Source of the DNA: Candidatus Eiseniibacteriota bacterium | GTDB taxonomy: Bacteria; Eisenbacteria; RBG-16-71-46; CAIMUX01; WJJG01 | DNA length: 64,000 nt | Assembly (NCBI GenBank): GCA_030628905.1 | Contig: DAOVQB010000002.1 | Coordinates: 839-64,838 of the forward strand | Reading direction: 5' to 3' | Part shown: positions 1 through 64,000 of the stretch, one piece after another | Numbering within the stretch: the stretch's first letter is position 1 | Layout of the letters: each line of letters opens with the position of its first letter | Notes under the pieces: model-generated | Told to the model about the DNA's origin: nothing | The model's database searches: none | The model's input: only the letters and a program-made list of their open reading frames with translations | Translations under genes and position numbers: made by a program

Positions 1-763
1 GGGCCGTACCGATGCCGGGAATGACGGAGAGAACCGTCATCATGGCACCCCAGAAAACCGGTCCACCGATCCCCGCAATCCAGAAGGAAAGTCCTGCCAG
101 GGATCCTTGCGTAACACCAATAAGCAGGGTTCCCTTGAGGGTCGCACGGGCCACAGAAGTGAACTTACCCACCATCCGGGCCTTGTCGGCCTCATTGAAC
201 GGAAGGTAGTAGAGGATCTTCTTGAGAAGATCTCCCCCGTCCATCAAGAAGAAAAACAACGTGTAGAGGAAGATGAAAAACTGGAAGAAGAAGGCCACCG
301 TGCCCCGCGTAGTGGCGGAGATGCTGTTGAAAAGAAAGGTGCCTGCGCTGCCTACAGCTTCTCCTGCCTTCTTCAAAATCTCAGCCCGATAGGGCTCAAG
401 TCGTTCGATGCCCGGAACCCGCTGCACATACTCCAGGAAGAGATCGGTGTCCTGCAGCTGGGCGGCAACCCAAGGCTTCACCCGTTCGCTGATCTCGAAG
501 GCCTCCTTGGCAACAATCCCCAGCAAAGCCATTAGTGGCACCAGGATGAATGCCAACAGGACCAACATCGTCGCTAGGCTGGCCGGAACCCGGCGCCCCC
601 GGAAGAGCGCCAGAAGCTTCCGGTAGAGAGGCGCCGCAAGACCAGCAGATATGGCTGCCAGGATAGCGGACAGCAGGAATGGGCGGATCATCGCCAGAAA
701 GACTACCGAGATCCCAGCGAGCAGGATCAGTAGGAAAATTCGACTGAACCGAACGCTTTTCAT
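1..763 (-). CDS. AI-2E family (PerM/YdiK/TqsA-like) membrane transporter. Start codon is inside the window. The 3' end runs past the window edge, so it is absent from the ORF track.
   Basis: Reverse-strand translation from the ATG at 763..761 gives MKSVRFSRIFLLILLAGISVVFLAMIRPFLLSAILAAISAGLAAPLYRKLLALFRGRRVPASLATMLVLLAFILVPLMALLGIV...FFFQFFIFLYTLFFFLMDGGDLLKK... with no stop down to nt 1. It has multiple TM helices and the AI-2E/UPF0118-like layout. The ORFs listed at 12..854 are antisense shadow ORFs. Confidence 0.7.
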   Translation of the reverse strand, partial: MKSVRFSRIFLLILLAGISVVFLAMIRPFLLSAILAAISAGLAAPLYRKLLALFRGRRVPASLATMLVLLAFILVPLMALLGIVAKEAFEISERVKPWVAAQLQDTDLFLEYVQRVPGIERLEPYRAEILKKAGEAVGSAGTFLFNSISATTRGTVAFFFQFFIFLYTLFFFLMDGGDLLKKILYYLPFNEADKARMVGKFTSVARATLKGTLLIGVTQGSLAGLSFWIAGIGGPVFWGAMMTVLSVIPGIGTA

Positions 764-941
764 GCCGGCAGGCTAGCAGACAAACTCTCCGCCTGGAAGC
801 CCAGAGACGCCGCATTGGCAATCGGTTGCCCCATGACTCGTGATCGTCTAGCATCGGCGGACGCCAATACCCTTGCCTGGATGCAAGGGTCGCGGGGCAC
901 TAAGACGACCGTTCACCCATAGCTCAAAGGCAGGCTACAAG

Positions 942-2336
942 ATGAGAATTACTTTCTGGGGGGCTGCCCGCGCAGTGACGGGTTCCCGGCATCTTCTGCA
1001 GGTCAATGGCACACAGATCCTGCTCGACTGTGGTCTCGTCCAGGGCCGGCGGCTCGAGGCCGAGGCGCGGAACCGCCGCTTCCCATTCGATCCGACCTCG
1101 ATCCAGTCTGTCATCCTCTCCCACGCCCATATGGATCACAGCGGCAACCTCCCGGGACTGGTGAAGAACGGCTTTCGTGGGAACATTCACACGACGCGCG
1201 CAACCGCTGCCCTGCTCGATCCCATGCTGCGCGACAGCGCGCACATTCAGGAAAGAGATTTCCACTATGTCAATAAGAGACGCTCTCGCATGAAAAAGAA
1301 GCCCATCGAGTCGATATACGCACTCCGCCACGTCGAGCAGACGCTGCCGCTCCTTGTCCATCATTCATATGACGTGGGCTTCAATGTGGCCGACGGCGTG
1401 ACGGCTCACTTCTACGATGCCGGCCACATCCTGGGATCTGCCCTAACAGTGCTGGACTTGGAAGAGAACAAGCGGCGCCTGCGGCTTTGCTTCACCGGTG
1501 ACCTGGGACGGCCCAATCTCCCGATCATCCGCGACCCACAGACCGTTCCGGACATCGATGCGCTGATCATGGAGAGCACATACGGCAACCGCTTGCACGA
1601 GGAAGCCAAGCAGGTGTCCGGGATCATGGAGGAACTGCTCAACCGGGCACACCAGCGGCGCGGTAAGATCATCATTCCCTCCTTCGCGGTCGGTCGCACG
1701 CAGGAGATCGTCACGGTGCTAAAGGAGTTGTTCGAAAGTGGCCGCGTGCCACAGATGCCTGTTTATGTCGACAGCCCATTGGCAGTTAATGTCACTGATG
1801 TCTTCCGGGTTCACGAGGAATGCTTTGACAAGGAAACCCTCGCGCTTTTACACCAGGAGGAAACCGATCCATTCGGTTTCAAGCTCATGCATTATGTGCG
1901 TAGTCTGGAGGAATCAAAGTCCCTCAATGCAAAAGAAGGCCCCATGGTCATCATCTCCGCATCCGGCATGTGTGAAGCGGGGCGCATTCTCCACCACCTG
2001 CGCAACAACATTAGCAAGCCGGAAACCCTGATCCTGATCGTCGGTTTCCAGGCAGAGAACACGCTCGGACGCAAACTCGCGGAACAGCAAAAGGAGATAC
2101 GCATTTTCGGGGAACCCCATACGCGCCGCGCCGAAGTCCATGTTATCGATGCCTTCAGCGCCCACGCCGACCGTGATGAACTGCTCGCTTGGGTGCGAAC
2201 TCTGAAGCGCCGCCCTAGACGGATCTTCGTTGTCCACGGCGAGGAGAGCCAAGCCCTCAGTTTCGCAGAGAGCCTTGGGCAAGAGGGCTTCAAGCAGGTC
2301 GCTGTTCCAGAGCTGGGCCAATCGTTTGATCTCTAG
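942..2336 (+). CDS. MBL-fold metallo-hydrolase of the beta-CASP / RNA-metabolising type
   Basis: ORF 873..2336. The likely start is the internal ATG at 942 (MRITFWGAARAVTGSRHLL, a typical N-terminus). It has the HAHMDHSG metal-binding motif and a beta-CASP-like C-terminal region (FSAHADRDELLAWV). Confidence 0.85.
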   Translation: MRITFWGAARAVTGSRHLLQVNGTQILLDCGLVQGRRLEAEARNRRFPFDPTSIQSVILSHAHMDHSGNLPGLVKNGFRGNIHTTRATAALLDPMLRDSAHIQERDFHYVNKRRSRMKKKPIESIYALRHVEQTLPLLVHHSYDVGFNVADGVTAHFYDAGHILGSALTVLDLEENKRRLRLCFTGDLGRPNLPIIRDPQTVPDIDALIMESTYGNRLHEEAKQVSGIMEELLNRAHQRRGKIIIPSFAVGRTQEIVTVLKELFESGRVPQMPVYVDSPLAVNVTDVFRVHEECFDKETLALLHQEETDPFGFKLMHYVRSLEESKSLNAKEGPMVIISASGMCEAGRILHHLRNNISKPETLILIVGFQAENTLGRKLAEQQKEIRIFGEPHTRRAEVHVIDAFSAHADRDELLAWVRTLKRRPRRIFVVHGEESQALSFAESLGQEGFKQVAVPELGQSFDL

Positions 2337-2530
2337 TCCGGACCTCTCACTAAGGGCTTGCGCGAGCCCTGAGCTCCGCCGAGTCCGGGTCCGCATAGGG
2401 CTCGGCTCATCGGTAACTTTTGGGGCTGGGCCTTCAGGCCAGGCGTGGTGTAAAAAAAAAACGGAGATAAGAAATGAGGCCTCGGTTGCCCGAGGCCCCA
2501 AAGCTTCATCAGGAAATGATCAAGCTTCCA

Positions 2531-3358
2531 TTACCGGAACATGCCCTTGATCGCACCCCAGCTGCTGGCCTCGACCGGGCTCTGGCCGCCGAAGTAATCG
2601 ACGAAGGTCCCGATCGCGAGGTCGCACTGCGCACCCGTGGGGTCGCAGCTGTAGTCGAAGGTGTTGAAGACGGTGTTTTCCGTCACGCAACCACCCTCCA
2701 TGAAGGGGAACGGACCAACTTCCGGCTGAGTCCAGAGGTTCAACCCATCGATGCACGGCATGATCTCATCCGAGAAGAAGCCGTTCGACTCGAAGCAGGT
2801 GCCGACTGCGCCAGGCAGAACACCACTCTGGCCGTCCAGCAAACCACCGGCAATACCTTCCCAGGACAGATCACCCACGGCACCAAAAGCCGGGTCCATG
2901 ACGACGCCGCAGACACCCAGGTAGTCCATCGGGAAGCCGATGTGGCCGCCGGGACGGAAGTAGAGATAGTCCTGAGACATGAAGATGACATCGCCGCCGC
3001 CATCCAGAAAGCCGCCCAGCACGGTTTCATCCCCAGTCGTCCAGGTACCGCCCCACCAGTTATCTGCCGTCGTGACCAGAATGAGGGAGTAGGGCGCCAG
3101 GTCAGGCCACGCGCCCGCGGGATCATAAACAATGTCCACGGAGTGGCCAGCGGCCTCCAGAGAGGTCTGGTAGATGGCGGCCTGGTCCGTAAACACCCCC
3201 TCGAGGACCGAGGCGATGAGTGCGGTGGCGCGACCACTAATCTGGTCATCGTACTCGTGGTACGTCCCCTCGTGGTAGCCGACCCTCGCGGTGTTATCCG
3301 CCAGGACTGGTGCCGCCACCAGCGCTAGCAAAGCTAGTGTAACAACGATCTTCCGCAT
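2531..3358 (-). CDS. Secreted protein of unknown function. It has a signal peptide and the C-terminal motif SWGAIKGMFR-COOH.
   Basis: Internal start MRKIVVTLALLALVAAPVLA is preceded by AAGGAG. The sequence is Gly/Asp/Cys-rich. The last 10 residues are shared with the gene at 60841..61512. Confidence 0.7.
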   Translation of the reverse strand: MRKIVVTLALLALVAAPVLADNTARVGYHEGTYHEYDDQISGRATALIASVLEGVFTDQAAIYQTSLEAAGHSVDIVYDPAGAWPDLAPYSLILVTTADNWWGGTWTTGDETVLGGFLDGGGDVIFMSQDYLYFRPGGHIGFPMDYLGVCGVVMDPAFGAVGDLSWEGIAGGLLDGQSGVLPGAVGTCFESNGFFSDEIMPCIDGLNLWTQPEVGPFPFMEGGCVTENTVFNTFDYSCDPTGAQCDLAIGTFVDYFGGQSPVEASSWGAIKGMFR

Positions 3359-3556
3359 GATGCTTTCTCCTTTCGCGCCGTTCCAAAGCACGGCATCCAT
3401 CTGCTGCTGATTCCTCTGCCATGCGCAGCACCGTTGCAATGAGCTTTGTTGAACTAGACCGCCGTCACAGCCTAGCTCACCCGCTGCTAGGACCACGCAT
3501 GAGCATCCGTCGATGTCATCGTATAGTTTAGCAAAGTTGAAGGCCGCAGTTCAAGT

Positions 3557-4768
3557 CTATAAATCCGACTCAACGCGCTGCTCGGGATAGGCCCGGAATC
3601 TGGCTAAAATCTCCTCAATCCTGGTTCGCTCGGCCGGATCTCCGGTCATTCCACGCCGGGCCTCCAGAGCGCTGTAAAGCGTTTCCCTGCTTTCGGGTAG
3701 GCCAAAACGACTCTCTCTGTCCAGGAGTTCGAGCGCCAGGGCAATCTCCTCTGGTTCTCCCTCCCCCAATACCCGCATCAGGCCTGGCTCCGCCAGGCGG
3801 GTCATGAACCACAACTCATAGTAGAAACGTCTGTTATCCAAATCCTCCATCGTGTTCGTGGAATCGGCGATCCCCGTTGTCCCATCCGCGTATTCGGCCA
3901 GGATCAAGGGACGGGCCCGTGGATCCTGCGTGAGAGCCAACCCTTTGAGCGCATCCCACCGAAGTGGACGGTCGGGAGCGGACTCAAACACCCCCCGAAT
4001 CGGCTCGTAGGCAGCCAGTCCTGCCCGCTCGGCGGCATGACGCATCGCCGAGGCTTTGGCCTTCCGGGTCGCCGAGGGATCAACTGCCAGTCGATCCACC
4101 ATCGCCACCAGGGTGTCGGCCGCCCGCTCATCCTTCGAATCGCCCAGCATCGCGATGCCATGCTCAATCCGCTCAGGCACGCCCGAGTGGCAGTGCGCCG
4201 TCATTCTGCGCATAATGTCTTCACTCGCTGAGAGATAGGCCGCTCCTTGCTCCAGGGCAAAGCAGATGCCTTGCTCGAGCGTCCCCGTATCTGCCAGCTC
4301 CAGCATGGCCTTAGCCAATCGCCCGCCTTCTGGCCGCTCACGGTATCCGACTTTCTCGTGCGAGATATACATGACCGTGGCCTGGAGACACGCCCGACAG
4401 GTGCTGGGATCCGTCAGCAAGAAAACCATCTCATCTACTAGAGGAGCCTCCGAGTGGAGCTTGCCTCTGACGATATCCATCAGGATTCCACTGGATGCGG
4501 GGGTCACGGTGGGATTGTCCTTGATGCAGAGATAATGAATCTGATCCCAAGGGACGGTCGTGAAGAACTCGAGCGCCCTCTCAGTCCGCTCCTCCCCCCT
4601 CAGGCTTGGCAGGGAACTGGCGTGCGCACGGTAGCGCGCCATCAACTCGTCCAGACTCTCGTACCGCGACGCCTCATCCTGCGCCCATCCCAGTTGGTTG
4701 GCGCATACCAGCCAGATCCCGACCCAAAACGCGCAACTTGCCTTGCTCACGCAACAGATCTCCTTCAT
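3557..4768 (-). CDS. Hypothetical secreted/lipoprotein-like alpha-helical protein
   Basis: 403 aa. The N-terminus MKEICCVSKASCAFWVGIWLVCANQLGWAQ is signal-like. No recognisable catalytic motif. Confidence 0.55.
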   Translation of the reverse strand: MKEICCVSKASCAFWVGIWLVCANQLGWAQDEASRYESLDELMARYRAHASSLPSLRGEERTERALEFFTTVPWDQIHYLCIKDNPTVTPASSGILMDIVRGKLHSEAPLVDEMVFLLTDPSTCRACLQATVMYISHEKVGYRERPEGGRLAKAMLELADTGTLEQGICFALEQGAAYLSASEDIMRRMTAHCHSGVPERIEHGIAMLGDSKDERAADTLVAMVDRLAVDPSATRKAKASAMRHAAERAGLAAYEPIRGVFESAPDRPLRWDALKGLALTQDPRARPLILAEYADGTTGIADSTNTMEDLDNRRFYYELWFMTRLAEPGLMRVLGEGEPEEIALALELLDRESRFGLPESRETLYSALEARRGMTGDPAERTRIEEILARFRAYPEQRVESDL

Positions 4769-4926
4769 CTACGCCAAGTGTAGCCGTAGTTGATTTCTCT
4801 CAGGCCATCCGATCCCATCCGACCTCAGGCCATCCAGGACTTCTCCGCCGGGTCTCTAGTTCCACTGTGCAAGACTACCGCAGATCCGCGTTCCAAGCCA
4901 CGCGCAAACGGATCGACCGAGAACCC

Positions 4927-6099
4927 TCAGCTCACCATCCGCAGATACGTCTCCTGGCACAGCCGCTCAATGGCCAGTAGACCGGCGAAGGCCTCGTTGA
5001 AATCCTCCCGGCCGACGGTAAATAGGCCGTGGCCATAGACGATCACCCCTCGGCGGCCTTCCATGGCAGGCGGCAATGTATGACACAGTCCGTGGGGACC
5101 GGTTCCCACCTCGCCGGGCACGATAGGGATGTCTTCAATGAACCGGCTTTCTGGACAGCGGATATGACACTGCCCGCGAAACGCGCAATCCGTCTTCTCA
5201 CAATCCATCGAGAGGATGACCGAGAACTTCGGATGACCGTGAAGGATGGCATTCATTTCCGTGCGCTGAACGATCTCGCGGTGTGCCGTAAGCTCGCTTG
5301 AGGCTGTAATACCAGCGCAGCTTGAACCATCGAGTGGGCAGGGATCGATGCAACCGTCTAACTCATCGAGAGAGGATGTAGTCTGGCTGATGTAGAGGGT
5401 GTCGCCGCAGCGCAATGAAACGTTGCCGAAAAAGGAATCCACCAATCCGTATTCCACCGTCATCCGTCCAGCCTGACTCACCGCGTGATAGATCGCCCGT
5501 TCGGAGAGAAAGGGCGCACGCATGAGCGCAGGCGGTTCTGAGGGTAGCAGATCAATATGCTGCATGACGGTATCCATGACCCGGCGCTGCCGGCGCGATA
5601 CCCTGCCGGACTTCCGATCGGCCAAGTAATCTGACATGAACTTAACGAAGCAAGCAAAACAGACGGAGCTGTAAAAGACGAAGGCTTGCTCAGGACTGAC
5701 CATGCCCCAGGTGACCACGCCATGACCCGGAAGGACGGCACACTTGCGCCGCTCGAGGGCTGCCATGATCTCTCCGGCGTCAAAAGCCTCGACGACCGGA
5801 AGGTCATGCAGGATTGTGCGTGTCTCGGTGTCAGTTGGCCGGATCACACCGTCAGTCACTGTGGCCATGGAGGCTAGATAGTCGATCATCGAGCGATATG
5901 GCTCGGCCGGCAGCGAGAAGAGCAGCGCATTGATATTGAGGCCGCTGAAGACCTTGGCCAGTTCGGAGCACCTGGCGTCACGGCGATTCCAGACTAGCTC
6001 GTCGTCAAGCCCGCCCACCACAGGCGCGCCATCCTCAGCAAGCCCCGCGTCAACAAGCTTCCTGGCGTATTTGCCCACCAACTGTTTCATGCTGTCCAC
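4927..6099 (-). CDS. Class II aldolase/adducin-family protein with tandem domains
   Basis: It has two aldolase-II-like halves (..AVLPGHGVVTWG.. and ..ILHGHPKF...VIVYGHGLFTVGREDFNEAF..). It overlaps the upstream AOR gene by 13 nt. Confidence 0.7.
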   Translation of the reverse strand: MDSMKQLVGKYARKLVDAGLAEDGAPVVGGLDDELVWNRRDARCSELAKVFSGLNINALLFSLPAEPYRSMIDYLASMATVTDGVIRPTDTETRTILHDLPVVEAFDAGEIMAALERRKCAVLPGHGVVTWGMVSPEQAFVFYSSVCFACFVKFMSDYLADRKSGRVSRRQRRVMDTVMQHIDLLPSEPPALMRAPFLSERAIYHAVSQAGRMTVEYGLVDSFFGNVSLRCGDTLYISQTTSSLDELDGCIDPCPLDGSSCAGITASSELTAHREIVQRTEMNAILHGHPKFSVILSMDCEKTDCAFRGQCHIRCPESRFIEDIPIVPGEVGTGPHGLCHTLPPAMEGRRGVIVYGHGLFTVGREDFNEAFAGLLAIERLCQETYLRMVS

Positions 6100-7838
6100 T
6101 GCAACCCAAGCTGCGCGGCTTTTTCGCTGACCGGCATCCCCTTCTGATCCAATCCTCGTACGCGGTAGTATCTGGCCCGCGTGCGCAGGAATTCCTTGCG
6201 ATCGAGAGGCGCGATCCGCATGTCATTCCCGCTGCTTCCCTCATCCTCAAAGAACCGGGGCGGCAGATCGTCATCGGCATCCGTGAAGCCGTTGAGTGCA
6301 TTCATGATGCGTTCATTATAATAAATGCGTTCACCCGCGCGCATGAGCTCCTGCGTCGTTGTCTCCACGCCCGTGACGGCTGTGAAGGCCTTCGCATATT
6401 CCTCAAGCGAGGCACCAAAGAAAACGAACTTGCAGGCCGTGAGGGAGTCCACGACTGCATTACAATCCTCGGCGATCTTGATGATCCGAGCCTTCCCGGC
6501 AAAGGAGAAACGATCTGTCGCAACGGGCTTGCGCAAGATCTCATGGCTGATCGGGTAAGCCCGCAGGTGACAGCCGCCGCGCGTGGAAGTGGCATAGCCC
6601 AGTGCCATGCCATAGGCCCCACGTGGATCATAGGCAGGAAGCTCCTGCCGCTTGACAGAGATGGAAACCCCGGGCTCCCCCTTGGCCGCAGCATAGCGGA
6701 AGGACCCCTGCCCCAGTTCTCGTCCTATTCCGTGCCCGTGTCCGATTGCGTCGAGAAGCGAAAGGATGCGCTCACCCGAGAGTCGCTCCCCCTCCATCTC
6801 CGCATAGCAGGCAAGTGTGGCGGCAGCGGATATGGTGTCCATGCCCAGGTTGTTGCATATGGAGTTGGCCTTCGTCACAACGTCGATATCCTCATTCAGC
6901 AGAAGTGCGCTGAAGTGGGACATGGTCTCGAACTCGGGGATAAGCGTTCCATCTCGCGCTACCTTCTTGCAGAGAATGTGACAGCCCCTGCAGCCGGAGC
7001 GCTTTGGCATGTAGCGACGCTTGTAAGCAGCCGCATTCATCGAGGGGGCGGGTGCAAATACGGTCTGCCGGAAGTTAGCAGTAGGCATCATGCGGCGATT
7101 GTTCATGAGATCGTATAGGGCACCTGTGCCGAATTGCGCGATGCCAAGCTCACCTAGGAGAACCGGGCTGGCAGCTATAAGCCGAAAGATGTCTTCACGT
7201 GCCTGCCGCAATCCATCCGGATCATGGACCGGGACGCGGCCACTTCCCTTGATGGTAAGATACTTGAGGTTCTTGGCCGAGAAGAGCAGCCCCAGGCCAT
7301 TGCGGCCGGCGCAATGAGCCCCGTCCACTACTATATTGGCAAACAGCACACCGCTTTCAGCCGCCGGGCCTGCTGTGGCCACTGCCCCTTTGTCTTTGAG
7401 CCGGATGTGGAGCTCCCCTGTCCCCATGCCGGAGAGGGCGCTGGCCTCACGGATCAGTACCGATCCAGGCGTGATCTCGATTCCACAGGGGCGCTGGCTG
7501 CTTCCACTAATGACGATCCCGTCAAATCCGGCCTGCTTGAGTTCAATCCCGAGGCTGCCCCCCACGGAAGCATCGCCGATGGTACCCGTGAGCGGCGAGC
7601 GGGACATGATGCACATGCGCCCCGAGGTTGGCGCCGATGTGCCCACCAGCGGACCAGTCATGAAGATCAGCGGCATCCCAGGGGCATCCCAGGAACGCGT
7701 AGCATGGGGATAGAGGTAGTGCCCAGCAAGACCCTTGCCGCCGATCCAGGCTTGATAGGTCGCCGCGGCGGGATGCTCCACGCTGTGCGTGCCGTCCGTG
7801 AGATCCACATGCAGAATTGATCCAAGCCAGCCGTTCAT
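6087..7838 (-). CDS. aor: Tungsten-type aldehyde:ferredoxin oxidoreductase (AOR family)
   Basis: 583 aa. The N-terminus MNGWLGSILHVDLTDG is AOR-like. An AOR N-terminal domain is followed by Fe-S / pterin-binding domains. Confidence 0.9.
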   Translation of the reverse strand: MNGWLGSILHVDLTDGTHSVEHPAAATYQAWIGGKGLAGHYLYPHATRSWDAPGMPLIFMTGPLVGTSAPTSGRMCIMSRSPLTGTIGDASVGGSLGIELKQAGFDGIVISGSSQRPCGIEITPGSVLIREASALSGMGTGELHIRLKDKGAVATAGPAAESGVLFANIVVDGAHCAGRNGLGLLFSAKNLKYLTIKGSGRVPVHDPDGLRQAREDIFRLIAASPVLLGELGIAQFGTGALYDLMNNRRMMPTANFRQTVFAPAPSMNAAAYKRRYMPKRSGCRGCHILCKKVARDGTLIPEFETMSHFSALLLNEDIDVVTKANSICNNLGMDTISAAATLACYAEMEGERLSGERILSLLDAIGHGHGIGRELGQGSFRYAAAKGEPGVSISVKRQELPAYDPRGAYGMALGYATSTRGGCHLRAYPISHEILRKPVATDRFSFAGKARIIKIAEDCNAVVDSLTACKFVFFGASLEEYAKAFTAVTGVETTTQELMRAGERIYYNERIMNALNGFTDADDDLPPRFFEDEGSSGNDMRIAPLDRKEFLRTRARYYRVRGLDQKGMPVSEKAAQLGLQWTA

Positions 7839-7904
7839 GTATAAGCCTTCTTCTCAACCCACACAGATATGGGAATCGTGTATCGATACGCGCCGAGGTG
7901 GGAA

Positions 7905-9206
7905 TCACACCCCGCGCGGCAAGCGCGCCGCGGACCGCCCTGCAACCCAACCCGTGGAGAAGGCAGCCTGCAGGTTGTAGCCGCCCGTGTCACCGTCTAC
8001 ATCCAGCACCTCTCCGGCGAAATAAAGGCCCTCCACCAGCCGGGAGGCCATTGTGCGTTTATCGACCTCCTTCATGTCCACGCCGCCGGCAGTGATGACG
8101 GCTTCAGCGAAGGGGCGATGTCCTGTCACCTCAAAGCGGAAATCCTTGAGCCAAGCCCGCAGGCGCTTGCGCTCGCGGGATGTGACTTGGTGACCTTGCT
8201 TCTCCGCCGGAATGCCAGTCAGATCTATGCAGACGGGAATCAGCGCTCTGGGAAGCAGCCGCTTGAGCAAGACCCAGAACTGCTGTTTGCCATGCCCATC
8301 CAGATCGCGCAACAGGCGCGCGTTCAGCTTGCGTTCATCCAGCGCTGGCTTGAGATCGATGGAGAGCGTCACTTCCTGATCTCGACGCAGCGCATCGACA
8401 ACCAATCCGCTCAAAGAGAGAACGATCGGCCCGGAAAGCCCATAGTCAGTAAAGAGCATCTCGCCAAACGCCTCAGCTCGCTTCCGTCCGTCAATCCAGA
8501 CCCGAGCGGCCACATTCCGCAGACTCGCGCCCTGGCATCGCGAGGCAATATCACCGGCAGTGATCAGGGAAATCAAGGCGGGCCGGATTGGCACAATGGA
8601 GTGACCCACTCGCTCTGCCATGCGATAGCCATCCCCTGTGGATCCGGTGGACGGATAGGAGGCCCCCCCCGTGGCAAGGACTACCGCATCTGCCGAGTGG
8701 ACCAGCTCCGTGGCCCTCCGGTGAACCCGGTGGCCATCAGATCGACGCGAGCTGCGGTGGGCCTCCACGCCGGTCACTCGCCCGTCCTTCACAACCAACC
8801 GGTCCACGGCAATCCTAGGGCGCAGGATCACGCCACGATCCCGAACCCATTTGACCAGGGCGTCCGCGACCTCTTGGGCCTCGTTGCTAACTGGAAAAAC
8901 CCGCCCGCCTCGTTCGGTCATGGTCCGAACCCCCAACCCTTCAAAGAAGGCCATGAGATCACTGCTGAAGAACTGGGAGAAGGCCCGGCGAAGCACGCGA
9001 TCATTCGGTCGAAAATGCTTCAGAAAAGCTGATAAGGGAGCCACATTTGTCAAATTGCAGCGTCCCTTACCCGTGATCCGGAGTTTGCGTGCCGGACGAT
9101 CCATCTTCTCGAGCAGGAGGGTTTCCGCCCCCAGTTCGGCGGCTTCTCCCGCAGCCATCAAACCAGCAGCGCCCCCTCCAACTACAACCACCCGACGTCC
9201 AGCCAT
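7905..9206 (-). CDS. HI0933/BaiN-family NAD(P)/FAD-dependent flavoprotein
   Basis: VVVVGGGAAGLMAAGEAAELGAETLLLEK dinucleotide fold. KLRITGKGRCNLTN motif typical of the HI0933 family. Confidence 0.85.
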   Translation of the reverse strand: MAGRRVVVVGGGAAGLMAAGEAAELGAETLLLEKMDRPARKLRITGKGRCNLTNVAPLSAFLKHFRPNDRVLRRAFSQFFSSDLMAFFEGLGVRTMTERGGRVFPVSNEAQEVADALVKWVRDRGVILRPRIAVDRLVVKDGRVTGVEAHRSSRRSDGHRVHRRATELVHSADAVVLATGGASYPSTGSTGDGYRMAERVGHSIVPIRPALISLITAGDIASRCQGASLRNVAARVWIDGRKRAEAFGEMLFTDYGLSGPIVLSLSGLVVDALRRDQEVTLSIDLKPALDERKLNARLLRDLDGHGKQQFWVLLKRLLPRALIPVCIDLTGIPAEKQGHQVTSRERKRLRAWLKDFRFEVTGHRPFAEAVITAGGVDMKEVDKRTMASRLVEGLYFAGEVLDVDGDTGGYNLQAAFSTGWVAGRSAARLPRGV

Positions 9207-9601
9207 ACTCTCCTCAGTTGAGGCCCCCCGCCCGCGAGGAAAGCTCCGGCCCCTCGTGAGAGGCGCCCTTTCTGCAGCCGCGTTGCCACTGGTACTGCTT
9301 GGATGTCCCTCGGATTCACCCTAGACAACGCCTACGGAGCCGAGCAAGGCCAAATGCCATCACCGCAGAGCGGGATGAAGTGCCATGGCCCTGCGGCGAG
9401 ACACCATGGAGTCGCATCCCCTCGGGTCCCCATATGGCTGCGTTGCGCCAACTTACTGGCCAGGTTGCCGCTCAGACGCTCGATCCAGGGACGCCGGAGG
9501 GTTGGTGCTCATGTGCAAATCCACAGGGCCGAAGGATGGATAGGGTGCTTTCCGATGGACACCTGCCTGGGCAGTGGCTGCCCCAAGGGGACCATGAGCA
9601 G

Positions 9602-10702
9602 ATGAAAAACAGCAAGAATCCCAATCCCCACCCGGAGCATGCCCTTGCGGGTCAAGGGAATCAGGATAAACAGACCGGACGGATCCTCGCCCGCACTCAA
9701 CAGTACTTCGCCATCTCCTTGCAGAACCTGAGGATAGATGCAATCACCGGCTTCGACCTATATATCTGGATGCCCCGGAGCGAAAAACATGTCCTTTATC
9801 GAAAGGGCGATCTGGTATTCAGCGAGGATCAGAAAGCAAGGCTTCAGCGGAGCAAAGTGGCTAACCTCTATGTCGCCGCACAGGATCGCAATCAATACAC
9901 GCGGTATCTAGAGGGCAATCTGACAGAAATCATCCACAACCCAGACCTGCCAAAGGAAGAAGGGTCGGACATCGTATATGCGTGCGCCTCACGCCTGGTC
10001 GAGGAAATCTTCGAGGACCCCGAGTCTGACGAGAACATGCTCCGCGCACAGGCAATGGTTCACAACACCGTTGATCACCTCCTCTATGATCAAGAGAACC
10101 TGACGAACATGCTCTCCCTAATGTCGGACGACTACGAGCTATACACCCATTCTGTGAACGTTTGCGTCATCGGCCTTGCCTTGGGGCAAACGCTGGGCCT
10201 CAGCACACCGGAACTCAGGGAACTCGGCACCGGCTTGCTGATGCATGACATCGGCAAGGTGCAAATCGACCGCCGGATTCTCGATAAACCCGAACCCCTT
10301 ACCGACGAGGAGATGCAGATCTACAGAACCCATCCTGAGCGAGGAGCTGCGATTCTAAAGCAAAGCCACCGCCTCGCGCATTCCTCACTTGCGGTTATCC
10401 TGCAGCACCACGAGACTTGTGCGGGCACGGGCTATCCCTACGGATTGGAAGCCTCAGAGATCCACCAATACGCCAAGATCGCCGGCCTGGCCAATATCTT
10501 CGATGGGCTGACGACAGACAAGCCAGCACGAAGGGCCTGCGCCTCGTTCCCTGCCTTGCGCAATATACGCAGGGAGATGCCGACAGACATTGACGCCGTT
10601 TTCCTGCGTCAACTGATCAGAATCCTGGCTGGTGTGAAGCGCGGAGAGTCGAAATCCCTCCCACCGTGGAAGGGATCTGCGAAGAGGAAACTTGCCGCGT
10701 GA
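9602..10702 (+). CDS. HD-GYP domain phosphodiesterase (c-di-GMP signalling). The ORF is open from 9299 and the start is uncertain.
   Basis: HSVNVCVIGLALG...HDIGK...HHETCAGTGYPYGL (HD and GYP motifs). Confidence 0.8.
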   Translation: MKNSKNPNPHPEHALAGQGNQDKQTGRILARTQQYFAISLQNLRIDAITGFDLYIWMPRSEKHVLYRKGDLVFSEDQKARLQRSKVANLYVAAQDRNQYTRYLEGNLTEIIHNPDLPKEEGSDIVYACASRLVEEIFEDPESDENMLRAQAMVHNTVDHLLYDQENLTNMLSLMSDDYELYTHSVNVCVIGLALGQTLGLSTPELRELGTGLLMHDIGKVQIDRRILDKPEPLTDEEMQIYRTHPERGAAILKQSHRLAHSSLAVILQHHETCAGTGYPYGLEASEIHQYAKIAGLANIFDGLTTDKPARRACASFPALRNIRREMPTDIDAVFLRQLIRILAGVKRGESKSLPPWKGSAKRKLAA

Positions 10703-10725
10703 CATCTCTTTCCTGCATTCCGGAA

Positions 10726-12036
10726 TCAATCCCTCGATCGAGCGCGTCTGCTTGGCAGCAATGCGATGAGTGGTAATCCCAAAAAGGAGATGACGGCACT
10801 GGCAACGAAGGCAAGCCTCAAACCAAAGAGGTCCCCAAGACAACCCAGCACGACAACGACCACCGAGCGAATACCGAAACTGAGTGACATATAGGTGCCG
10901 TTGGCCAGCGCCCGGTTCTCGGGAAAGCTCTCCTGAACCATCGCCATGATGGCCGGGGACACCGAGAGCGCGGCGAAGCCCATCAATAACAGCAGCGGGA
11001 GCCGGAGCCAGCCATCGGCAGCCAAGAAGGCGAGCATAAGGCACGGCGTGACCAACGTCGAGACGAAGAGGATCCAGCGGCGCCCCAGGCGGTCACTGAC
11101 GGTGCCACCCAACAGCGCTCCGACCATACCCGCCCCCTCGAGAACCGACAGCGAAGCCCCTGCAAACCAGAGACTGGCGCCTTCCTCACACATGAAAATC
11201 GGCAGGTATGTCGTCAGCGCCGAGGTCATGAACGACCGGGTGATGATAATGCCTGTCAGCGGAAGGAGTAGGGGGCGCATCGTCCTCAAGGCCCCACGCC
11301 AAGGCAGTCCGCCCTCAGAGTCCGGGGCCCGGCCCGGCACCTCCTTGAGCCGGACGTAGAGGACGCTGGAGGCCGCTAGCCCTCCAATCATGAGAAAGGG
11401 TGTACTTTTGAGGGTCATTAGTCCAATCGCACTAACGATCACGATCGGCCCCACTGTGCGACCCAATTCACCGCCCACCATCCAGAACCCCATCGCACGG
11501 CCGAGGCTGCTCCCCGAGACACGCCCCGCCATCACCGGCCCTACCGCATGCAAGCTAGCCGAACTCACCCCGGCCACGACCAGGAGCAATACCAACACAG
11601 CGTAGTTCGGAGCGAGGCCCAGGAAACTCATTGCCATGGCCGTTACCGCAGGTGCCAAGATGACGAAGTAGCGCAGACTCACGCGGTCAGCCAGGTGACC
11701 GATGAAAGGCTGAAGCAAGGATGGTGCCTGCAGGAACACCGTCAACAAGCCCGCCTCGGCTTTGCAGAGGGCCAGCCTCTCAATGAATGCAGGCAAGAGG
11801 GGCGCCAGGAAGGCCGTATACACATCGTGCACCGCGTGTCCGGCACTGATGATGCTCACGCGACCTGTGTGGAATCGCCCGTAGTCGGTATTTGAATTCA
11901 ACCTCACCCCATGGAACTGTCCGCTACTCCTGGTTTGGCCGGCCTCGCGCCTGGCGGGGAGAGGATCGCAGATGGGCGCCCGCAGGGGAATCCCAGATCC
12001 TCCGGGAATGTCGCGCGGAATGCCTGTGAGGCGCAT
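10726..12036 (-). CDS. MFS transporter
   Basis: Twelve-TM-like hydrophobic profile. GHLADRVSLRY motif in loop 2-3. Confidence 0.8.
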   Translation of the reverse strand: MRLTGIPRDIPGGSGIPLRAPICDPLPARREAGQTRSSGQFHGVRLNSNTDYGRFHTGRVSIISAGHAVHDVYTAFLAPLLPAFIERLALCKAEAGLLTVFLQAPSLLQPFIGHLADRVSLRYFVILAPAVTAMAMSFLGLAPNYAVLVLLLVVAGVSSASLHAVGPVMAGRVSGSSLGRAMGFWMVGGELGRTVGPIVIVSAIGLMTLKSTPFLMIGGLAASSVLYVRLKEVPGRAPDSEGGLPWRGALRTMRPLLLPLTGIIITRSFMTSALTTYLPIFMCEEGASLWFAGASLSVLEGAGMVGALLGGTVSDRLGRRWILFVSTLVTPCLMLAFLAADGWLRLPLLLLMGFAALSVSPAIMAMVQESFPENRALANGTYMSLSFGIRSVVVVVLGCLGDLFGLRLAFVASAVISFLGLPLIALLPSRRARSRD

Positions 12037-12074
12037 GCCGTGGGACGAATACCATGAGGCGAATGCCGTGGGGA
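12018..12074. repeat. Four imperfect ~14-bp tandem repeats (GAATGCCGTGGGRC-like) in the MFS / hcn-like divergent promoter region
   Basis: gaatgcctgtgagg / catgccgtgggacg / gaataccatgaggc / gaatgccgtgggga. Confidence 0.6.
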
Positions 12075-12150
12075 TTGCCTGGAAGAGCTGGCCGGGTGTA
12101 GGCTATGTGGCTCGAGCGCGCCAAATCAATAGGCGGAGGGCTGACCCAGC

Positions 12151-14235
12151 GTGTCACCTGCGGATGCGAGAGGACGGATCACAAGGCACCCCATCATCAT
12201 CCCCCCAGAGGGGAGGCGCGTGGAATTCACCTTCAATGGCCACGTGATGGAGGGTCGTGAAGGAGAAGTTCTTTCATCCGCCCTCTTTGCTAACGGTATT
12301 CACATATTCGGCCACCATCACAAGGACGGCGGGGCCCAAGGAATCTACTGCGCAAATGGTCAGTGTTCACAGTGCGCCTTGATCATCGACGGAGTCCCCC
12401 TGAAGAGCTGTATCGTCCCTCTCAAGGAAGGGATGGAGCTCCATAGCGTTGAGGGATTGCCGGAGCTTCTCGAAACCGATCCGCCCGACGTGAACGCTCC
12501 TGAGATCCACGAAACGGATGTGCTTATCGTGGGTGCAGGCCCGGCTGGGATGGCCGCCGCAGTAGAACTTGGTCGCACGGGGCTCAAAGTGATCCTTGTT
12601 GATGACAAGGACAGGCTGGGCGGGAAGCTCGTCCTCCAAACACACAAGTTCTTTGGATCCGTGGCAGATTGCCATGCTGGAACCAGGGGCATAGAAATCG
12701 CCCGCCTCCTGTCGGAACAGATTGCGGCGCTTGCTTCCATAGATGTCTGGCTGGAAGGCATTGTCCTGGCGGTATTCAGCGACCGTACTGTGGGCATCCG
12801 GCTCCCAGAGGGTTACAGGATCGTGAAGCCCAAGTATCTCCTGGTATCAGCCGGGGCCAGAGAGAAGTTCCTCTCCTTTCCGGGGAACGACCTCCCCGGG
12901 GTCTATGGCGCAGGTGCATTCCAGACGCTGGTGAACCGCGACCTCGTACGCTGCGCAGAACGCATATTTATCATTGGAGGAGGAAACGTCGGGCTGATTG
13001 CCGCCTACCACGCCCTGCAGGCAGACATGACAATTATCGGGATCGCCGAGGCTTTACCCGTTTGCAGTGGGTACCTTGTTCACGCCGACAAGATCAAGCG
13101 CTTTGGCGTGCCTATCTATACCAAGCACACGGTCCTGACCGCTCATGGTGGTGAACATGTAGAAGCGGTCACGATCGCGCAAGTAGATGATTCCTTCCGC
13201 GCAATCATGGGCACCGAGATGACCTTCAGGATCGATACCCTCCTCGTCGCCGTGGGGCTGGACCCCGTAAATGAGTTCTATCTCAAGGCGAAGGAATACG
13301 GCATGCACGCAGTTCTGGCCGGCGATGCGGAGGAAATTGCCGAGGCCAGTGCGGCCATGTTCTCCGGCAGGATCCGGGGGCTAGAGATCGCGAGGGCATT
13401 GAATGCCAGTACGCAGGAAGTTAAGGACGATTGGAAGGAAAAGGCCGAGATCCTCAAGAGTCCTGGTGGCAAAGTTCACCCCTATAGGGTTCCAGAACGA
13501 ACGGAAGGCGTGTACCCCATTCTCCACTGCAACCAGGAGATCCCCTGCAATCCTTGTATGACCGTCTGCCCCAAGGGCCTCATCTGCACCGACGGCCATC
13601 CGATCCTCGGCCTGCCAAAGTTCGATGGCGTTTGTGTGGGCTGTGAAAAGTGCGTCAGCATTTGCCCTGGTCTCGCCGTTACTCTAGTGGATTGGCGCAA
13701 ATCAAAGGACACGCCGACAGTTACGGTCCCCTTTGAATTTGGCGAATGGATACTATCAGTCGGGCAAGAGGTCACCGTCACCAATCGGGAAGGAAAGCCA
13801 CTCGGCACTGCAGTGCTCCGCGAGATAAAAAAGCCCCCAGGAACTCCGCGCACACTGTTGTTAAAGCTCGAAACCCCGGCCGACATCGCCAATCGAATTG
13901 TCGGCGTTAGAATACAAGATCCTGCAAAGCTGCACGCAGAAGCAGAGGCCTGGAGCGTCTGCACACCAGACGACGCTATTGTATGCAGATGTGAAAGGGT
14001 CACCGCTGGCGAGATCCGCGATCACCTGAGAAACGGCTTGCGTGATCTCAATGAACTCAAGGCTCTGACGCGCGCTGGCTTCGGTGCGTGCGGAGGGAAA
14101 ACCTGCAAGGCGCTAATCGTACGGATCTGCCGCGAGGAGGGCATCCCGGAGGGAGAAATCACCCCGTTTACCGAAAGGCCGCTTTTCGCCGAAACGAGAC
14201 TTGGCTACTTCTCCGGGAGAAAGCAGGTAGAGTGA
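12151..14235 (+). CDS. Fused HcnA/HcnB-like (OoxA / opine-oxidase / proline-dehydrogenase alpha-like) FAD and Fe-S oxidoreductase
   Basis: GTG start after a GGAGGG Shine-Dalgarno. N-terminal 2Fe-2S domain (FTFNGH...CANGQCSQCA). VLIVGAGPAGMAAAVEL pyridine-nucleotide-disulfide fold. 4Fe-4S ferredoxin Cys motifs. C-terminal BFD-like 2Fe-2S domain (CRCERVTAGEIRD...GACGGKTC). Confidence 0.8.
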   Translation: MSPADARGRITRHPIIIPPEGRRVEFTFNGHVMEGREGEVLSSALFANGIHIFGHHHKDGGAQGIYCANGQCSQCALIIDGVPLKSCIVPLKEGMELHSVEGLPELLETDPPDVNAPEIHETDVLIVGAGPAGMAAAVELGRTGLKVILVDDKDRLGGKLVLQTHKFFGSVADCHAGTRGIEIARLLSEQIAALASIDVWLEGIVLAVFSDRTVGIRLPEGYRIVKPKYLLVSAGAREKFLSFPGNDLPGVYGAGAFQTLVNRDLVRCAERIFIIGGGNVGLIAAYHALQADMTIIGIAEALPVCSGYLVHADKIKRFGVPIYTKHTVLTAHGGEHVEAVTIAQVDDSFRAIMGTEMTFRIDTLLVAVGLDPVNEFYLKAKEYGMHAVLAGDAEEIAEASAAMFSGRIRGLEIARALNASTQEVKDDWKEKAEILKSPGGKVHPYRVPERTEGVYPILHCNQEIPCNPCMTVCPKGLICTDGHPILGLPKFDGVCVGCEKCVSICPGLAVTLVDWRKSKDTPTVTVPFEFGEWILSVGQEVTVTNREGKPLGTAVLREIKKPPGTPRTLLLKLETPADIANRIVGVRIQDPAKLHAEAEAWSVCTPDDAIVCRCERVTAGEIRDHLRNGLRDLNELKALTRAGFGACGGKTCKALIVRICREEGIPEGEITPFTERPLFAETRLGYFSGRKQVE

Positions 14236-15383
14236 AGCGATCATACGACGTCATTGTTATCGGGGCGGGCAGTGTTGGAACGCCCCTATCAATGAGCCTT
14301 GCCGAGCACAAGATCTCGGTCCTTTGTATCGACAGCAACTCATCAGCGGGGCAGGGGAATAACAAGTGCGCTATTGGTGGCATCCGCGCAACGCACAGCG
14401 AACCAGCCAAAGTTTCACTCTGTCTGCATTCCATTGAAACGTTTCGAACCTGGAAGGACTGTTACGGTGATGACATTGGCTGGTTCCAAGGCGGTTACAC
14501 ATATGTTGCCTACGATGAGGGGGTCGCGTCTCTGCTGAAAGGCATGATCCCCAAGCAGCAGGCACGCGGCCTGAACATCCGCTGGCTGGGCCCCGATGAG
14601 TTGAAGGGCATCGTGCCGGGAATCAATCCCCACGGGCTCCTCGGCGGAACCTATTCACCTGAAGACGGCAGCGCCAACCCGATGGAGAGCAATTACGCCA
14701 TCTGTAGGCGAGCAAGGCGCCTCGGTGCAGATTTCCTTTTCCGCGAGCGGGTCACGGGGCTAAACATCACTGGCAATCGAATTGCCGGTGTAAGAACCGA
14801 CCGGGGTGAATTTGCCTGCGGTGCGGTCGTCAATTGCGCCGGCTCGCTCGCCAAGGAAGTCGGAGCCCTCGCCGGAGTGGATTTGCCAGTGGAGCCTGAC
14901 TGCCACGAGGCGGGGATCACGGAGCCCGTGCAGCGCTTCTTCAACCCGATGGTGGTTGACCTACGGCAATCCCCGGCTTCCGCAAACTATTACTTCTTTC
15001 AGTACGACACCGGCCAGATCGTCTTCTGCCTAACGCCCGAGCCCCCTATCCTCGGTTACTCAACGCAAGAGACGTCCTCATTTCTCCCGTTGATTGCCTC
15101 TAGAATGGTTGACCTCTATCCGCGATTGGCCAACTTGAAGGTCAGGCGGACCTGGCGCGGTAACTACCCTCAGACGCCAGACGGTTCACCAATTCTGGAT
15201 AATGTGGGACCAGAGAACCACTATATCGCCGTCGGCATGTGTGGTCAGGGATTCATGCTTGGGCCCGGCGTGGGCGATCTGCTGGCACGCATGATTGCCG
15301 GAAGACTCACCAATGATGATGCGGCCATCGCCCGCGCGCTCCGGTTAGAGAGGCCCTTCAGTTCCAAGGAAGCATTAAAATAG
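14232..15383 (+). CDS. FAD-dependent oxidoreductase (DadA / SoxB / HcnC family)
   Basis: GTG at 14232 overlaps the upstream TGA (GTGA junction). YDVIVIGAGSVG Rossmann motif. Confidence 0.8.
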   Translation: MKRSYDVIVIGAGSVGTPLSMSLAEHKISVLCIDSNSSAGQGNNKCAIGGIRATHSEPAKVSLCLHSIETFRTWKDCYGDDIGWFQGGYTYVAYDEGVASLLKGMIPKQQARGLNIRWLGPDELKGIVPGINPHGLLGGTYSPEDGSANPMESNYAICRRARRLGADFLFRERVTGLNITGNRIAGVRTDRGEFACGAVVNCAGSLAKEVGALAGVDLPVEPDCHEAGITEPVQRFFNPMVVDLRQSPASANYYFFQYDTGQIVFCLTPEPPILGYSTQETSSFLPLIASRMVDLYPRLANLKVRRTWRGNYPQTPDGSPILDNVGPENHYIAVGMCGQGFMLGPGVGDLLARMIAGRLTNDDAAIARALRLERPFSSKEALK

Positions 15384-15422
15384 GATGGATGTGGAACTCA
15401 ACTCGCCACTCCCGAAGTTGCT

Positions 15423-16523
15423 GTGAAAAGTAAGGGTTCAGTCCTCTTCTTACCGAAGGGTGACGAGAGATTCGGCAGTTCGCGCTACCGCTGCTATCAG
15501 GTCGTCCCGAAACTCCGGGCCATGCGGTGGGATGTCTCCTTCGGCTACATCTGCAGAACCAAAGTTTTCCGGGGGAAACTGCGGTTCATCCCAGATCTGA
15601 TTCGCACAATTGCTCTCATCGTGATGAAAAGGATCGACTTGGTTTACTTTCAGCGTTCAGACCATCGGAGACCCCGGGAAACCGGATTCGTCTTTCGGCT
15701 CTGCAGATGGTTTGGAATCAGGACCGTATTTGATGTGGATGACGAAATAGACTGGACGACCAGCCACTGCGCTCGTGTCTTGCTCGAAGGCGCCGATGCT
15801 GTAATTGTCGCATCTCATGCGTTGCTGGAGGACGCGAAACTGAGGAATTCCAGCGTCTACCTACTGCATACACCATTCGATGAAACCATCTATGCTCACT
15901 TGCAGAAGAGTCCTCGTAAAGGCGTCGTCAACTGCGGATTCGTCGGTGATGGCTTTGCCTACTTGGGGGGACTACGGGAAGTCCTGCGTTCTCTGGACAG
16001 CCTAGATGCGGCACACAAGCGGAGCATTCATTTCACGTATCTAGGCAGCAACGCGGATCGAATCAGATCAATGCTGGCCGATACGTTGCGCGGCGTTGAC
16101 TGTTCCATCATCGGCGCATTTGACTGGTCAAACGAAGCAAGGCTTGCCGAAGTTCTAACAGATTGGGATATTGGTCTTGTACCAAGACGTACGGGGGCAA
16201 AGGGGGGATCCTTCAAAGCCATTCAGTACCTGGCCCTCGGCGTAGTCCCAATTGCCTGCAGCGAGGGCGAGAATCTATTCATTATAGGTCACGGCGTCAA
16301 CGGTTTCGTGGTGAACAAGCCAGACGAGTGGAGCAGCTTCGTTGAGGAATTGATGGATAATCCAAGCCGTCAGATCAAGTTGGCCGCTCAGGGCCGATCG
16401 GATGCACAGCAGTATTCCCTCGGGAACTACTGCGCATCGTTGGATGCCATTCTGCAGGGAATCATATGTGGCCCATTAGCTTCCGCGCGTCTTGAACGTG
16501 TCCTGGACCGTCGCGCTGACTAG
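15423..16523 (+). CDS. Glycosyltransferase (GT-B fold, GT4-like)
   Basis: GTG start. The C-terminal motif ...IACSEGENLFIIGHGVNGFVV... is typical of the GT1/GT4 C-domain. Confidence 0.55.
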   Translation: MKSKGSVLFLPKGDERFGSSRYRCYQVVPKLRAMRWDVSFGYICRTKVFRGKLRFIPDLIRTIALIVMKRIDLVYFQRSDHRRPRETGFVFRLCRWFGIRTVFDVDDEIDWTTSHCARVLLEGADAVIVASHALLEDAKLRNSSVYLLHTPFDETIYAHLQKSPRKGVVNCGFVGDGFAYLGGLREVLRSLDSLDAAHKRSIHFTYLGSNADRIRSMLADTLRGVDCSIIGAFDWSNEARLAEVLTDWDIGLVPRRTGAKGGSFKAIQYLALGVVPIACSEGENLFIIGHGVNGFVVNKPDEWSSFVEELMDNPSRQIKLAAQGRSDAQQYSLGNYCASLDAILQGIICGPLASARLERVLDRRAD

Positions 16524-18512
16524 TTCCTCGTCCGCTATGAATGGTAAGGTAATGTGGTCACCTTGATCCAGCAGGTTGTATTCCATACTGGTAGTGATCG
16601 AGTTCTCGTTCCGGCCCCAGGCGCGGCGAGCTACACCCCCCATGACATCCCACGCCATTGCAGTTCGGATGGTTTCATCCTTCTCCGCCGTGCCGTCCAG
16701 CACCAAGCCAAAGCCCCCATTGATTGCCTTGCCGATCCCGACGCCACCCCCGTTGTGCAATGCACAAAGGCTCATGCCGCGGGCGGCATTGCCGGCAAAA
16801 CACTGCGTCGCCATGTCAGCCATGATGTTGCTACCATCCTTGATGTTTGCGGTCTCCCGGAATGGCGAATCCGTGCCCCCTGTGTCGTGGTGGTCGCGCC
16901 CAAGCATGATCGGGCCAACTTCGCCATTACGCACCATCTCATTGAACCGCAAAGCGATCTTCATCCGTCCTTGGGCATCCTGATACAGTATGCGCGCGGG
17001 CATGCCGACCACGAGCCTATTCTTCTCCGCATCCCTGATCCAGACCCAGTTGTCCCGGTCCTGGGCCCGGTGATTGGGATCAATGCATTCCATGGCTGCA
17101 TGGTCCGTCTTAGTCAGATCCTCGTGCTGGCCGCTCAGGCAGAGCCATCGGAAAGGCCCATACCCGTAGTCGAAGAGAATAGGCCCCATGATGTCTTCGA
17201 CGTAGGAGGGGAAGATAAATCCATCCCTGGCATCAATGCCGTTCTTGCTGATCTCCTTAACACCAGCATCAAGAACGGCCTTCATGAATGAGTTCCCATA
17301 GTCGAAGAAGTAGGTGCCCCGATCAACAAGGGCCTTGATGAGTTCGTAGTGCCGCTTCAGGCTCGCATCCACAAGCGCTCTAAACCGCCTTGTGTCTGTC
17401 GTGAGCAACTCTGTGCGCTCCTCAAAGGTCAACCCCTGTGGACAGTAACCTCCATCGTAGGCCGCGTGGCAGGATGTCTGGTCTGTGAGAAGATGCACAT
17501 TGATCTTCTCGGAGACGATGTATTCCAGAAGGTCCACAATGTTCCCATGATAGGCAATGGAGACCGGCTCCTTCCTCTGTAGATACTCATTTGCGATCTC
17601 GACAACTTCCTTCAGACTGGACGACACCCTCGCCACCCATCCCTGTCCATGTCGCGTCGCGATGCGGGATTGGTCCACCTCCGCAATGATGCCTACACCC
17701 CCTGCGATTTCCACCGCTTTGGGCTGAGCGCCGCTCATACCACCCAGCCCAGAGGAAACGAAGAGATAGCCGCGCAGGTCATCGTTCTTTCCGATACCGT
17801 AGCGCAGGCGGCCGGCATTGAGCAGCGTATTGAAGGTCCCGTGCACGATTCCCTGTGGCCCGATATACATCCAGCCACCGGCGGTCATCTGTCCATAATT
17901 GGCGACCCCCATCTGCATAGCGTGGTGCCAGTCCTCCTGCGTATCAAACATGCCCACCATGAGTCCGTTGGTCAGGATGACACGCGGGCTGTGACCATGT
18001 GATCGGAATAGACCAACCGGGTGCCCCGATTCGACAACAAGCGTTTGGTTCTCCGTCAGTTCTTCCAGATATCTCTTGAGTAGGCGGTACTGCATCCAGT
18101 TCTGGCAAACCTGTCCTGTTTCTCCGTAGGTCACCAGTTCGTATGGATACAGAGCCACATCAGAGTGCAGGTTGTTGTCGATCATCACTTGAAAGGCCCT
18201 GCCCTCAATACAGTTGCCCCTATAGTCGTCGATCGCTTTGCGCTCGATGCCGCCCGCCGGACGGAAGCGATAGCCATAGATCCGCCCACGTGTAGTGAGT
18301 TCTTCCATGAACTCGGGGGCCAGCTGGCGATGGAGCTCCTCGGGAACATAACGCAATGCATTTTTGAGTGCTGTTTCTGCATGCGTCCTCGAGAGCGTGA
18401 ACCCGCGGTCAGGGGCACGACGGATCCCCGGAACGAAGTCCGGCATGCCCGGCAGTTCTTCCTCAAGCCTGATTGTCATGGCGCTGGCGATTTCCGCATT
18501 CCCAATCATCAC
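16476..18512 (-). CDS. hutU: Urocanate hydratase (urocanase)
   Basis: 678 aa. GLGGMSGAQPKA NAD-binding motif. Urocanase-like throughout. A 48-bp convergent overlap with the glycosyltransferase gene. Confidence 0.9.
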   Translation of the reverse strand: MMIGNAEIASAMTIRLEEELPGMPDFVPGIRRAPDRGFTLSRTHAETALKNALRYVPEELHRQLAPEFMEELTTRGRIYGYRFRPAGGIERKAIDDYRGNCIEGRAFQVMIDNNLHSDVALYPYELVTYGETGQVCQNWMQYRLLKRYLEELTENQTLVVESGHPVGLFRSHGHSPRVILTNGLMVGMFDTQEDWHHAMQMGVANYGQMTAGGWMYIGPQGIVHGTFNTLLNAGRLRYGIGKNDDLRGYLFVSSGLGGMSGAQPKAVEIAGGVGIIAEVDQSRIATRHGQGWVARVSSSLKEVVEIANEYLQRKEPVSIAYHGNIVDLLEYIVSEKINVHLLTDQTSCHAAYDGGYCPQGLTFEERTELLTTDTRRFRALVDASLKRHYELIKALVDRGTYFFDYGNSFMKAVLDAGVKEISKNGIDARDGFIFPSYVEDIMGPILFDYGYGPFRWLCLSGQHEDLTKTDHAAMECIDPNHRAQDRDNWVWIRDAEKNRLVVGMPARILYQDAQGRMKIALRFNEMVRNGEVGPIMLGRDHHDTGGTDSPFRETANIKDGSNIMADMATQCFAGNAARGMSLCALHNGGGVGIGKAINGGFGLVLDGTAEKDETIRTAMAWDVMGGVARRAWGRNENSITTSMEYNLLDQGDHITLPFIADEELVSATVQDTFKTRGS

Positions 18513-19825
18513 TGAGACTCCCTGTTGTGGCTGCCTTCTGGGATTTCCAGCCGATCCTTGTGAACCATGCCGGCCAGCATCTTGAGCCTTATGTAATCTC
18601 CGTCATAGAAGTAGTACCCCTTAAACTTCCCCAGGCGCGAACTGCGATTGCTATCCTTGACGAGGAACCAATCGCGACCATTATGTCGCAGGAACCCAAC
18701 TGCATGTACGCCGTGATCATCCCCTGTGATTCCGTACTCGATCCGGTACTCGCGACTGGACTGATCGATATATTCTGGAGGGATGTCCCAAGTTGGGATG
18801 ACCGCTGCATCCTCCATTCCGTCCAGGCCGGGCTCACTGACATCCCCGCAAATGGACACGGTATATCCGCTTGTGACCGCACTTTTGATCACGCTGTAGA
18901 AGTCATCCAACGGCAGATTCAGATAATCCTCCAAGCGGCGCCAGTTGTCGTGTACATCAAACAGGATCCACTCCCCGAATGGCTCTTTGATCGTCGAAAC
19001 GATGTTCACATAGTCGTCCATGTTCAGTTTGAGCACCGATGAGAGGAACGATCTGGGCGTATATGTGTGCCCCTCGAACTGGAACTCCTCGGGTGGTGCG
19101 CCCATGTGATCGTCGAGAACAGAGCGTACATAGGTAACCACCTTCTGCTCGTTCCAGTAGTTGTTCTCTTTGATCCAGTGCAGGTAGCTGCGAAACTCAG
19201 CGGATAGCGGATTATGATCAAAGCGTTCGTCGTCCTTCAAGATTCCCGGGTAAGCCTCGGTAGGCACGGCGCCGTACTGACGGTAGATCTCTCGCGTGGC
19301 GTGATCCTGTGAACCTTGGCTGAGATTGGAGTGCCCATACTCCCGCACAAAACGACGGGCCTTCTCGACATACTCCCAGTAGACTGTCCACATCTCGGAC
19401 AGTTTAATCTTGCGCCCGGTTACCCGATAGACCTCCGACTCAAAGAAGGAGGTCGAGCAAAAGGCCCAACAAGTTCCCGAGGAGTATTGTGGCACAGGTG
19501 GGAAGTGGAAGGCAGCGTCGAAGGCGTCCGGGTTCGCCGGCTTATCGATGGCCGACCAATCCAGGCGCAAGCTCTGGCGTTCCACTCTTTCCCGTTCAGA
19601 TTCATCCTCGTAGCGCTGATCCACCAGTCGCTGCAACGAATCCCTCTCGACTTGAAGGGCCTCCCGCGCATTCTCGATCTCATCCAGCACCGGATACTCA
19701 TAGGCTGGCTTGTAGACGGGCTGACTGGGTGTCCCGGCCCAAGCCATCCCCGGGCCGACAGGGAGATTGATGCCGACGACGGCGATCAACCCGATCGCCA
19801 CGAAATGTGCCCGCCCTTCCATCAT
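18509..19825 (-). CDS. Papain-like (C1 family, aminopeptidase-C-like) cysteine peptidase, secreted
   Basis: GTCWAFCSTSFFESE Cys active-site motif. The internal start MMEGRAHFVAIGLIAVVGINL is signal-peptide-like. An ATGA overlap with the hutU start suggests co-transcription. Confidence 0.75.
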   Translation of the reverse strand: MMEGRAHFVAIGLIAVVGINLPVGPGMAWAGTPSQPVYKPAYEYPVLDEIENAREALQVERDSLQRLVDQRYEDESERERVERQSLRLDWSAIDKPANPDAFDAAFHFPPVPQYSSGTCWAFCSTSFFESEVYRVTGRKIKLSEMWTVYWEYVEKARRFVREYGHSNLSQGSQDHATREIYRQYGAVPTEAYPGILKDDERFDHNPLSAEFRSYLHWIKENNYWNEQKVVTYVRSVLDDHMGAPPEEFQFEGHTYTPRSFLSSVLKLNMDDYVNIVSTIKEPFGEWILFDVHDNWRRLEDYLNLPLDDFYSVIKSAVTSGYTVSICGDVSEPGLDGMEDAAVIPTWDIPPEYIDQSSREYRIEYGITGDDHGVHAVGFLRHNGRDWFLVKDSNRSSRLGKFKGYYFYDGDYIRLKMLAGMVHKDRLEIPEGSHNRESQ

Positions 19826-20174
19826 GTGCCACTTTCCAGCGCCGGGCGCTGTCACATGGTTCGGGCGGCCAACTAGCAAGGTGGCCGGAGTACCTGTCAA
19901 CGCCCGCTTGGATCGCCCGGCGAAAACCGGATGTCCTCACCTGACCCAGGAAACGACCTCGTACAACATCAACCCGGGGGACATTACCACAGCGGCAGCA
20001 CCCCCTCCACACCAAGAGCAGAGCGCACAACGATAGAACAGCTCTCGCATCCGCTTGATTAACTTGCAGCCATTGGATACTTTATGGCCTAGCGTGATCC
20101 CGAACAGTACGCAGCCGTACTCGAGATCAACTGATGACTCATGCGGCTGCGGATACTAACCCGGCTTTGAGGAA

Positions 20175-21977
20175 TTGCCTGTGGAGATGCTTGCCCTGAC
20201 AGTGATCCTTGTTCTCGTGATCGCGCTCTACATCACGAAACGTCTATCCATCGAGGTCACTTCGCTGCTTATTCCACCCGCGCTTTTCCTCACCGGCATT
20301 CTTGACGTGCCGAGCGCTCTGTCGGGTTTCTCCAGTTCAGCAACAGTCACGATCGGAGCCCTATTCATCGTCTCAGCCGGTCTGACACGCACGGGAACGC
20401 TGGAATTCCTCACTGAGATTTTCAAGCGCTATTCCCGCGGGGATTCGCTGCGCCTCCTTGTCATCATGGCTCTGACCGTTCCAGTCATCAGTGCCTTCAT
20501 GAACAACATACCCGTGGTCGCCATGCTGTTGCCAGTGATTCTCGCTCTCGCGCGCGACATAGACATCAGGCCTTCGAAATTGATGATCCCCCTGAGCTAC
20601 TTCGCCATTCTGGGCGGTACCTGCACCCTCATCGGCACCGGCACCAATATTCTGGTACACGACATCTACTCGAAATGGCAGGCGGACGAGGGTTTGCCAG
20701 TCACGGGCTTTGGGATGTTCGAGTTCTCACCGCTCGGCCTGGTTCTTCTCGCGGCAGGGGCGGCCTTTATCATCCTGGTGGGGAGACGAACCCTGCCCAA
20801 TCGGGCATCTCTCTCTGGAATTCTCCCTCGGGAGCGCACGGCGAAGTTCGTCACGGAGATCCTAATCGAGGGCGATTCCCTCCTGCTGGAGAAGAGAGTG
20901 GATGAGGTCTTCGGTGTTCGTTCTCCCATCCGCCTGCTCGAGATCATCCGCACGGAAGAAGTAACCCTCGGGGCTGCGGCTCAAGGGATGCACATGCATA
21001 AGGACGATGCCCTCATCATCGAAGGCACATCCAAGGACATCACCGAGTTCCTCTCGGAAGCGCACGCCTCGCTCGCATCCGTAGTGGAGGACGACAGGCG
21101 CGTGCCGATGCGCACCATGGAACTGATGCTCGGTGAAGCCGTGGTTCTTCCTGACTCGCCATTTGTCGGCCGAACAGTGGGAGACCTGGCTCTCAACAAA
21201 CACTTCGGGATCAAGGTCCTGGCGATTCAACGCGGCGCCCGGCATCATCGCATGAAGATCCGCCACGCCCCGCTCAAACCGGGAGACGTCCTGCTACTGC
21301 AAGCTTCGGCCAATGGTTTTAGCGCCCTGCACGAGAGCGAAAGCGTCCTGCTTGTCGAGGGACTCGAGAGCATCATCAAGCACAAGCGCCGAGCTACCGT
21401 GGCGATCGCCATCCTGCTTTCCGTCGTTGGTTTGGCTACACTCACGAGCCTACCGATCGTTGTGCTGGCAGTCGCAGGAGCGGCTCTGATGATCGCTACG
21501 CGGTGCCTGCGAATTGACGAGGCCATCCGGTCGCTTGACTTCCAGGTACTGTGCCTGCTGGTGGGAACGATTCCGCTTGGGGTGGCGATGAGTGAGACCG
21601 GATTGGCTCACGCCGTCGTGGACCTGATCTTGGGACTATTGGGCAACAGTCACCCGGTCATAATCCTGAGCGCCTTCTACTTGCTGACGAGTATCACCAC
21701 GGAATTCCTGTCAAACAAGGCCACAGCTGTCTTATTGGCACCCCTTGCGCTCCAATTGGCCACGCAAATGGGCGTGGATCCGAAGCCGTTCATGATGGCG
21801 ATCTGTTTCGCTGCCAGCGCCAGCTTCATCACACCGATCGGCTACCCGACAAACCTAATCGTCATGGGTCCCGGAGGCTACCAGTTCAGCGATTACATGA
21901 AGATCGGCGTGCCTATGAACATCCTCTCGTGGCTTCTGGCTACTTTCCTGATACCGATCCTCTGGCCCCTTACATGA
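20175..21977 (+). CDS. SLC13/DASS-family anion permease with two internal TrkA-C domains
   Basis: TM blocks at both ends. The central region has two TrkA_C-like repeats (..IEGDSLLLEKRVDEV.., ..VVLPDSPFVGRTVGDL..). An alternative ATG start is at 20187. Confidence 0.85.
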   Translation: MPVEMLALTVILVLVIALYITKRLSIEVTSLLIPPALFLTGILDVPSALSGFSSSATVTIGALFIVSAGLTRTGTLEFLTEIFKRYSRGDSLRLLVIMALTVPVISAFMNNIPVVAMLLPVILALARDIDIRPSKLMIPLSYFAILGGTCTLIGTGTNILVHDIYSKWQADEGLPVTGFGMFEFSPLGLVLLAAGAAFIILVGRRTLPNRASLSGILPRERTAKFVTEILIEGDSLLLEKRVDEVFGVRSPIRLLEIIRTEEVTLGAAAQGMHMHKDDALIIEGTSKDITEFLSEAHASLASVVEDDRRVPMRTMELMLGEAVVLPDSPFVGRTVGDLALNKHFGIKVLAIQRGARHHRMKIRHAPLKPGDVLLLQASANGFSALHESESVLLVEGLESIIKHKRRATVAIAILLSVVGLATLTSLPIVVLAVAGAALMIATRCLRIDEAIRSLDFQVLCLLVGTIPLGVAMSETGLAHAVVDLILGLLGNSHPVIILSAFYLLTSITTEFLSNKATAVLLAPLALQLATQMGVDPKPFMMAICFAASASFITPIGYPTNLIVMGPGGYQFSDYMKIGVPMNILSWLLATFLIPILWPLT

Positions 21978-22088
21978 GTGGCGCCACAGCAAGGACAGCG
22001 CAAGCAACTCGAATGGCCGGAGAGATCCACGGAGGACACTGAATAATGCATCCGTTCTGTAGGCTTGACGTCACCTGGCCAGACACTG

Positions 22089-22934
22089 TCAGTCTGAGCC
22101 CTCCCCCACATCCAATGCCCTGAGCAGCTCCCGCGCCTGCCCGGCATACTCCCCGCCTGCGCTTGCCAGCCCATCCAGCGTCCGCCTGGCAGCCGCGATG
22201 TGGCCGGCCTTGAGGTGAGCATTGGCCAGCACCCATGAAGCTTTGTGCTGTTGTGCCCCTTTGGCCAACTTGGCGGCCTGCTCGAGGTGCGGGATCCCGC
22301 GGTCGGCGTCACTTTCCAGGACGATGGAAAGCCCGAGGAGATAAGCCGCCTCGGCATGATCGGGATCGCGCTCGAGCGCTGCGCGGAAGAAAGGCTCAGC
22401 CCTTGCATAATGCCCGAGGTTGAAGTAGCCCGCGCCGGCGTTCATGAGTTCCGTTACGGGATCGTTGACTGGAATGCCACGCACTGCGCTCGTTGCGGCT
22501 CTCTCATGTGGGAAGGTAGCCAGGCGTGCAAGGCCCGGTGGGCGGGAGAACTCCCGCACCCCCACGGCGATCACGAGCAGTCCGATGAGCACCGGCACGA
22601 CCACCTGCGGGCTTGCAAGTGGCAGGCAGAGCCTGTGGAGCCGCTCGCCAAATCGCTCGACGCGGGAAGCAAGCGATGCCGGCGAGTGCCGCTGGCGCGC
22701 GCCCTCTTCTGCTTCCCTCTCAGCGAGCACCTGCAGGAGGGCCGGCGCATGATCGCGCATTGCGGCGGCCACATCTGCGCTTCTCTCTAGCTCAGCGAAG
22801 CACTCGTCGCACTCGAGGAGATGGGCTTCGAAGGCGAGGCGCTCCTTGTCAGAAAGCGCCCCGCATTCATAGCGCGCGAGCAGGGCTGCCAGCTCGTCAT
22901 GGCCACGGCATGCCTTCTCCTGTTGATCAGCCAT
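22089..22934 (-). CDS. Anti-sigma factor: zinc-finger (ZAS/zf-HC2) + one TM helix + periplasmic TPR repeats
   Basis: CRGHDELAALLARYECGAL...HLLECDECFAEL (HxxxCxxC). Hydrophobic VVVPVLIGLLVIAVGV. TPR-like repeats at the C-terminus. Confidence 0.7.
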   Translation of the reverse strand: MADQQEKACRGHDELAALLARYECGALSDKERLAFEAHLLECDECFAELERSADVAAAMRDHAPALLQVLAEREAEEGARQRHSPASLASRVERFGERLHRLCLPLASPQVVVPVLIGLLVIAVGVREFSRPPGLARLATFPHERAATSAVRGIPVNDPVTELMNAGAGYFNLGHYARAEPFFRAALERDPDHAEAAYLLGLSIVLESDADRGIPHLEQAAKLAKGAQQHKASWVLANAHLKAGHIAAARRTLDGLASAGGEYAGQARELLRALDVGEGSD

Positions 22935-23049
22935 CTCCGATTTCCTTATCAGCGGGTCCCTGGGCACTCTCCCGCGAGCTGCCCTCTGTATTCCACACCC
23001 TCCTTTTCGCCAGCCCCAAAATCCTTGCGTCCAATGGCTCCCAAGACAC

Positions 23050-24771
23050 TTATCTGACCAACAGCACCCTGCCGCTCTCCCTCAGCCGGCCAGATTCCAA
23101 CCGGTAGAAGTAGCTCCCCGAAACCACCTCCCGGCCCGAACCATCCCGGCCGTCCCAGATCAGCTGGTAATTTCCCGGCAGGTAGTATCCGTCAGTCAAT
23201 GTGCGCACCAGCCCCCCTTTCACATCGAAGATGCGCAAGCTCGTGCGGGCGGCACTCGGGATGCTGAAGCGCAGGTAGGCGGCACTCGTGAGCGGGTTGC
23301 TGCCCTGCACATCCAAGGCAAGCTGGCCGGCATCTGATCCGACCGACTGTTCAGGATTGGTGAGGGCCACATCCAGTAGCGTACTGCTCCCGGCGGTGAT
23401 CACGACGCCCGGAACCGTAAGCGTCTCGTACCCGTTGGCCTCGAAAACAACATCGTATGATCCGGGCGGGAGAAATGCGTGATACCGCCCGTGGCCCGGC
23501 TCGCTGCGGTTGATCTCCCCGTGGTAGAAGGTCACGTTGTCGTAGCTGATGGTGGCTTCCACGGGGTCGCCGGTTACTGAATTGGTCACATGTCCCCAGA
23601 GCGGGATGGATTGTTCGAGCAGCCACACGGTTCCCGGCCAGACCCGCTCGGCTTCGTCCACCGCGCTCGCATGAGAGGGTTGGAATTGTATGTGCGTCTC
23701 AGTTAGGAAGGCGAAGCCTCCCATCATGGCGGTCTGCCACTCGAAGTGCTCACCCTCGGCGCTCGGTGAACGATAGTCCCCCCCGTACGATGAAGCCTGG
23801 GAAAGCGCGATGGCCTGCTGCCGCAGATAGTAGGCGAAGGGATGGTCCCAACAGGCGTACCCGTACAGGACCTCACGGCCGGAGGAGTGGTAGTCGAGGA
23901 CCTTGGCGAAGCGCTGATCCTCGCTCCAGGCCATCATTGCTTGCGTCTCGGCCTCCGAGGCCGGCGAGGGCCCTTTGTAGGTGTTGGAAGTGGGATTCGT
24001 GCTGCCGGCACAAGGGCCCGACCAGCCGAACGGGTAGTTGCGGTTCAGGTCGATCCCGATCCCCCCGGCAACTGGCCGGCGGTTCTTCCGCCACATGTTG
24101 TCCCAGTAATACACATAGTCATACCCATCAGGATTCCAGAGCGGCGCAATCCATATCTCGTGGGAATCCACCAGATTGGTGATGGTCGGATCCGTACCGT
24201 ACAGGGTGGTGAGCTGCTCGATCGCATAGAGCGCCAGCACGGGAGTCACTATCTCCCGGGCATGGTGACAACTGACCATCAGAAATGCGGGCTCATCCTC
24301 TTCCAGTTCGACATTATCGGAGATCTTCACGGCATAGAGGTGATGGCCCTCGTAGGTCGGCTCCAGATCGTAGGCCTCTGTGATGTCCACCATCTGGCAG
24401 ATGGCGGGGTAGTTGTTGGCCACACTGACCATCTCCGCCTCGATCTCGACGAGGTTCGGATAGCCGGGGGGTACACTCTCCCCACCTCCCCGTTCGTCCT
24501 GGATGTCTCGGAAGGGCCGACCCACGGCGATGACCTCCGGGCCGTAGCCGCTCAGGCGCAGGGACTCGAGTTCAGCCACCGAGACGATCAGCTCCAGCGA
24601 ACTGTCGGTAACGCTTCCCTCCAGCACGTCAAATCCTGAGCGCTCCAACTGAATGGCCACTGCTTGAGCATCCGGGTCCTCCACGCGGACGTGTCGCAGT
24701 GGCTCGGCCGCAGCGTTCGAGGCAAAGGTGAAGGCCGCAACGATCAAAAGGGTTAGGATGCTTGTCTGCAT
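23050..24771 (-). CDS. M14 zinc carboxypeptidase with a T9SS-type C-terminal sorting domain
   Basis: Signal peptide MQTSILTLLIVAAFTFASNAAA. HHAREIV zinc motif. The C-terminus (...SLRIFDVKGGLVRTLTDG...GSYFYRLESG...VLLVR) matches a Por_Secre_tail. Confidence 0.85.
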   Translation of the reverse strand: MQTSILTLLIVAAFTFASNAAAEPLRHVRVEDPDAQAVAIQLERSGFDVLEGSVTDSSLELIVSVAELESLRLSGYGPEVIAVGRPFRDIQDERGGGESVPPGYPNLVEIEAEMVSVANNYPAICQMVDITEAYDLEPTYEGHHLYAVKISDNVELEEDEPAFLMVSCHHAREIVTPVLALYAIEQLTTLYGTDPTITNLVDSHEIWIAPLWNPDGYDYVYYWDNMWRKNRRPVAGGIGIDLNRNYPFGWSGPCAGSTNPTSNTYKGPSPASEAETQAMMAWSEDQRFAKVLDYHSSGREVLYGYACWDHPFAYYLRQQAIALSQASSYGGDYRSPSAEGEHFEWQTAMMGGFAFLTETHIQFQPSHASAVDEAERVWPGTVWLLEQSIPLWGHVTNSVTGDPVEATISYDNVTFYHGEINRSEPGHGRYHAFLPPGSYDVVFEANGYETLTVPGVVITAGSSTLLDVALTNPEQSVGSDAGQLALDVQGSNPLTSAAYLRFSIPSAARTSLRIFDVKGGLVRTLTDGYYLPGNYQLIWDGRDGSGREVVSGSYFYRLESGRLRESGRVLLVR

Positions 24772-24990
24772 GGCATGTCTCCTCCCGCGCTATGGCACGA
24801 GCTGCGTGGGGGAGGCCTAGCCCCCCCCTGTCTGGTAGGGATCACGACCCGGCAGGTTGGTGATCCAAGATCCGCAGGGCCCAGCCTTGCCGGCTAGGTT
24901 CCGCGTTCACAAACTCCTAATATACTAACACGACAGTTCTTACGAGGTCAAGCCAATTGCCGCCTGGCGGTCAAGCGCATCATTGTCCCA

Positions 24991-25070
24991 GCACTCCCAA
25001 CCACCCTGGCTATTCAGGCCACTGCCGGCCGCACTCCCAACCACCCTGGCTATTCAGGCCACTGCCGGCC
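24991..25070. repeat. Perfect 40-bp direct tandem duplication (2 copies) in a divergent intergenic region
   Basis: gcactcccaaccaccctggctattcaggccactgccggcc occurs twice, back to back. Confidence 0.9.
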
Positions 25071-25262
25071 GCGTAGGAGTCGAAAGCATTCCCACCAGTC
25101 CGCGCCCGCGCCCACGCTTAGAAAATCAATTGCATGGAAAGCGCCCTCTCCGGAAACGAGAGGAGTGTGAAGACAAACTCACAGCTTGGGGGTCCAGGGC
25201 GTCGCCTCTCCGCCTACGCCCCGATCCCGGAAAGGATCTGAGCAGAAAGGGAGGAAGAGAAC

Positions 25263-28232
25263 ATGATGGACACAAAGAAGAAACTGATCTGCGCGGCCCG
25301 ACTCGTCGTTCTGCCGGTGCTGCTGATTCTCTGGCCCTTGGAGGTCGCTGCAGACAGCGCCCTGAAGGCATGGTGGGATACCTTCGAGGACAACAACTTG
25401 AACTGCTGGACCATCAATCAGGTGGGTGCCAGCATCGGCATCGACTCCAATATGGCCAACAATGGCATCCGCTCCTTGAGGGTGGTTGGCGCTTCAGGGG
25501 CCGGCCAGTACGCGCGGGCCTACTCACGGAATATCTGGATCGATTTTACACGCGATTACACCGTGCAGTTCGCATTCCGTTACGATAGCTTCCACTGGGA
25601 TCGGTTCCTCATCTTCGGGCACATTCGCTTGGTACTCGATTACCCCAGTCTTCCGGTCTTGTACGACCCCGTGGGGGATAATTCCTTCGTCGGCAACGCG
25701 GTCTCCGGCAATTCGTTCGAATCCTACCTGCCCGATTTGGAGTGGGGCTGGATCACGGTTCACTGCCGGCCTTCGCTGCAGCAATACGAGGTCTTTGTGA
25801 ACGGAACGCACATGGGAACGGTAAACTACCAGGCCACCGTGATCCCCTCACAGCAGTTCTGGTTCGAGGACAATGGTTCACCTACGAACTATCTCAACGC
25901 TTGGTATGACGACTGTACAATCCGAGGCTATGTGAATCCGCAAAACTGCAACTACTCCATCGCCTCGCATTGGGAGGATGCAGAAAACAACTGTGCCATG
26001 TGGGCCCATCCACCCAATGTCCCGTACCATGGCCAATACAGCCGTCCGGGTCATCCGCTGCACGAACCTTGCTGCCCGCCAGGACCCAACGGTCGCTGCA
26101 TGGTGGCATGTCTGCAGATGGTATTCGACCGCTTCGGCGACAACCTCCCCGGAGCCGGCCCTGGGGTCGGCACGGGGCCCCAGGAGGAGATCGAGGCGGC
26201 TGCCAACACCAACGACCGGGTCAACTGCCCCAATGGTGTGTGGACCGGCACGTATCAGGACGACCTGCGCCGCGCGGGGCATTTCTCTTCCAGCACGAAC
26301 CAAGCTGCACTGACGGCGCTGCGCAACCAGTGCCCACCTCCACAGTGTCCCCCGGCTGGCCAAGGCGCCAGCGGGTATAGCTGGCGCGACCTGGGATACG
26401 CGGTTGTCGATTCCATCTGGACGGATCTTGCGCCAGCGGACGCCGACAGTATGGATGCCGGCGCGGCACCCGTTGTGCTCGAGGCACTGATCGGATCGGG
26501 CTATCCGATCATCGCACTCATCAATCCCTCGCAGGGCTATTGCCAGGAGATCGAGGCGGCGGGCTCCGAGGGCACGGTGGATTGCGATAGCATCCCGGAG
26601 AACACCGACTCCGGTCATGCCTGCGTTATCATCGGCTACGACAATGTCGGCAACCAGGGACCGCCACAGCTCCGAAATCCTCACGCGTATCCGGCGTTTC
26701 TCATCCACGATCCAGCGGTCTGCCGCTTTGGATGGATCGGGCAGCAGTATTTCTGGAATCAGGTGTGGACGAGTAAGCGCTTTGCCTTTGCCGCACCTTG
26801 GGAACTGAAGTGGCTATCACCGCCAAGGTGGTGTTACGGGCAGAAGTATAATGGCACGCTCCTTGTGAAATACCCGGGCCCGGAACCGCTGGACGGTTTC
26901 TACTCGGTCGCCAACGCCAAGGCCAAGCTGACACTCACCAATGTAGGGCTTCAGGGTGGAGAGGTTCGGACGCACAACCTGGTCAACATCTCAACGACCG
27001 GCGATTGGCAGTTCAGCACCTGGAAGCTGGCCAACGGGAATTTCGTTCAGGGTGGGAACCTCATCGGGACCGTGGACTACTTGGCCTACGGAACCCTTGC
27101 GCCTGCCGTGTCCTCAACATCGTATGTGGGCTACACGGATGACCTGGGAGGCACGGGGAGTGCAACGAAGGGCCTTACCCTGTGTTTCTTCGTTGACCTC
27201 GATATCGGACACACGGGATGGCCGTACGCGGGCCACTGGTGGTCTGGGGCCGGTGGATCGAGCATCAAGCTAGTCGGCCTGGGCGGCCCCACCCATGAAC
27301 TCTGTGCCACCGTCGGGAATTTCGGAGAGGAGCCAACCCCACCGGGAACGTTCCTGCACTTCTGGTTCGAGGACCCGGGCGCAGCGCAGCGCGCGCCGGG
27401 CGAATACCCGATCGCTGCACTCGAGGTCCCATCGCTCGCCTTTGGGGACACGGTGACACTCGGGCCGGTGCCATGGACCGCCCCACCGGGAAACGTGTTC
27501 GGTGAGCCGCACTTCACAATCTTCACAGCGATCGACTGTCCGGGCGACCCCCCGGAGAGCGACTGGCCGCAGGATGAGAACAACTTCGCCACCCTGAGTG
27601 AATTCCACTGCGAGACTACACCTGGAGAACCGGTGGGAATGTCATTCTGGGTGGAGAATCCGGAACCCACGGCGATGGAGGTCATCCTCCAAGTCGACAA
27701 ACCCGAGGGTGTAGAAGCTTGGGATGTCGCCCTCAGTCTGCCGGTCGGGGAGCCGATCTTCCTCAGTCCATTGGAGATGATTCCTACCGAGGTGACCGTG
27801 ACGCCCACAACTGGTCCAACGGAGGGTTCTATCAGTGTAGAGTGCTTCCTCTACATCCCTGGGGGGGAGCTGGTCCGCGAGACTGGCGGCATTACTCTCA
27901 CGCTGCACCTACCGACGAGTTCAGCTCCTGATGACGGAATGAGTCGCCCGGTCTTTGCGCTCGGCCAGAACCAACCCAACCCCTTTGCTGGTCCGGCGAC
28001 CATCATTCGGTTTGCCACTCCCCGTGCAGGGCATGTGGATCTGCGGGTCTATGACGTGGGCGGCAGGATGGTGCGAACGCTTATTTCGGAGCGGCGTTCA
28101 AGTGGATGGCACGCGACAAGCTGGCCCGGTACAGACGAGCGGGGTCGCAGAGTGGCCAACGGCGTCTACTTCTACCAGCTCGATCTTGACGGCGGCGTGC
28201 AGCGGACGCGTACGATGTTGATCCTCCGATAA
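25263..28232 (+). CDS. Large secreted multidomain protein: N-terminal LamG/ConA-like domain + C39_2-like papain-fold cysteine peptidase + Ig-like regions + T9SS C-terminal domain
   Basis: RBS AAGGGAGG. Signal peptide. GRCMVACLQMVFDRFG (Cys motif) and DSGHACVIIGYDN (His motif). C-terminus NPFAGPATIIRFATPRAGHVDLRVYDVGGRMVRTL...GVYFYQLDLDG...TMLILR. Confidence 0.75.
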   Translation: MMDTKKKLICAARLVVLPVLLILWPLEVAADSALKAWWDTFEDNNLNCWTINQVGASIGIDSNMANNGIRSLRVVGASGAGQYARAYSRNIWIDFTRDYTVQFAFRYDSFHWDRFLIFGHIRLVLDYPSLPVLYDPVGDNSFVGNAVSGNSFESYLPDLEWGWITVHCRPSLQQYEVFVNGTHMGTVNYQATVIPSQQFWFEDNGSPTNYLNAWYDDCTIRGYVNPQNCNYSIASHWEDAENNCAMWAHPPNVPYHGQYSRPGHPLHEPCCPPGPNGRCMVACLQMVFDRFGDNLPGAGPGVGTGPQEEIEAAANTNDRVNCPNGVWTGTYQDDLRRAGHFSSSTNQAALTALRNQCPPPQCPPAGQGASGYSWRDLGYAVVDSIWTDLAPADADSMDAGAAPVVLEALIGSGYPIIALINPSQGYCQEIEAAGSEGTVDCDSIPENTDSGHACVIIGYDNVGNQGPPQLRNPHAYPAFLIHDPAVCRFGWIGQQYFWNQVWTSKRFAFAAPWELKWLSPPRWCYGQKYNGTLLVKYPGPEPLDGFYSVANAKAKLTLTNVGLQGGEVRTHNLVNISTTGDWQFSTWKLANGNFVQGGNLIGTVDYLAYGTLAPAVSSTSYVGYTDDLGGTGSATKGLTLCFFVDLDIGHTGWPYAGHWWSGAGGSSIKLVGLGGPTHELCATVGNFGEEPTPPGTFLHFWFEDPGAAQRAPGEYPIAALEVPSLAFGDTVTLGPVPWTAPPGNVFGEPHFTIFTAIDCPGDPPESDWPQDENNFATLSEFHCETTPGEPVGMSFWVENPEPTAMEVILQVDKPEGVEAWDVALSLPVGEPIFLSPLEMIPTEVTVTPTTGPTEGSISVECFLYIPGGELVRETGGITLTLHLPTSSAPDDGMSRPVFALGQNQPNPFAGPATIIRFATPRAGHVDLRVYDVGGRMVRTLISERRSSGWHATSWPGTDERGRRVANGVYFYQLDLDGGVQRTRTMLILR

Positions 28233-28333
28233 TGGTACCTGCTCTCCATTATCGATCGAGAGCGGTGAGACACCCCGATTGCCTGGGGCATCTCACCGCT
28301 GTCACGGTTGGGATGGGTAGAGTCGTATCAGGT

Positions 28334-31300
28334 CTAGGCCCTTCCCGCTTCCGGGGAAACCATTTGAGCCTGCGCCGGGGCCTTCCGCCGCAGCCGGTGC
28401 CACAGACGCGCCAGAACCCAGCCCAGGCGGGTCATGATCCAGTAGAGGGCCGGGATTGCGCCAATGATCAATACTGTGCTGCTCACCAGGCCCCCGATCG
28501 ACGAGAGCGCCAGGTTCTCCCAGATGTCCCGCCCCTCTGAGGTCTCCCGCAATCTGATCAAGAGCGGCAAGAGGGCCGCAACCGTGGTTCCGCTGGTGAG
28601 CAGAATCGAGCGCAGCTGGATCCGCATCCCCTCACAGATGGCGGTCCGCAGAAGCTCCACACGCTCCTTGCCCGGCAGGCGCCACAGGTCAGTGCCCCCC
28701 AGGCGGTGCTTGACGGGAACCAGCTCGGAGGGGTACCCGCGTTCTGTCACTATTTCACGCACCTGCAGCCGGAAGCGGTTGATCAGCAGAATTGCATTGT
28801 TGACCACGATGCCAAAGAGCAGTACGAGACCGATCTTGGCTGAGGAATCAAAGGACGCGTCGGCGGCCCAGAAGAGCCCCACCACACCCACCAAGGACAT
28901 GGGGATGGAGAGCAGCACCAGGAAGGGCAGGGTGAAGCTCTCGAACAGAGCCGCCAGGGTCATGAAGATGAAGAGCAGTGTCAGCCACAGAATGGTCTGC
29001 ATCTCCTCTTCCTCTTTGTGGGTCATGCGTTCACCGGAGACATCCTCGGCGGTGTAGCCGTAGGGAAGCTGCAGGCCACTCAGGATGTTGGCGATGAAGC
29101 GCTGGCGCATGCGATCGGTGCCGATATACTCCCAGTTGACCTGCATGGTGTAGCGCTGGTTCTCTCGATTGATGCTACCGATCACCGGGCGCGTTTCCAG
29201 GGTGATCACGTCGCCCAGGCGCACCTGCTGCCCGTTGGCACCGGTGATCTCCTTGCTCATGACCTGGTCGTACTGGATCTTCTCCGCGTTGGCGAAGGAG
29301 AGCTGTAGGCGCTGGTCCTCCCCGGATACAATCATGTGCCAGGGGTTCTCTACATCCAGCAGCCTTCGCAGGAATCCTAGGACTTCCGCCACGCTCATGT
29401 GATGATCCGCCAGCCGCTCGCGGTGCACGAGCACCACGGTCTCGTCCGCACCCTCGCGCTCGAAGTTGTCCCCGCTGGAGAGGCGCACATTGCGCACGCG
29501 GCGGTTTCCGCCCAGGCGCGCTACGATACCTTCACAGATATTATTGAGGACCTTGCTGTTGTAGCCGGTGATCTTAATGAGGGAGTTGCTCAGGCCACCG
29601 CCCCTCCCGCCTTTCAAATACGGATCGCCGAAGCCTCCGATCCAGATGAACAAGCCGCCCAGTTCCTCAGCCAGGAGAATGAGCTTGTCACGCAACACCT
29701 CAGGCCAGGGTGAGCGCAACTGCTCGGGCTCAAACTCGATGCGCATGAAGGCGCGGTTCTCCCAGCTGTAGGTCTTCATGTGAACCCCTTCGGGCAGAGG
29801 CAACACCTCGGCCTCGAAGAGTTTCATGGTCTCGCTGGAAAGCACCACATCGGTTCCCACCGGCCGCTCCATGTACAGCCGGAGTTGCTCCGCGCCGCTC
29901 TGCTGCCAGAACCCACCCTGGTGGATCTCCTCCTTGAAGATGTGCCAGGTCCCCGCAAACAGGGCCAGCATCAAAGGCACCGGTATCCACCAGAAGCGCA
30001 GATTGAAAGCGGTGATCCGGCGGATAAAGCTGGTGAAGACACCCACCATGATCAGTAGCCCCAGCACGCCCAGGGCCCACGCCCAGCGATCCAGGAGCTC
30101 CCGCGGACCTTCCAGGATCGCGAAGACCGCCGCGCTCACCACCATCAGGACCAGCGTGACCACACCCCAGCGCTTCAGAAGCGCCATGCCGCGCATCTCC
30201 TCCACCGGCGCGTCACCTCTGGCGCGGGCGATCTGCTTCTCCTTGAGAGCGGTGCCGCGCAGGGCCACCGGGATCCAGCAGAAAGCGACAAAGATCGACG
30301 CCAGCATGGCGATGCCCACGCTGGCTGCCAGCGGCACGTAGAAGAGCGACAGGCGCCCGGAGAGGAAGGTGAAGGAGAGGAATGCCACCACTGTGGTCAA
30401 GGTTGTCGTGATGATGGGAAAGGCAACCTCATGCGTGCCCCCGATGAGCGCCCGCCGGGCCGCGTCCCAGACCCCGCGCACGCCCTTGTTATGCGGGCGG
30501 ACTAGGCGTCTATGGATGGCATCCATTACCAGGATGCTATTGTCCAGCAGCATTCCAAAGCACACTGTCAGACCGCTGATCGTGATGAAGTTCACCGACA
30601 CGCCAAAGAAGTAGAACAGCGAGAGGCAAATCACGATGGCCAGCAGGATCGAGGACACCACAATCGCCGTCAGACGCACTCGTCGCAGGGCGATGGCCAG
30701 TAGTACAAACAGGAGCGCTAGGATGATCAAGGACCGATAGATGAGTTCGGTCAGCTTATCTTCCAGATCCTCACCCGCATCATGATCGATCTCGAAGTTG
30801 ACCGGAAAGGGCAAGTTGGCGGCGATCTCAGGCAGGGTTTCCCGCAGGTTGCGGCTTACGGTGACCGCGTTCTGACCGCTGCGCTTGGCCACCGTGACTT
30901 CCACGACATTCTCGCCACCAATCCGAACGAAGCGAATGGGATCCTCATAGCCCGGCTCCAGCTCGGCGACGCGTGCAAGCGTGATCGGCTGGCCGCCCAC
31001 CGTGCGCAGAACCGTATGGCGCAGCGCGTTCAAGGTGACCGAATCCTGGATGCTGACTGTTAGTTGCCGCCCGGCGCGGCGCACCGCGCCCGCCGGAAGA
31101 ATGTCATCCAGTTCCTCCAGGCGGGTATAAATGCCGTCGGCTGTCAGGTTGTAGCGCTCCATGAGTTCTGCGTTCAGCCGGATCCGCACCAACGGCCGGG
31201 CTCCGCCTTGCACCTCGGCATCCGCAACTCCGGGTACCGCCAGCAGGCGGGGGACAAGCCAGGACTCTGCCTTGTCGCTCAACTCGTTGGCCGACATGGA

Positions 31301-31738
31301 TGAAACCAAGCTGAAGGTAAAGAAATCGTCGGTGCGAAAATCATCGGGAATGTAGGGAACGATGACAGGCTGGCCGGCCGTCGCCGGCAGGTTGCGCCGC
31401 ACGCCTCCCAACTGCTCGGACAGCTCGAGGCGGGCAAACTCGATGTTTATATCACGCCGGAACTCTATGCGCACACGACTGCGCCCGGGGGAGGAGCGCG
31501 CATGAACCTCCTCGATGCCGTGCACGTTGCGCGCGGCTTCCTCGATGGGCACGGTGATGGCGCGCTGCACCGCACTGGGTGAGGCGCCGTTCCAGCGAGT
31601 GTAGATGGTGAGCGACGGCAGCTCGGTCTCCGGCATGGCCTCGATGTTGAGGCGCGGCAGTGCGTAGACCCCGCAGATGATGAGTGCGGAGAATATCATC
31701 CAGGTCGCAACGGGATGATCGACAAAAAAGCGGGTCAT
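28334..31738 (-). CDS. RND efflux permease (HAE1 / MdtC-like), distal
   Basis: 1134 aa. 12-TM RND architecture. ATGA overlap with the upstream RND gene. Confidence 0.9.
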   Translation of the reverse strand: MTRFFVDHPVATWMIFSALIICGVYALPRLNIEAMPETELPSLTIYTRWNGASPSAVQRAITVPIEEAARNVHGIEEVHARSSPGRSRVRIEFRRDINIEFARLELSEQLGGVRRNLPATAGQPVIVPYIPDDFRTDDFFTFSLVSSMSANELSDKAESWLVPRLLAVPGVADAEVQGGARPLVRIRLNAELMERYNLTADGIYTRLEELDDILPAGAVRRAGRQLTVSIQDSVTLNALRHTVLRTVGGQPITLARVAELEPGYEDPIRFVRIGGENVVEVTVAKRSGQNAVTVSRNLRETLPEIAANLPFPVNFEIDHDAGEDLEDKLTELIYRSLIILALLFVLLAIALRRVRLTAIVVSSILLAIVICLSLFYFFGVSVNFITISGLTVCFGMLLDNSILVMDAIHRRLVRPHNKGVRGVWDAARRALIGGTHEVAFPIITTTLTTVVAFLSFTFLSGRLSLFYVPLAASVGIAMLASIFVAFCWIPVALRGTALKEKQIARARGDAPVEEMRGMALLKRWGVVTLVLMVVSAAVFAILEGPRELLDRWAWALGVLGLLIMVGVFTSFIRRITAFNLRFWWIPVPLMLALFAGTWHIFKEEIHQGGFWQQSGAEQLRLYMERPVGTDVVLSSETMKLFEAEVLPLPEGVHMKTYSWENRAFMRIEFEPEQLRSPWPEVLRDKLILLAEELGGLFIWIGGFGDPYLKGGRGGGLSNSLIKITGYNSKVLNNICEGIVARLGGNRRVRNVRLSSGDNFEREGADETVVLVHRERLADHHMSVAEVLGFLRRLLDVENPWHMIVSGEDQRLQLSFANAEKIQYDQVMSKEITGANGQQVRLGDVITLETRPVIGSINRENQRYTMQVNWEYIGTDRMRQRFIANILSGLQLPYGYTAEDVSGERMTHKEEEEMQTILWLTLLFIFMTLAALFESFTLPFLVLLSIPMSLVGVVGLFWAADASFDSSAKIGLVLLFGIVVNNAILLINRFRLQVREIVTERGYPSELVPVKHRLGGTDLWRLPGKERVELLRTAICEGMRIQLRSILLTSGTTVAALLPLLIRLRETSEGRDIWENLALSSIGGLVSSTVLIIGAIPALYWIMTRLGWVLARLWHRLRRKAPAQAQMVSPEAGRA

Positions 31739-34700
31739 CGCGAGTCTCCACCTCGGCCGGCCCCAGCGGCCCGGAGGGTGCTCCGCGCGGCTTTGAGTGT
31801 TCCTTCATAGTCTCGGTCCAACCATCGATGAAGGATCTCGTAGACCACGGGGGTCAGGAATAGGGTCAGTGCCGTGGCAATGGTCAAGCCGCCCATGATG
31901 GTGATTGCCAGAGGCCGCTGTATCTGCTCGCCGGTCCCGATGCCGATCCCCATGGGGATCATGGCCAGAACCGTGGTCAGGGTCGTCATCAGAATCGGAC
32001 GGAAGCGCAGGGCACTGGCTTCCAGGATGGCCGCGCGACCGCCATACCCGCTTAGGCGCAGGCGCCGAATCGTGGCCACCTTGACAATGGCATCGTTTAC
32101 AGAAATGCCCAGCAAGGCGATGAGTCCTATGAGCGAGATGATGTTAACCGAATGACCAGCCAGAAATAGCGTAACCAGCGCCCCCAGGGCCCCCACCGGC
32201 AGCACCACTGATATCACTACTGGATCAAGGAAGGATTCGAACTGAGCCGCCAGAATCATGTAGACCAGGAGCACGGACAAAAGCAGCGCCCAACCCAGGT
32301 CCCGGAACGAGCTGTTGATCTCCTCCTGCTCCCCGCCGGTCACGAACCCGACTCCCGCGGGCAGCTCCAGGGTTCCTAGGATGGCACGCACATCCTCCCA
32401 GACTTGGCCAAGGCGTCGGCCGTGCACATCGCCCGATATAGTGATCTGGCGGCGTTGATTGCGGCGCACGATCTCACGCACCGGCCGGCCCTCGGACTGG
32501 ATGATAAAGCTCCCCAGGGGAACAGTTCTGCCGCCGGGCAGCGAGATCGGCGAGCCCAACACCTTGGGTAGGTTCCGGCGCTGGTCGATCGGGAGGCGCA
32601 CCGCGATGTCGATGCGTTGTTCGATTTCATTGAAGCTCGTAGCCACAACACCCTGGATCCGCGCGCGCAGCTCGCGCGCCAGCTGATCCGGCTCGAGCCC
32701 GTAGCGCAGGGCCTTCTCGCGATCCAGGGAAACCTCGATGGTAGGATTGCCGAGGACGCGATCCATTTCGACATCCGCCAGCCCATCCACCTGGCGCAAG
32801 CGCGGAACCAGTTCGTTCGCGGTCGCCAAGGCCTCGGCCGACTTCTCGGCCACGATACCCAGTGTGAAAGGCGCTTCACCACTGGCTAGAATCTCGCTCA
32901 GCCCGATGCCCTCGTCGCGGAAGACATAGGTGGAGCCAGCGAGGTCTTCCAGCCGCTCCCGCAGCCGCTGCTTGACGGCCTCCATCCGCTGGCGGCTTTG
33001 ACGGCTAGGATGCAGCAGGACCCGGATGCGAGCCGTGTTGGCCGCGGTGTACTCCTTGAGCGAGGCCAACGTCCGTTCGGTCTGCCCCACCTGGGCATAC
33101 ACCGTATCCACCTCATCCATCTGGGCCAGGAAAGATGAGATTGTCGCCGCGGTCTTCTCGGTTTGCTCAAGTGGCGTGCCCGCAGGAAGCTCGAGAGCCA
33201 CGGTGAAATCGCCCTGATTGCGGTCGGGTAGAAAGGTCTTGCGCATCTCTACCCCGGTCCAACCGGCGGCGACCATGACCACTACCAGAGCCACCAAGAA
33301 GCGGCCCTTGTGGCCCAGCACCCATTCCAGAGCCCGATGATAGCGGCCGGCCATGCCGCGGAAAAAAACATCCGATAGCTTGAAGATCCCACGCGGTCTA
33401 TGCGCGCCAGCCCCAAGGATGCGCGCCGAGAGCATCGGTTGCAGCAGAAGCGCGGTGAAGATGGAGATCAGAAGCGAGATGGTTACCGTAAGCGCCTGAT
33501 CCCGGAAAAACTCGCCCGCGATCCCCGGGACGTAGATCACCGGGAAGAAGACCGCCACCGTTGTCAGAGTCGCCGCTATCACCGGCGAGGCCACTTCCTG
33601 AGTGGCACGCACCGCAATCGCGCTGACGCTGTCATCTTCCCCGCCGGGATCGCTCCCCCTGCTGATGGCCGGGGGGCTGGTTTGACTCGCTGCGCTTCCC
33701 GTAGTCCTAGAGTGGCGATCGCGCAGGTGACGATTGATATTCTCTAGTACCACAATCGCATTGTCGACCAGCATGCCCGCAGCCAGCGACAGCCCGCCCA
33801 GCGACATCAGATTGAGGCTGACGCTGGCGAAGTTGAGGAAAGCGAAGGTCGCGAAGACGGATACCGGAATGGCCAAGCCCACCACAATCGGGCTGCGCCA
33901 GTCCTGAAGGAAGAAGAACAGCACCAGAAAGGCCAGCAGCGCTCCGTAGAGTAGGGAGCTGCGCAGGCCGCGGAAAGATTCCTCCACGAAGTCCGCGTCG
34001 CGATAGACGAAGCTGTACTCGAAGTCCGGATACTCGTCCGTGACGATACCCAGGATGTGATCGACGTCGCGGGTGGCGCTAATCGTGTTGGCGCCAACCT
34101 CTTTGTACAAGTGCAGCGAGACGACTTCACTATCACCGAGCAGCGTGGCGCCTTCCGGCTCCTTGGTGGTGTCCAGCACTTCAGCTACGTCGGCAATCGT
34201 TACGCCCTGTCCAGCGTCGGGGATCTCGGTCTGGCGAATGGCATCCAGGTCTTCGAACTCGCCCAGAATCCGCAGGGGAAGATGCAGCGGCCCGCGCCGA
34301 ATGCGCCCGCCGGGGAAGCTGATATTGGCGATCCGCAGGGCCCGTTGGATATGCGCCATAGTGATGCCATAGAGGCGCAGCTTGCTGAAGTCGGGACGAA
34401 CCAGGATCTCTCGTTCGGAGCCGCCAATCACCTCAGCTTGGCTGATTCCCTGGATCTGCTCCAGCGCCGGCTTGATCACATCGCGCGCGAAATCAGTCAT
34501 CTGGGCCAGCGGATCATCGCCCCCCAGAACCAGAATCGCAATCGGGCGGGCGCTTGGATCCCAGCGCAGAATCAGCGGCCGGTTGGCGGTTTCGGGGAAA
34601 TCGTCACGGTAGGCAACCCGGTCGATGGCTTCGCGCAGGTGCAGGTTGGCGAAGTCCATGTCGGTGCCCCACTCGTACTGTACCGTTATCGCTGAAACCC

Positions 34701-34956
34701 CCTCGCGCGTGCGTGACACCACGCGCCGCACGCCCGCGAGACCGGTTATGACCTCTTCCAGCGGTTGTGTCACCAAGCGTGTCAGATCATCGGCCGGCGT
34801 ATCAGCGTAGTTGGTGATGACCGTCAAGTTGGGATAGTTGATGGCCGGTAGGAGGTCGACTGGCAGGCGCTGGAGCGCCAGAGCCCCCACCAGTACCAAC
34901 CCCGCGAAGATCATGAGGATCGCAACGGGGCGGTTGACCGCTGCTCTGATGATCAT
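31735..34956 (-). CDS. RND efflux permease (HAE1 / MdtB-like), proximal
   Basis: 1073 aa. AcrB-like. ATGA overlap with the MFP gene. Confidence 0.9.
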   Translation of the reverse strand: MIIRAAVNRPVAILMIFAGLVLVGALALQRLPVDLLPAINYPNLTVITNYADTPADDLTRLVTQPLEEVITGLAGVRRVVSRTREGVSAITVQYEWGTDMDFANLHLREAIDRVAYRDDFPETANRPLILRWDPSARPIAILVLGGDDPLAQMTDFARDVIKPALEQIQGISQAEVIGGSEREILVRPDFSKLRLYGITMAHIQRALRIANISFPGGRIRRGPLHLPLRILGEFEDLDAIRQTEIPDAGQGVTIADVAEVLDTTKEPEGATLLGDSEVVSLHLYKEVGANTISATRDVDHILGIVTDEYPDFEYSFVYRDADFVEESFRGLRSSLLYGALLAFLVLFFFLQDWRSPIVVGLAIPVSVFATFAFLNFASVSLNLMSLGGLSLAAGMLVDNAIVVLENINRHLRDRHSRTTGSAASQTSPPAISRGSDPGGEDDSVSAIAVRATQEVASPVIAATLTTVAVFFPVIYVPGIAGEFFRDQALTVTISLLISIFTALLLQPMLSARILGAGAHRPRGIFKLSDVFFRGMAGRYHRALEWVLGHKGRFLVALVVVMVAAGWTGVEMRKTFLPDRNQGDFTVALELPAGTPLEQTEKTAATISSFLAQMDEVDTVYAQVGQTERTLASLKEYTAANTARIRVLLHPSRQSRQRMEAVKQRLRERLEDLAGSTYVFRDEGIGLSEILASGEAPFTLGIVAEKSAEALATANELVPRLRQVDGLADVEMDRVLGNPTIEVSLDREKALRYGLEPDQLARELRARIQGVVATSFNEIEQRIDIAVRLPIDQRRNLPKVLGSPISLPGGRTVPLGSFIIQSEGRPVREIVRRNQRRQITISGDVHGRRLGQVWEDVRAILGTLELPAGVGFVTGGEQEEINSSFRDLGWALLLSVLLVYMILAAQFESFLDPVVISVVLPVGALGALVTLFLAGHSVNIISLIGLIALLGISVNDAIVKVATIRRLRLSGYGGRAAILEASALRFRPILMTTLTTVLAMIPMGIGIGTGEQIQRPLAITIMGGLTIATALTLFLTPVVYEILHRWLDRDYEGTLKAARSTLRAAGAGRGGDSR

Positions 34957-36320
34957 GGCGTGCGTCCCGCGTCGTCAGTAAACAGATTCCAGCGATCCTG
35001 CGGGGGCAGCGTGCGCCGGATCTTGATCTTGGCCTCGTGCGCCAGCGTGAGATGATCGCTCACCACGACGCGCTCACCTGCGGCCAGGGACCCGCCACTG
35101 TGGACTTTGAGAATCTCCACCCAATCTTCGTTCTCCAGGCCGATGTCGACATAGAGCCACTGCGCGCGGTCCTCAACCACCTTGAACACGAGGGGCCGGC
35201 TGTCCCGGGTCAGGACGGCAGCCTTGGGTACCTGCAATCTATCGGGATAGATCCAGCCGGCGATCTCGGCTTGTACAAACATTCCTGGACGCAAGCGACC
35301 TTCAGGGTTATCGAAGCGAACGATCACCTCGCAGGTCCGGCTCGCTTCGTCGAGATGGGGGCTAATGACATCGACCTTCTCCCGCAGCGTGTCCCCTGTG
35401 GCCGGCACTGCTAGCAGGACAGGCCTTCCCCTTTCCAGATTGCCCAGATCGGCCTCGAGCACATTCACCGTCGCCTCCAGCCGATCGTTGTTGTAAATGG
35501 AGCAGATGCGCGAGCCAAGCGTGATGATCTCGCCCTGTACAACATTCATGCCCTGCACGACACCTGCAAATGGGGCGCGGATTTCTGTGTTCTCCAAGTT
35601 GAGCTTCGCCCGCTCCTCCGCCACCCGCGCTTCTGCCATACCTGTCCGCTTCTCAAACACCTGCTGGCGAAAGGCCCCATCCTCCAAAGCCGCCAGCTCG
35701 GCCTCGAGCATCCTGGCCTGGAACTCCTCACGGCTCAGCTCCCCGCGCCGGTACTGCGACTCGAGCTGCTTCTGCTGCCCGGCAAACTCGGAGAGCGCCT
35801 CGTGGTTGACCGTGAACTCATCGTCCTCGGCCGCAATCTGGGAGAGGGCCTGAAAATGGCGATAGCGGCTCTCCTCAAGAGAGAGCGCATACTCCCTTTG
35901 ATCAATCTGTGCCAGGAGTTGACCGGCCGTAACCCGATCGCCATCACGGACGAACACATCTAGCAGTTCTCCGGCAACCTTGGTACGCACCTCGACTGAA
36001 CGGGGCGTCCGGATCGCCCCGTCGGCGTGTATCGCCATGACCAGACCACCGCGGCGCACCTCGGCCACGTTGACCTTGATGGCCTTCTCTTTCTTCTTGA
36101 GCTTCGCGCCACCGCTCGAGTCCGCCGCGGCGGAATCGGCCCCCGCCCCAGTGCTGTCGGACGCGCCGCCATCACCAGTGCCGCCCCCACATCCGGAGAC
36201 AAGGATCGCGAAGGCTATGGTGAGCAGACCCCGGAGGAGCTTGCCAGCGGGCGGCCGAATTCTGGATAGGACCACGCAGTAACCTACAGGCTGACCCGCG
36301 GTTTGGCTCGGATTCAACAT
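34953..36320 (-). CDS. RND efflux periplasmic adaptor (MFP/HlyD family)
   Basis: N-terminal lipoprotein-like CGGG. Coiled-coil region and beta-barrel region. First gene of the MFP-RND-RND operon. Confidence 0.85.
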   Translation of the reverse strand: MLNPSQTAGQPVGYCVVLSRIRPPAGKLLRGLLTIAFAILVSGCGGGTGDGGASDSTGAGADSAAADSSGGAKLKKKEKAIKVNVAEVRRGGLVMAIHADGAIRTPRSVEVRTKVAGELLDVFVRDGDRVTAGQLLAQIDQREYALSLEESRYRHFQALSQIAAEDDEFTVNHEALSEFAGQQKQLESQYRRGELSREEFQARMLEAELAALEDGAFRQQVFEKRTGMAEARVAEERAKLNLENTEIRAPFAGVVQGMNVVQGEIITLGSRICSIYNNDRLEATVNVLEADLGNLERGRPVLLAVPATGDTLREKVDVISPHLDEASRTCEVIVRFDNPEGRLRPGMFVQAEIAGWIYPDRLQVPKAAVLTRDSRPLVFKVVEDRAQWLYVDIGLENEDWVEILKVHSGGSLAAGERVVVSDHLTLAHEAKIKIRRTLPPQDRWNLFTDDAGRTP

Positions 36321-36366
36321 CGGTAACCTCTTCCCTGATCGTCAATCAAGCCCTGGGCGATGGCGC

Positions 36367-36386
36367 GAATGCCATCGGCTACTCAT
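36367..36386. promoter_or_regulatory. Perfect 7-bp inverted repeat (CGATGGC-N6-GCCATCG) between a TATATAT -10-like element (36393..36406) and the start of the MFP gene
   Basis: Palindrome positioned at the operator location for the efflux operon. The surrounding region is AT-richer. Confidence 0.4.
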
Positions 36387-36819
36387 ATATATAATGGTGT
36401 ACGTCATCTCCGTATCCCGCGTTGCGTCAGTCACATTCGCAGCCCAGCGCTACTCCAGGAGCCACAACTGAACGCACTTGGGCCAACTGTGCTGCCACGT
36501 GACGTAGCCCCCCCCCCAGCCCCGACCCGCGCAATAGTGTTCTTGCGGCGCGCAACGGGAGGGGATGATAGCAAATGGCAAGAACCACGGCCAATAGCGA
36601 TGCCGGCACCCCGTGGATCATAGCACCGGCATCTCCCCTGACTCCCTCTCCGCTCCTGGGCGTGTGCCTCTTCTGAGGGCCTCTGGGAGGCTTGCTAGGG
36701 CTTCCGTCTCCATGTATTATTTGCAATTCTAGCATGTGCTTCGTTAGTGAGAGCACATCCGTGGGAAGTGCCTGGAAGATGCGGACGTACCTCTCAGCTG
36801 GGTTCAGAAAGGCGGGACG

Positions 36820-37221
36820 GTGAAAGATCAGGCCAGGATCCTCCTGATTGACAGGGACGATGAGTTTCTCAGCACGCTGAAGACCGCCCTGGAGGGCCGT
36901 GGGTACATTGTGGCTACGGCGGCAAGTGGCCAGGACGGACTGGAGGTGGTGCGCGCAAATATGCCCGATCTGATCATCATGGAAGTGATGCTGGAGAATC
37001 ACGACACGGGCTTCAGCGTCACGCACCAGCTTAAGATCGACCCACTCTTTGGAAAGATCCCGGTTCTTCTGGTCTCAGCGGTGGCCCAGGCGACGGGCTA
37101 TCACTTCACACAGGAAGAAGACGGCTTCTGGATGAAATCCGATGACTATCTGGAGAGGCCCATCGATACAGACACCCTCCTGCAGCGCGTAGAGGCCTTG
37201 TTGAAGAGGGACATGGACTAG
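36820..37221 (+). CDS. Stand-alone response-regulator receiver (CheY-like), no output domain
   Basis: GTG start. ILLIDRDDEFL...PDLIIMEV...KIPVLLVSA REC motifs. Confidence 0.8.
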   Translation: MKDQARILLIDRDDEFLSTLKTALEGRGYIVATAASGQDGLEVVRANMPDLIIMEVMLENHDTGFSVTHQLKIDPLFGKIPVLLVSAVAQATGYHFTQEEDGFWMKSDDYLERPIDTDTLLQRVEALLKRDMD

Positions 37222-37336
37222 AAAAAAGGGGGGCGCAGGCACTCCTGCATAGAGAACGGTCAACCTTACCACCAATTCATCCCCCAAGAGAGGCACTTGT
37301 CTTCGTGGGGGAGCAAGTACCCGGGAAGCAAGACAG

Positions 37337-39580
37337 ATGCCTCAACTGAATGAAATCCTTCGCAAGGAAGCCCTACTGCAGGGCTCCGTCACTCTCTTCG
37401 AACTCTACTCTCCCGAGATTGCCGAGAAAGTGAAGGCTGGTCAGTTCGTGGTCGTGCGGACAGATGAGTATGGCGAACGCATTCCCCTCACGGTGGCAGG
37501 ACATGATCCTCATACGGGATCGATCACGATTATCTTCCAAGAGGTTGGTCTATCCACGAAGAAGTTGGGCCGGTTCAATCGGGGCGAGGTGATCGCCGAC
37601 GTCGTGGGACCCTTGGGGCTGCCCAGTAACATCAGGAGGCTTGGAACGGTTGTCTGCGTGGGGGGTGGCGTTGGTGTGGCCGTGGTCTATCCCGTGGCCA
37701 AGGCCTTCAAGGAAGCAGGCAATGAGGTTGTCTCGATCATAGGCGCCCGCAGCAAGGATTTGCTCATCCTTGAAGACGAGATGCGGGCCGTGAGCGACGA
37801 ACTGCTTGTGACCACTGACGATGGGAGCTATGGCCACCACGGTTTCGTGACCGACGTGCTGAAGCGGCTGATAGACGAAGGGCGAAAGATCGACGAGGTA
37901 ACGGCCATTGGCCCTGCGGTCATGATGCGCGCAGTCACGGATGTGACCCGCGAGCCCGGTATCCACACGATCGTCAGCCTCAATACTCTCATGGTTGACG
38001 GCACCGGGATGTGCGGATGTTGCCGCATCACAGTTGGAGGTAAAACGAAGTTCGTCTGTGTGGACGGACCCGAGTTTGACGGACACAAAGTCGACTTCGA
38101 GGAGTTGCTCAATCGATCCGCGATCTATCACAGAGAAGAGCGCCGGGCCGAATGGGATCACAAATGTCGCGTGGAGGCCGCCGCGAATGCCTTGAAACGA
38201 CAGAAGAGCCGGACACCCATGCCGAAGCAGCACCCCATGCGGCGCGCTCGTAACTTTGATGAAGTGGCTCTAGGATACACTGAGACGCAGGCGATCATCG
38301 AAGCCAACCGTTGCCTGAATTGCAAGACTTCCCCCTGCATCGCGGGCTGTCCGGTTGAAATTGACATCCCAGCATTTATCGCGCTCATCCGCGAGGGCGA
38401 CTTCATGGGTGCGATCCACAAGATCAAGGAAAAGAACAGCTTGCCTGCCATTTGCGGACGTGTCTGTCCCCAGGAGGATCAGTGCGAGATCAACTGCGTC
38501 TTGAGCAAGAAAGGTCAGCCCATCGCCATCGGCCGCCTGGAACGCTTCGTCGCCGATTACGAAGCGGCTCAGGGTGAAATCAAGCCGCCTCCTCTTGCGG
38601 CTCCTTCGGGAAAACGCGTTGCCGTGATCGGCGCTGGTCCCGCGGGACTCACCGTAGCAGGAGAACTGGTCAAGCTGGGACATCAGGTCACAGTGTTTGA
38701 GGCCTTACACAAGGCGGGGGGGGTGCTTGTCTACGGCATCCCAGAGTTCCGCCTGCCGAAAGCCGTTGTGCAACAGGAGTGCAACTACATCGGGAAGATG
38801 GGCGCAGACATCCGTCTAAGCTTTGTGGTCGGCAAATCGAAGACACTTGATGAGTTGATGAAGGATGGCTACGATGCCGTTTTCGTTGGAACAGGTGCCG
38901 GCCTACCCTACTTCATGAACATCCCTGGCGAGAATCTGAACGGCGTATACTCAGCCAATGAATTCCTCACGCGTGTCAATCTGATGAAGGCCTACCGTTT
39001 CCCCGAGTACGACACGCCGATCCACCTGGGAAGACGGATTGCTGTTGTCGGTGGCGGGAATGTGGCGATGGATTCTGCGCGCATCTCGCTGCGCCTGGGC
39101 GCCGAGAAGGTCTACTTGGTCTATCGCCGCGCCCGCGAGCAGATGCCCGCCCGCGAGGAGGAGATTGTGAATGCCTTCGAGGAAGGCGTCATCCCCATGC
39201 TCTTGACCAATCCTGTTAAGATCCTGGGCAATCAGAAGGGTTGGGTAGACGGCATGGAGTGCATCAAGATGGAGCTTGGCACGCCGGATGCATCTGGCCG
39301 CCGGAGGCCCATCCCGATCGAGGATTCCGGGCATGTGATCGACGTTGATATGGTCATTATAGCGATCGGCCAGGGCCCGAACCCGCTCCTAACCCAGACC
39401 ACGCCGGACCTGGAAACCAACCGCTGGGGCAATATCTCCGCGGATGAGGAGACTGGCCAGACATCCAAGCGGGGCGTTTTTGCTGGCGGGGACATCGTCA
39501 CCGGCGCAGCCACGGTGATCCTGGCCATGGGCGCTGGCAAGAAAGCAGCCGCAGCAATTGACAAGCACTTGGGGGCCTGA
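37337..39580 (+). CDS. Single-polypeptide fusion of NfnA/PyrK-like (FAD / 2Fe-2S ferredoxin-NADP reductase) and NfnB/GltD-like (NADPH-dependent glutamate-synthase small-subunit family)
   Basis: N-terminal ~280 aa is PyrK/SudB-like (CGCCRI cluster). C-terminal ~465 aa is GltD-like (RCLNCKTSPC..., VAVIGAGPAGLTVAGEL, VAVVGGGNVAMDSAR). Confidence 0.85.
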   Translation: MPQLNEILRKEALLQGSVTLFELYSPEIAEKVKAGQFVVVRTDEYGERIPLTVAGHDPHTGSITIIFQEVGLSTKKLGRFNRGEVIADVVGPLGLPSNIRRLGTVVCVGGGVGVAVVYPVAKAFKEAGNEVVSIIGARSKDLLILEDEMRAVSDELLVTTDDGSYGHHGFVTDVLKRLIDEGRKIDEVTAIGPAVMMRAVTDVTREPGIHTIVSLNTLMVDGTGMCGCCRITVGGKTKFVCVDGPEFDGHKVDFEELLNRSAIYHREERRAEWDHKCRVEAAANALKRQKSRTPMPKQHPMRRARNFDEVALGYTETQAIIEANRCLNCKTSPCIAGCPVEIDIPAFIALIREGDFMGAIHKIKEKNSLPAICGRVCPQEDQCEINCVLSKKGQPIAIGRLERFVADYEAAQGEIKPPPLAAPSGKRVAVIGAGPAGLTVAGELVKLGHQVTVFEALHKAGGVLVYGIPEFRLPKAVVQQECNYIGKMGADIRLSFVVGKSKTLDELMKDGYDAVFVGTGAGLPYFMNIPGENLNGVYSANEFLTRVNLMKAYRFPEYDTPIHLGRRIAVVGGGNVAMDSARISLRLGAEKVYLVYRRAREQMPAREEEIVNAFEEGVIPMLLTNPVKILGNQKGWVDGMECIKMELGTPDASGRRRPIPIEDSGHVIDVDMVIIAIGQGPNPLLTQTTPDLETNRWGNISADEETGQTSKRGVFAGGDIVTGAATVILAMGAGKKAAAAIDKHLGA

Positions 39581-39627
39581 AGCCCGGAGTCCTAGGGGCT
39601 CCGGCATTACCATTGGGAGATGTGCAC

Positions 39628-41787
39628 ATGCAGACGCTCGACCTCGCATCTTCCAGTTCCGGAGTCCATCTGATCCGCAAGGAGACGGTTCTGCCAGCCG
39701 GATCCCATGAGGTCTCGGCAGAGATCGTCATCCTCCCGGGTGCAAAACTCGTGATTGAGCCGGAGACGGCACTCCACTTCGCGGCGGGCATCGGTCTCAC
39801 AGTCATGGGCACACTACAGGCCGTCGGATCCGTAGACAAGAAGATCACCTTCGAGGGACAAAGCTGGCCGGGGGTCACGTTCATAGGCTCGGAGATAAAA
39901 GATTCCCACATCGCGCACGCCAGCATTACACGTGCAAGGGGACGGGCCTGGGCGGGCGAGTTTAGCCAGCACGGCATTCCCGTCTATGGCATGGCATCTA
40001 CGGATACGAATGTTGTTGGCGCCGCCATCCAGATACACGGCAGCAGCACCTGTCTGATCCTACTCACAGACATGCTCTTCAAAGGCAATGGCTTCAATGC
40101 AGATGGCGGTGCGGTTTTCGTCAAGCAATCCACCGTAGAATTCAATCGCTGTTCGTTTGAGTCCAACTTCGCCGGCAACGGCGGGGCCCTGCATTTGGTC
40201 AACTCCTCTGCTGTACTCGAATCATGCACGTTCGCCGAAAATGGCAGTGAGGGAGCGACTGGAACCGGTGGTGCCATCTTCGCAAGTGATTCCTCGGGCC
40301 ATATTGGGTTGTGCAAGTTCAATAGAAACGCCAGTTACGACGGTGCGGCTATCGTCTGCCACAACTCGACCCCCTCGATCCGATCCTGCACCTTCAACGA
40401 AAACAGTGCCATCAATAATGGCGGTGCGATCAAGTGTACTGGTACGTCCATGCCGCAGATACTGCGCTGTTCGTTTGCGGGGAATAAGGCCGGCGCTTGT
40501 GGCGGTGCAATCCACGTCACAATCGACGGCCGGCGGCCGTTACAAATGAGCCGCAGCACATTCGAGGACAACACCTCCGGACAAGAGGGCGGGGCTCTCT
40601 TCTGTGATGCCGATTCACATGCACAGCTCTCGGGTTGTCGTTTCCTGCGCAATTGTGTCCAGAAGAAAGCCCACTCCGGCGGTGGTGGGGCCATCTATTG
40701 TGAAAAGGGTTCGCATCTCAACATTGACTCCAGCGGCTTCGAGGACAATCAGGCAGTGCGCGGTGGAGCCATCGCCTTCAGCAACGCCGAATCCGTGACT
40801 TCCGCGGGCACTACATTGGTCACGCTCAAGGACGCATTCTTCAAGCGCAACCTAGCGTCAGCAATGGGAGGAGCGCTATGCGTCAGCCAGGACAGCAGTC
40901 TTGACATAAGCGCCAATTGCGCATTCCTCGACAACGAGGCGCTACAGGCAGGAGGTGCCATCTCCAGTGGCAAAGGATCCAAGGTGCTTGTCTGTGCTAC
41001 GGAGTTCCACCGCAACAAGGCTCCATCCGGCGGCGCTGTGGATTTACGCGGACAACGGAGTCGGTTGGATGCATGCATTTTCAAAGACAATGAAGCAGGA
41101 AGGACCGGCGGTGCCATCGCCTGCCATTCAACAATGCACGTCCACGCGTGTCAATTCGAGCGCAACGTAGCGCTAGAGATCGGAGGAGGAGCAATCTGGT
41201 GCATAGACACAACGACGATAATTGACACTTGTTCATTCACCAAGAACAGATCGGACGGATCCCTGGTCGGCGGAGCAATCCGATGCCAGGATACGGATGG
41301 AAAGTATCAGACAAGCAACACCTTCTCCAAGAATGTTCCCAACAACGTCTCCTATCAAAAAACATCCTATCCAACCCCAGTTGGACTCAAGTATAAGCGT
41401 ATATTCGAGGACTGTTGGATTGTGACGGCCTACTACGGGAGCCCGCATCATCCGCGTGTTACAGCCATCCGGGGCCTGCGCGACAGGTTGCTTGTATCTC
41501 GCTTCGCAGGGCCTCCAATGACCCTGATCGATTCTCTCTATCGCTCGGTTGGCAAGACCACTATGGGGCAATGGTGGATCTCTAAGCTGGAGGAGCCAGG
41601 CAGCCAACTGCCGCGAGCCGTGACTAGACCGCTCTGTGATGTATTGTATCGCGTCTCTGGGACCTCGCGCCAAGCACCGTCACGCGGGCATGTAAGGGCC
41701 CGCGATGCGCGAGGATTTACGTGTGATCGAGATGCCGCCTCTTTCCCAAAACCTCCCTCAGCATCTGGCCGGTGTGAGACGACTTGA
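39628..41787 (+). CDS. Right-handed parallel beta-helix repeat protein with a distinct ~150-aa C-terminal domain
   Basis: About 20 repeats of Nx(A/S)xxGGAI(xC). No obvious signal peptide. The C-terminus carries CWIVTAYYGSPHHPRVTAIRGLRDRLL. Alternative TTG start at 39613. Confidence 0.7.
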   Translation: MQTLDLASSSSGVHLIRKETVLPAGSHEVSAEIVILPGAKLVIEPETALHFAAGIGLTVMGTLQAVGSVDKKITFEGQSWPGVTFIGSEIKDSHIAHASITRARGRAWAGEFSQHGIPVYGMASTDTNVVGAAIQIHGSSTCLILLTDMLFKGNGFNADGGAVFVKQSTVEFNRCSFESNFAGNGGALHLVNSSAVLESCTFAENGSEGATGTGGAIFASDSSGHIGLCKFNRNASYDGAAIVCHNSTPSIRSCTFNENSAINNGGAIKCTGTSMPQILRCSFAGNKAGACGGAIHVTIDGRRPLQMSRSTFEDNTSGQEGGALFCDADSHAQLSGCRFLRNCVQKKAHSGGGGAIYCEKGSHLNIDSSGFEDNQAVRGGAIAFSNAESVTSAGTTLVTLKDAFFKRNLASAMGGALCVSQDSSLDISANCAFLDNEALQAGGAISSGKGSKVLVCATEFHRNKAPSGGAVDLRGQRSRLDACIFKDNEAGRTGGAIACHSTMHVHACQFERNVALEIGGGAIWCIDTTTIIDTCSFTKNRSDGSLVGGAIRCQDTDGKYQTSNTFSKNVPNNVSYQKTSYPTPVGLKYKRIFEDCWIVTAYYGSPHHPRVTAIRGLRDRLLVSRFAGPPMTLIDSLYRSVGKTTMGQWWISKLEEPGSQLPRAVTRPLCDVLYRVSGTSRQAPSRGHVRARDARGFTCDRDAASFPKPPSASGRCETT

Positions 41788-44700
41788 TCGTTGCTAGTGT
41801 TTCCGGTGTTCCACGCGCAACCACAGTGCCACCGCCGTCTCCGCCTTCCGGTCCGAGGTCGATCACCCAATCGGCCCTCTTGACAACATCCGGATGATGC
41901 TCGATGACGATGACCGTATGCCCGCCATCGACGAGTCGATCGAAGACGGACAACAGCCGGACTGTGTCGTCGAAATGCAGACCTGTGGTCGGCTCATCAA
42001 ATAGATATAGATTACCGAGCGCAGCTTTTTCCGCACATCCGCCCCGATCCGTAATCCCACGCCCGACAGGGCGGGAAACCCCACCCCTTCTACAGCCGGC
42101 ATTCTGGCTCCGGCTCAGCGGAGCGTCCTTTCCGCCAATCAGTTCTGTGACCAGCTTGAGGCGTTGGGACTCTCCCCCCGAGAGGGTCGTGGCTGGCTGG
42201 CCAAGCCGGAGATATCCCAGCCCAACTTCCTCCAGGATCAGCAGCGGCTGCACGACTCCATCCGTGTCACCGAAGACCCCCAATGCCTCGCTGACCGTCA
42301 TTTCCAGTACATCCGCGATCGACGCTCCGTGGTAGGTGCACTCGAGCGTCTCTTCGTTGTAGCGCTTCCCATGACACTCCTCACAGCGAATCCAGATATC
42401 CGCGAGGAAATCCATGCTCACCTTGATGCGCCCCATCCCTTGGCATCTCTCGCAGCGCCCACCTCGTGTGTTGAAAGAGAACCGGGCCTTGCGATATCCG
42501 CGTGCCTGCGCGCAATCCGTCTCCGCAAAGAGACCGCGAATATGATCAAAGATGCCTGAGTACGTGGCCGGATTACTGGCGGGCGTGGATCCGATCGGAG
42601 TCTGATCCAGACTTAGCACCCTCCGAAAGCGCTCCATTCCCTCAAGACCCGCACAGCCAACCGGTGCCCCTCTATCACAGGAAGCCATTAGTACATCAAA
42701 TATAAGGGAGGATTTGCCGCTGCCTGACACACCAGTGATCGCGATTATCCCGCCAGATGGGATCTCAATGTCGAAGCCGTGTAAGTTGTTTGCGGATGCC
42801 CGGGTGATTGTAATGCCTTCTCCAAGGCAGCGGCGCCTTTCTGAAACCGGTATGGCACTCTCCTCTCTTAGATAGTACCCGGTCCGCGAGGCAGGATTGT
42901 CCATGATAGCATCAACGCTTCCCTCGGCGACAATCCGCCCACCGTGTCTGCCGCCGCCTGGCCCGAGATCGATCACATAGTCGGCCGCTCGAATCACGCT
43001 GGCGTCATGCTCCACGACGACTACTGTGTTCTCTGCAGCGCACAGGCCCTTCAGGGTCTTGATCAGTCTCTGTGTATCACAAGCGTGTAGCCCAATGGTG
43101 GGCTCATCTAAAACATACGTGACCCCGCAGAGTCCGGACCCGAGCTGCGTTGCCAGGCGGACACGCTGGGCTTCACCCCCAGATAGCGTGGCGGCACTGC
43201 GATCGAGGCTCAGATACCCCAGACCGACATCCACCAAGGACTGGAGCCGTTTGGCAACCTCCTGGCGGATCTCCGCTGTGACACTCAACTGGCGGTGATC
43301 CACTCCGTGATCAGCCGGCTCGGCTTCCAGGGCGGAAAGCATCCGGAGAGTAGCCGCAATGGACATGCTGCTTAGCGCCGCGATGTTGAGACCGGCAAAG
43401 CGCACGCAGCGCGCAGCGCGGTTGAGCCGCTCTCCGTGGCACTCGGGACAGACCTCATCCTTCATCACACCCCTCATGGCCTCGCCTCTGTGATCGGCAT
43501 GCTTGCGCTCATATTCCTCGTTGACATAGTGCGAGAATCCACGCCATGTTGTCTCCCAGGTGTATTGGCCCTCCCGCTTCTCGCGCTTGAAATGCCATGT
43601 CACCTGGTAGGCCTTCTCGCCAGTTCCGTACATGGCGATCTTGCGCGCCCGTGCATCGAGCTGCTTCCAGGGAACATGTAAGTCAATCCCGCAGTCCGCC
43701 TCGACTGCGGTCAATATCGCAAGATGCTGCCCCTTGGGATCTCCGTAGTATCTCCCTGTCTTATGCCCGGAGATGGCCCCCTCGAAAAGGGACCGGTTCG
43801 GATCCGTAATCAATCTGTCTGGGTCACAGACCGTGATCACTCCAAGCCCCTTGCAGGACGGACACGCACCCTGGTGCTGATTGAAGGAGAACATCCTGGC
43901 CATCAAGCTCTCACAGTCCGGGCAGTGGGCCCTTCCGGCTCTGGCATAGAGGAGTCGGTAGTACTCGTAGATCTCGGTTATGGTCCCCACCGTGGAGCGT
44001 GGATTCCGCGACGCCACCCTCTGACTGATCGCAATCGTGGGGGTCAGCCCCGAGGCCTCCTCGATCTGTGCTTCTGCAGATCTGCCCAGAAAACGGCGTG
44101 CAAAGGTTGGGAGGGACTCCCTGAAGCGCCTCTGCCCCTCAGCAAAAATGGTATCAAATGCGAGGGAAGATTTGCCGCTGCCCGAGACCCCGGTGATCAC
44201 GGTTATACGGTTCGCTGGAATGCTGACATCGATCCCCTTCAGATTGTGTGTCGAGATACCCCCCAAGCGGATTGGAGGAGGAGTGTAATCAGCATGAGGA
44301 GTGTGAGCAGTGTAGTGGGTAGTGCCTGGGGATTCGATGGTGCGCGCGGAGTAAGGTTCCGTATGCCGCTTGCTGGGAGCCTTCGGCGTGGACCGCAATT
44401 GGCAGGGCGCGGATTCGATTCCCTGCCACCCTCTCGCCCTGAGAGCTGCCCCGGTGTGGGAAGCCTCAACCGCAGATATCGCTTCCGGTGTTCCCGCTGC
44501 TACCAGCTTCCCGCCACAATCGCCACCCTCCGGTCCCAGGTCAATGACCCAGTCGGCCACTTTCACAAATTCCAGGTTGTGCTCAACTGCGATGACCGTG
44601 TTCCCGCTGTCCACCAGACGGTTGAGTGCATCAAGCAGGATTTCAATATCCGCCAGATGTAGCCCCGTTGTCGGCTCATCTAGAATGTAGAGCGTTTTCC

Positions 44701-47269
44701 CCGTGGATGGCCGGCCCAGTTCAGAAGCCAATTTGATCCGTTGGGCCTCTCCACCAGACAGCGTGGTGGATGGCTGTCCAAGGGACAGATAGCCCAACCC
44801 GACATCGCGCATGGCACACAGAATACGAGCCATCTTGGGTTGATCAGCGAAGAAGCGGTATGCCTCCTCGACAGGCAGCTCCAACACATCGAGAATACTC
44901 TTGCCTTTGTGATGGATCGTGAGTGTATCTTCGTTGAAGCGTCGTCCGCCGCACTCCTCGCAGACGACGTCAACATCACCCATGAAATGCATCCCGATCA
45001 CCTGAACGCCGGCGCCCTGACATGCCTCACACCGTCCGCCCTTCACATTGATTGAGAACCGGCCCTTCTTCCAGCCGCGCTGCTTCGACTCCGGTAGCGA
45101 GGCAAATAGCGCACGCACATGGTCGAACAGGTTCGTGTAGGTTGCAGGATTGCTCCGCGGTGTCCGTCCGATCGGGAACTGATCGATGTCGATGATCTTG
45201 TCGATGAACTCCGCCCCCCGGATCCCGACATGGCGACCCGGCTGCACACTCGCTCCATGTAGGCTACGGCGCAGGGATCGCGCCAGGATGCCCTCAATTA
45301 AGGTCGATTTGCCTGAGCCGGACACGCCGGTAACGACGTTGAACGCGCCCAACCGAAACGACACATCGATTCCCTTCAGATTGTGTTCACTCGCACCAAG
45401 GACTTCCAGGAACCGGCCATTTCCCGGCCGCCGCTTCGCGGGAATTGGGATCTGGCTCTCACCTGACACGTAGGCTCTCGTACGGCTCATCCTCAGGGAA
45501 TCCGTACTGAGGAGATCCCCCGCCTTCCCGCTGAAGAGGATCCGGCCTCCCTTATCCCCAGCCCCGGGGCCCATATCGACTAGCCAGTCGGCACTTCGAA
45601 TCGTGTTCTCATCGTGTTCCACAACTAAGACGGTATTGCCGTTGTCACGAAGCAAGGCCAGTATCTCCAATAGGCGTCGGTTGTCTCGTGGATGCAAGCC
45701 GATAGAGGGTTCGTCCAGAACATAGAGAATCCCACGCAGGCGTGTCCCCGCCTGCGTGGCCAGCCTAACTCGTTGAGCTTCGCCACCAGATAGTGTCGTG
45801 GACCGCCGATTGAGCGTCAGATGGCCCAGGCCGAGCTGCTGCAATAGAATGGTGCGCTTCTGCATCTCACGGACAATCGGCCCCCCTATGGGAGCATCGG
45901 AGGGCGCAAAGTGCAGCCTGTCCAAGAAGGATGCCAACGCATCCAGCGACATCGCGTCTATGTCGGAGATCGTATGACCCTCAAATGTTACGGACAATGC
46001 CTCCTTACGCAGACGGGTTCCTTGGCAGGCCCCACATGGCACCGATCTGGCAAAGCGCAGGATGTTCTTGTTCCGGTGACGCTTCAGGATCTCTTCCATG
46101 ATCGGGACAATTCCCTTGTAATAACCCTCCTCCCGCGGCTTGGGCGTGATCCCGCTCCATTTCATGCGGGATTCAAGCGGGTGCTTCCCAAAGGGAATCA
46201 TGATTCTATCGGAGCCATGGAGCACGACCTGCTGTTGCTCTTTCGTCAGTTCGCTCCAAGGTATGTCCACACTGAACCCGTGTGCCTGGCAGACCTGATT
46301 GAGTATGTCCAGTGTTACCTGGGAGTAGACGATGTATCCGCTATCCGTGGTCAACGCGAGCGCTCCCTGGCGAAGAGTTCGGCCTGGATCAGCGATGAGG
46401 AGTTCCGGGGCGATGCGATCCTGTACACCAAGCCCCCTGCATGACGGGCAGGCGCCATATTGGGAATTGAACGAGAATAACCGGGGTCCGATTTCGGGAA
46501 ATCCTGCGCCGCACTGCGGGCATGTGTTTGCTGATGAGAATCGCTCGATGCGCTCATTGCACAGAACCTTAAGGACGCGTCCACCTATGCGCAGACTCTG
46601 TTCTATGCCTCTCAGAAGAGTATCATGGTTCCCAACGGACATGGTGATGTGTCCGACCACGACTTCGATTTCGTGCACCTTCTGCGATTCCGGAATAGGC
46701 GTAGGATCAGTAGGCAGGAGTTCGCCGTCGATGCGAACCTCCGAGAATCCATCGCGACGGAGTCTCTCGAGTTCCCTGCGGTACTGTCCCCTGTGACCCT
46801 CTACGATGGGTGCCAAAAGGAGGATCTCCTCGCCCGCAAAGCGCTTGAGCAGCGCCTCGCTGATGCGCTCTGGACTCAGCGCGGCAAGGAGCGCACCGCA
46901 TTCCGGGCAATGCGCCACACCCAGCTTGCCAAAGAGAAGTCGAAGGAAATCGTAGAGCTCAGTCAGCGTACCAAGCGTTGATCGTGGATTGCGAACCACG
47001 GTCTTCTGGTCGATGGAAAGCGTGGGTGACAGCCCGCTGATGTGGTCAACCGCAGGGCGTCCCAGCTTGCCGAGGAACTGCCGGGCATGAGAGGAAAAGG
47101 ATTCTAGATAGCGCCGCTGTCCCTCCCTGCAGATCGTGTCGAACGCCAGGGAGGACTTCCCTGAACCGGAAACCCCTGTAATCACTATCAGGGCATGATG
47201 AGGGAGAGCAACATCAACCGCCTGAAGATTGTGTTCCCGTGCCCCCCGAATGATTATTTGTCCGTTCAC
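41717..47269 (-). CDS. uvrA: Tandem double UvrA (two complete excinuclease ABC subunit A units in one 1850-aa polypeptide)
   Basis: Unit 1 starts MNGQIIIRGAREHNLQAVDVALP...GVSGSGKSSLAFDTI. Unit 2 restarts at IRLGGISTHNLKGIDVSIPANRITVITGVSGSGKSSLAFDTI. There are four Walker A motifs and four LSGGE signatures. Each unit ends with the WV(I/V)DLGPEGG tail. Confidence 0.9.
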   Translation of the reverse strand: MNGQIIIRGAREHNLQAVDVALPHHALIVITGVSGSGKSSLAFDTICREGQRRYLESFSSHARQFLGKLGRPAVDHISGLSPTLSIDQKTVVRNPRSTLGTLTELYDFLRLLFGKLGVAHCPECGALLAALSPERISEALLKRFAGEEILLLAPIVEGHRGQYRRELERLRRDGFSEVRIDGELLPTDPTPIPESQKVHEIEVVVGHITMSVGNHDTLLRGIEQSLRIGGRVLKVLCNERIERFSSANTCPQCGAGFPEIGPRLFSFNSQYGACPSCRGLGVQDRIAPELLIADPGRTLRQGALALTTDSGYIVYSQVTLDILNQVCQAHGFSVDIPWSELTKEQQQVVLHGSDRIMIPFGKHPLESRMKWSGITPKPREEGYYKGIVPIMEEILKRHRNKNILRFARSVPCGACQGTRLRKEALSVTFEGHTISDIDAMSLDALASFLDRLHFAPSDAPIGGPIVREMQKRTILLQQLGLGHLTLNRRSTTLSGGEAQRVRLATQAGTRLRGILYVLDEPSIGLHPRDNRRLLEILALLRDNGNTVLVVEHDENTIRSADWLVDMGPGAGDKGGRILFSGKAGDLLSTDSLRMSRTRAYVSGESQIPIPAKRRPGNGRFLEVLGASEHNLKGIDVSFRLGAFNVVTGVSGSGKSTLIEGILARSLRRSLHGASVQPGRHVGIRGAEFIDKIIDIDQFPIGRTPRSNPATYTNLFDHVRALFASLPESKQRGWKKGRFSINVKGGRCEACQGAGVQVIGMHFMGDVDVVCEECGGRRFNEDTLTIHHKGKSILDVLELPVEEAYRFFADQPKMARILCAMRDVGLGYLSLGQPSTTLSGGEAQRIKLASELGRPSTGKTLYILDEPTTGLHLADIEILLDALNRLVDSGNTVIAVEHNLEFVKVADWVIDLGPEGGDCGGKLVAAGTPEAISAVEASHTGAALRARGWQGIESAPCQLRSTPKAPSKRHTEPYSARTIESPGTTHYTAHTPHADYTPPPIRLGGISTHNLKGIDVSIPANRITVITGVSGSGKSSLAFDTIFAEGQRRFRESLPTFARRFLGRSAEAQIEEASGLTPTIAISQRVASRNPRSTVGTITEIYEYYRLLYARAGRAHCPDCESLMARMFSFNQHQGACPSCKGLGVITVCDPDRLITDPNRSLFEGAISGHKTGRYYGDPKGQHLAILTAVEADCGIDLHVPWKQLDARARKIAMYGTGEKAYQVTWHFKREKREGQYTWETTWRGFSHYVNEEYERKHADHRGEAMRGVMKDEVCPECHGERLNRAARCVRFAGLNIAALSSMSIAATLRMLSALEAEPADHGVDHRQLSVTAEIRQEVAKRLQSLVDVGLGYLSLDRSAATLSGGEAQRVRLATQLGSGLCGVTYVLDEPTIGLHACDTQRLIKTLKGLCAAENTVVVVEHDASVIRAADYVIDLGPGGGRHGGRIVAEGSVDAIMDNPASRTGYYLREESAIPVSERRRCLGEGITITRASANNLHGFDIEIPSGGIIAITGVSGSGKSSLIFDVLMASCDRGAPVGCAGLEGMERFRRVLSLDQTPIGSTPASNPATYSGIFDHIRGLFAETDCAQARGYRKARFSFNTRGGRCERCQGMGRIKVSMDFLADIWIRCEECHGKRYNEETLECTYHGASIADVLEMTVSEALGVFGDTDGVVQPLLILEEVGLGYLRLGQPATTLSGGESQRLKLVTELIGGKDAPLSRSQNAGCRRGGVSRPVGRGITDRGGCAEKAALGNLYLFDEPTTGLHFDDTVRLLSVFDRLVDGGHTVIVIEHHPDVVKRADWVIDLGPEGGDGGGTVVARGTPETLATIKSSHTGQMLREVLGKRRHLDHT

Positions 47270-47320
47270 GAGACCTCAAGTGGCTTTGCACTCGGGCAGG
47301 ATGATATCCCGAGTGGCCTC

Positions 47321-48676
47321 TCACTCGCGCAGGATGACATTCATCTCCTCCAGTGTGATCCCCAGTTCGGTGGCAGTCTGTGCGCGGTCGTTACCATAAT
47401 ACTGCAACATCCGGGCGATGTGCTCGCGCTGGACATCCTCCAGTTTGCGAGGCCGAAAGCCATCTTCGGGACCACGGTCCAGTGAAGCAATCTTACTGCG
47501 GATGTACGGCGGAAGTGAGTCTATCGTGATGATACTGCCCTCCTCGTTGACCACCGAGCCCTCAATAATGTTTCGCAGTTCTTGGATATTGTCTGGGAAG
47601 TCGTACTTGCGTAGGAAATCGAAGAATTCCCCGGAGAAACCAGTGATCTCCTTACCGATTTTCTTGAGGGCCTTCTTGAGAAAGAGATCCGCCAATAGAG
47701 GAAGGTCTTCCATGCGCTCGCGAAAGGGTGGAATTCTGACGGAGTTCACCATCAGATGATAGAGGAGATCGTCATGGAATCTGCCCTTATACGCCGGGTT
47801 CGTCAAGTCGCACGAAGATGCAACAATAAATCGCGCTTCGCTCTTGCGAATTTGAGTGGAGTTCTCCCTGTAGTACTCTCTGGTCTGGAGCACGCGCTTC
47901 AACCTCACTTGCATGGGTACGCTCAGGTGCTCTATCTCACCGAGGAAGAGTGTCCCGTCAATAACCTCCTCGAGAAAGCCAGGACGTTCCTCCCGGTCAC
48001 CGCTCCAGACTCGGCCCTGGCCGAAGAGGGCCGATGAGAACCGGTCCGGGTCCTGTCCGGAGGCGTCGACCGCGACGAATGGCTTCTCCCGCCTCGGACT
48101 TGCGCGATGAATGGCGCGCGCAAGCATTTCCTTGCCGGTCCCTCGCTCCCCCCATATGAGAATATCCAGATCACTCGATGCCATTTTCTCAATCTGGTGC
48201 AGGAAACGGATCATCTCAGAATTCTGCGTCGGGAACAGCTCAAAGGCCTCAGCGAACGTGAGATCCTCACGTTTGAGCTCGATGGGCAGTTGACTAATCG
48301 AATGCCGCAGTTCCTGGTGCTCGAGAGCCGCACCGATAACTTCCAGGAGATGCTCTTCATCCACCGGCTTGGTCAAGTAGTCAAATGCACCAAGCTTCAA
48401 GGACTTGACGGCCAGATCCACGTCGCTCACACCAGTCAGAATGATCACCGGTGTCTTGATACCTCTCTCGTGCATCATCACGAGGATATCCATGCCGCTG
48501 ACATTCGGCATGTCCATGTCCAGCAGGATAAGGTTGAACTCCTGCCTAGAGAGCAGGTCCGAGATCTCTCTCGAATCGTTGACCACCTTTGTCTCAAACT
48601 GCCCGGTCTGCATGAGGAAGACCATCAGGTAATTGGTCACCGCAATGTCGTCATCAACGATAAGGATCGTTGTCAT
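47321..48676 (-). CDS. NtrC-family response regulator (REC + AAA+ + HTH) with a degenerate GAFTGA motif
   Basis: ILLDMDMP REC. IWGERGTGKEMLARAIH Walker A. At the GAFTGA position it reads ALFGQGRVWSGDR. Confidence 0.85.
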   Translation of the reverse strand: MTTILIVDDDIAVTNYLMVFLMQTGQFETKVVNDSREISDLLSRQEFNLILLDMDMPNVSGMDILVMMHERGIKTPVIILTGVSDVDLAVKSLKLGAFDYLTKPVDEEHLLEVIGAALEHQELRHSISQLPIELKREDLTFAEAFELFPTQNSEMIRFLHQIEKMASSDLDILIWGERGTGKEMLARAIHRASPRREKPFVAVDASGQDPDRFSSALFGQGRVWSGDREERPGFLEEVIDGTLFLGEIEHLSVPMQVRLKRVLQTREYYRENSTQIRKSEARFIVASSCDLTNPAYKGRFHDDLLYHLMVNSVRIPPFRERMEDLPLLADLFLKKALKKIGKEITGFSGEFFDFLRKYDFPDNIQELRNIIEGSVVNEEGSIITIDSLPPYIRSKIASLDRGPEDGFRPRKLEDVQREHIARMLQYYGNDRAQTATELGITLEEMNVILRE

Positions 48677-48764
48677 GGTCGCTCTCCATCCTGATCGAAT
48701 CCGTCCTCAAGACCGCAATACACCCGAACTCCAATCAGTGCAAATCGAATGCACTGGCTTTGGC

Positions 48765-50762
48765 CTACTGCTTATCATTACCCGGCGCCACCGCTGTTTC
48801 ACTGGTTGACTTGACGGGAATCCTGATCACGAATGTGGTTCCAACCCCGAGTTCACTCTTGACCGAAATGCTTCCACCATGCTCTTCGATGATTCGGTAG
48901 GCAATCGGTAGACCCAGTCCCGTTCCTCCAGATGCTCGTTTAGTCGTGAAGAATGGATCGAAGATCTGCTTCTGTGTCTTCTCGTTCATCCCCTTGCCGT
49001 TGTCTTCCACTTCAATTACAATAGTGTCCTCTTCCATCCGGGTCCTGACAGTGATCAGCCCCTTTCTGTCATCGGGCATGGCCTGACTCGCATTCACTGT
49101 CAAATTTACCAACACCTGCTCTATCTTGTGCGAGTTCCCGGTAAAGGTTAGAACATCAGGATGCAGTTCCAGTTTGATCTCCGCATGCTTGTGTACTTCG
49201 TTGTGCACCAAACGTGTGCAGGCTTCAATTGCCGTGTTCACATCAACTTTGTCTATGAGTAGGCCTTCATCGCGGCGCGCGAAGCGCTTGAGGCCTTCCA
49301 CGATTCCCTTGATCCGCTCTGAGCCGTGCGCCATATCATTGACCAGAACCATGACATGCTCCCGGAAGAACTTGTACGGAAGGCGAGCGATTATCAGGTC
49401 TGGATTGCGCTCAAACTCAGCATCAACAAGGGGCAGCATGTCCTCCAAGGCCTGTTTGATGATCTTGACATTTCCTCTGATAAACTGGTTTGGGTTGTTG
49501 ATTTCGTGTCCAATACCGCTAACCAGCTGTCCGAGTGAGGCGAGCTGATCGGCCTGCTGGAGTTGCTGCTCATAGGTCCTCTCCAGCGTAACATCGCGAT
49601 AGAACTCAATGATGCCCTCTACCTCGTGGTTGGGATCGAATATCGGTAGGGCGTGAACGTCGAGATACCGGTCTCCATCCTTGACGGTGAGCGTGATCGG
49701 CGCTTTGTCATGCACGATCCTGGACAATCGACAATCCTTGCACGGCTTGTCCCGGTGGAAGAAGGATTCATAGCACTTGGCTCCTGCCAGCATCTCCGCG
49801 CGATTCGTCATCACCAGTCTGCGATCCCGATCTATCAGCGCCACATCGCCAGGGAAGGCAGTGAAGATAGTCTCAAGCCGCGTCTTGGATTCCTGCCAAC
49901 CGCGGTTCAGGCGATCCAGGTATAGATTGGCCATGTCCAGTTTTTGCCGCTGCTCTTCCATTTCCCTGGTGCGGGTCTCGATCTCCTTCTCGAGATCAGC
50001 GAAGCGCCGGCGGTAGTCCGCCTCTTCCTCCTCCTTGAGGGCTAGGTGCTGCGAGAGTTCCTTACGCTCAATAGCTAGACTGAGCATGCGGCCAATCTCA
50101 CTCAGCATCTTCTGCTCTTCGGGCAAGAGTTGGACGTCACTATCGATATATCCGACGCGGATTTCGCCAGAGATCTCCTGATTCTCCACGAGCTTGGTGC
50201 TTAGGTAGTTCTCGCCTGTGAGTTCCTGGCCATACTCCTGCCCTTGGTAGACAGAGTAAACCACCACCTGCTCGGGGTACTGCATCCCACGCCGCAGGAA
50301 GCCTGGCAGCTGAGTGAAGAACTCCCTAACGGAGCGCGATATTGCGATCCATTCCGCGACCGAATAGAGACAGGCCAACTCCTTGACGCGCTCGTCCTTG
50401 TCCGTTGCCGCGAAGCGGCTCAGGCCGTCTACCTGGGTGCCGAAGAAGAGAAAGACCTCGCCCTTACTGGTATCTGTATATCCGATTCTAAGGGGAATCG
50501 AACAGGATTTGGCATCCTTGGGCGTGAAGATAACGGTGCCACGAATATCTTCGCGGGCTTGGATCATCCCGGCACGAAAAGTCTGCAGTGAAGACTGAGC
50601 CAGGACTGTTGTCAGGGTTTCGCCGGCAAGGGCCAGCTCCTGGGGCCCGCATCCGCGACACAAAAGGCGGCTGGCGTGGAGGATCTTCTCATTACTGTCA
50701 GCGACCAGTAGGAAATCGAAATTGCCCTCGATGAATGTATACAGGTCTTCCAGTTTGATCAT
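48765..50762 (-). CDS. PAS-domain sensor histidine kinase
   Basis: [10 protein letters not shown]-box. [14 protein letters not shown]2 box. Coiled-coil / PAS regions upstream. Confidence 0.85.
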
Positions 50763-50892
50763 GGCCTATTCCTTCCGGAAGCTGTTGGAACCACCACGTG
50801 GTGCTCCGCTATTCTCGATAGCGCGTCAGATTGGAGCGTAGTCGCCGTCACTCCAGCGCGCTGCTGAGTAGTTCCGAATAGTGCGCAGCCTT

Positions 50893-53800
50893 TCAGTGAA
50901 CCCTGAATCGCTCAGTGCCCACCGCGCGGATCTCCCGCTTGTAGCGACCTCCGTGTGTGAGTGCAGGGGGGATCGGCCTAGGTCTGGCCCGTACGTTGGG
51001 CGTGACGAGGTTGTCTTTTCCAGGCCACGCCCGCTGCTCTCCGGTGTTCCAATAGAAGGCGGCAAGTTCGCCCAGATGTTCTCGCACCCGGGAAGTGAGT
51101 TCCGTGGTGAGGCTCTCTGCAGAAGCCGAGGGCAACCTAACCCCAAACTGCTCGGCCAACCCCGCGAGCAGCTTCCATCCCGGAACACCCGATGGTGGTG
51201 GGATTGCTCGTGAGTACTCAATCAGGTGCCCCTCGAAGTTGCAGCGCGTCCCCTCCGTTTCCAGGTAGGTTGTACCGGGAAGCGTCACGTCGGCAAACCG
51301 GGTCGTTTCCGTGGCACACCAGTCCACTGCCGCAAGGAACTCAACATTGTGGAAGTAGGCCCCCGTCCGATTGTGCTCCATCGGGTCCTCCCCGATGATA
51401 ATCGCTCCTCGGATCCTCCCATCGGCGAGCATGGCACGCAGCTCCTCGTGGGAAGAGGCGCCCGCAAACCCTATAGACGGCCGGCGTCCCGGCAGGAACC
51501 CTGGGTCGGCGCCCGTCACCTCCAATCCCGCCACATTGGCTGTTAACCTGGGCAGCAGCAAGTCGGCGTGCACGCCCGCTGTCCGCAGGAGCAGAAGGAA
51601 GTTGGCCAACGTCTCCATATCCCCTGACGCCTGGTCCTGCGGCCTATCTGGACTGTGAACAAAGACAACCCTCTTGGCATCCCCAAAAAGGGCCGCCGCT
51701 CTGTGAATGCTCTCCTCAGAGACGCCCGTCAGATCGGAGACAGTGCCAAGATCCCTCTCCAAGCTGGCAAGGAATTCATCGCCGCCCGGCATGCTCTGGG
51801 CCTTGTCAGGCGACAGCGTGCCATCCTCCAGAAGCACCTGCATGACGCCATTCCAGAGAACTGAGGCCCTGCCACGCATGGGATCCATCGACACGGCCGC
51901 TAGATGCAGATCGCTTGTATTGAGGATCGAGTTGGCGACGATCAGCTGCGCGCCTTTCTTTGCCGCCTGGATGATCTCAACGGAAAGGATCAAGTGGTCT
52001 GCTTCAGTGCTCGTGTTGTTGCAGACGATCAGATCGGCATCCGCAAGCACCGAGCGGTCAGCCGTCGAGGCCGTGAAACCAAAGGATTGATCCAGGATGC
52101 CCGCATCCTTCCCCACCTCCAAGGCCGCCAAGGAGCCAATATTGTTTGTGCCCAGGCCCTCCCGTGCAATCCGGCTGGCTATGTAGAGTTCTTCATTGCT
52201 CAACGCTGGCGAGGCAAAGACGGCGACTGATTCCCGGCCATGCTTCGCCACAACCTCCTTCATGCCGTCCACGATTCTTTGGTATGCCTCGGGAAGAGCA
52301 ACCTCCTCCGACGCGCTACCCGAACGCACCAACGGGGCCGTCAGTCTCTTCCGTTTAATAAAGCGTTCATAACCGAAACGGCCATAACGACAGAGGTACT
52401 CGCCAGGTACACCCGAGGGACCGATGAAGTAGCGGTTGTCTCCAAAGCGCTTGACGGTTATTGCGCATCCGATGGAGCAGGAAGCGCAATGGGTTGCCAC
52501 ATTGTCCGTCGCCAACGCAGCCCGCCCCGGAAACGGATACTTGATGGTCAATGCACCCGTGGGACAGGCATCAACGCAATTCCCGCAGCTGATACAACTG
52601 GTCTGGACCAGCGGGTCATTCATGGCCGGGCGCATCTCGGTCCGGAAGCCCCGGCCCACCAATCCCAGTGCGGCAATGGGTAGGACACGCGCGCATGTGC
52701 GGATGCAGCGAGAACACAGAACACACTTGTTTGGATCGTAGACGATGTATGGGTGACGGCTGTCAACCTTGTGCTTCCTGACATAGCCGGAGAACTCGTC
52801 CATGTCGACACCGTATTCCTGGGCGTATAACCTGAGGGCACAGTCGTCATAGCGGACACAACCGCAGGAAAGGCATCGATCCACCTCGTGCGCCATGTCT
52901 TCTGGCTCGAAGCCGGTCGCAACCTCGTCGAAGCTACCCTGGCGCTCTTCCACATCGATCATGTGGACTGCGTGGCGCGGGCTCTCGGAGACCTCACCCA
53001 ACTCCGCCTGGCCAGGTTTGGCCCAGAACTCCTTCGTCACCACAAATGGTTCGGACTCCAGCGCCTCACCGCTGAGGTAGCTGTGAATGGCCTGGGCCGC
53101 CCGTCGGCCATCGCGAATGGCATCAATCACTACCGTGGGGCCATCATCGGCAGCATCGCCTCCAGCGAAGATGCCTTCGATGTTTGTTTTCATCGTCTGG
53201 GTATCGACCTCGATCGTTTCCCAGCGGGAAATGCCGAGCTCTTTTCCCTGCACTGATCGAAGGCCGTCGAGCACCGGGGCCTGACCGATGGCCGAGACGG
53301 CAAGCTGGCAAGGAAGCTCGAACTCGGATCCCTCCAGCGGAATGGGACGACGGCGCCCGGACGCATCGGGTTCACCCAGCTTCATCCGGATACACTTGAG
53401 CGCCTTGAGCTTCCCTTTCTCGGAACTGATCCCAACCGGAGCAGCCAGCTCCATGATCTCGATGCCCTCTTCGAGGCAGTCCTCTATTTCCATCCGGTCG
53501 GCCGGCATTTCGGCCTTGGTCCTCCGATACAGGATGATGACCTTGTCGGCGCCGCACCGCCATGCTGTGCGCGCCGCATCCATGGCCGTGTTCCCGCCGC
53601 CCACGACAACAATTGTACCTGTCACTGGGTCGGGATGATCGGCCTTCTTCAGCAGGAACTCAGCCCCGGTAACAACGCCTTCGGTATCGAACTCGCCCTC
53701 CACACGCATCGGCTTTCCTGCCCAGCCGCCAACGGCGAGGAAGAGAGCCGCGTGGCGCTTCTTGAGTTCGTCGAGCGAGATGTCCTGGCCCACACGAACT

Positions 53801-54585
53801 CCATAGTTGATCTCGGCGCCAGTCCGGCAGATGTATTCCGCCTCCCTATCGAGCACATCGTCGGGCAGCCGGTAGGTAGGAATCCCATAGCGCAACATTC
53901 CGCCGCTGCGGCTCATCGCCTCATAGAGCACCGGCTTGTAGCCCTTCTTGCCCAAGAACCAAGCAGCCGTCAATCCCGCCGGGCCGGCGCCAACGATGCC
54001 GATCGTCTGACCGCGGGAGGGCTCACACTCGGGCTGTCCATCATAGATCCCTGGCGCATCAGTCACATAGCGCTTGACCGCGTTGATGCTGACGGCCTGG
54101 TCCACGTCCACGCGCCGGCAGACCACCTCGCACTTACGCACGCACACGCGGCCGCACACAGCAGGTAGCGGATTGGCTTCGCGGATGAGATCAACGGCCT
54201 TGCGAGTCTGCCCCATGCCGGCGAGAGCAATGTACCCTTGCGCATCCACTCCCGCTGGGCAACCGATCTTGCACGGAGAGATGCAGTCGGCGTAGTGGTT
54301 AGAGAGCAGCAGTTCCAGAGCCGTTTTTCGAGAGGCCATAATGCGCTCATTGCGCGTCTCTACCTCCATGCCGGGGGCGACCCTCGTAGCACAGGAGGGC
54401 ACAAGATTCGGCCGGCCCTTGACCTCCACCACGCAGAGGAAACAGGAACCGTATGGCTCCAATTCATCTGAGTGGCAGAGCGTCGGAATATCATCGAGTT
54501 TCTGTTCCCGCACCACATCGAGAATGGTCTGGCCAGGCCTGGCAGCAATCTCCTGCCCGTTGATAGTAATCTTGATGGTTCCCAT
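50893..54585 (-). CDS. Fused NuoG/FdhA-like + GltD/NfnB-like oxidoreductase. Domain order: 2Fe-2S, then an inserted GltD-like FAD/NAD(P)H module, then Fe-S domains, then a molybdopterin-oxidoreductase-fold domain that appears to lack the Cys/Sec ligand.
   Basis: aa 1-100 2Fe-2S (CHSDELEPYGSCFLC). aa ~100-520 GltD-like (CGRVCVRKCEVVC, IGIVGAGPAGLTAAWFL, VVVGGGNTAMDAART). aa 541-680 His/Cys Fe-S motifs. aa 690-1230 molybdopterin-fold domain (CASCSIGC ... SNEELYIASRIAREGLGTNNIGSLAAL). Confidence 0.85.
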   Translation of the reverse strand: MGTIKITINGQEIAARPGQTILDVVREQKLDDIPTLCHSDELEPYGSCFLCVVEVKGRPNLVPSCATRVAPGMEVETRNERIMASRKTALELLLSNHYADCISPCKIGCPAGVDAQGYIALAGMGQTRKAVDLIREANPLPAVCGRVCVRKCEVVCRRVDVDQAVSINAVKRYVTDAPGIYDGQPECEPSRGQTIGIVGAGPAGLTAAWFLGKKGYKPVLYEAMSRSGGMLRYGIPTYRLPDDVLDREAEYICRTGAEINYGVRVGQDISLDELKKRHAALFLAVGGWAGKPMRVEGEFDTEGVVTGAEFLLKKADHPDPVTGTIVVVGGGNTAMDAARTAWRCGADKVIILYRRTKAEMPADRMEIEDCLEEGIEIMELAAPVGISSEKGKLKALKCIRMKLGEPDASGRRRPIPLEGSEFELPCQLAVSAIGQAPVLDGLRSVQGKELGISRWETIEVDTQTMKTNIEGIFAGGDAADDGPTVVIDAIRDGRRAAQAIHSYLSGEALESEPFVVTKEFWAKPGQAELGEVSESPRHAVHMIDVEERQGSFDEVATGFEPEDMAHEVDRCLSCGCVRYDDCALRLYAQEYGVDMDEFSGYVRKHKVDSRHPYIVYDPNKCVLCSRCIRTCARVLPIAALGLVGRGFRTEMRPAMNDPLVQTSCISCGNCVDACPTGALTIKYPFPGRAALATDNVATHCASCSIGCAITVKRFGDNRYFIGPSGVPGEYLCRYGRFGYERFIKRKRLTAPLVRSGSASEEVALPEAYQRIVDGMKEVVAKHGRESVAVFASPALSNEELYIASRIAREGLGTNNIGSLAALEVGKDAGILDQSFGFTASTADRSVLADADLIVCNNTSTEADHLILSVEIIQAAKKGAQLIVANSILNTSDLHLAAVSMDPMRGRASVLWNGVMQVLLEDGTLSPDKAQSMPGGDEFLASLERDLGTVSDLTGVSEESIHRAAALFGDAKRVVFVHSPDRPQDQASGDMETLANFLLLLRTAGVHADLLLPRLTANVAGLEVTGADPGFLPGRRPSIGFAGASSHEELRAMLADGRIRGAIIIGEDPMEHNRTGAYFHNVEFLAAVDWCATETTRFADVTLPGTTYLETEGTRCNFEGHLIEYSRAIPPPSGVPGWKLLAGLAEQFGVRLPSASAESLTTELTSRVREHLGELAAFYWNTGEQRAWPGKDNLVTPNVRARPRPIPPALTHGGRYKREIRAVGTERFRVH

Positions 54586-54596
54586 GCCCTCCTACC

Positions 54597-56375
54597 TTAG
54601 CTCTTGTACACAGCGCCGAAGTTGCAGCTTGTGATGCACCTGCTGCACTTAACACATTTGTCAGTGTTGATAACGTGGACTTTCTTGGGTTCCCCAGAGA
54701 TTGCATCGACCGGGCAGTTCTTCGCACAGCTTGTACAGCCTACGCATTTCTCAGGATCAATGAAGAAATCCACCAGGGCTTCGCAGCTCTTTGCGGGACA
54801 CTTGCGCTCATCGATATGGGCATCATACTCGTGGCGAAAATAACGAAGTGTAGTCAGAACAGGATTCGGCGCCGTCTGGCCGAGGCCACAGAGGCTGGCC
54901 TCCTTGATCTGAACAGAGAGTTTCTCAAGCTTCGCGATGTCGCCGGGACGTCCCTCGCCTTTGGTTATGCGCTCCAGAATCTCGAGCATCCTGAGTGTTC
55001 CGATGCGGCAGAAGGTACACTTACCACAGGACTCGCTCTGCGTGAACTCCAAGAAGAAACGGGCGATCTCTACCATGCATGTGGAGTCGTCCACGACAAC
55101 CATGCCACCTGATCCCATGATCGCGCCGGTCTGGGGAATGCTCTCGAAGTCAACGGGGGTATCACCTAGTTCACTTGGAATGCAGCCTCCGGACGGCCCA
55201 CCCATCTGGACAGCCTTGAACTTCCGCCCCCCCTTGATGCCGCCGCCGATCTTGAACACCAGGTCGTTGATCGTGGTGCCCATGGGAACTTCGGCAAGCC
55301 CGCCATGTGCAACCTTGCCTGCCAGAGCGAAGACCTTGGTTCCAGGGCTCTGCTTGGTTCCAAACTTGGTGTATTCCGCCGCACCATTAACAATTATCCA
55401 TGGTACATTGGCGTAAGTCTCCACGTTGTTGTTATTCGTAGGTTTCCGCCAGAGCCCCTTCTCCGCCGGAAATGGTGGCCGGATCCGCGGCATCCCACGC
55501 TCGCCCTCGATGGAAGCAAAGAGAGCGGTCTCTTCACCGCACACGAACGCGCCGGCGCCCTGCTTGATTTTCACATCGAAGTTGAAACCGGAACCAAGGA
55601 TATTCTTGCCCAGGTAGCCTTTCTCTCTGGCGGCGGCAATCGCGATGTTGAGCCGCTTGATAGCCAGCGGATACTCGGCCCGGCAATATATGTAGCCAAA
55701 ACCCGCGTTGATGGCGCGCGCACAGATGATCATCCCCTCTAGGACCGAATGGGGATCCCCCTCCAGCACGGAACGGTCCATGAACGCGCCGGGATCGCCC
55801 TCGTCGGCATTACAGACGACATACTTCGTCTCCCCGCTGTATCCGGCAGCAAAGGACCACTTGAGCCCGGTCGGAAAGCCCGCACCGCCACGCCCGCGCA
55901 GGCCGGAGGCCTTCATCTCCTCAATGATCGTCTCAGGCGTCATCTCAAGGAGGGCTTTGCGTAGACCATCGTAGCCGCCTGCGTCCACATAGTCCGCCAG
56001 CGACTCGGGATCGATGATGCCACAGTTCCTCAGCACAATCCGCTGTTGCGGAACCATGAACTCCGTCTCAGACCCCTCCGGAGGAGCATCTAGTGTCTCC
56101 TTGTACACCACATATTCATCAATGACCTCGCTCCCACGGACGCTGCGCTCGAAGATCTCTACAGCCCGCTCGACACTGACGTTTCCATAGATCACCCGGC
56201 TCCCGTTCTGACGAATCTCCACCAAGGGTTCTCGATAGCACATCCCGATGCAACCCGTGATGCATAGTTCGCAGGAATCCGGTTCCGAGGAAACCAGCTC
56301 CTGGAGTTTTTCATGCACACCTTGAGCACCAGCCGATAGACCGCAGGTGCCCATTCCGACGAGCACTTTCTTCAT
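54597..56375 (-). CDS. NuoF/HndC/HydB-type FMN and NAD(P)H-binding subunit with an N-terminal thioredoxin-like 2Fe-2S domain and C-terminal 2x[4Fe-4S] ferredoxin domains
   Basis: MKKVLVGMGTCGLSAG...CELCITGCIGMC. GGAGFPTGLKW (FMN). C-terminal CVGCTSCAKNCP...CVKCSRCITSC. Confidence 0.9.
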   Translation of the reverse strand: MKKVLVGMGTCGLSAGAQGVHEKLQELVSSEPDSCELCITGCIGMCYREPLVEIRQNGSRVIYGNVSVERAVEIFERSVRGSEVIDEYVVYKETLDAPPEGSETEFMVPQQRIVLRNCGIIDPESLADYVDAGGYDGLRKALLEMTPETIIEEMKASGLRGRGGAGFPTGLKWSFAAGYSGETKYVVCNADEGDPGAFMDRSVLEGDPHSVLEGMIICARAINAGFGYIYCRAEYPLAIKRLNIAIAAAREKGYLGKNILGSGFNFDVKIKQGAGAFVCGEETALFASIEGERGMPRIRPPFPAEKGLWRKPTNNNNVETYANVPWIIVNGAAEYTKFGTKQSPGTKVFALAGKVAHGGLAEVPMGTTINDLVFKIGGGIKGGRKFKAVQMGGPSGGCIPSELGDTPVDFESIPQTGAIMGSGGMVVVDDSTCMVEIARFFLEFTQSESCGKCTFCRIGTLRMLEILERITKGEGRPGDIAKLEKLSVQIKEASLCGLGQTAPNPVLTTLRYFRHEYDAHIDERKCPAKSCEALVDFFIDPEKCVGCTSCAKNCPVDAISGEPKKVHVINTDKCVKCSRCITSCNFGAVYKS

Positions 56376-56387
56376 CTGTGCACTCCA

Positions 56388-56434
56388 GCTTCCTTACAGG
56401 GCCTCCGGCTTCCTTACAGGGGCTCCGGCTTCCG
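56388..56434. repeat. ~20-bp tandem repeat (2.3 copies) directly upstream of the NuoF-like start, duplicating an SD-like GGAG element
   Basis: gcttccttacagggcctccg / gcttccttacaggggctccg / gcttcc... Confidence 0.8.
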
Positions 56435-56569
56435 ATAGTGGGAATAAAGCCAACTCAGACTAGTGCCGACCATGAATCACAGTACTCAGGGCTCGCACAA
56501 GAATAACTTCCCATTTTCGCCGGACCCGAACGCCGGGGACTTCGTTGCGGCTCCTCGGAGTAGTCCCGG

Positions 56570-57082
56570 CTACGCCTCACAGCCGGTAGCTGCCGGTGTT
56601 CCTGCCGCCTTCTTTCCCTCTTGACGGCGGTATCCGCGTAGCAGTTTTCTGACGGCGGCAGGCGTAAGGCTTCCATGGGTTTCATCATTGACCATTATCA
56701 CCGGGGCCAGTGAGCAGCAGCCCAGACAGGCTACAGTGACGAGGGTAAACAACCCATCTTCCGTGGTATCGCCCACCTCAATGCCTAGCTCGTCTTGAAC
56801 CGTATCGATGAGCATCCTCGCCCCAGACACGTGGCAGGCTGTCCCGTCGCAGACTCTGACCAAGTATTTGCCCGCCGGTTGAAGCCTGAACTGACTGTAG
56901 AAGGTGATGACGCCGTAGATGGTCGACTCAGGGATGCTGGTTACCTCAGAGATGTATCTAATGGCCCGGCGCGGTATGTAGCCGAAGTGATCCTGCGCTG
57001 ACTGAAGCAGTGGGATCAACTCCCCAGGCGCGCCATCGTATCGCCAGAGCCTATAACCGAAGTGATCCGATTGCAAAGCCAT
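56570..57082 (-). CDS. NuoE/HndA/HydC-type 2Fe-2S subunit
   Basis: VCDGTACHVSGA...ACLGCCSLAPV motifs. Confidence 0.9.
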   Translation of the reverse strand: MALQSDHFGYRLWRYDGAPGELIPLLQSAQDHFGYIPRRAIRYISEVTSIPESTIYGVITFYSQFRLQPAGKYLVRVCDGTACHVSGARMLIDTVQDELGIEVGDTTEDGLFTLVTVACLGCCSLAPVIMVNDETHGSLTPAAVRKLLRGYRRQEGKKAAGTPAATGCEA

Positions 57083-57132
57083 GATCAGTGTCCTGCCCTA
57101 CACTGCATGAATGTCAGGGGGATACCGCAACG

Positions 57133-58146
57133 TTAGTCATCAAGCATCTTGATGACCTTCGCCTCACGCACGCGGAGAACCCCATCGATCTCGCTGATCT
57201 TCTCGATAATCCGCGGGGTCCGGCCAACGGCACCGTGTCCCGTGATCATCCCGACGAGCTTCGTGCCACCCTCAATTACATCACAGAAGATGACCTCCTC
57301 GATGAAGAAAACCGTGGTGAAAATCTGCTGAATCGCATCCTTGTCGATATCAACCATGATATAGCTCGTTGTGCCAGGTTGCTTCGCCACAGTCTGCTGA
57401 GCCGATGCCTTAACAGCCTTCTGATAGATCGCGACGAACTCGTCGACGTCTCGGTCTAGCTTTGGCCTCTCGACAGCCGACTCGGATGCAACCTCAAGGC
57501 CATCGATTGCTTCCACTTTCTTGAAAAGGGCGTTGATCCCCTCTCGCGTCTCGGCCTGTGCAAGGAGGATAATGTCGACATCACCACGCACTGCTTGGCA
57601 TGAAGCAATGCCATCCATCTGGCTGAGTTCGTTGAATACATCCATGCTTTTTGTAGGGTCAGTGATCCTCACTGTCAGGTAGGCGCTGACGGACTCGCGC
57701 ATGCGTCCCTCATCTTTCGCGGCAGCGCTAGGCTTGAGAGTTGAGGGCCCGGGGGAGAGTTTCTCGAGCGCCTTGACTAGTTCGGGAATCTCAAACGGCT
57801 TGTCGAGGTAGCCGGTGTTCTTTTCAGCAAGAGCGGTGTGCATGAGCCTGTCGTCCCCGAAGCCAGTGATCACCAAAACAGGTAGATCGGGAAACTGGCT
57901 CTTGATGACCTTGAGGATCTTCAGACCATCGATATCGGGCATGAAGATATCAGTGACAAGGTAGTCGTAACCAACCCCCTTTTCACGGGCCTGATTGAGT
58001 TCATGGATCGCCGAGATGCCATCAGGGCAAGCCACAACGGTGTAGTCCTCTTGTGTCAGGCCAATTGTCAGGTTCCGCCTGATTTCCGGCTCGTCATCAA
58101 TAATAAGCAAGCGCCCTTTCACTGGAATCCTCCATGAAAATGACAA
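57133..58146 (-). CDS. Response regulator with REC plus two C-terminal Lrp/AsnC-type RAM (ACT-like) ligand-binding domains. No DNA-binding domain.
   Basis: LLIIDDEPEIRRNL...VTDIFMPDIDG...LPVLVITGF REC. The C-terminal halves resemble RAM domains (..AVRGDVDIILLAQAE..IDGL.., ..IEGGTKLVGMITGHG..IDGVLRV..). Confidence 0.65.
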   Translation of the reverse strand: MSFSWRIPVKGRLLIIDDEPEIRRNLTIGLTQEDYTVVACPDGISAIHELNQAREKGVGYDYLVTDIFMPDIDGLKILKVIKSQFPDLPVLVITGFGDDRLMHTALAEKNTGYLDKPFEIPELVKALEKLSPGPSTLKPSAAAKDEGRMRESVSAYLTVRITDPTKSMDVFNELSQMDGIASCQAVRGDVDIILLAQAETREGINALFKKVEAIDGLEVASESAVERPKLDRDVDEFVAIYQKAVKASAQQTVAKQPGTTSYIMVDIDKDAIQQIFTTVFFIEEVIFCDVIEGGTKLVGMITGHGAVGRTPRIIEKISEIDGVLRVREAKVIKMLDD

Positions 58147-58698
58147 TACAAACGGCCCGCGCGACCATCAGTTATCGTCGATCCGGCTCATCCACCGCAA
58201 GCCGGTGCGCCCCCGCATGGCGGGGCGGCGCATCTGCCTATGATCGAACAGCACCAGATCTTACCCGGTGCCCGCCCGAAGGCGCAAGCGCCGAACGCCA
58301 GTCGAGCCTTCGGACAGGGACACGGCCTGGGAGCTGCCAGCCTGGGAGGTGACCATGGAGCCGGGAGTCAGTAGCCCCGCAACGGGGCCCCGTCACGGAA
58401 GCCCTCACCGAGCACGAGGATGCGGTTCCCCGGCAGAGCCTTGACAAACTAGCCCCTGCCGACCGCTAGGCTCGCGGTTGGACAATTGAGCCTCTGCTCA
58501 GCAATTGCGCAATTGACCCGCAAAGTCTCTACTGGCACGCCTTGACTTCGCAACATACTCGCTGTTGAATCGTCTTGTAGGGTTGGCCTGTATTTTTCAC
58601 CAGCCGCAGTAGATGGCTGGTGAAGAGTGCAGGCTAGGTGAGAGAGGAGATTCCTCGTACGAAACCGCCGACCCCAAGAGAAGGAGAGGGGGACTCCA

Positions 58699-60618
58699 AT
58701 GCTCAGTAAAACCACGCTATGGTGCTTCCTCGTTGGGCTGCTTGTCACTCTGACCGGTTGCGCTAGTGAGACCTCACGGATGGAGACCAGACTCATCCCA
58801 CTGGATGATTTCTTCAAGAACCCACAGAAGATCCGTCTCCGGCTTTCCCCCAACGGCGAGTACATTGCCTTCCTGATGCCCTGGCAGACGCGGTTCAACA
58901 TCCACGTGCAGGAAATCGGATCAAACGAAGTGGCGCGCATCACCGAATCAACCGAGCGCGACATCATCCAATACAACTGGGCCAACAACAACCGCATCGT
59001 GTACGCCCAAGACACAGCCGGCGACGAGAATTACCGCGCCTACGCCGTCGATATCGATGGATCCAACCCGATCGACCTGACCCCCTTCGAGGGCGTCAAG
59101 GTGGGACTCGTCGATGAACTGAGGGACAATGACGATGAGATGCTGATCTCGATGAACAAACGTGACGCTCACGTCTTTGATGTCTACCGCATCAATGTCA
59201 ATACGGCCGAGATGGAGATGATCGCCGAAAACCCAGGCAACATCTCCACCTGGATAACCGATCATGACGGCCGGCTCCGGATCGCCATGACCGCTGACGG
59301 GGTCAATGAGAGCCTGCTGTACCGGAAAACCGAATCCGATCCATTCGAAACGATCATCACCACGAACTTCAAAGACACGCTCCACCCGCTCTGCTTCACA
59401 TTCGACAACAAGTATATCTATGTCGCTTCCAACATCGACCGCGATAAGTCAGCCATCTACAAGTACGATATCGAGAAAGGAGAGCCCCTGGAGCTCATCT
59501 ACGACCACCCGGAAGTGGATGTCAGTCAGCTGCTCAAGTCCAGGAAACGGAAGGTCATTACCGGCGTGACATACACAACGGACAAGCGCCACTACCATTT
59601 CTTTGATCAAGAGCGCAAGGCACTGCAGGAAACCCTCGAACAAAGACTCCCTGGCTACGAAGTAGCCGTCGCAAGCATGAGTAAGGATGAGAGCAAAGTA
59701 CTGGTTGTGACCTATAGCGATAAGTCCATGGGAACTTACTATTACTTCAACAGGCCCACCGGGGAACTCGAGAAGCTGGTCGATATCAGTCCCTGGCTCA
59801 AGGAAGATGAAATGGCCGACATGCAGCCGATTCAGTATGTCTCACGGGATGGCTTGACGATCCACGGCTATCTGACCATTCCGCGGGGCGCCGAGCCCAA
59901 GAACCTGCCGGTCATTATCTTCCCGCACGGCGGCCCCTGGGCGCGAGATAGGTGGGGCTTCTCCCCGGAAGTCCAGTTCCTGGCGAATCGGGGCTATGCC
60001 ATCCTGCAGATGAACTTCCGCGGCTCGCTCGGCTACGGCAAGGCTTTCTGGCAGGCCTCATTCAAGGAGTGGGGCCGAACCATGCAGGACGACATCACGG
60101 ATGGCGTGAATTGGTTGATCGAGAAGGAGATCGCCGATCCAAAGCGGATCGGGATTTATGGTGGCTCCTACGGCGGTTTTGCAGTCCTTGCGGGCTTGGC
60201 CTTCACGCCCGATCTATACGCGGTCGGCGTGGATTACATCGGTGTCTCGAATCTCTTCACCTGGATGGCGGCCATCCCACCCTATTGGGAGATAGGCCGT
60301 CAGATGTTCTATGAGATGATTGGGGATCCGGAGAAGGACAAGGAACTGCTCGAGGCGGCCTCCCCGATATTCCATGTGGACCGGATTCAAGCCCCGCTGT
60401 TTGTGGCCCAGGGAGCGAATGATGTCCGTGTGAAGAAGGCGGAATCGGACCAGATCGTCGAAGCACTCCGCGAGCGAGGGGTTGACGTGACCTACATGGT
60501 CAAGGAGAACGAAGGTCACGGGTTCATGAACGAGGAGAACCGATTCGACTTCTACCGTGAGATGGAGGGGTTCCTGGGCAAGCACCTCGGTGGCCGAGTG
60601 GAGAAGCCGGGACAGTAG
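58699..60618 (+). CDS. S9-family serine peptidase (prolyl oligopeptidase / dipeptidyl peptidase type), lipoprotein
   Basis: Lipobox LTGC. Beta-propeller N-domain. GGSYGGF nucleophile elbow. C-terminal ...EGHGF. Confidence 0.9.
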   Translation: MLSKTTLWCFLVGLLVTLTGCASETSRMETRLIPLDDFFKNPQKIRLRLSPNGEYIAFLMPWQTRFNIHVQEIGSNEVARITESTERDIIQYNWANNNRIVYAQDTAGDENYRAYAVDIDGSNPIDLTPFEGVKVGLVDELRDNDDEMLISMNKRDAHVFDVYRINVNTAEMEMIAENPGNISTWITDHDGRLRIAMTADGVNESLLYRKTESDPFETIITTNFKDTLHPLCFTFDNKYIYVASNIDRDKSAIYKYDIEKGEPLELIYDHPEVDVSQLLKSRKRKVITGVTYTTDKRHYHFFDQERKALQETLEQRLPGYEVAVASMSKDESKVLVVTYSDKSMGTYYYFNRPTGELEKLVDISPWLKEDEMADMQPIQYVSRDGLTIHGYLTIPRGAEPKNLPVIIFPHGGPWARDRWGFSPEVQFLANRGYAILQMNFRGSLGYGKAFWQASFKEWGRTMQDDITDGVNWLIEKEIADPKRIGIYGGSYGGFAVLAGLAFTPDLYAVGVDYIGVSNLFTWMAAIPPYWEIGRQMFYEMIGDPEKDKELLEAASPIFHVDRIQAPLFVAQGANDVRVKKAESDQIVEALRERGVDVTYMVKENEGHGFMNEENRFDFYREMEGFLGKHLGGRVEKPGQ

Positions 60619-60840
60619 GTTACAGTAGGCCGCGATGGCAGTGGGCCATAGTAGGCTTCAATATAAGGAGTTAGGGCGCTGCCTCTGGTTGCCCTCCGCC
60701 ATACCAGGATGCCCCGTCCAGGGCCTCCCGCCGCTCACATCCCCTTGACAATCTACCCAAATGTCCTGTAAGCTTAGGGCTGGGTGAACGTATACGTAAG
60801 CTGTCGACAGCAACTGAAGGTACGGTAGGAGGTTATGCTT

Positions 60841-61512
60841 ATGAAACATCTATGGATCGGAGTCGCCTGCTTGGCGCTGCTCGCGGGAACCGCGGTAGCG
60901 GACATAGTCGACGACTTCGAAGACGGCAACATGGACGAATGGACCATGACTCCTGACCCAGTTGGGTATCAGATCACTGCCGCTGCCGCGCACGATGGCG
61001 CTCTGGGCTGCGAGGTCTACAGCACGCGGACCGGCTGGCTATGGCGGGATGACCCCCAAGCTCACTGCGGCCAGGGCAACACTGTGGCCTGTTGGACCAA
61101 GCTGAACGTGTCCAGCTGGACCCGCAACTACTTTGGTTTCGGTGCCTCCGCGGGGGGTTGCTACAGCGCTGTGCTGGGTGACAATACCAACACGCTCATT
61201 ATCCAGTACAATGCTGGCTTTGGGTACGAGACCATAGCTGATACCCCATTCGTTTTCATCAACGGCTACTGGTACCTCCTCGAGGTAGACTGGGTAGTTG
61301 GTGGAACCATCACTGCCAATCTCTATGACAGTGACGGCGTGACCCTCCTGGCCACCGTAACTGCCGTTGACAATCGCATTACCGAGGGCGGTGTGGCCAT
61401 GCGGACATTCGGCGACTCGTATGATCCAGGCTGCTGGGACACGATCACGCGCGATGGTCTGGTCCCGACCGAGTCGAACACTTGGGGCTCGATCAAGGCA
61501 ATGTTCCAGTAG
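60841..61512 (+). CDS. Small secreted LamG/ConA-like protein with the C-terminal motif TWGSIKAMFQ-COOH
   Basis: AGGAGG RBS. Signal peptide MKHLWIGVACLALLAGTAVA. Same C-terminal 10-mer class as the gene at 2531..3358. Confidence 0.7.
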   Translation: MKHLWIGVACLALLAGTAVADIVDDFEDGNMDEWTMTPDPVGYQITAAAAHDGALGCEVYSTRTGWLWRDDPQAHCGQGNTVACWTKLNVSSWTRNYFGFGASAGGCYSAVLGDNTNTLIIQYNAGFGYETIADTPFVFINGYWYLLEVDWVVGGTITANLYDSDGVTLLATVTAVDNRITEGGVAMRTFGDSYDPGCWDTITRDGLVPTESNTWGSIKAMFQ

Positions 61513-61532
61513 ATCTGGGCACATCTGACACG

Positions 61533-61572
61533 GAAACCGGGGGGATTTCACCCGCCTCCCGGTTTCTCTATG
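61533..61572 (+). terminator. Candidate intrinsic terminator after gene 60841..61512
   Basis: 12-bp GC-rich stem (GAAACCGGGGGG / CCTCCCGGTTTC, one G-U wobble), 10-nt loop, then a TCTCTAT tail. Confidence 0.4.
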
Positions 61573-61689
61573 CCCGGAATCTGCCTTCCGGCTTCTTGAC
61601 ATCCCCCCCGCCGACTTCTTGACATCCCCCCGGGAATGGTTCTCAGGGCACTTTTCCCGCGTCCCAGTGAAAGGCAGCCCCGAAGGACT

Positions 61690-63270
61690 GGTCGGGGATC
61701 GAACAGGGAATCTGTTTTGAAAACGTGTGGTTTTCCTACACTGATGACGAGAACTGGGTGCTGCGGGACGTGAGCTTTGAGATCCCGGCTGGGAAACGCC
61801 TGGCGCTCGCGGGCGTTACCGGGGGAGGGAAGACGACCGTCATCTCCTTGCTCCTGCGCTTCTACGATCCCCAGCGTGGGCGTATCACCGTCGACGGCAT
61901 CGACTCCGCGACCTGCCCAGGGCATCGCTGCGCCGGCGCTTCGCACTCGTACTGCAGGACATCATCCTCTTTCCCGGGGATGTGGAATCGAACATCACCC
62001 TTGAGTCAGACGCGATGACCCGCGAGGAGGTCTGGGAAGCCGCTCGAACTGTAGACGCCGACCGGTTTATACGCCGGTTGCCGGACGGGTATCAGACCGA
62101 GGTATCCGAGAAGGGTGCCAATTTTAGCCGCGGCGAGCGCCAACTGTTATCCTTTGCACGCGCCCTGGCAGTGAATCCCGATCTACTGATACTGGATGAA
62201 GCGACCAGCTCAGTGGATCCCGAGACGGAACGGACCATCCAGGCGGCTCTGCAGGTGTTTGGCCCCCGCATGGTGGGTTTCACGATCGATTATCTCAAGA
62301 CCGATGAGGTCCCGGGCCATTGGCTGGCCTCCTGGGTGGTCAGTGCCGGGGCATCGTTGTCTTTGTCGCCTGGTGTGTCGTTCGCCTTGGGCTTCATTGT
62401 CCTGGGACTGTTCACCTTCTCGCTCTATGCGTACTTCCAGTCCTGGCGCGCCTGGATGAACACCAAGTTGGAATGGCTCTTCCGGCAGGATGCCTTTGAC
62501 CGCATCACCAGCAAGGGGCCGGACTTCTTCAACCGATTCCGGACCGGCGACCTGGTGACGCGTATGACCGACGATGTGGCTGAGAAGCTGTCCTGGTTCG
62601 CCTGTTCGGGGATCTTCCGTCTCTATGAGGCGCTGTTGTACATCGTCTTCATCGTCTGCATGATGGCCAGCATCGACGCAGGCCTGACGCTCTGGACTGC
62701 CGGGCCGCTACCGTTATTGATTCTGATCTTTTTCAGAAGCTCATCGATCCTCGACCGGCGTTACGATCGCTTGCAGCGGCGGATATCAGCAGTCTCGATC
62801 AACCGATTGATGGAACTGGAGAAGGTGTCACCCATGGTGCGCGACCAAGGCACCCGGAGTGCCAGCGGCGATGTGCGGGGCGAGATCCGCTTCGAGGACA
62901 TCGACTTCGCCTTTCCCGGATCTTCCCGGAAGGTGATCGACGGCGCCCCATTCGACATCGACGCAGGGCAGACCATCGCCCTGGTGGGGAAGCCCAAGAT
63001 CCTGATCCTGGACGACTGCACCTCAGCGCTTGACTCACAGACCGAAACCGCCCTGTGGGACCGACTGCATGTGGTGATGCCAGGGATGACAGCGATCCTG
63101 ATCACCCACCGGCCGGACACGCTGCAACAGGCCGACAGGATCTTCGTCCTGCAAAGAGGGACAGATCGTCGAGCAGGGACGGCACAGCGAGTTGGTGGAG
63201 CGTGGAGGCGAATACGCCCGGGTCTACCGGCGGCTCGAACTCGAGGAGGCGGTGGGGGCCGGATAGTGAG
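61690..63270 (+). pseudogene. Decayed remnant of tandem ABC-exporter genes (TMD-NBD type) with multiple deletions and a frameshift
   Basis: 61690..61908 is an NBD start (FENVWFSY...GVTGGGKTTV) with no upstream TMD. A 1-nt frameshift lies near 61905. The NBD continues ASLRRRFALVLQDIILFPG...FSRGERQLLSFARAL...ILDEATSSVD and then joins directly to a partial TMD (FFNRFRTGDLVTRMTDDV). A second NBD start (IRFEDIDFAFPG...TIALVG) jumps directly to Walker B and the H-loop (ILILDDCTSALD...ILITHR). Confidence 0.7.
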
Positions 63271-63307
63271 GCCGTCGCGTCTGTCGACCGCATACCGTTC
63301 TTACTCG

Positions 63308-64000
63308 TCAATCCCTAATCATGCGCTGCTTGCCATACTGATTCCGGTACACGCGCAAGTTCCCCACAGCGCCAATCTGCCACACGACATCCTTTGGTTC
63401 TTCCCGCGCAACCCAATTGTGGTGAAACTCGGCCATCCCGAGGGGCACCCCCCGTAGCACTAGCACATGCCGGTCCTTCGCTAGGAAGGTGTTGTGATGG
63501 ATACTGATCCGCTCGCCGGCGAAGTCGGCATATCCATCATGGTGGCGCAGGATCTCCTCTTCAGACAACGCACAGTGATAGAGGCGGACCTCATCTAGCG
63601 TACCCTTGAAACTGGAGGCGCTCAGCCCCGCGTCGAGGCCAATGGTGAAGCTTGTATCGGCCGGCGTCATCCCAATGCAATCGCAGCATCCTGCCGCCAG
63701 TCCGTTCACGTAGAGCTCGAGCTTCCTTCCGTTGTGCACGAAAGCAACGAAGGTCCACTCGCCAGATTTGATGTTCCGTTTCGAGACAATCCACTTTCGT
63801 ACGCCCTTGGCGTCATACATGACGGCCGCTACCTCGCTGCCGACAAGTCGCAGCTCGTACCCCGCCCCCGGTCTCCTGTGTTGGATTCGGCTAGCAATCG
63901 AACGCGTCCCGCTTGTGTCTTGCGGCCGCACCCAGGCCATCAAGGTCATCCCGCCAATCGGGTTGAGTGTCCAGTGGTCTCCGCACGCTATATAGTCATC
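63308..64000 (-). CDS. LamG/ConA-like domain protein (partial; the frame stays open to the window end)
   Basis: ...MAWVRPQD...GTLDEVRLYHCALSEEEI, typical of LamG. The reading frame continues upstream beyond 64000. Confidence 0.6.
   Translation of the reverse strand, partial: DDYIACGDHWTLNPIGGMTLMAWVRPQDTSGTRSIASRIQHRRPGAGYELRLVGSEVAAVMYDAKGVRKWIVSKRNIKSGEWTFVAFVHNGRKLELYVNGLAAGCCDCIGMTPADTSFTIGLDAGLSASSFKGTLDEVRLYHCALSEEEILRHHDGYADFAGERISIHHNTFLAKDRHVLVLRGVPLGMAEFHHNWVAREEPKDVVWQIGAVGNLRVYRNQYGKQRMIRD

Follow-up and report, generated by a model that had tools for sequence, protein, structure and literature searches.

A short C-terminal peptide shared by unrelated exported proteins of FCB bacteria is a candidate envelope sorting or anchoring signal

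What does it mean when two exported proteins that have little but a signal peptide in common end in nearly the same ten residues? The question arises from two genes in the window analyzed here, a DNA stretch of 64,000 nucleotides, for which the initial annotation had proposed a common C-terminal sorting or secretion tag. The features concerned are the following.

2531..3358, minus strand: gene 1, encoding an exported protein of 275 aa without known fold that carries the tail.
3299..3358, minus strand: signal peptide of gene 1, MRKIVVTLALLALVAAPVLA, with cleavage before D, read directly from the sequence.
2534..2581, minus strand: tail module of gene 1, SPVEASSWGAIKGMFR, with the core decapeptide at 2534..2563 and the stop codon at 2531..2533.
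60841..61512, plus strand: gene 2, encoding an exported ConA/CBM66-like lectin-fold protein of 223 aa that carries the tail.
60841..60900, plus strand: signal peptide of gene 2, MKHLWIGVACLALLAGTAVA, with cleavage before D, read directly from the sequence and kept across 17 homologues.
61462..61509, plus strand: tail module of gene 2, VPTESNTWGSIKAMFQ, with the core decapeptide at 61480..61509 and the stop codon at 61510..61512.

The product of gene 1 is identical in sequence to NCBI MCK4303774.1 (KAY24_06015; P0001) from a Candidatus Eisenbacteria MAG, and that of gene 2 is identical to P0008. Both proteins carry classical type I signal peptides, which end in …PVLA↓D in gene 1 and …TAVA↓D in gene 2; that of gene 1 has a basic n-region, a hydrophobic core and a V-L-A cleavage motif, and is kept in orthologues. 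The gene 1 product ends in SWGAIKGMFR and the gene 2 product in TWGSIKAMFQ, and in both genes the motif lies directly before the stop codon, as had been noted. BLASTP of one product against the other found two alignable parts only, the signal peptides and the C-terminal 18 residues (9/18 identical, E 3e-4); together with the ORF calls, this confirms the view of two exported proteins that share a tail and are otherwise unalignable except for their signal peptides. The shared decapeptide is present as described, but the element proved to be longer, with P-(V/T)-E about five residues upstream (SPVEASSWGAIKGMFR and VPTESNTWGSIKAMFQ). A six-frame scan of the window with WG.[ILVM][KR]..[FYLM] found these two sites only.

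Recurrence of the motif on other proteins had been set beforehand as the test of the tag, and it was found on at least 145 ORFs, which come from at least 90 genomes and fall into 67 unrelated clusters. The codon pattern for WGxIKx(L/M)(Y/F)R plus stop matched at least 120 loci, spread over at least 90 species-representative genomes; the census used codon-restricted DNA patterns biased to high-GC codons (ATC, AAG), and its counts are lower bounds. A codon-reversed control pattern gave chance-like matches only. Clustering of 119 carriers yielded the 67 unrelated clusters, with several carriers per genome (up to 9 among the matches listed). When a tail profile was searched against 1.84 billion proteins, 352 representatives reached E≤0.001. 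Pfam analysis of the 67 representatives revealed diverse carrier folds, including beta-helix, propellers, lectin-like sandwich, CBM20, LTD and CHRD.

These data bear on the simplest alternative, that the two window proteins resemble each other by chance or share the last strand of a common domain. The tail-only pairwise E value of just 3e-4 would fit chance resemblance. However, the external scans place the match far beyond chance, the carrier folds are diverse, no domain HMM is shared, and conservation among the carriers ends about 18 residues from the C-terminus. The AlphaFold model of gene 2 is a beta-sandwich at residues 21-204 with pLDDT above 90, matched in Foldseek by CBM66 and other lectin-type sandwiches, from which the tail is detached as a low-confidence helix with pLDDT below 50. 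Laminin_G_3 is a weak Pfam match on this protein, and no Pfam or NCBIfam family matched the gene 1 product, whose AlphaFold model (pLDDT 40, from 6 sequences) is unusable. The chance or common-strand reading is thus refuted, with practically no likelihood left to it; a common domain was rejected on BLASTP, fold diversity and the AlphaFold model, and the expectation that the motif would not be such a strand holds. Orthologues of both window genes at 40-66% identity retain the tail, which argues that it is under selection; six homologues of gene 1 have it, one via a frameshifted contig.

A known family was also considered and rejected, given that the tail has no Pfam, NCBIfam, PDB or literature match. 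Specifically, no model in Pfam or NCBIfam 20.0 covers the tail in the two window proteins or the 67 representatives, a PDB profile search with the tail gave 0 matches, and a literature search on the motif, on sorting and secretion in Eisenbacteria and on choice-of-anchor proteins found nothing on the tail. The tail is widespread and apparently undescribed, on hundreds of unrelated secreted FCB proteins.

Export is a common property of the carriers. Signal-peptide-like N-termini are present in 112 of 118 complete carriers; under the same rule, a crude one, they occur in 87% of carriers vs 27% of other ORFs at the same loci (odds ratio 18, p 8e-33), bearing out the enrichment predicted for a sorting tag. 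Some carriers have a lipobox and are lipoproteins. The passengers are surface or extracellular-type modules such as lectins, CBMs, beta-helix enzymes and adhesin domains. Nearly all are MAG proteins, and their taxon labels are confined to the FCB (Fibrobacteres-Chlorobi-Bacteroidetes) superphylum, with Eisenbacteria, Krumholzibacteriota, Latescibacterota, Gemmatimonadota, Ignavibacteria/Kapaibacteria and some Bacteroidota represented; cultivable carriers are Hymenobacter species, namely Hymenobacter artigasi and H. siberiensis (WP_168672423.1 / WP_216685804.1), and Melioribacter.

The sequence logo of the tail reads P-V/T-E-x-x-S/T-W-G-x-I/V-K-x-L/M-Y/F-R-COOH over ~16-18 residues; with its free C-terminus, the peptide is written …PVEESTWGAIKALYR-COOH. 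Positions left free in the search pattern are still conserved: S/T in 92% at -10, E in 48% at -13 and P in 46% at -15. W, G, K and the terminal R are near-invariant across phyla and the 67 clusters; the Lys at -5 is 99-100% conserved, in part forced by the searches, and the terminal residue is Arg in at least 92%. Two orthologues of gene 2, P0018 and P0020, have Arg in place of the Lys. A stop-free pattern run on metagenomes was followed directly by a stop codon in 114 of the 123 matches listed (93%), with 0 internal matches; of the 130 genome pattern matches listed, a true stop terminates 128, and in 124 cases the match is the end of an open frame of at least 100 codons. In a minority of carriers, 1-6 further residues follow the R, or copies of the tail occur in tandem, internally or N-terminally, so a free carboxylate would not be absolutely required. 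In P0033 and P0041 (six cluster members of identical length), the lipobox of the paralogues gives way to a copy of the tail directly behind the signal peptide. The tandem copies and the copy after the signal peptide favor a docking or anchor module, and the sequence pattern suggests that the tail may work as a docking peptide rather than as a sorting signal of the classical, cleaved kind.

The exact C-terminal position in 93% of cases would also suit a degron or processing tag for a periplasmic protease or chaperone, rather than a localization signal, and PDZ-type tail-specific proteases are generally known to read such terminal tags. We regard this as very improbable. A degron is hard to rationalize on 67 families of stable-looking extracellular modules, kept across phyla, and the terminal Arg is unlike the apolar ends that Prc/Ctp-type proteases generally prefer. 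Moreover, no S41 or PDZ gene was enriched among the neighbors scanned, and the exchange of the tail for anchoring signals points to localization.

In P0025 and P0026, homologues of gene 2, a PEP-CTERM (PF07589, above threshold) occupies exactly the alignment columns of the tail; these matches also serve as the positive control for the PEP-CTERM scan, in which the profile (PF07589 / TIGR02595) gave no match on the two window proteins at E≤1 and was not among the 24 Pfam, nor the 25 most-matched of 32 NCBIfam, families of the 67 representatives. FlgD_ig C-terminal domains end paralogues of tail-bearing beta-helix and other proteins, while 0 of the 67 representatives combine a T9SS or FlgD C-terminal domain with the tail. 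Some paralogues in one array are without the tail altogether. NCBIfam matches among the carriers include choice-of-anchor J and E, DNRLRE and ScyF (a PEP-CTERM protein), with NF038128 (choice-of-anchor J; 2 members, E 1e-25), NF033208 (choice-of-anchor E), NF033679 (DNRLRE) and TIGR05002 found among the 67 representatives; carriers also match rhombosortase- or myxosortase-dependent M36 models. The 'choice-of-anchor' families of NCBIfam are passenger families with several alternative C-terminal anchors. By these profile matches, the tail passengers belong to families with alternative C-terminal anchors, and the tail is predicted to occupy the functional slot of PEP-CTERM, of FlgD/T9SS-type CTDs and, in one family, of an N-terminal lipid anchor.

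Such substitutions raise the possibility of a minimal T9SS signal, in which the tail is read by the T9SS or a PorV/PorP-like shuttle instead of a folded CTD. The T9SS, like the carriers, is confined to FCB (PMC12398890), and several CTD types with separate adaptors are found together in one cell (PMC9143113, PMC12618676). The same genomes, including the window, encode proteins with FlgD-type CTDs, and paralogues have such a CTD in the tail's stead. In the window these are two peptidases, 23050..24771 (minus strand) and 25263..28232 (plus strand), which had been set apart from the tail proteins as bearing Por_Secre_tail domains. Their distinct, folded T9SS-type CTDs are upheld but correspond to FlgD_ig (PF13860), above threshold in Pfam, rather than to Por_Secre_tail as such; CHU_C matches weakly. 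With these FlgD_ig matches as a positive control, no folded CTD matching TIGR04183, TIGR04131, PF18962, PF13860 or PF13585 was found in the 67 representatives, and no T9SS or FlgD HMM touches the tail. T9SS substrates are folded CTDs recognized in a shaped PorV/SprA pocket (PMC10994853), which a peptide of 10-18 residues cannot fill. N-terminal and tandem copies are unfit for a translocon signal, and PEP-CTERM replaces the tail in homologues as well. We therefore consider reading by the T9SS decidedly unlikely.

The protease or transporter gene expected to co-occur with the tail did not appear in the gene neighborhoods. When 2,969 ORFs from 120 loci were clustered all against all, only generic families emerged (histidine kinases, Ser/Thr kinases and ABC ATPases), and Pfam analysis of 114 immediate neighbors gave FlgD_ig (7), TPR (3) and Peptidase_C25 (2), with nothing recurrent. 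Orthologues of gene 1 and gene 2 differ in gene context, and no exosortase was seen in the carrier gene neighborhoods examined. The Hymenobacter carrier lies among housekeeping genes. One lipoprotein array is headed by a putative outer-membrane barrel of 698 aa that recurs nowhere else. The window annotation, inspected for secretion machinery, holds only metabolism, RND efflux, a UvrA-like ATPase and a Chlam_PMP repeat protein.

Another reading is a covalent tether, in which the Lys at -5 would be cross-linked to peptidoglycan or acylated and the protein thereby fixed in the envelope. K-x-(L/M)-(Y/F)-R recalls the …K-Y-R-K end of Braun's lipoprotein, the Lys is almost fully conserved, though partly by force of the searches, and linkage through a side chain would allow tandem or near-terminal positions. 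However, the tail ends in Arg and has its Lys at -5, in contrast to the C-terminal Lys of an Lpp-type tether, and P0018 and P0020 dispense with the Lys. The passengers are typical surface or extracellular modules, and YkuD L,D-transpeptidase was not enriched among the neighbors scanned. Covalent attachment of this kind has very little likelihood.

Rather, the tail is probably a portable signal by which FCB diderms sort or anchor proteins in the envelope, a reading that rests on sequence comparisons. The proposal of a C-terminal sorting or secretion tag as a candidate is supported by the portability of the tail, its enrichment on putatively exported proteins and its apparent swaps with known signals. 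Because no receptor or machinery for the tail was found, we infer its mechanism. First, judging from sequence features, Sec would export the carrier, which would lose its N-terminal signal peptide. The passenger would then fold, leaving the tail exposed on a flexible Gly/Pro-rich linker, with which the AlphaFold model is consistent. Finally, one common partner, possibly a dedicated receptor, a sorting enzyme or a defined envelope component, would bind W, G, K and the terminal R, and would retain the passenger at the cell surface or direct it there. That W-G…K…R stays strictly invariant from phylum to phylum speaks for a single, specific partner.

A self-sufficient interfacial anchor would need no such partner: the tail would lie as a short amphipathic helix on a membrane leaflet or LPS, without receptor or enzyme. 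Its geometry would have S/T as N-cap, W, I, L/M and Y/F on one face, and K and R flanking. Both window models draw the tail as a helix, with low confidence, and the helical hydrophobic moment of the 9-mer is 0.58, above ~80% of permutations, a measure that does not discriminate helix from strand. The composition resembles the membrane-targeting sequences of FtsA and MinD, as generally known; tandem copies would add avidity, and the N-terminal copy stands in place of a lipobox. On the other hand, a net Wimley-White interfacial energy of ~1.1 kcal/mol for the 9-mer is weak for a single anchor, W, G, K and R of the tail are near-invariant whereas generic amphipathic anchors allow much sequence drift, and lipid binding has no need of the exact C-terminal preference. 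A purely interfacial anchor thus seems unlikely, and we favor a portable signal with a specific partner.

The prediction of cell-surface proteins makes daily use of C-terminal sorting signals, and each of LPXTG, PEP-CTERM and T9SS CTDs opened the way to a dedicated machinery. Because no Pfam or NCBIfam model of the tail exists, its carriers, which amount to hundreds of protein clusters, are now annotated as 'hypothetical' or by their passenger domain only, and their localization is invisible to secretome predictions. A simple tail profile would improve annotation at once in poorly known, mostly uncultured phyla and could, through phylogenetic profiling, lead to the partner machinery. The occurrence of the tail in cultivable Hymenobacter species makes the question open to experiment. 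A 16-residue tag that directs or tethers envelope proteins could also serve as a tool.

Among known systems, PEP-CTERM/exosortase resembles the tail in several ways: the element forms the very end of Sec-exported proteins, often of the choice-of-anchor type, a single genome has many carriers that are unrelated to one another, and a Pro/Glu motif lies at the equivalent position (P-V/T-E vs P-E-P). However, the tail lacks the ~20-residue transmembrane stretch and the Arg-rich cluster of PEP-CTERM: after S/T there are only 9 residues (W-G-x-I-K-x-L-Y-R), with a Lys mid-way and a single terminal Arg instead of a basic cluster, and its taxonomic range is restricted to FCB lineages. LPXTG, GlyGly-CTERM, MYXO-CTERM and PGF-CTERM are likewise short C-terminal signatures common to unrelated exported proteins of one genome. 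In these signals, a hydrophobic membrane-spanning segment and a basic tail follow the signature motif; the tail has neither, no transmembrane segment is possible in it, and no sortase-type tripartite NCBIfam model matched it.

With T9SS CTDs (type A, TIGR04183; type B, TIGR04131; FlgD_ig-type), the tail shares the combination of an N-terminal Sec signal peptide, which both window proteins and 112/118 carriers have, and a C-terminal element, as well as surface or extracellular passengers and an FCB distribution, and the two are mutually exclusive alternatives in paralogues. Yet those CTDs are folded beta-sandwiches of 70-100 residues recognized by shape (PMC10994853), whereas the tail has 16-18 residues, is unfolded or helical in the gene 2 model and has no HMM similarity to them. 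The OMP beta-signal (BAM) and the C-terminus of chaperone-usher pilins (penultimate Tyr) resemble it in the aromatic residue next to the C-terminus, the upstream Gly and the apparent importance of the free end. In contrast to a terminal aromatic residue on a beta-barrel, the tail ends in Arg, its passengers are soluble domains rather than barrels or pilins, and its hydrophobic spacing does not suit G-x-x-aromatic-x-aromatic.

Amphipathic anchors such as the C-termini of PBP5/6 and the MTS of MinD and FtsA share with the tail its small size and terminal position, the Lys/Arg that flank aromatic and aliphatic residues, the helix, which is predicted, and the capacity to be repeated, but they are sequence-variable and family-specific, whereas the tail is near-invariant over 67 families of exported proteins from several phyla. 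It is possible, and we propose it tentatively, that the tail belongs to a pathway of its own in FCB, neither T9SS nor exosortase, in which a dedicated receptor or enzyme would recognize a short peptide that is unfolded and lacks a transmembrane segment; the tail would then represent a third architectural class of diderm C-terminal sorting signal.

The initial annotation had described two otherwise unrelated signal-peptide proteins sharing a C-terminal decapeptide, and both ORFs were confirmed in the window sequence; the decapeptide belongs to a longer shared peptide (~16-18 residues; hereafter, the tail):

2531..3358, minus strand: gene 1, 275 aa, C-terminus …GGQSPVEASSWGAIKGMFR, then stop
60841..61512, plus strand: gene 2, 223 aa, C-terminus …DGLVPTESNTWGSIKAMFQ, then stop

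The gene 1 product is identical to NCBI MCK4303774.1 (KAY24_06015) from a Candidatus Eisenbacteria MAG. Both proteins carry classical type I signal peptides (gene 1, …PVLA/D; gene 2, …TAVA/D) and, as had been claimed, BLASTP similarity between them is limited to these and to the C-terminal 18 residues (9 identities, E 3e-4). A six-frame regular-expression search of the whole 64 kb found the WGxIKxx(F/Y) pattern at these two sites only. Neither product belongs to a Pfam or NCBIfam family, the sole match being a sub-threshold Laminin_G_3 on gene 2. The tail is kept by all orthologues (40-66% identity in the gene 1 set, 47-61% in the gene 2 set), both sets giving the consensus P-(V/T)-E-x-x-(S/T)-W-G-x-(I/V)-K-x-(L/M)-(F/Y)-R-COOH. 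The gene 1 homologue P0007 (L007:519-668(+)), whose called end is unrelated, is only an apparent exception, because its contig is frameshifted; the tail, …AVEETSWGSIKNLYK, lies in another frame. AlphaFold models residues 21-204 of gene 2 as a ConA/CBM66-like beta-sandwich (pLDDT >90; Foldseek matches, CBM66 and lectins) and places the tail, residues 209-223, outside the fold as a low-confidence helix (pLDDT <50). In this one usable model, the tail is predicted to be detached from its passenger fold.

Directly upstream of gene 1 lies a 403-aa ORF without a Pfam match (3557..4768, minus strand), which adjoins gene 1 also in a second assembly (L001), not in more distant orthologues. Elsewhere in the window, a 1850-aa ORF (41717..47269, minus strand), more or less a doubled paralogue of UvrA, has two UvrA-type domain sets (UvrA_inter, UvrA_DNA-bind and several P-loops of ABC ATPases), and a 724-aa protein of Chlam_PMP (Chlamydia polymorphic-membrane-protein) repeats (39613..41787, plus strand; E 9e-30) is probably another surface protein.

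Other genomes also carry the motif: scanning one genome per GTDB species with a degenerate DNA pattern (W-G-x-I-K-x-(L/M…)-(F/Y)-R-stop, its ATC and AAG codons being fixed) yielded at least 120 loci. Since the fixed codons in the DNA patterns are high-GC, such counts are lower bounds, with low-GC lineages under-sampled. A true stop codon ends 128 of the 130 matches listed; TGG, also permitted by the pattern at that position, accounts for just 2, one of them the sole Planctomycete match listed. In 124 of the 128 true-stop matches listed, the stop closes a reading frame of 100 codons or more, or the frame reaches the locus edge. Moreover, positions that the pattern does not force are conserved among the matches listed: S/T at -10 (92%), small residues at -4 (80%), E at -13 (48%), P at -15 (46%), V/T/A at -14 and C at -18 (23%). 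The same stop-ended pattern had 5 matches in IMG/VR contigs, every one closing a frame of at least 117 codons; a codon-order-reversed control pattern gave 2 matches, with upstream frames of 21 and 5 codons. The five viral-classified contigs (L008-L012; tail ORFs of 117-279 codons, e.g. …SGWGRIKSLYR) are either prophage or misclassified DNA of bacteria of the Fibrobacteres-Chlorobi-Bacteroidetes (FCB) group, or else phage-borne carriers.

Terminal position was assessed without bias by running a stop-free WGxIKALYR pattern against metagenome contigs. The stop follows immediately in 114 of the 123 matches listed, and after one codon in 6 and three codons in 3 (1-3 extra codons after Arg in ~7%); none of the 123 is an internal copy. 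In addition, searching 1.84 billion representatives (50% identity) with a 30-column profile built solely from the window families' tails retrieved 352 proteins at E≤0.001; nearly all of the best 146 new matches aligned at the extreme protein end, with up to 6 residues beyond Arg in some profile matches. Irregular arrangements occur in one lipoprotein family, with tandem C-terminal copies in P0039, P0043 and P0057, four copies in P0037 (the first being the best), two-domain fusions in P0038 and P0048 whose internal copy precedes a Cys, a W-S variant, and some paralogues lacking any tail. Together, the extra residues and the tandem and internal copies indicate that a free carboxylate is strongly preferred, not indispensable. 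The tail is an autonomous module in behaviour.

An operon-like array (L256:3454-14023; GCA_029262235.1, JAJCZU010000004.1) is headed by a 698-aa putative outer-membrane beta-barrel protein (end …FSVQF, no Pfam match) with no counterpart in any other retrieved locus. Of the ~nine paralogous lipoproteins that follow, three lack the tail and six have the W-S variant (WSDVKGLFR); two of these lipoproteins fuse two domains and have a tail copy internally.

The genome loci hold at least 145 tail ORFs of 130-600 aa. By a crude rule, 112 of the 118 complete tail ORFs listed have a signal-peptide-like N-terminus; with the same rule and starts limited to within 60 codons, the proportion was 87% for tail ORFs versus 27% for the remaining ORFs of these loci (odds ratio 18, p 8e-33), the enrichment that the initial annotation had suggested testing. 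Stripped of signal peptide and tail, 119 carriers among the matches listed fell into 67 BLASTP clusters, whose representatives match Pfam Beta_helix, NosD, pectate lyase, LTD, NHL, PD40, FG-GAP, CHRD, CBM_20, CBM96, Cleaved_Adhesin, CARDB, an InhA-like MAM domain and others, with a T9SS (type IX secretion system) or FlgD C-terminal domain in none of the 67. NCBIfam returned choice-of-anchor J and E, DNRLRE, ScyD/E, ScyF (a PEP-CTERM protein) and rhombosortase- or myxosortase-dependent M36 peptidase models; no NCBIfam model covers the tail itself in these representatives.

By record taxon labels, Candidatus Eisenbacteria form the largest carrier group among the matches listed, the others being Krumholzibacteriota, Latescibacterota, Gemmatimonadota, Ignavibacteria/Melioribacter/Kapaibacterium, 'Fibrobacteraceae'-labelled MAGs and Bacteroidota, the latter including one cultured isolate, Hymenobacter artigasi (WP_168672423.1, 'hypothetical protein' in RefSeq). 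At least 90 assemblies have carriers, up to 9 each among the matches listed in this codon-restricted sample, and tandem paralogue arrays occur at L038, L065, L110 and L256. Short and portable, the tail is conserved across phyla, nearly always lies at the C-terminus and occurs on proteins that have signal peptides and many different folds.

Two carrier groups have features of their own. A ~140-aa family without a Pfam match (signal peptide, one Ig/fn3-like domain with '…W.T..E….F.VER…Y.Y.D…Y.YRLK..D.DG…S..V.V', tail …RTWGSIKAMFR; e.g. L102:6824-7273(+), also L014, L019, L024, L053, L063, L070, L071, L081, L085, L093, L094, L099 and L118) is conserved in Ignavibacteria, Kapaibacteria, Chlorobi-labelled MAGs and cultured Hymenobacter (WP_168672423.1). 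Its gene adjoins Maf in four Ignavibacteria loci and Ham1/RdgB in Hymenobacter, both house-cleaning NTP pyrophosphatases. Beta-helix carriers at L037, L042, L055, L061, L078, L100, L116, L125 and L130 have C-x-x-C directly before the tail (e.g. …CPSCTSPVEDSSWGTIKSIYR, …CDACGSPVHRSSWGRIKSMYR), a motif that might cap the passenger domain as a disulfide or metal site; Cys is enriched at -18 to -21 across the tail carriers listed.

Some relatives of carriers end in known signals instead. In the gene 2 homologue alignment, …FDTI(T/S)R closes the globular domain; after it, the most distant homologues, P0025 and P0026, have PEP-CTERM, the exosortase sorting signal (PF07589, above gathering score), in exactly the columns occupied in the others by P-(T/V)-E…WGxIKxxFR. 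Within the genome loci, proteins that share 28-39% identity with beta-helix and other tail carriers terminate in a FlgD_ig-type C-terminal domain (CTD; …SGVYFYRL…KMILIQ; e.g. L039:841-3954). Two window peptidases have the same type of CTD:

23050..24771, minus strand: M14 carboxypeptidase
25263..28232, plus strand: 989-aa peptidase

A single genome thus encodes C-termini of both kinds. Most members of the lipoprotein family have a lipobox; in P0033 and P0041, a type I signal peptide is followed immediately by E…SWGSIKAMYR in the lipobox position, on top of the C-terminal copy, an arrangement that is not an assembly artefact because six cluster members have identical length. In these comparisons, the tail and either PEP-CTERM, a FlgD-type CTD or (in one family) a lipid anchor exclude and replace each other.

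We propose a plausible mechanism in which Sec export would come first, a common partner would then bind the tail, and this partner would keep the passenger in, or guide it to, the envelope or the surface. The tail could instead act by generic lipid binding; however, W, G, K and R are nearly invariant, which speaks for a single specific partner, and the 9-mer has an interfacial energy of just ~1.1 kcal/mol and a helical moment above no more than ~80% of permutations. A link to T9SS is compatible with the FCB-restricted distribution but fits poorly with the exchange between tail and PEP-CTERM, and with the finding (PMC10994853) that the translocon reads CTDs in their folded form, in a shaped pocket of PorV/SprA. 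The co-occurring partner gene envisaged by the initial annotation did not emerge: nothing recurs among 2,969 locus ORFs grouped by clustering or, by Pfam, among 114 immediate neighbours, gene contexts differ among orthologues, and the rest of the window is devoted to metabolism, efflux and regulation. Enzymes acting on sorting signals are normally encoded elsewhere, and a partner-less neighbourhood is usual.

The tail is absent from Pfam (models to 2025), NCBIfam 20.0 (June 2026) and the PDB, and full-text searches of PMC and bioRxiv, by motif and by Eisenbacteria sorting or secretion, did not find it. It falls outside the established classes because the defining features of each fail: unlike PEP-CTERM and other tripartite signals it has no transmembrane segment, unlike T9SS CTDs no folded domain, and neither class gives an HMM match; in contrast to the OMP beta-signal its last residue is Arg and its passengers are soluble, and it lacks the terminal Lys of the Lpp-type tether. 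What it has in common with all four is a terminal signature on unrelated exported proteins. On the strength of sequence comparison, we rate the tail as a putative C-terminal sorting or anchoring signal, known in kind and a member of no known class, and consider the chance of a new pathway behind it substantial.

What the first reader, a model, noticed from the sequence alone, without database searches (positions are those of the whole stretch)
41717..47269. 1850-aa covalent double UvrA with a Gly/Arg-rich insertion in the last ATPase site
Two complete UvrA units are fused head-to-tail, each with two ABC ATPase modules. Each unit has the N-terminal (I)IIRGAREHNL / THNLKGIDV opening and the C-terminal WVIDLGPEGG tail. 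UvrA works as a dimer, so this is in effect a single-chain dimer. I recall doubled UvrA proteins of this size in Chlamydiae. Here it occurs in a high-GC lineage with T9SS-type C-terminal domains. Separately, there is a ~40-aa insertion (GGKDAPLSRSQNAGCRRGGVSRPVGRGITDRGGCAEKAALGN) between the fourth LSGGE signature and its Walker B (about 42016..42148). No uvrB or uvrC is adjacent.
Basis: partly seen in the sequence, partly recalled or inferred. Interest (0 to 1): 0.62.

Follow-up and report, generated by a model that had tools for sequence, protein, structure and literature searches.

The report
Tandem-fused double UvrA repair protein
This is a real 1850-residue protein made of two DNA-damage-sensor (UvrA) units joined head to tail, but it belongs to a large, old and already annotated family of such doubled UvrAs, and its odd Gly/Arg-rich insertion is a floppy loop at a spot that varies in length across the family.

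Summary
Window 41717..47269 (-) is one uninterrupted 1850-aa ORF with four intact ABC ATPase modules. A 35-aa surplus lies between the fourth signature motif and its Walker B.

It is not unusual. The same protein is in GenBank, annotated as UvrA, in a Candidatus Eisenbacteria MAG. That is a separate assembly which reproduces both the junction and the insertion. All 120 listed database hits, the 150 best 50%-identity cluster representatives and most of the 80 best genome loci (some encode only about 1250-1320 aa) are also long multi-unit UvrAs.

The two halves are not equal:
- The N unit (aa 1-944) is a full class-I UvrA with the UvrB-binding domain.
- The C unit (aa 1000-1850) lacks that domain and half of zinc module 1.

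N units resemble N units, and C units resemble C units, across the family. This points to one ancient fusion followed by differential domain loss.

AlphaFold predicts the insertion as disordered (pLDDT 31-39). It sits at a site expanded in 22 of 113 relatives, and those loops are usually basic.

Most likely function: a nucleotide-excision-repair damage sensor acting as a single-chain pseudo-dimer with a single UvrB docking site. That step is inferred, not shown.

Verdict: new member of a known kind, low to moderate interest.

The parts
41717..47269 (-). Whole doubled uvrA gene, 1850 codons plus stop, with a GTG start and a GAGG Shine-Dalgarno-like motif 4 nt upstream.
   Evidence: It is 100% identical to GenBank protein P0001, named 'excinuclease ABC subunit UvrA, partial [Candidatus Eisenbacteria sp.]'.
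44438..47269 (-). N unit (aa 1-944): a complete class-I UvrA with ATP-binding I/II, signature I/II, UvrB-binding domain, insertion (DNA-binding) domain and three 4-Cys zinc modules.
   Evidence: NF001503 scores 1186.3 bits against a cut-off of 1147, and TIGR00630 scores 1157.6 against 729.8. It is 48% identical to E. coli UvrA end to end. It aligns to residues 23-953 of PDB 2r6f. CxxC pairs lie at aa 121/250, 274/412 and 747/770.
46556..46876 (-). UvrB-binding (UvrA interaction) domain of the N unit, aa 132-238. It is the only one in the protein.
   Evidence: PF17760 gives one stretch, aa 132-238, E 1.2e-20.
44273..44437 (-). Inter-unit linker, aa 945-999. It is Pro/Thr/His/Ser-rich and of low complexity.
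   Evidence: It lies between the C-terminal and N-terminal unit profiles. The linker is 57 aa here against 20-65 aa in same-type relatives, with no sequence conservation. GC at codon position 2 is raised, as expected for this composition.
41720..44272 (-). C unit (aa 1000-1850): a UvrA unit without the UvrB-binding domain. Both ABC modules, the insertion (DNA-binding) domain and zinc modules 2 and 3 are intact.
   Evidence: T. maritima UvrA residues 126-260 are skipped in the alignment. E. coli residues about 129-265 are absent. PF17755 matches aa 1149-1260. The AlphaFold2 model has pLDDT 89 and pTM 0.85. Foldseek gives TM 0.85 to Bst UvrA 2r6f.
43880..43924 (-). Scar where the UvrB-binding domain is missing in the C unit: CPDCESLMARMFSFN (aa 1116-1130). 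Only the first CxxC of zinc module 1 survives.
   Evidence: Among the 91 C units scored at this position, 46 keep two CxxC motifs (in those lacking the UvrB-binding domain, a mini finger CPxC-x8-9-CxxC), 37 have no CxxC, and 8, including this one, have a single CxxC.
42014..42139 (-). Gly/Arg-rich insertion loop (aa 1711-1752) between the fourth signature helix and its Walker B strand. Net charge is +5.
   Evidence: AlphaFold2 gives pLDDT 31-39 and coil for aa 1715-1747. There is no second copy in the window, and the other reading frames contain stops.
47278..47326 (-). Two copies, 33 bp apart, of a roughly 31-bp direct repeat. Each holds the palindrome GAGTG-N6-CACTY, immediately upstream of the start codon. 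This is a possible operator pair and its role is unknown.
   Evidence: This is the only place in the window with the motif.

Best explanation
The gene encodes an ordinary member of a large, ancient family of tandem-fused ('doubled') UvrA proteins, from a Candidatus Eisenbacteria (Eiseniibacteriota) genome.

It belongs to the asymmetric subtype. The N unit is a full class-I UvrA that can dock UvrB. The C unit has lost the UvrB-binding domain and half of zinc module 1, but keeps both ATPase modules, the DNA-binding insertion domain and zinc modules 2 and 3.

Most likely mechanism (inferred, not shown):
- The two units pair with each other through the normal UvrA dimer interface.
- One chain therefore forms the DNA-clamping UvrA2-like damage sensor with four active ATP sites.
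- It recruits a single UvrB through the N unit's UvrB-binding domain. This is an A2B1-like complex.
- It then hands the lesion to UvrB for UvrC incision, as in standard bacterial nucleotide excision repair.

The Gly/Arg-rich insertion is a disordered, positively charged expansion of a loop that is hypervariable only at the fourth ATPase module of this family. It does not interrupt any catalytic motif. At most it adds a non-specific basic arm near the DNA and UvrB-facing signature-II region.
For: Shown:
- The ORF is continuous and has four intact motif sets.
- The N unit passes both UvrA equivalog cut-offs and has PF17760.
- The C unit lacks the domain but folds confidently as UvrA.
- An identical protein is annotated as UvrA in GenBank. 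It comes from a second assembly whose contig boundary lies elsewhere.
- All 120 listed hits are 1494-2328 aa. 124 of the 130 multi-unit sequences tested show the full set of four ABC-module hits with both profiles.
- Three architectures occur, defined by UvrB-binding-domain content: none 91, both 19, N only 13 (this type), C only 1. These were checked with Pfam counts of 0, 2 and 1.
- The window N unit is on average 62% identical to other N units and 45% to C units. The C unit is 55% identical to other C units and 46% to N units. The two window units are 46% identical to each other. In a neighbour-joining tree N units form a clade of 115/124 and C units a clade of 105/124. This indicates one old fusion with positional orthology.
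- 579 stretches in GTDB species representatives encode relatives, including cultured Planctomycetota.
- The 150 best 50%-identity representatives are 1032-2343 aa.
- Loop: spacing is invariant at sites 1-3. At site 4 it is expanded in 22/113 relatives, by +2 to +35 aa, with a mean net charge of +3. The loop is predicted disordered.

Context from papers:
- UvrA2UvrB1 and UvrA2UvrB2 complexes both exist, and the stoichiometry is unresolved (PMC11985968).
Against: - Intramolecular pairing of the two units was not tested. The chain is longer than the 1200-aa limit of the structure tool, and no coordinates were available to compare linker length with the distance from one protomer's C-terminus to the other's N-terminus.
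- It is unknown whether the genome also has a stand-alone canonical uvrA. If it does, this protein could be an accessory.
- uvrB and uvrC are not in the window.
- The model in PMC11985968 has the second UvrB trigger UvrA dimer disassembly. A chain with one UvrB-binding domain and a covalent link cannot do this in the same way.
- The tree used a single outgroup (E. coli) and a distance method, so the rooting is weak.
- No paper describing doubled UvrA was found in the searchable library.
Confidence: 0.6

Rival explanations
1. The two units of one chain do not pair with each other. Two chains associate N with N and C with C, or in a swapped N-with-C' manner. The result is a four-unit assembly that tethers a repair-competent class-I-like UvrA dimer to a class-II-like dimer without UvrB docking.
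For: N and C units have diverged to 46% identity, and each keeps its own positional lineage. Homotypic interfaces could therefore have been preserved separately. Class-II UvrAs form homodimers of their own (PDB 2vf7 and 7sh1 appear among the hits).
Against: Family linkers are short, typically 20-35 aa, and unconserved. That is as expected for a simple tether between two partners in one complex. Complementary loss of the UvrB-binding domain from only one unit is easier to tolerate if the units work as one pseudo-dimer. No direct test was done here.
Confidence: 0.22
2. The protein is not the cell's excision-repair sensor. It is an accessory UvrA-like ATPase, as class-II UvrAs DrrC and Ecm16 are for DNA-intercalating drugs, and a separate canonical uvrA elsewhere in the genome does the repair.
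For: The commonest relatives (91 of 124) have no UvrB-binding domain in either unit and so cannot dock UvrB in the canonical way. Ecm16 works independently of UvrA, UvrB, UvrC and UvrD (PMC9328131). There are no NER partners in the window. The neighbouring genes are unrelated: oxidoreductases, a PMP-repeat protein and a sigma-54 two-component pair.
Against: The N unit passes the strict UvrA equivalog cut-off and keeps a good UvrB-binding domain. The C unit is closer to class-I UvrAs (768 bits to 3pih, 45% identity to C. thermocellum UvrA) than to DrUvrA2 (614 bits, 39-40%) or Ecm16 (440 bits, 33%). uvrA is usually unlinked to uvrB and uvrC, so their absence from the window says little.
Confidence: 0.15
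3. The fusion or the insertion is an assembly or sequencing artefact. In that case these would really be two adjacent uvrA paralogues, or a chimeric or erroneous 126-bp stretch.
For: The source is a metagenome-assembled genome. No read data were available. The exact insertion sequence is seen only in this organism.
Against: Two assemblies with different contig ends agree at 99.977% over 8537 bp, including the junction and the insertion. More than 120 independent relatives from many phyla have the same continuous four-module architecture. The insertion is a multiple of three, stays in frame while both other frames have stops, and has no repeat or second copy in the window. Relatives carry unrelated insertions of +2 to +24 aa at the same site.
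Confidence: 0.02

Closest known systems
Canonical class-I UvrA (E. coli UvrA; Geobacillus stearothermophilus 2r6f; T. maritima 3pih; M. tuberculosis 3zqj; C. thermocellum 9gx*)
   Same: The N unit matches end to end, at 48% identity to E. coli UvrA. It has every domain, three zinc modules and both ATPase sites, and it passes NF001503 and TIGR00630. The C unit shares the same core fold (TM 0.85 to 2r6f) and 49% identity to E. coli UvrA.
   Different: Here two units are on one chain, whereas canonical UvrA is a roughly 940-aa protein that forms a non-covalent homodimer. The C unit lacks the UvrB-binding domain and half of zinc module 1, and it has a 35-aa loop expansion.
Class-II (IIa) UvrA: D. 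radiodurans UvrA2 (2vf7), DrrC, Ecm16 (7sh1)
   Same: Like the C unit, these lack the UvrB-binding domain and the first zinc finger (PMC9328131).
   Different: They are stand-alone proteins of about 800-840 aa. The C unit is more similar to class-I UvrAs than to them (768 against 614 and 440 bits; 45% against 39-40% and 33% identity) and still carries the first CxxC of zinc module 1. The domain loss therefore looks independent.
Chlamydial-type doubled UvrA (NCBIfam NF001885 / PRK00635, 1809 positions). The attribution to Chlamydiae is from my own knowledge.
   Same: It is a single chain of about 1800 aa carrying two UvrA units.
   Different: The window protein scores 1198.6 bits against the 3054 cut-off. 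Its C unit aligns best to the first half of that model (positions 317-826) and not the second. Five other representatives of about 1810 aa also fail the cut-off. This is a different subfamily, and no chlamydial sequence was available for direct comparison.
Doubled UvrAs of Planctomycetota (for example Blastopirellula marina DSM 3645, Bremerella sp. JC770)
   Same: They share the tandem four-module layout and positional orthology of the N and C units, with 43-46% identity over the whole query.
   Different: In these, both units keep a UvrB-binding-domain-sized segment. The open frames (measured stop to stop) are about 2300-2450 aa, leaving roughly 370-410 aa after the fourth module. The three tails inspected are clearly similar to one another, and the one scanned has no Pfam match.

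Membership tests
UvrA, class I (NER damage sensor) | Two ABC ATPase modules per unit, with intact Walker A, signature, Walker B and H-loop motifs. | tested here: met
   All four modules of the chain carry the motifs and align with E. coli UvrA.
UvrA, class I (NER damage sensor) | The curated equivalog score is reached (NF001503 cut-off 1147; TIGR00630 cut-off 729.8). | tested here: met
   The N unit alone scores 1186.3 and 1157.6. The C unit alone scores 979.5, below the NF001503 cut-off, and 955.7, above the TIGR00630 cut-off.
UvrA, class I (NER damage sensor) | UvrB-binding domain flanked by zinc module 1. | tested here: met
   This is met for the N unit only (PF17760 at aa 132-238; CPEC/CPQC). 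It is not met for the C unit.
UvrA, class I (NER damage sensor) | Works with UvrB and UvrC in the same genome, and recognises damage in vitro or in vivo. | not testable with these tools
   The window holds no uvrB or uvrC. The rest of the genome could not be searched.
Class-II UvrA (UvrA2/DrrC/Ecm16) | Lacks the UvrB-binding domain and the first zinc finger. | tested here: inconclusive
   The C unit lacks the domain but keeps one CxxC of zinc module 1. The whole protein does contain a UvrB-binding domain, in the N unit.
Class-II UvrA (UvrA2/DrrC/Ecm16) | Closer in sequence to class-II than to class-I references. | tested here: not met
   The C unit scores 767.6 bits to T. maritima UvrA, against 613.9 to DrUvrA2 and 440.3 to Ecm16. 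Foldseek identities are 45%, 39-40% and 33%.
Chlamydial-type doubled UvrA (NF001885) | Equivalog score of at least 3054 bits over the 1809-position model. | tested here: not met
   The score is 1198.6 bits.
Tandem-fused UvrA family (uncurated; defined here from database relatives) | Four ABC modules on one chain, with an N unit orthologous to other N units and a C unit orthologous to other C units. | tested here: met
   The N unit is 62% identical to N units against 45% to C units. The C unit is 55% identical to C units against 46% to N units. Position-specific clades contain 115 and 105 of 124 units.
Tandem-fused UvrA family (uncurated; defined here from database relatives) | The two units pair within one chain (single-chain pseudo-dimer). 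| not testable with these tools
   The chain exceeds the 1200-aa limit of the structure tool, and no multimer or coordinate tools were available.

The most novel reading that the evidence does not exclude
The N-only subtype, with a UvrB-binding domain in the N unit only, may be a natural, obligately asymmetric, covalently closed UvrA pseudo-dimer. It would carry out nucleotide excision repair with exactly one UvrB and without UvrA dimer dissociation.

If it is the sole UvrA of these organisms, nature has already run the experiment. It would show that a second UvrB and protomer separation are dispensable for lesion hand-off.

The basic disordered loop at the fourth module lies at the signature-II / ATP-binding-II region, which in canonical complexes faces DNA and UvrB domain 1b. 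It might compensate for the missing contacts.
Probability: 0.3. Interest if true: 0.55.

Novelty: new member of a known kind. Interest (0 to 1): 0.25.

Why it matters
As a database object it is ordinary. The protein is already deposited and named UvrA, and doubled UvrAs are common in several phyla.

Its modest value is as a pointer. No description of the doubled family was found in the searchable literature. The family comes in three architectures, with two, one or no UvrB-binding domains.

The one-domain form found here bears on an unresolved question in bacterial excision repair: whether the working complex is UvrA2UvrB2 or UvrA2UvrB1, and whether a second UvrB and dimer disassembly are needed for hand-off (PMC11985968).

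A purified single-chain asymmetric UvrA would be a convenient reagent for that question. Its two 'protomers' can be mutated independently.

Tried and rejected
- **Insertion as a mobile or palindromic element, or a frameshift pair.** Only short chance-level repeats were found (12-nt direct repeats 101 bp apart, which is not a multiple of 3). There is no second copy in the window, and both other frames have stops. An intein is ruled out by size and by the lack of splice-junction residues (read from the sequence).
- **Literature search for doubled, fused or chlamydial UvrA.** Six searches and several papers gave no description of the fusion. Timmins 2009 is not held.
- **Finding a chlamydial sequence for direct comparison.** Five representatives of about 1810 aa were scanned, and none reached the NF001885 cut-off.
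- **Stand-alone C-type units.** The exhaustive representative search was meant to reveal these. It cannot, because doubled proteins score about twice as high as any single unit and fill the top 150.
- **Motif-regex splitting of units.** This failed for most relatives and was replaced by profile-based splitting.
- **T9SS C-terminal domain in the neighbouring PMP-repeat protein.** It was not detected with NCBIfam.
- **The upstream GAGTG-N6-CACTY palindrome.** It is not enriched elsewhere in the window, so no regulon could be inferred.
Full report

Yes. The ORF list gives 41717..47269 on the minus strand, 1850 aa, GTG start, and the translation has no internal stop. A GAGG motif lies 4 nt upstream of the GTG, and the N-terminus (VNGQIIIRGAREHNL) lines up with residue 1 of E. 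coli UvrA.

Four complete sets of ABC ATPase motifs are present:
- Walker A GVSGSGKS[ST] at aa 32, 648, 1027 and 1513.
- LSGGE(A/S)QR at aa 493, 837, 1362 and 1696.
- Walker B (Y[VIL][LF]DEP..GLH) at aa 516, 861, 1385 and 1755.
- H-loops at aa 550, 895, 1419 and 1789.

The quoted insertion is at aa 1711-1752 (window 42014..42139). The signature-to-Walker-B spacing is 55 at site 4, against 19-20 at the other three sites. The surplus over E. coli UvrA is 35 aa.

tblastn with E. coli UvrA, UvrB and UvrC finds nothing else in the window. The immediate neighbours are unrelated to repair:
- a Fer4_20/Pyr_redox_2 oxidoreductase;
- a PMP-repeat protein;
- a sigma-54 response regulator with its histidine kinase;
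- a large Fe-S/molybdopterin oxidoreductase.

**2. Is the fusion an artefact?**

No. The protein is 100% identical to a GenBank entry, 'excinuclease ABC subunit UvrA, partial [Candidatus Eisenbacteria sp.]', 1844 aa. That entry lies on contig JAGMDA010000019.1 of GCA_023128935.1.

The contig aligns to window 38717..47253 at 99.977% (2 mismatches in 8537 bp) and ends 16 nt inside the 5' end of the gene. It is therefore a different assembly, with a different contig break. It carries the same continuous junction and the same insertion.

Independently, 124 of the 130 multi-unit sequences tested, from many phyla, show the full set of four module hits with both profiles.

**3. Anatomy**

The N unit (aa 1-944) is a complete class-I UvrA:
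- It scores 1186.3 bits on NF001503 (cut-off 1147) and 1157.6 on TIGR00630 (cut-off 729.8).
- It aligns to residues 23-953 of Geobacillus UvrA 2r6f.
- It is 48% identical to E. coli UvrA over the full length.
- It has the UvrB-interaction domain PF17760 at aa 132-238.
- It has three four-Cys zinc modules.

A 55-aa Pro/Thr/His-rich linker follows (aa 945-999). Linkers in same-type relatives are 20-65 aa and unconserved.

The C unit (aa 1000-1850) is also UvrA, 49% identical to E. coli UvrA, but it is incomplete:
- The alignment jumps over T. maritima residues 126-260 and E. coli residues about 129-265.
- That region is the UvrB-binding domain plus the second CxxC of zinc module 1.
- What remains is CPDCESLMARMFSFN (aa 1116-1130).
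- Of the 91 C units scored at this position, 46 have two CxxC motifs (in those lacking the UvrB-binding domain, a compact CPxC-x8-9-CxxC finger), 37 have none, and 8, including this one, have one CxxC.
- The insertion (DNA-binding) domain PF17755 (aa 1149-1260) and zinc modules 2 and 3 are intact.

An AlphaFold2 model of the C unit, built with a 51-row alignment, has mean pLDDT 89 and pTM 0.85. It matches Bst UvrA with TM 0.85 and D. radiodurans UvrA2 with TM 0.78.

The C unit is closer to class-I UvrAs than to class-II proteins. It scores 767.6 bits to 3pih, against 613.9 to 2vf7 and 440.3 to Ecm16 7sh1. Structure-based identities are 45%, 39-40% and 33%. It therefore looks like a class-I unit that lost the domain, not a captured class-II paralogue.

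**4. The family**

Doubled UvrAs are abundant in public data:
- All 120 listed hits of the large protein search are 1494-2328 aa.
- Source names include Eisenbacteria, Krumholzibacteriota, Aminicenantes, Acidobacteria, Myxococcales, Bacteroidetes, Chlorobi, Rhodothermaceae and Planctomycetota.
- In GTDB species representatives, 579 stretches encode relatives. The best 80 are dominated by Planctomycetota, including cultured strains (Blastopirellula marina DSM 3645, Bremerella sp. JC770, Thalassoglobus neptunius KOR42 and three Planctomicrobium isolates). Among these strains, the Thalassoglobus and Planctomicrobium loci encode only about 1250-1285 aa and were not checked for a doubled layout.
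- An exhaustive HMMER search with the C unit returned 150 best 50%-identity representatives of 1032-2343 aa. Most are longer than 1500 aa.

Splitting every relative with N-terminal and C-terminal unit profiles shows three main architectures:

| UvrB-binding domain | Count | Typical length |
|---|---|---|
| Absent from both units | 91 | about 1600-1740 aa |
| Present in both units | 19 | 1850-2400 aa |
| Present in the N unit only (window type) | 13 | 1755-1926 aa |
| Present in the C unit only | 1 | 1767 aa |

Pfam confirms 0, 2 and 1 PF17760 stretches in one example of each main type.

Over 762 well-occupied alignment columns:
- The window N unit is on average 62% identical to other N units and 45% to C units.
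- The window C unit is 55% identical to other C units and 46% to N units.
- The two window units are 46% identical to each other.
- Each window unit is 50-51% identical to E. coli UvrA.

In a neighbour-joining tree, N units form a clade of 115/124 and C units a clade of 105/124. The N-only type is nested among the no-domain type.

The simplest reading is one ancient duplication-fusion followed by repeated loss of the UvrB-binding domain. The rooting is weak, because the tree has one outgroup and uses a distance method.

The curated 1809-position model NF001885 shows that a doubled UvrA is already a recognised annotation target. From my own knowledge it is built on chlamydial UvrA. The window protein fails that model badly, at 1198.6 bits against 3054. 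Its C unit aligns best to the model's first half. It therefore belongs to a different subfamily.

**5. The insertion**

It is in frame, unique in the window and not flanked by meaningful repeats, and both alternative frames have stops.

Across the family, the distance from signature to Walker B is invariant at modules 1-3. At module 4 it is expanded in 22 of 113 C units. The expansions are unrelated, mostly Lys/Arg/Gly/Ser/Pro-rich sequences of +2 to +35 aa, and the window has the longest. Mean net charge of the expanded loops is +3, and the window loop is +5.

AlphaFold2 predicts aa 1715-1747 as coil with pLDDT 31-39. This is the only segment of the C unit below 50. It lies between the signature helix (C-unit residues 699-713) and the Walker B strand (residues 755-759).

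The insertion is thus a real, lineage-specific expansion of a hypervariable disordered surface loop, and not a disruption of the ATP site. [quoted passage not shown] Signature-II of one protomer also forms the second interface with the UvrB docked on the other protomer (PMC12796330). A basic arm here could touch DNA or UvrB, but that is speculation.

**6. Mechanism**

Shown:
- a continuous chain;
- four intact ATPase sites;
- one UvrB-binding domain;
- two DNA-binding insertion domains;
- a confident UvrA fold for the C unit.

Inferred:
- The two units pair through the usual UvrA dimer interface, so that one chain is the UvrA2-equivalent sensor.
- It recruits one UvrB and hands over the lesion.

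UvrA2UvrB1 complexes on damaged DNA have been observed, and the working stoichiometry is still debated (PMC11985968). The same paper proposes that a second UvrB triggers dimer disassembly, which this protein cannot reproduce literally.

The rivals are inter-chain pairing (N:N and C:C), or an accessory role beside a canonical uvrA elsewhere in the genome. Neither could be excluded with the tools available.

**7. Verdict**

However, the units are unequal, the architecture is common, and the insertion is a variable loop.

The exact protein is already public and named UvrA. I rate it a new member of a known kind, with low to moderate interest. Its main value is that the one-UvrB-domain subtype is a ready-made asymmetric UvrA for mechanistic work.

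Noticed in passing
window 47278..47326 (minus strand, just upstream of the uvrA start at 47269): There are two copies, 33 bp apart, of a roughly 31-bp direct repeat (aTgTCATCCTGCgCGAGTGagAGgCCACTcG / aTaTCATCCTGCcCGAGTGcaAAgCCACTtG). Each contains the palindrome GAGTG-N6-CACTY. The first overlaps the stop codon of the upstream sigma-54 response-regulator gene. This could be an operator pair, for example for an SOS-type repressor, or hairpins. The motif occurs nowhere else in the window.
   Followed up: partly
window 41717..41787: The 3' end of uvrA overlaps by 71 nt, convergently, with the ORF 39613..41787 (+). That ORF encodes a 724-aa protein with Chlamydia-PMP/POMP repeats. GenBank annotates the same overlap, calling a 719-aa gene. 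No T9SS C-terminal domain was detected in that protein with NCBIfam.
   Followed up: partly
L047 (Blastopirellula marina DSM 3645), residues ~2050-2422 of the ORF 5749..13014; likewise L031, L005, L007, L010, L018, L062: Planctomycetota doubled UvrA ORFs are about 2300-2450 aa stop to stop. The seven examined have a 370-410-aa stretch after the fourth ABC module. The three tails read (L047, L031, L005) are clearly similar to one another and look like two related sub-repeats (motifs PWExDGxRWHT...WDG and MPWKKLGEKWHLSxKGFPPG). The one scanned (L047) has no Pfam match.
   Followed up: partly
relatives P0002-P0120 (C units): Where the UvrB-binding domain has been lost, many C units keep a compact CPxC-x8-9-CxxC mini zinc finger in its place (46 of 91 C units have two CxxC motifs, a count that also includes C units that keep the domain). 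Others have no Cys at all (37). A few, including the window, keep only one CxxC (8). This looks like stepwise decay of zinc module 1.
   Followed up: yes
window 47321..50762 (-): Directly upstream of uvrA, on the same strand, lies a sigma-54-dependent response regulator (451 aa; receiver, sigma-54 interaction and AAA lid domains). It is preceded by a PAS/HATPase histidine kinase (665 aa). Only 51 nt separate the regulator's stop from the uvrA start, so co-transcription is possible.
   Followed up: no
window 37337..39580 (+) and 50893..54585 (-): Two large multi-domain Fe-S flavoprotein oxidoreductases flank the region. One has DHODB_Fe-S_bind, Fer4_20 and Pyr_redox_2 domains. The other is 1230 aa with Fer2_4, Fer4_20, Pyr_redox_2, Fer4_Nqo3 and Molybdopterin domains.
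   Followed up: no

Follow-up and report, generated by a model that had tools for sequence, protein, structure and literature searches.

Three co-oriented genes, carried by a 64,000-nucleotide stretch of a Candidatus Eisenbacteria MAG (hereafter the window), very probably encode an electron-bifurcating transhydrogenase based on flavins and Fe-S clusters, of the NfnABC/Stn type within the Bfu family, as judged from homology and sequence signatures. The preliminary description had proposed NuoE-like, NuoF-like and 1230-aa subunits here, and our coordinates and the shared orientation agree with it for all three ORFs (170, 592 and 1230 aa):

56570..57082, minus strand, nfnC/stnA, NuoE-like subunit, 170 aa
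54597..56375, minus strand, nfnB/stnB, NuoF-like bifurcating subunit, 592 aa
50893..54585, minus strand, nfnA/stnC, NADP(H)-binding subunit, 1230 aa

The solved homologues also support the function proposed there, a Stn-type bifurcating transhydrogenase with a dead formate-dehydrogenase-like scaffold. However, the combination is not undescribed as had been claimed, since it is exactly the StnC/NfnA architecture, purified in 2020 and solved three times by cryo-EM (8OH5, 9BOV/9BP5, 9N5U), and StnC does not have the hydrogenase-like scaffold ascribed to it there, being a NuoG-like protein into which a GltD-like domain is fused (PMC7483475).

For each of the window subunits, the closest solved relatives were chains of 8oh5, 9bov and 9n5u over the full length, and E-values of the three proteins against the solved StnABC/NfnABC chains ranged from 1e-48 to 1e-251. 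Sequence identity to the Caldicellulosiruptor subunits was 37% for NfnA (over 1175 aa, BLASTP E 0 to P0241), 61% for NfnB and 52% for NfnC, and the large subunit showed only 37-42% identity to the characterised enzymes, which counts against the assignment. The gene order C-B-A is common to the window, Caldicellulosiruptor and Thermosediminibacter. The window enzyme falls in a distinct clade whose members come only from MAGs, belonging to many phyla, and the window proteins carry every signature that has been defined for Stn/NfnABC, whether for Fe-S, the Zn site, FAD, NADPH or the FMN side. We infer its activity and physiological direction from this homology and from the retained cofactor-binding signatures.

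The NuoE-like NfnC consists of a Pfam 2Fe-2S_thioredx domain (E 5.9e-51) with 9n5u_C (NfnC, 3e-52), 9bov_C (5e-48) and 8oh5_A (1.4e-47) as top PDB matches, and the C1 [2Fe-2S] ligands expected of a BfuC subunit are present (C78, C83, C119 and C123, invariant among 67 relatives). In NfnB, a thioredoxin-like N-terminal domain is followed by the FMN/NAD(H) site (Pfam Complex1_51K, E 6e-46, and NADH_4Fe-4S, E 4e-34) and by a C-terminal 2x[4Fe-4S] domain, covered at aa 538-589 by Fer4_21 and related Pfam models. Its best PDB matches are 8oh5_B (4.9e-251), 9bov_B (8e-248) and 9n5u_B (9e-242), with the hydrogenase HydB chains ranking below. Following published ligand definitions for the B sites (PMC9304861, PMC11829005), every element that characterises BfuB was located. 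The B1 [4Fe-4S] ligands (C450/453/456/496) and the eight cysteines of B3/B4 (C544-C584) are invariant in 71 relatives. B2, defined as Cys, (Cys/Thr) and His-x5-Cys-x4-Cys spanning the B1 motif (PMC9304861) and occupied by Zn in the solved enzymes (PMC11829005), corresponds to a Zn-type site at C433, T471, H520, C526 and C531, spaced identically to C438/C476/H525/C531/C536 in NiFe-HydB; H520 was found in 71/71 relatives and T471 in 64/71, and the three B2 cysteines are invariant as well. The N-terminal domain can be aligned, starting at residue 2-3, with its counterparts in 8oh5_B, 9bov_B and 9n5u_B, and provides B5 (C11, C42, C46 and E49), its three cysteines, the only invariant ones of the domain, being conserved in all 71 relatives and E49 lying in a motif common to the solved NfnB/StnB chains. 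The N-terminal thioredoxin-like and C-terminal ferredoxin-type domains noted in the preliminary description are both present. As for the N-terminal [2Fe-2S] cluster noted there, the three-Cys pattern is the one that in Caldicellulosiruptor NfnB marks a site occupied by Zn instead of [2Fe-2S], and the sequence fits either metal centre.

The large subunit aligned end to end with 9bov_A (E 3.9e-231, query 3-1151) and 8oh5_C (E 1.2e-213), and can be divided as follows:

54286..54585, minus strand, NfnA aa 1-100, N-terminal [2Fe-2S] domain and start of the split NuoG His/Cys motif
52891..54285, minus strand, NfnA aa 101-565, inserted GltD/NfnL-like module with two [4Fe-4S] sites
52516..52890, minus strand, NfnA aa 566-690, CxxCxCx5C motif and 2x[4Fe-4S] ferredoxin-like domain
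50893..52515, minus strand, NfnA aa 691-1230, FdhF-like domain

Pfam recovered Fer2_4 (aa 3-79), Fer4_20 (101-177), Pyr_redox_2 (196-493), Fer4_Nqo3 (612-680) and Molybdopterin (747-1144), so that the FAD- and NADP(H)-binding module follows the [2Fe-2S] N-terminus as in other Nfn-Bfu enzymes. Of the NuoG His/Cys-cluster domain (PF10588), only model positions 1-17 were matched, at aa 86-102; this cut indicates that the GltD module is truly inserted into the His/Cys-cluster domain, in agreement with the insertion first described. The module carries the FAD motif GxGxxG (199-204), the NADPH motif GGGNTAMD (329-336) and YRR (353-355), all invariant in 72 relatives, and its PDB matches include the NfnB/NfnL chains 4ylf_B (8e-86) and 5jca_L (5e-79). 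Candidate cluster ligands include C37, C48, C51 and C65 for A1 [2Fe-2S], the split motif H97xxxC101xxxC105xxxC109P, the CxxCxCx5C cysteines C571/574/576/582, the ferredoxin-like cysteines C621-631 and C664-674, and the CxxCxxxC...C site C700/703/707/732 of the FdhF-like domain. The HxxxCxxxCxxxCP motif was also described for Stn/Nso, while CxxCxC...C was attributed to the GltD insertion (PMC7483475). K171 is the counterpart of Lys170, which together with three cysteines ligates cluster A7 in Caldicellulosiruptor saccharolyticus NfnA (PMC11829005). The resulting set of one [2Fe-2S] site and 24 [4Fe-4S] ligands for six clusters, H97 and K171 included, is invariant in the 72 relatives and matches in number the seven clusters of the solved C. 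saccharolyticus NfnA (A1 [2Fe-2S], A2-A7 [4Fe-4S]), each ligand being putatively assigned to its cluster. The window clade has an additional invariant cysteine, C144, beside the A7 ligands, which the solved enzymes lack and which is a further point against the assignment, and PF04879, detected in Firmicutes NfnA proteins, was undetected in the clade although its four cysteines are kept.

When compared with characterised systems, the window enzyme resembles StnABC of Sporomusa ovata (Sporomusa-type Nfn, 8OH5/8OH9) in its three subunits, gene order, comparable large-subunit length (1172 aa in StnC, 1230 aa here), HxxxCxxxCxxxCP and CxxCxC...C motifs and inactive FdhF-like domain, but the window protein is ~55 aa longer, chiefly in the Fdh-like domain, has C144, is flanked by the three signalling genes described below, and belongs to a Candidatus Eisenbacteria MAG, not to an acetogenic Firmicute. 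C. saccharolyticus NfnABC (9BOV/9BP5) provides a full-length match to the large subunit and the same ligand counts, with the A7 Lys, B1/B3/B4 and C1, a 3Cys-1His B2, a 3Cys-1Glu-type B5 and an incomplete pterin site; its locus differs in that receiver, kinase and sigma-54 genes are not adjacent. The archaeal Nfn-Bfu enzymes (Thermococcus sibiricus NfnABC, 9N5U; T. litoralis Nso) share the family and the reaction proposed here, although their NfnA is shorter (~960 aa), with cluster A4 and the greater part of the Fdh-like domain missing, the window protein being the long bacterial form. NfnAB/NfnSL catalyses the same overall reaction and its NfnB/NfnL is homologous to the GltD-like module, but it bifurcates at the NfnB FAD with a PyrK-like small subunit (FAD and [2Fe-2S]) and has no NuoE/NuoF-like module, while the partners encoded in the window are NuoE- and NuoF-like.

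The sole fresh point in our data is a set of signalling genes that accompanies the operon throughout this lineage of uncultured bacteria, which we did not find in the Stn/NfnABC literature consulted (the word "regulator" is absent from the Stn paper, PMC7483475):

57133..58122, minus strand, receiver and two ferredoxin-like (RAM/NapD-like) domains (receiver-RAM), 329 aa from a GTG at 58122
48765..50762, minus strand, soluble PAS histidine kinase (Pfam), 665 aa, downstream of nfnA
47321..48676, minus strand, NtrC-type sigma-54 activator (REC, AAA+ and HTH_8; Pfam)

Receiver-RAM is a companion specific to this clade. Its longest ORF extends to 58146, and an identical 329-aa protein is present in the databases (P0121); this fourth ORF of the stretch first described (57133..58146) encodes a response regulator and no enzyme subunit. 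Pfam detected Response_reg (aa 14-127) and AsnC_trans_reg (aa 167-218), the phospho-acceptor residues are invariant, and a low-confidence AF2 model (pLDDT 62) shows REC followed by two beta-alpha-beta-beta-alpha-beta domains. The PAS kinase is kept downstream of nfnA in 51/80 loci; C330, C341 and C344 in its PAS_4 region are invariant and C131 near-invariant among 47 relatives, the phospho-acceptor is H419, and its sequence contains no hydrophobic segment. The sigma-54 activator was found in 45/80 loci and is tightly coupled to the kinase gene (median gap of -1 bp), and independent gene calls gave an identical six-gene order in L081-L083. We infer that these two-component genes regulate the window enzyme. 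It could also be proposed that receiver-RAM is itself an accessory or regulatory subunit which, depending on phosphorylation or on a ligand, controls Nfn-Bfu activity beyond expression, which we consider unlikely. In favour of this, nfnC is immediately preceded by the receiver-RAM gene in 68/68 related loci reaching that far (2 bp away in L081), no DNA-binding domain is recognisable by Pfam or in the AF2 model, and the conservation of receiver-RAM (36-78% identity across the 68 loci, median 70%) is like that of the enzyme subunits (medians 65-77%) and above that of the kinase (59%) and activator (56%). It is also missing, as are the kinase and sigma-54 genes, from the two Firmicutes loci (Caldicellulosiruptor and Thermosediminibacter). 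However, the spacer to nfnC is mostly 50-140 bp, often with a GC-rich hairpin, which fits a cistron that is separate or attenuated better than a coupled subunit, the solved NfnABC/Stn complexes do without a fourth subunit (PMC10482914, PMC11829005), single-domain and non-DNA-binding response regulators mostly work inside signalling pathways, and the AF2 model is weak in confidence.

In regards to the reaction itself, an NAD(P)H oxidoreductase that has this fold but does not bifurcate appears very unlikely. Such an enzyme could be a NADPH:ferredoxin/Fe(III) reductase like SfrAB, an NAD(P)H:sulfur/oxygen oxidoreductase like Nso, or just a NADH:NADP+ transhydrogenase. The NfnA architecture does equal SfrB and SfrA fused, the GltD-like SfrB with its Fe-S motifs and the NuoG/Fdh-like SfrA of Geobacter sulfurreducens being its two halves, and residues 1-632 match NCBIfam PRK12814, though with 614 bits under a cutoff of 916. 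But SfrAB consists of two separate proteins without NuoE/NuoF-like partners, which in the window clade are both adjacent and co-conserved, and the window BfuB keeps B2-B5, published for all bifurcating members and absent from non-bifurcating homologues (PMC9304861). Among these sites, almost every BfuB protein keeps the B2 His, whereas the non-bifurcating homologues lack it and also miss the C-terminal B3/B4 domain, the ferredoxin-reducing branch (PMC9304861). The homologous T. litoralis Nso, a sulfur/oxygen reductase in its first description, is itself now regarded as Nfn-Bfu (PMC7483475, PMC9304861).

The FdhF-like domain points to a dead catalytic site, as the preliminary description had proposed from the loss of Cys/Sec. 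The segment GTNNIGSLAAL (NfnA aa 812-822, nt 52120..52152) is followed by the position at which the "ARLCH" Cys-His pair of the HDCR formate dehydrogenase FdhF (7qv7_S) aligns:

52114..52119, minus strand, E823-V824, counterpart of the formate dehydrogenase Cys/Sec-His catalytic pair in the alignment

In the 72 relatives compared, residue 823 is hypervariable (S, G, E, L, C, A, T or V, with Cys in 5) and residue 824 is G, T, S, A, N, R, V, D, C or Y, never His, and nfnA has no in-frame TGA apart from its terminal stop. Moreover, the alignment to 7qv7_S covers only chain residues 7-531 of 743, leaving 532-743 without counterpart, and Pfam found no Molydop_binding (PF01568), the C-terminal pterin-capping domain. 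An ordinary formate dehydrogenase had been expected to show a ligand Cys/Sec and an fdhD/fdhE or Moco gene context, and neither was found in NfnA or among the neighbour genes examined. A NAD(P)+-dependent Mo/W formate dehydrogenase is effectively refuted on these grounds, despite the Pfam Molybdopterin domain, a partial TIGR01591 Fdh-alpha match (scoring 174 bits where the cutoff is 666), the JGI label "formate dehydrogenase major subunit" on many relatives, and the NuoE/NuoF-like partners, NuoG-like N-terminus and molybdopterin-oxidoreductase fold common to FdsABG/FdhF (PDB matches 6tg9_A, 2e-66, and 7qv7_S, 4e-40), since those enzymes have the Cys/Sec-His pair and full pterin-binding domains, no GltD insertion, and NuoF homologues without B2-B5, and since StnC, likewise annotated as formate dehydrogenase and carrying a molybdopterin-oxidoreductase-type [4Fe-4S] site, showed no formate activity (PMC7483475) and cryo-EM of homologues revealed an inactive FdhF-like domain whose pterin site is incomplete and lacks density for a pterin (PMC10482914, PMC11829005).

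Judging from its solved homologues, the bifurcating transhydrogenase of the window would use the FAD in its GltD-like module to oxidise NADPH, and single electrons would pass through the [4Fe-4S] clusters of NfnA and its N-terminal [2Fe-2S] cluster to B1 and the FMN of NfnB. The [B1-FMN-C1] site would be the splitting point, one electron going to NAD+ and the other, by way of the mobile [2Fe-2S] cluster of NfnC and the C-terminal B3/B4, to ferredoxin. The Fdh-like domain would hold no Mo/W-pterin and would serve as a scaffold, involved in tetramerisation in the solved enzymes, with a dead-end Fe-S branch; Stn and C. saccharolyticus NfnABC are reported to be tetramers of heterotrimers assembled via the large subunit (PMC10482914, PMC11829005). 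An NAD+-dependent, tightly coupled NADPH to ferredoxin reaction, and its reverse, was demonstrated biochemically for family members from S. ovata, T. sibiricus and C. saccharolyticus (PMC7483475, PMC9304861, PMC11829005).

The window also encodes an aldehyde:ferredoxin oxidoreductase, which indicates that the organism has a ferredoxin-linked metabolism and thereby favours the bifurcating assignment, and, separately at 37337..39580, a fused NfnAB-type protein, which counts against it. Given that Stn and Nfn were reported to be almost mutually exclusive in acetogens (PMC7483475), the window NfnABC and the fused NfnAB-type enzyme may differ in role or regulation. The window enzyme is an ordinary new member of the already purified and structurally solved Stn/NfnABC family, which balances the cellular NADH, NADPH and ferredoxin pools.

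The three co-oriented open reading frames named in the preliminary description lie exactly where it had placed them, all on the minus strand, and the pattern is real, chance being excluded by E-values of 1e-46 to 1e-250:

56570..57082, minus strand: NuoE-like open reading frame (nfnC), 170 aa
54597..56375, minus strand: NuoF-like open reading frame (nfnB), 592 aa
50893..54585, minus strand: large-subunit open reading frame (nfnA), 1230 aa

Parsing of the 1230-aa protein agreed with the proposed GltD module inside a NuoG/Fdh-like scaffold, the Pfam domains following each other in that order:

aa 3-79: Fer2_4
aa 101-177: Fer4_20
aa 196-493: Pyr_redox_2
aa 612-680: Fer4_Nqo3
aa 747-1144: Molybdopterin

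Pfam found no Molydop_binding domain in NfnA. Since PF10588, the model of the NuoG His/Cys-cluster, matches by its first 17 positions only (NfnA aa 86-102), the GltD module is inserted into the NuoG His/Cys motif. The NuoF-like protein is made of a thioredoxin-like N-terminal domain, an FMN/NADH core and a C-terminal 2x[4Fe-4S] domain. Also, the nfnC-nfnB spacer of the window is unusually long (194 bp, for a median of about 45 bp in the relatives) and holds a 20-nt tandem repeat (56383..56433, 2.5 copies, 93% match), the final copy of which overlaps the nfnB ribosome-binding site.

The identity of the complex was assigned by a sequence search of the PDB with the three window proteins, with these best solved matches:

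NfnA (1230 aa): 9bov_A (3.9e-231, query 3-1151), 8oh5_C (1.2e-213), 9n5u_A 'NfnA' (7e-171)
NuoF-like protein: 8oh5_B (4.9e-251), 9bov_B, 9n5u_B 'NfnB'
NuoE-like protein: 9n5u_C 'NfnC', 9bov_C, 8oh5_A

The solved complexes are StnABC of Sporomusa ovata (8OH5/8OH9, PMC10482914), NfnABC of Caldicellulosiruptor saccharolyticus, hereafter Csac (9BOV/9BP5, PMC11829005), and an archaeal Nfn-Bfu (9N5U, PMC12018979), and for the NuoF-like query every hydrogenase HydB ranked below their three chains. Identity to the Caldicellulosiruptor proteins, for which the reference was a 99%-identical NfnA together with its neighbouring genes, was 37% for A (over 1175 aa), 61% for B and 52% for C. The window locus adds a member to the Stn/NfnABC (Nfn-Bfu) electron-bifurcating transhydrogenases and falls in a clade that consists of MAGs only; it represents a new clade within a known family and not a new family. 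The function first proposed for it stands and the novelty does not: the supposedly undescribed combination appeared in the first Stn paper, where StnC has a GltD-like domain fused with a NuoG-like domain, carries a molybdopterin-oxidoreductase-type [4Fe-4S] site and, despite being annotated as a formate dehydrogenase, gave no formate activity when assayed (PMC7483475). The mechanistic intuition behind the comparison with Stn was sound, the error lying in the view that Stn has a hydrogenase-like scaffold only. Both StnC-type Cys motifs are present in the window NfnA (H97/C101/C105/C109-P and C571/C574/C576/C582). In Csac NfnABC the pterin site is incomplete and pterin density is absent (PMC11829005).

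Two other readings of the large subunit were considered. Identity as a Mo/W formate dehydrogenase fails the tests applied. The motif GTNNIGSLAAL of the molybdopterin-fold domain lies at NfnA aa 812-822 (nt 52120..52152). In a pairwise HMMER alignment with 7qv7_S, the HDCR formate dehydrogenase FdhF, the 'ARLCH' of FdhF, with the metal-ligand Cys and the catalytic His, aligns with 'AALEV' of NfnA, the Cys-His pair falling on E823-V824, and the alignment stops at residue 531 of the 743 of FdhF. The nfnA reading frame contains a sole stop, the terminal TGA, and the early observation of neither a Cys nor an in-frame TGA at the metal-ligand position is thereby confirmed. Among 72 relatives, column 823 is occupied by S, G, E, L, C, A, T or V and column 824 is never His. 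The Cys found at column 823 in five of them (L056, L061, L062, L063 and L071) is probably incidental, because the next residue is A, S or C, never His, and the column is otherwise unconstrained and hypervariable. An assembly chimera is ruled out, as the database search for the same domain order recovered this architecture in thousands of proteins and 122 genomes, and it is also that of the three solved structures.

The conservation of the cofactor sites was evaluated in alignments that joined the window proteins to 67-72 full-length relatives, translated from genome contigs. The Bfu family is defined by an invariant BfuBC core, in which BfuB has the B1 site and the B2-B5 sites, the latter missing from non-bifurcating homologues, and BfuC carries C1 (Schut et al. 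2022). In the alignment of relatives, the B1 ligands of the window NfnB (the BfuB) are C450/453/456/496, and its B2 site is made of C433, T471, H520, C526 and C531, with H520 in 71/71 relatives and a spacing equal to that of C438/C476/H525/C531/C536 in NiFe-HydB; a Thr at the position equivalent to 471 is found in two-thirds of BfuBs (Schut et al. 2022). B3 and B4 comprise eight Cys between residues 544 and 584, and B5 has three invariant Cys (C11, C42 and C46) and a motif, 'TGCIGMCYREP', that is common to the window NfnB, StnB and Csac NfnB. The 'Trx-like 2Fe-2S domain' first assigned to the N-terminus of this subunit describes the fold and not the cofactor, because B5 of the Csac homologue is a 3Cys-1Glu Zn site and not a [2Fe-2S] cluster (PMC11829005). 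In the window NfnC (the BfuC) the C1 ligands are C78/C83/C119/C123. Finally, across 72 relatives of NfnA the four Cys of the [2Fe-2S] cluster, another 24 candidate ligands (H97 and K171 among them) and the FAD and NADPH motifs (GGGNTAMD, YRR) are invariant; K171 is the counterpart of Lys170, a ligand of cluster A7 in Csac, and the ligand count matches the one [2Fe-2S] and six [4Fe-4S] clusters of Csac NfnA (PMC11829005). We also noticed C144 (nt 54154..54156), which is invariant in 72/72 clade members and forms a Cx3Cx3Cx3C pattern beside the A7 ligands, whereas the three solved NfnA/StnC chains have Ile or Leu there.

Every ligand and motif needed by the bifurcation scheme is retained in the window proteins. 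By analogy with the solved complexes, NADPH would reduce the FAD within the GltD-like module, and single electrons would then follow the route published for Csac NfnABC, A7-A6-A3-A2-A1, as far as B1 and FMN (PMC11829005). Bifurcation would take place at the [B1-FMN-C1] flavobicluster, one branch reducing NAD+ at the FMN and the other running from the mobile C1 cluster over B3/B4 to ferredoxin, while the clusters of the Fdh-like domain would form a dead-end branch in a domain that probably also mediates tetramerisation (PMC10482914, PMC11829005). We infer both the bifurcating activity and the in vivo direction of the window enzyme by homology.

An identical NfnA is present in NCBI as 'MAG: FAD-dependent oxidoreductase [Candidatus Eisenbacteria sp.]'. 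The best 120 database clusters for NfnA span 1163-1253 aa (117/120 at 1219-1253 aa), are 64-74% identical and show an unchanged Pfam set. In a collection with one genome per species, relatives are encoded by 122 genomes, and the best 80 of these (58-72% identity) are all MAGs, labelled as Eisenbacteria, Krumholzibacteriota, Fermentibacteria/Aegiribacteria/Sabulitectum, Planctomycetota, Verrucomicrobiota, Spirochaetales, Acidobacteriota, Elusimicrobia and others. Nfn-Bfu had earlier been reported mainly from Firmicutes and Euryarchaeota, with some Synergistetes and Bacteroidetes (Schut et al. 2022), and no paper linking Fermentibacteria, Krumholzibacteriota or Eisenbacteria to bifurcation or Nfn was found among the 20 top-ranked full-text literature results.

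What is new, measured against the cited literature, is a conserved six-gene neighbourhood, found in MAGs of many phyla and located at 47321..58122 (minus strand) in the window. The neighbour proteins were compared by tblastn with 80 related loci, as follows in gene order:

Receiver + RAM-like (receiver-RAM) protein (57133..58122, minus strand, 329 aa, GTG start at 58122): 68 loci, all that also retain nfnC; median identity 70%
nfnC: 68 loci, median identity 77%
nfnB: 74 loci, median identity 76%
nfnA: 80 loci, median identity 65%
PAS histidine kinase (48765..50762, minus strand, soluble): 51 loci, median identity 59%
Sigma-54 NtrC-type activator: 45 loci, median identity 56%

The receiver-RAM protein shows the same degree of conservation as the enzyme subunits. 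Separate gene calling on three contigs from metagenomes confirmed the order of the six genes, and there the module and an Rnf operon run divergently. In contrast, the Caldicellulosiruptor and Thermosediminibacter loci consist of nfnCBA only, without the receiver, kinase and activator genes. Translational coupling links the kinase gene to the activator gene (median gap -1 bp), and the receiver-nfnC spacer is usually 50-140 bp long, frequently with a GC-rich hairpin. Such hairpins, of unrelated sequence, occur in L011, L015, L021, L045, L046, L048, L053, L054, L059, L061 and other loci and might act in attenuation, partial termination or mRNA stabilisation; the 50-bp spacer of the window itself has no strong hairpin. 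An Rfam scan of 50700..58800 gave no real element, a single sub-threshold snoRNA-model match in coding sequence being due to chance. The sigma-54 pattern TGGCAC-N5-TTGCW (GG/GC fixed, at least 9-10 of 11 positions) was sought upstream of the gene for the receiver protein, between that gene and nfnC, in whole loci and in the window, and no promoter was found at a conserved position; recurrent matches near 7977 on the opposite strand fall inside coding sequence. One relative (L081/L082, 1..8235) has the module divergent from an operon of the Rnf type, whose products include a multihaem cytochrome c, a 693-aa RnfB-GltD-like fusion and a NuoG/Fdh-like protein (978 aa) to which a NuoE-like domain is fused.

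In the receiver domain the acidic pair, phospho-acceptor Asp, conserved Thr and conserved Lys are intact, and no DNA-binding domain was recognised in the receiver-RAM protein. AlphaFold2 (overall pLDDT 62) predicted two beta-alpha-beta-beta-alpha-beta units in the C-terminal part, and we limit the fold call to this wording because these domains were modelled at low confidence; Pfam matched the first unit to AsnC/RAM at a borderline level and left the second without a match, and a Foldseek search of the model against the PDB returned receiver-domain matches only. Among 47 relatives of the kinase, C330/C341/C344 in the second PAS region are invariant, C131 is nearly so, and H419 is the phospho-acceptor. 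This Cys set hints at a redox sensor that uses a metal or an Fe-S centre and, in our own reading, may resemble Cys-ligated sensor PAS domains. The most economical interpretation of the gene neighbourhood would be that a dedicated two-component system controls expression. A direct action of the receiver-RAM protein on the enzyme is possible, though unsupported and rather improbable. We would give the same slim chance to a wider scheme in which the clade's Nfn-Bfu is the output of an intracellular redox/metabolite-sensing circuit, with the receiver-RAM protein binding or gating the enzyme on phosphorylation or ligand; the soluble PAS kinase with its invariant Cys cluster, the sigma-54 activator and the receiver-double-RAM protein would, just as doubtfully, be the parts of that circuit.

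Elsewhere in the window, a fused NfnAB (NfnSL)-type protein of 747 aa (37337..39580, plus strand) matches NCBIfam PRK12778 end-to-end at 1084.5 bits (cutoff 1103), so that the genome has the two kinds of bifurcating transhydrogenase less than 15 kb apart; Stn and Nfn were reported to be almost mutually exclusive in acetogens (PMC7483475). A first pass gave a fused NfnAB beside the module in 11 loci, and only that of L065 proved to be full-length, the others being partial GltD-domain matches. An aldehyde:ferredoxin oxidoreductase (6087..7838, minus strand; AFOR_N and AFOR_C, E 1e-103) lies near genes for a class II aldolase-domain protein, a urocanase, a C1-like peptidase and a citrate/sulfate-type transporter, and these genes point to a ferredoxin-linked amino-acid-fermenting lifestyle. 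The oxidoreductase, the urocanase and the peptidases that the window also encodes fit a fermentative anaerobe that uses ferredoxin. An 1850-aa open reading frame (41717..47269, minus strand) lies immediately downstream of the gene for the sigma-54 activator and has UvrA-type ABC ATPase, DNA-binding and interaction domains in duplicate, which makes it about twice as long as a normal UvrA.

As a redox balancer of anaerobes the enzyme is of textbook type, and finding it here adds nothing mechanistic. The names 'formate dehydrogenase major subunit', 'FAD-dependent oxidoreductase' and 'NADPH-Fe(3+) oxidoreductase', one or other of which many relatives bear, are an annotation trap, since these proteins are Nfn-Bfu large subunits. 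The range of Nfn-Bfu is extended to a coherent clade of Eisenbacteria, Krumholzibacteriota, Fermentibacteria, Planctomycetota, Verrucomicrobiota and other uncultured lineages, which bears on the metabolic reconstruction of these MAGs. The cited Stn, NfnABC and Bfu literature makes no statement on the regulation of bifurcating enzymes, on which the six-gene module offers a handle; were the gating scheme true, it would be the first case of direct signal-dependent control over an electron-bifurcating enzyme.
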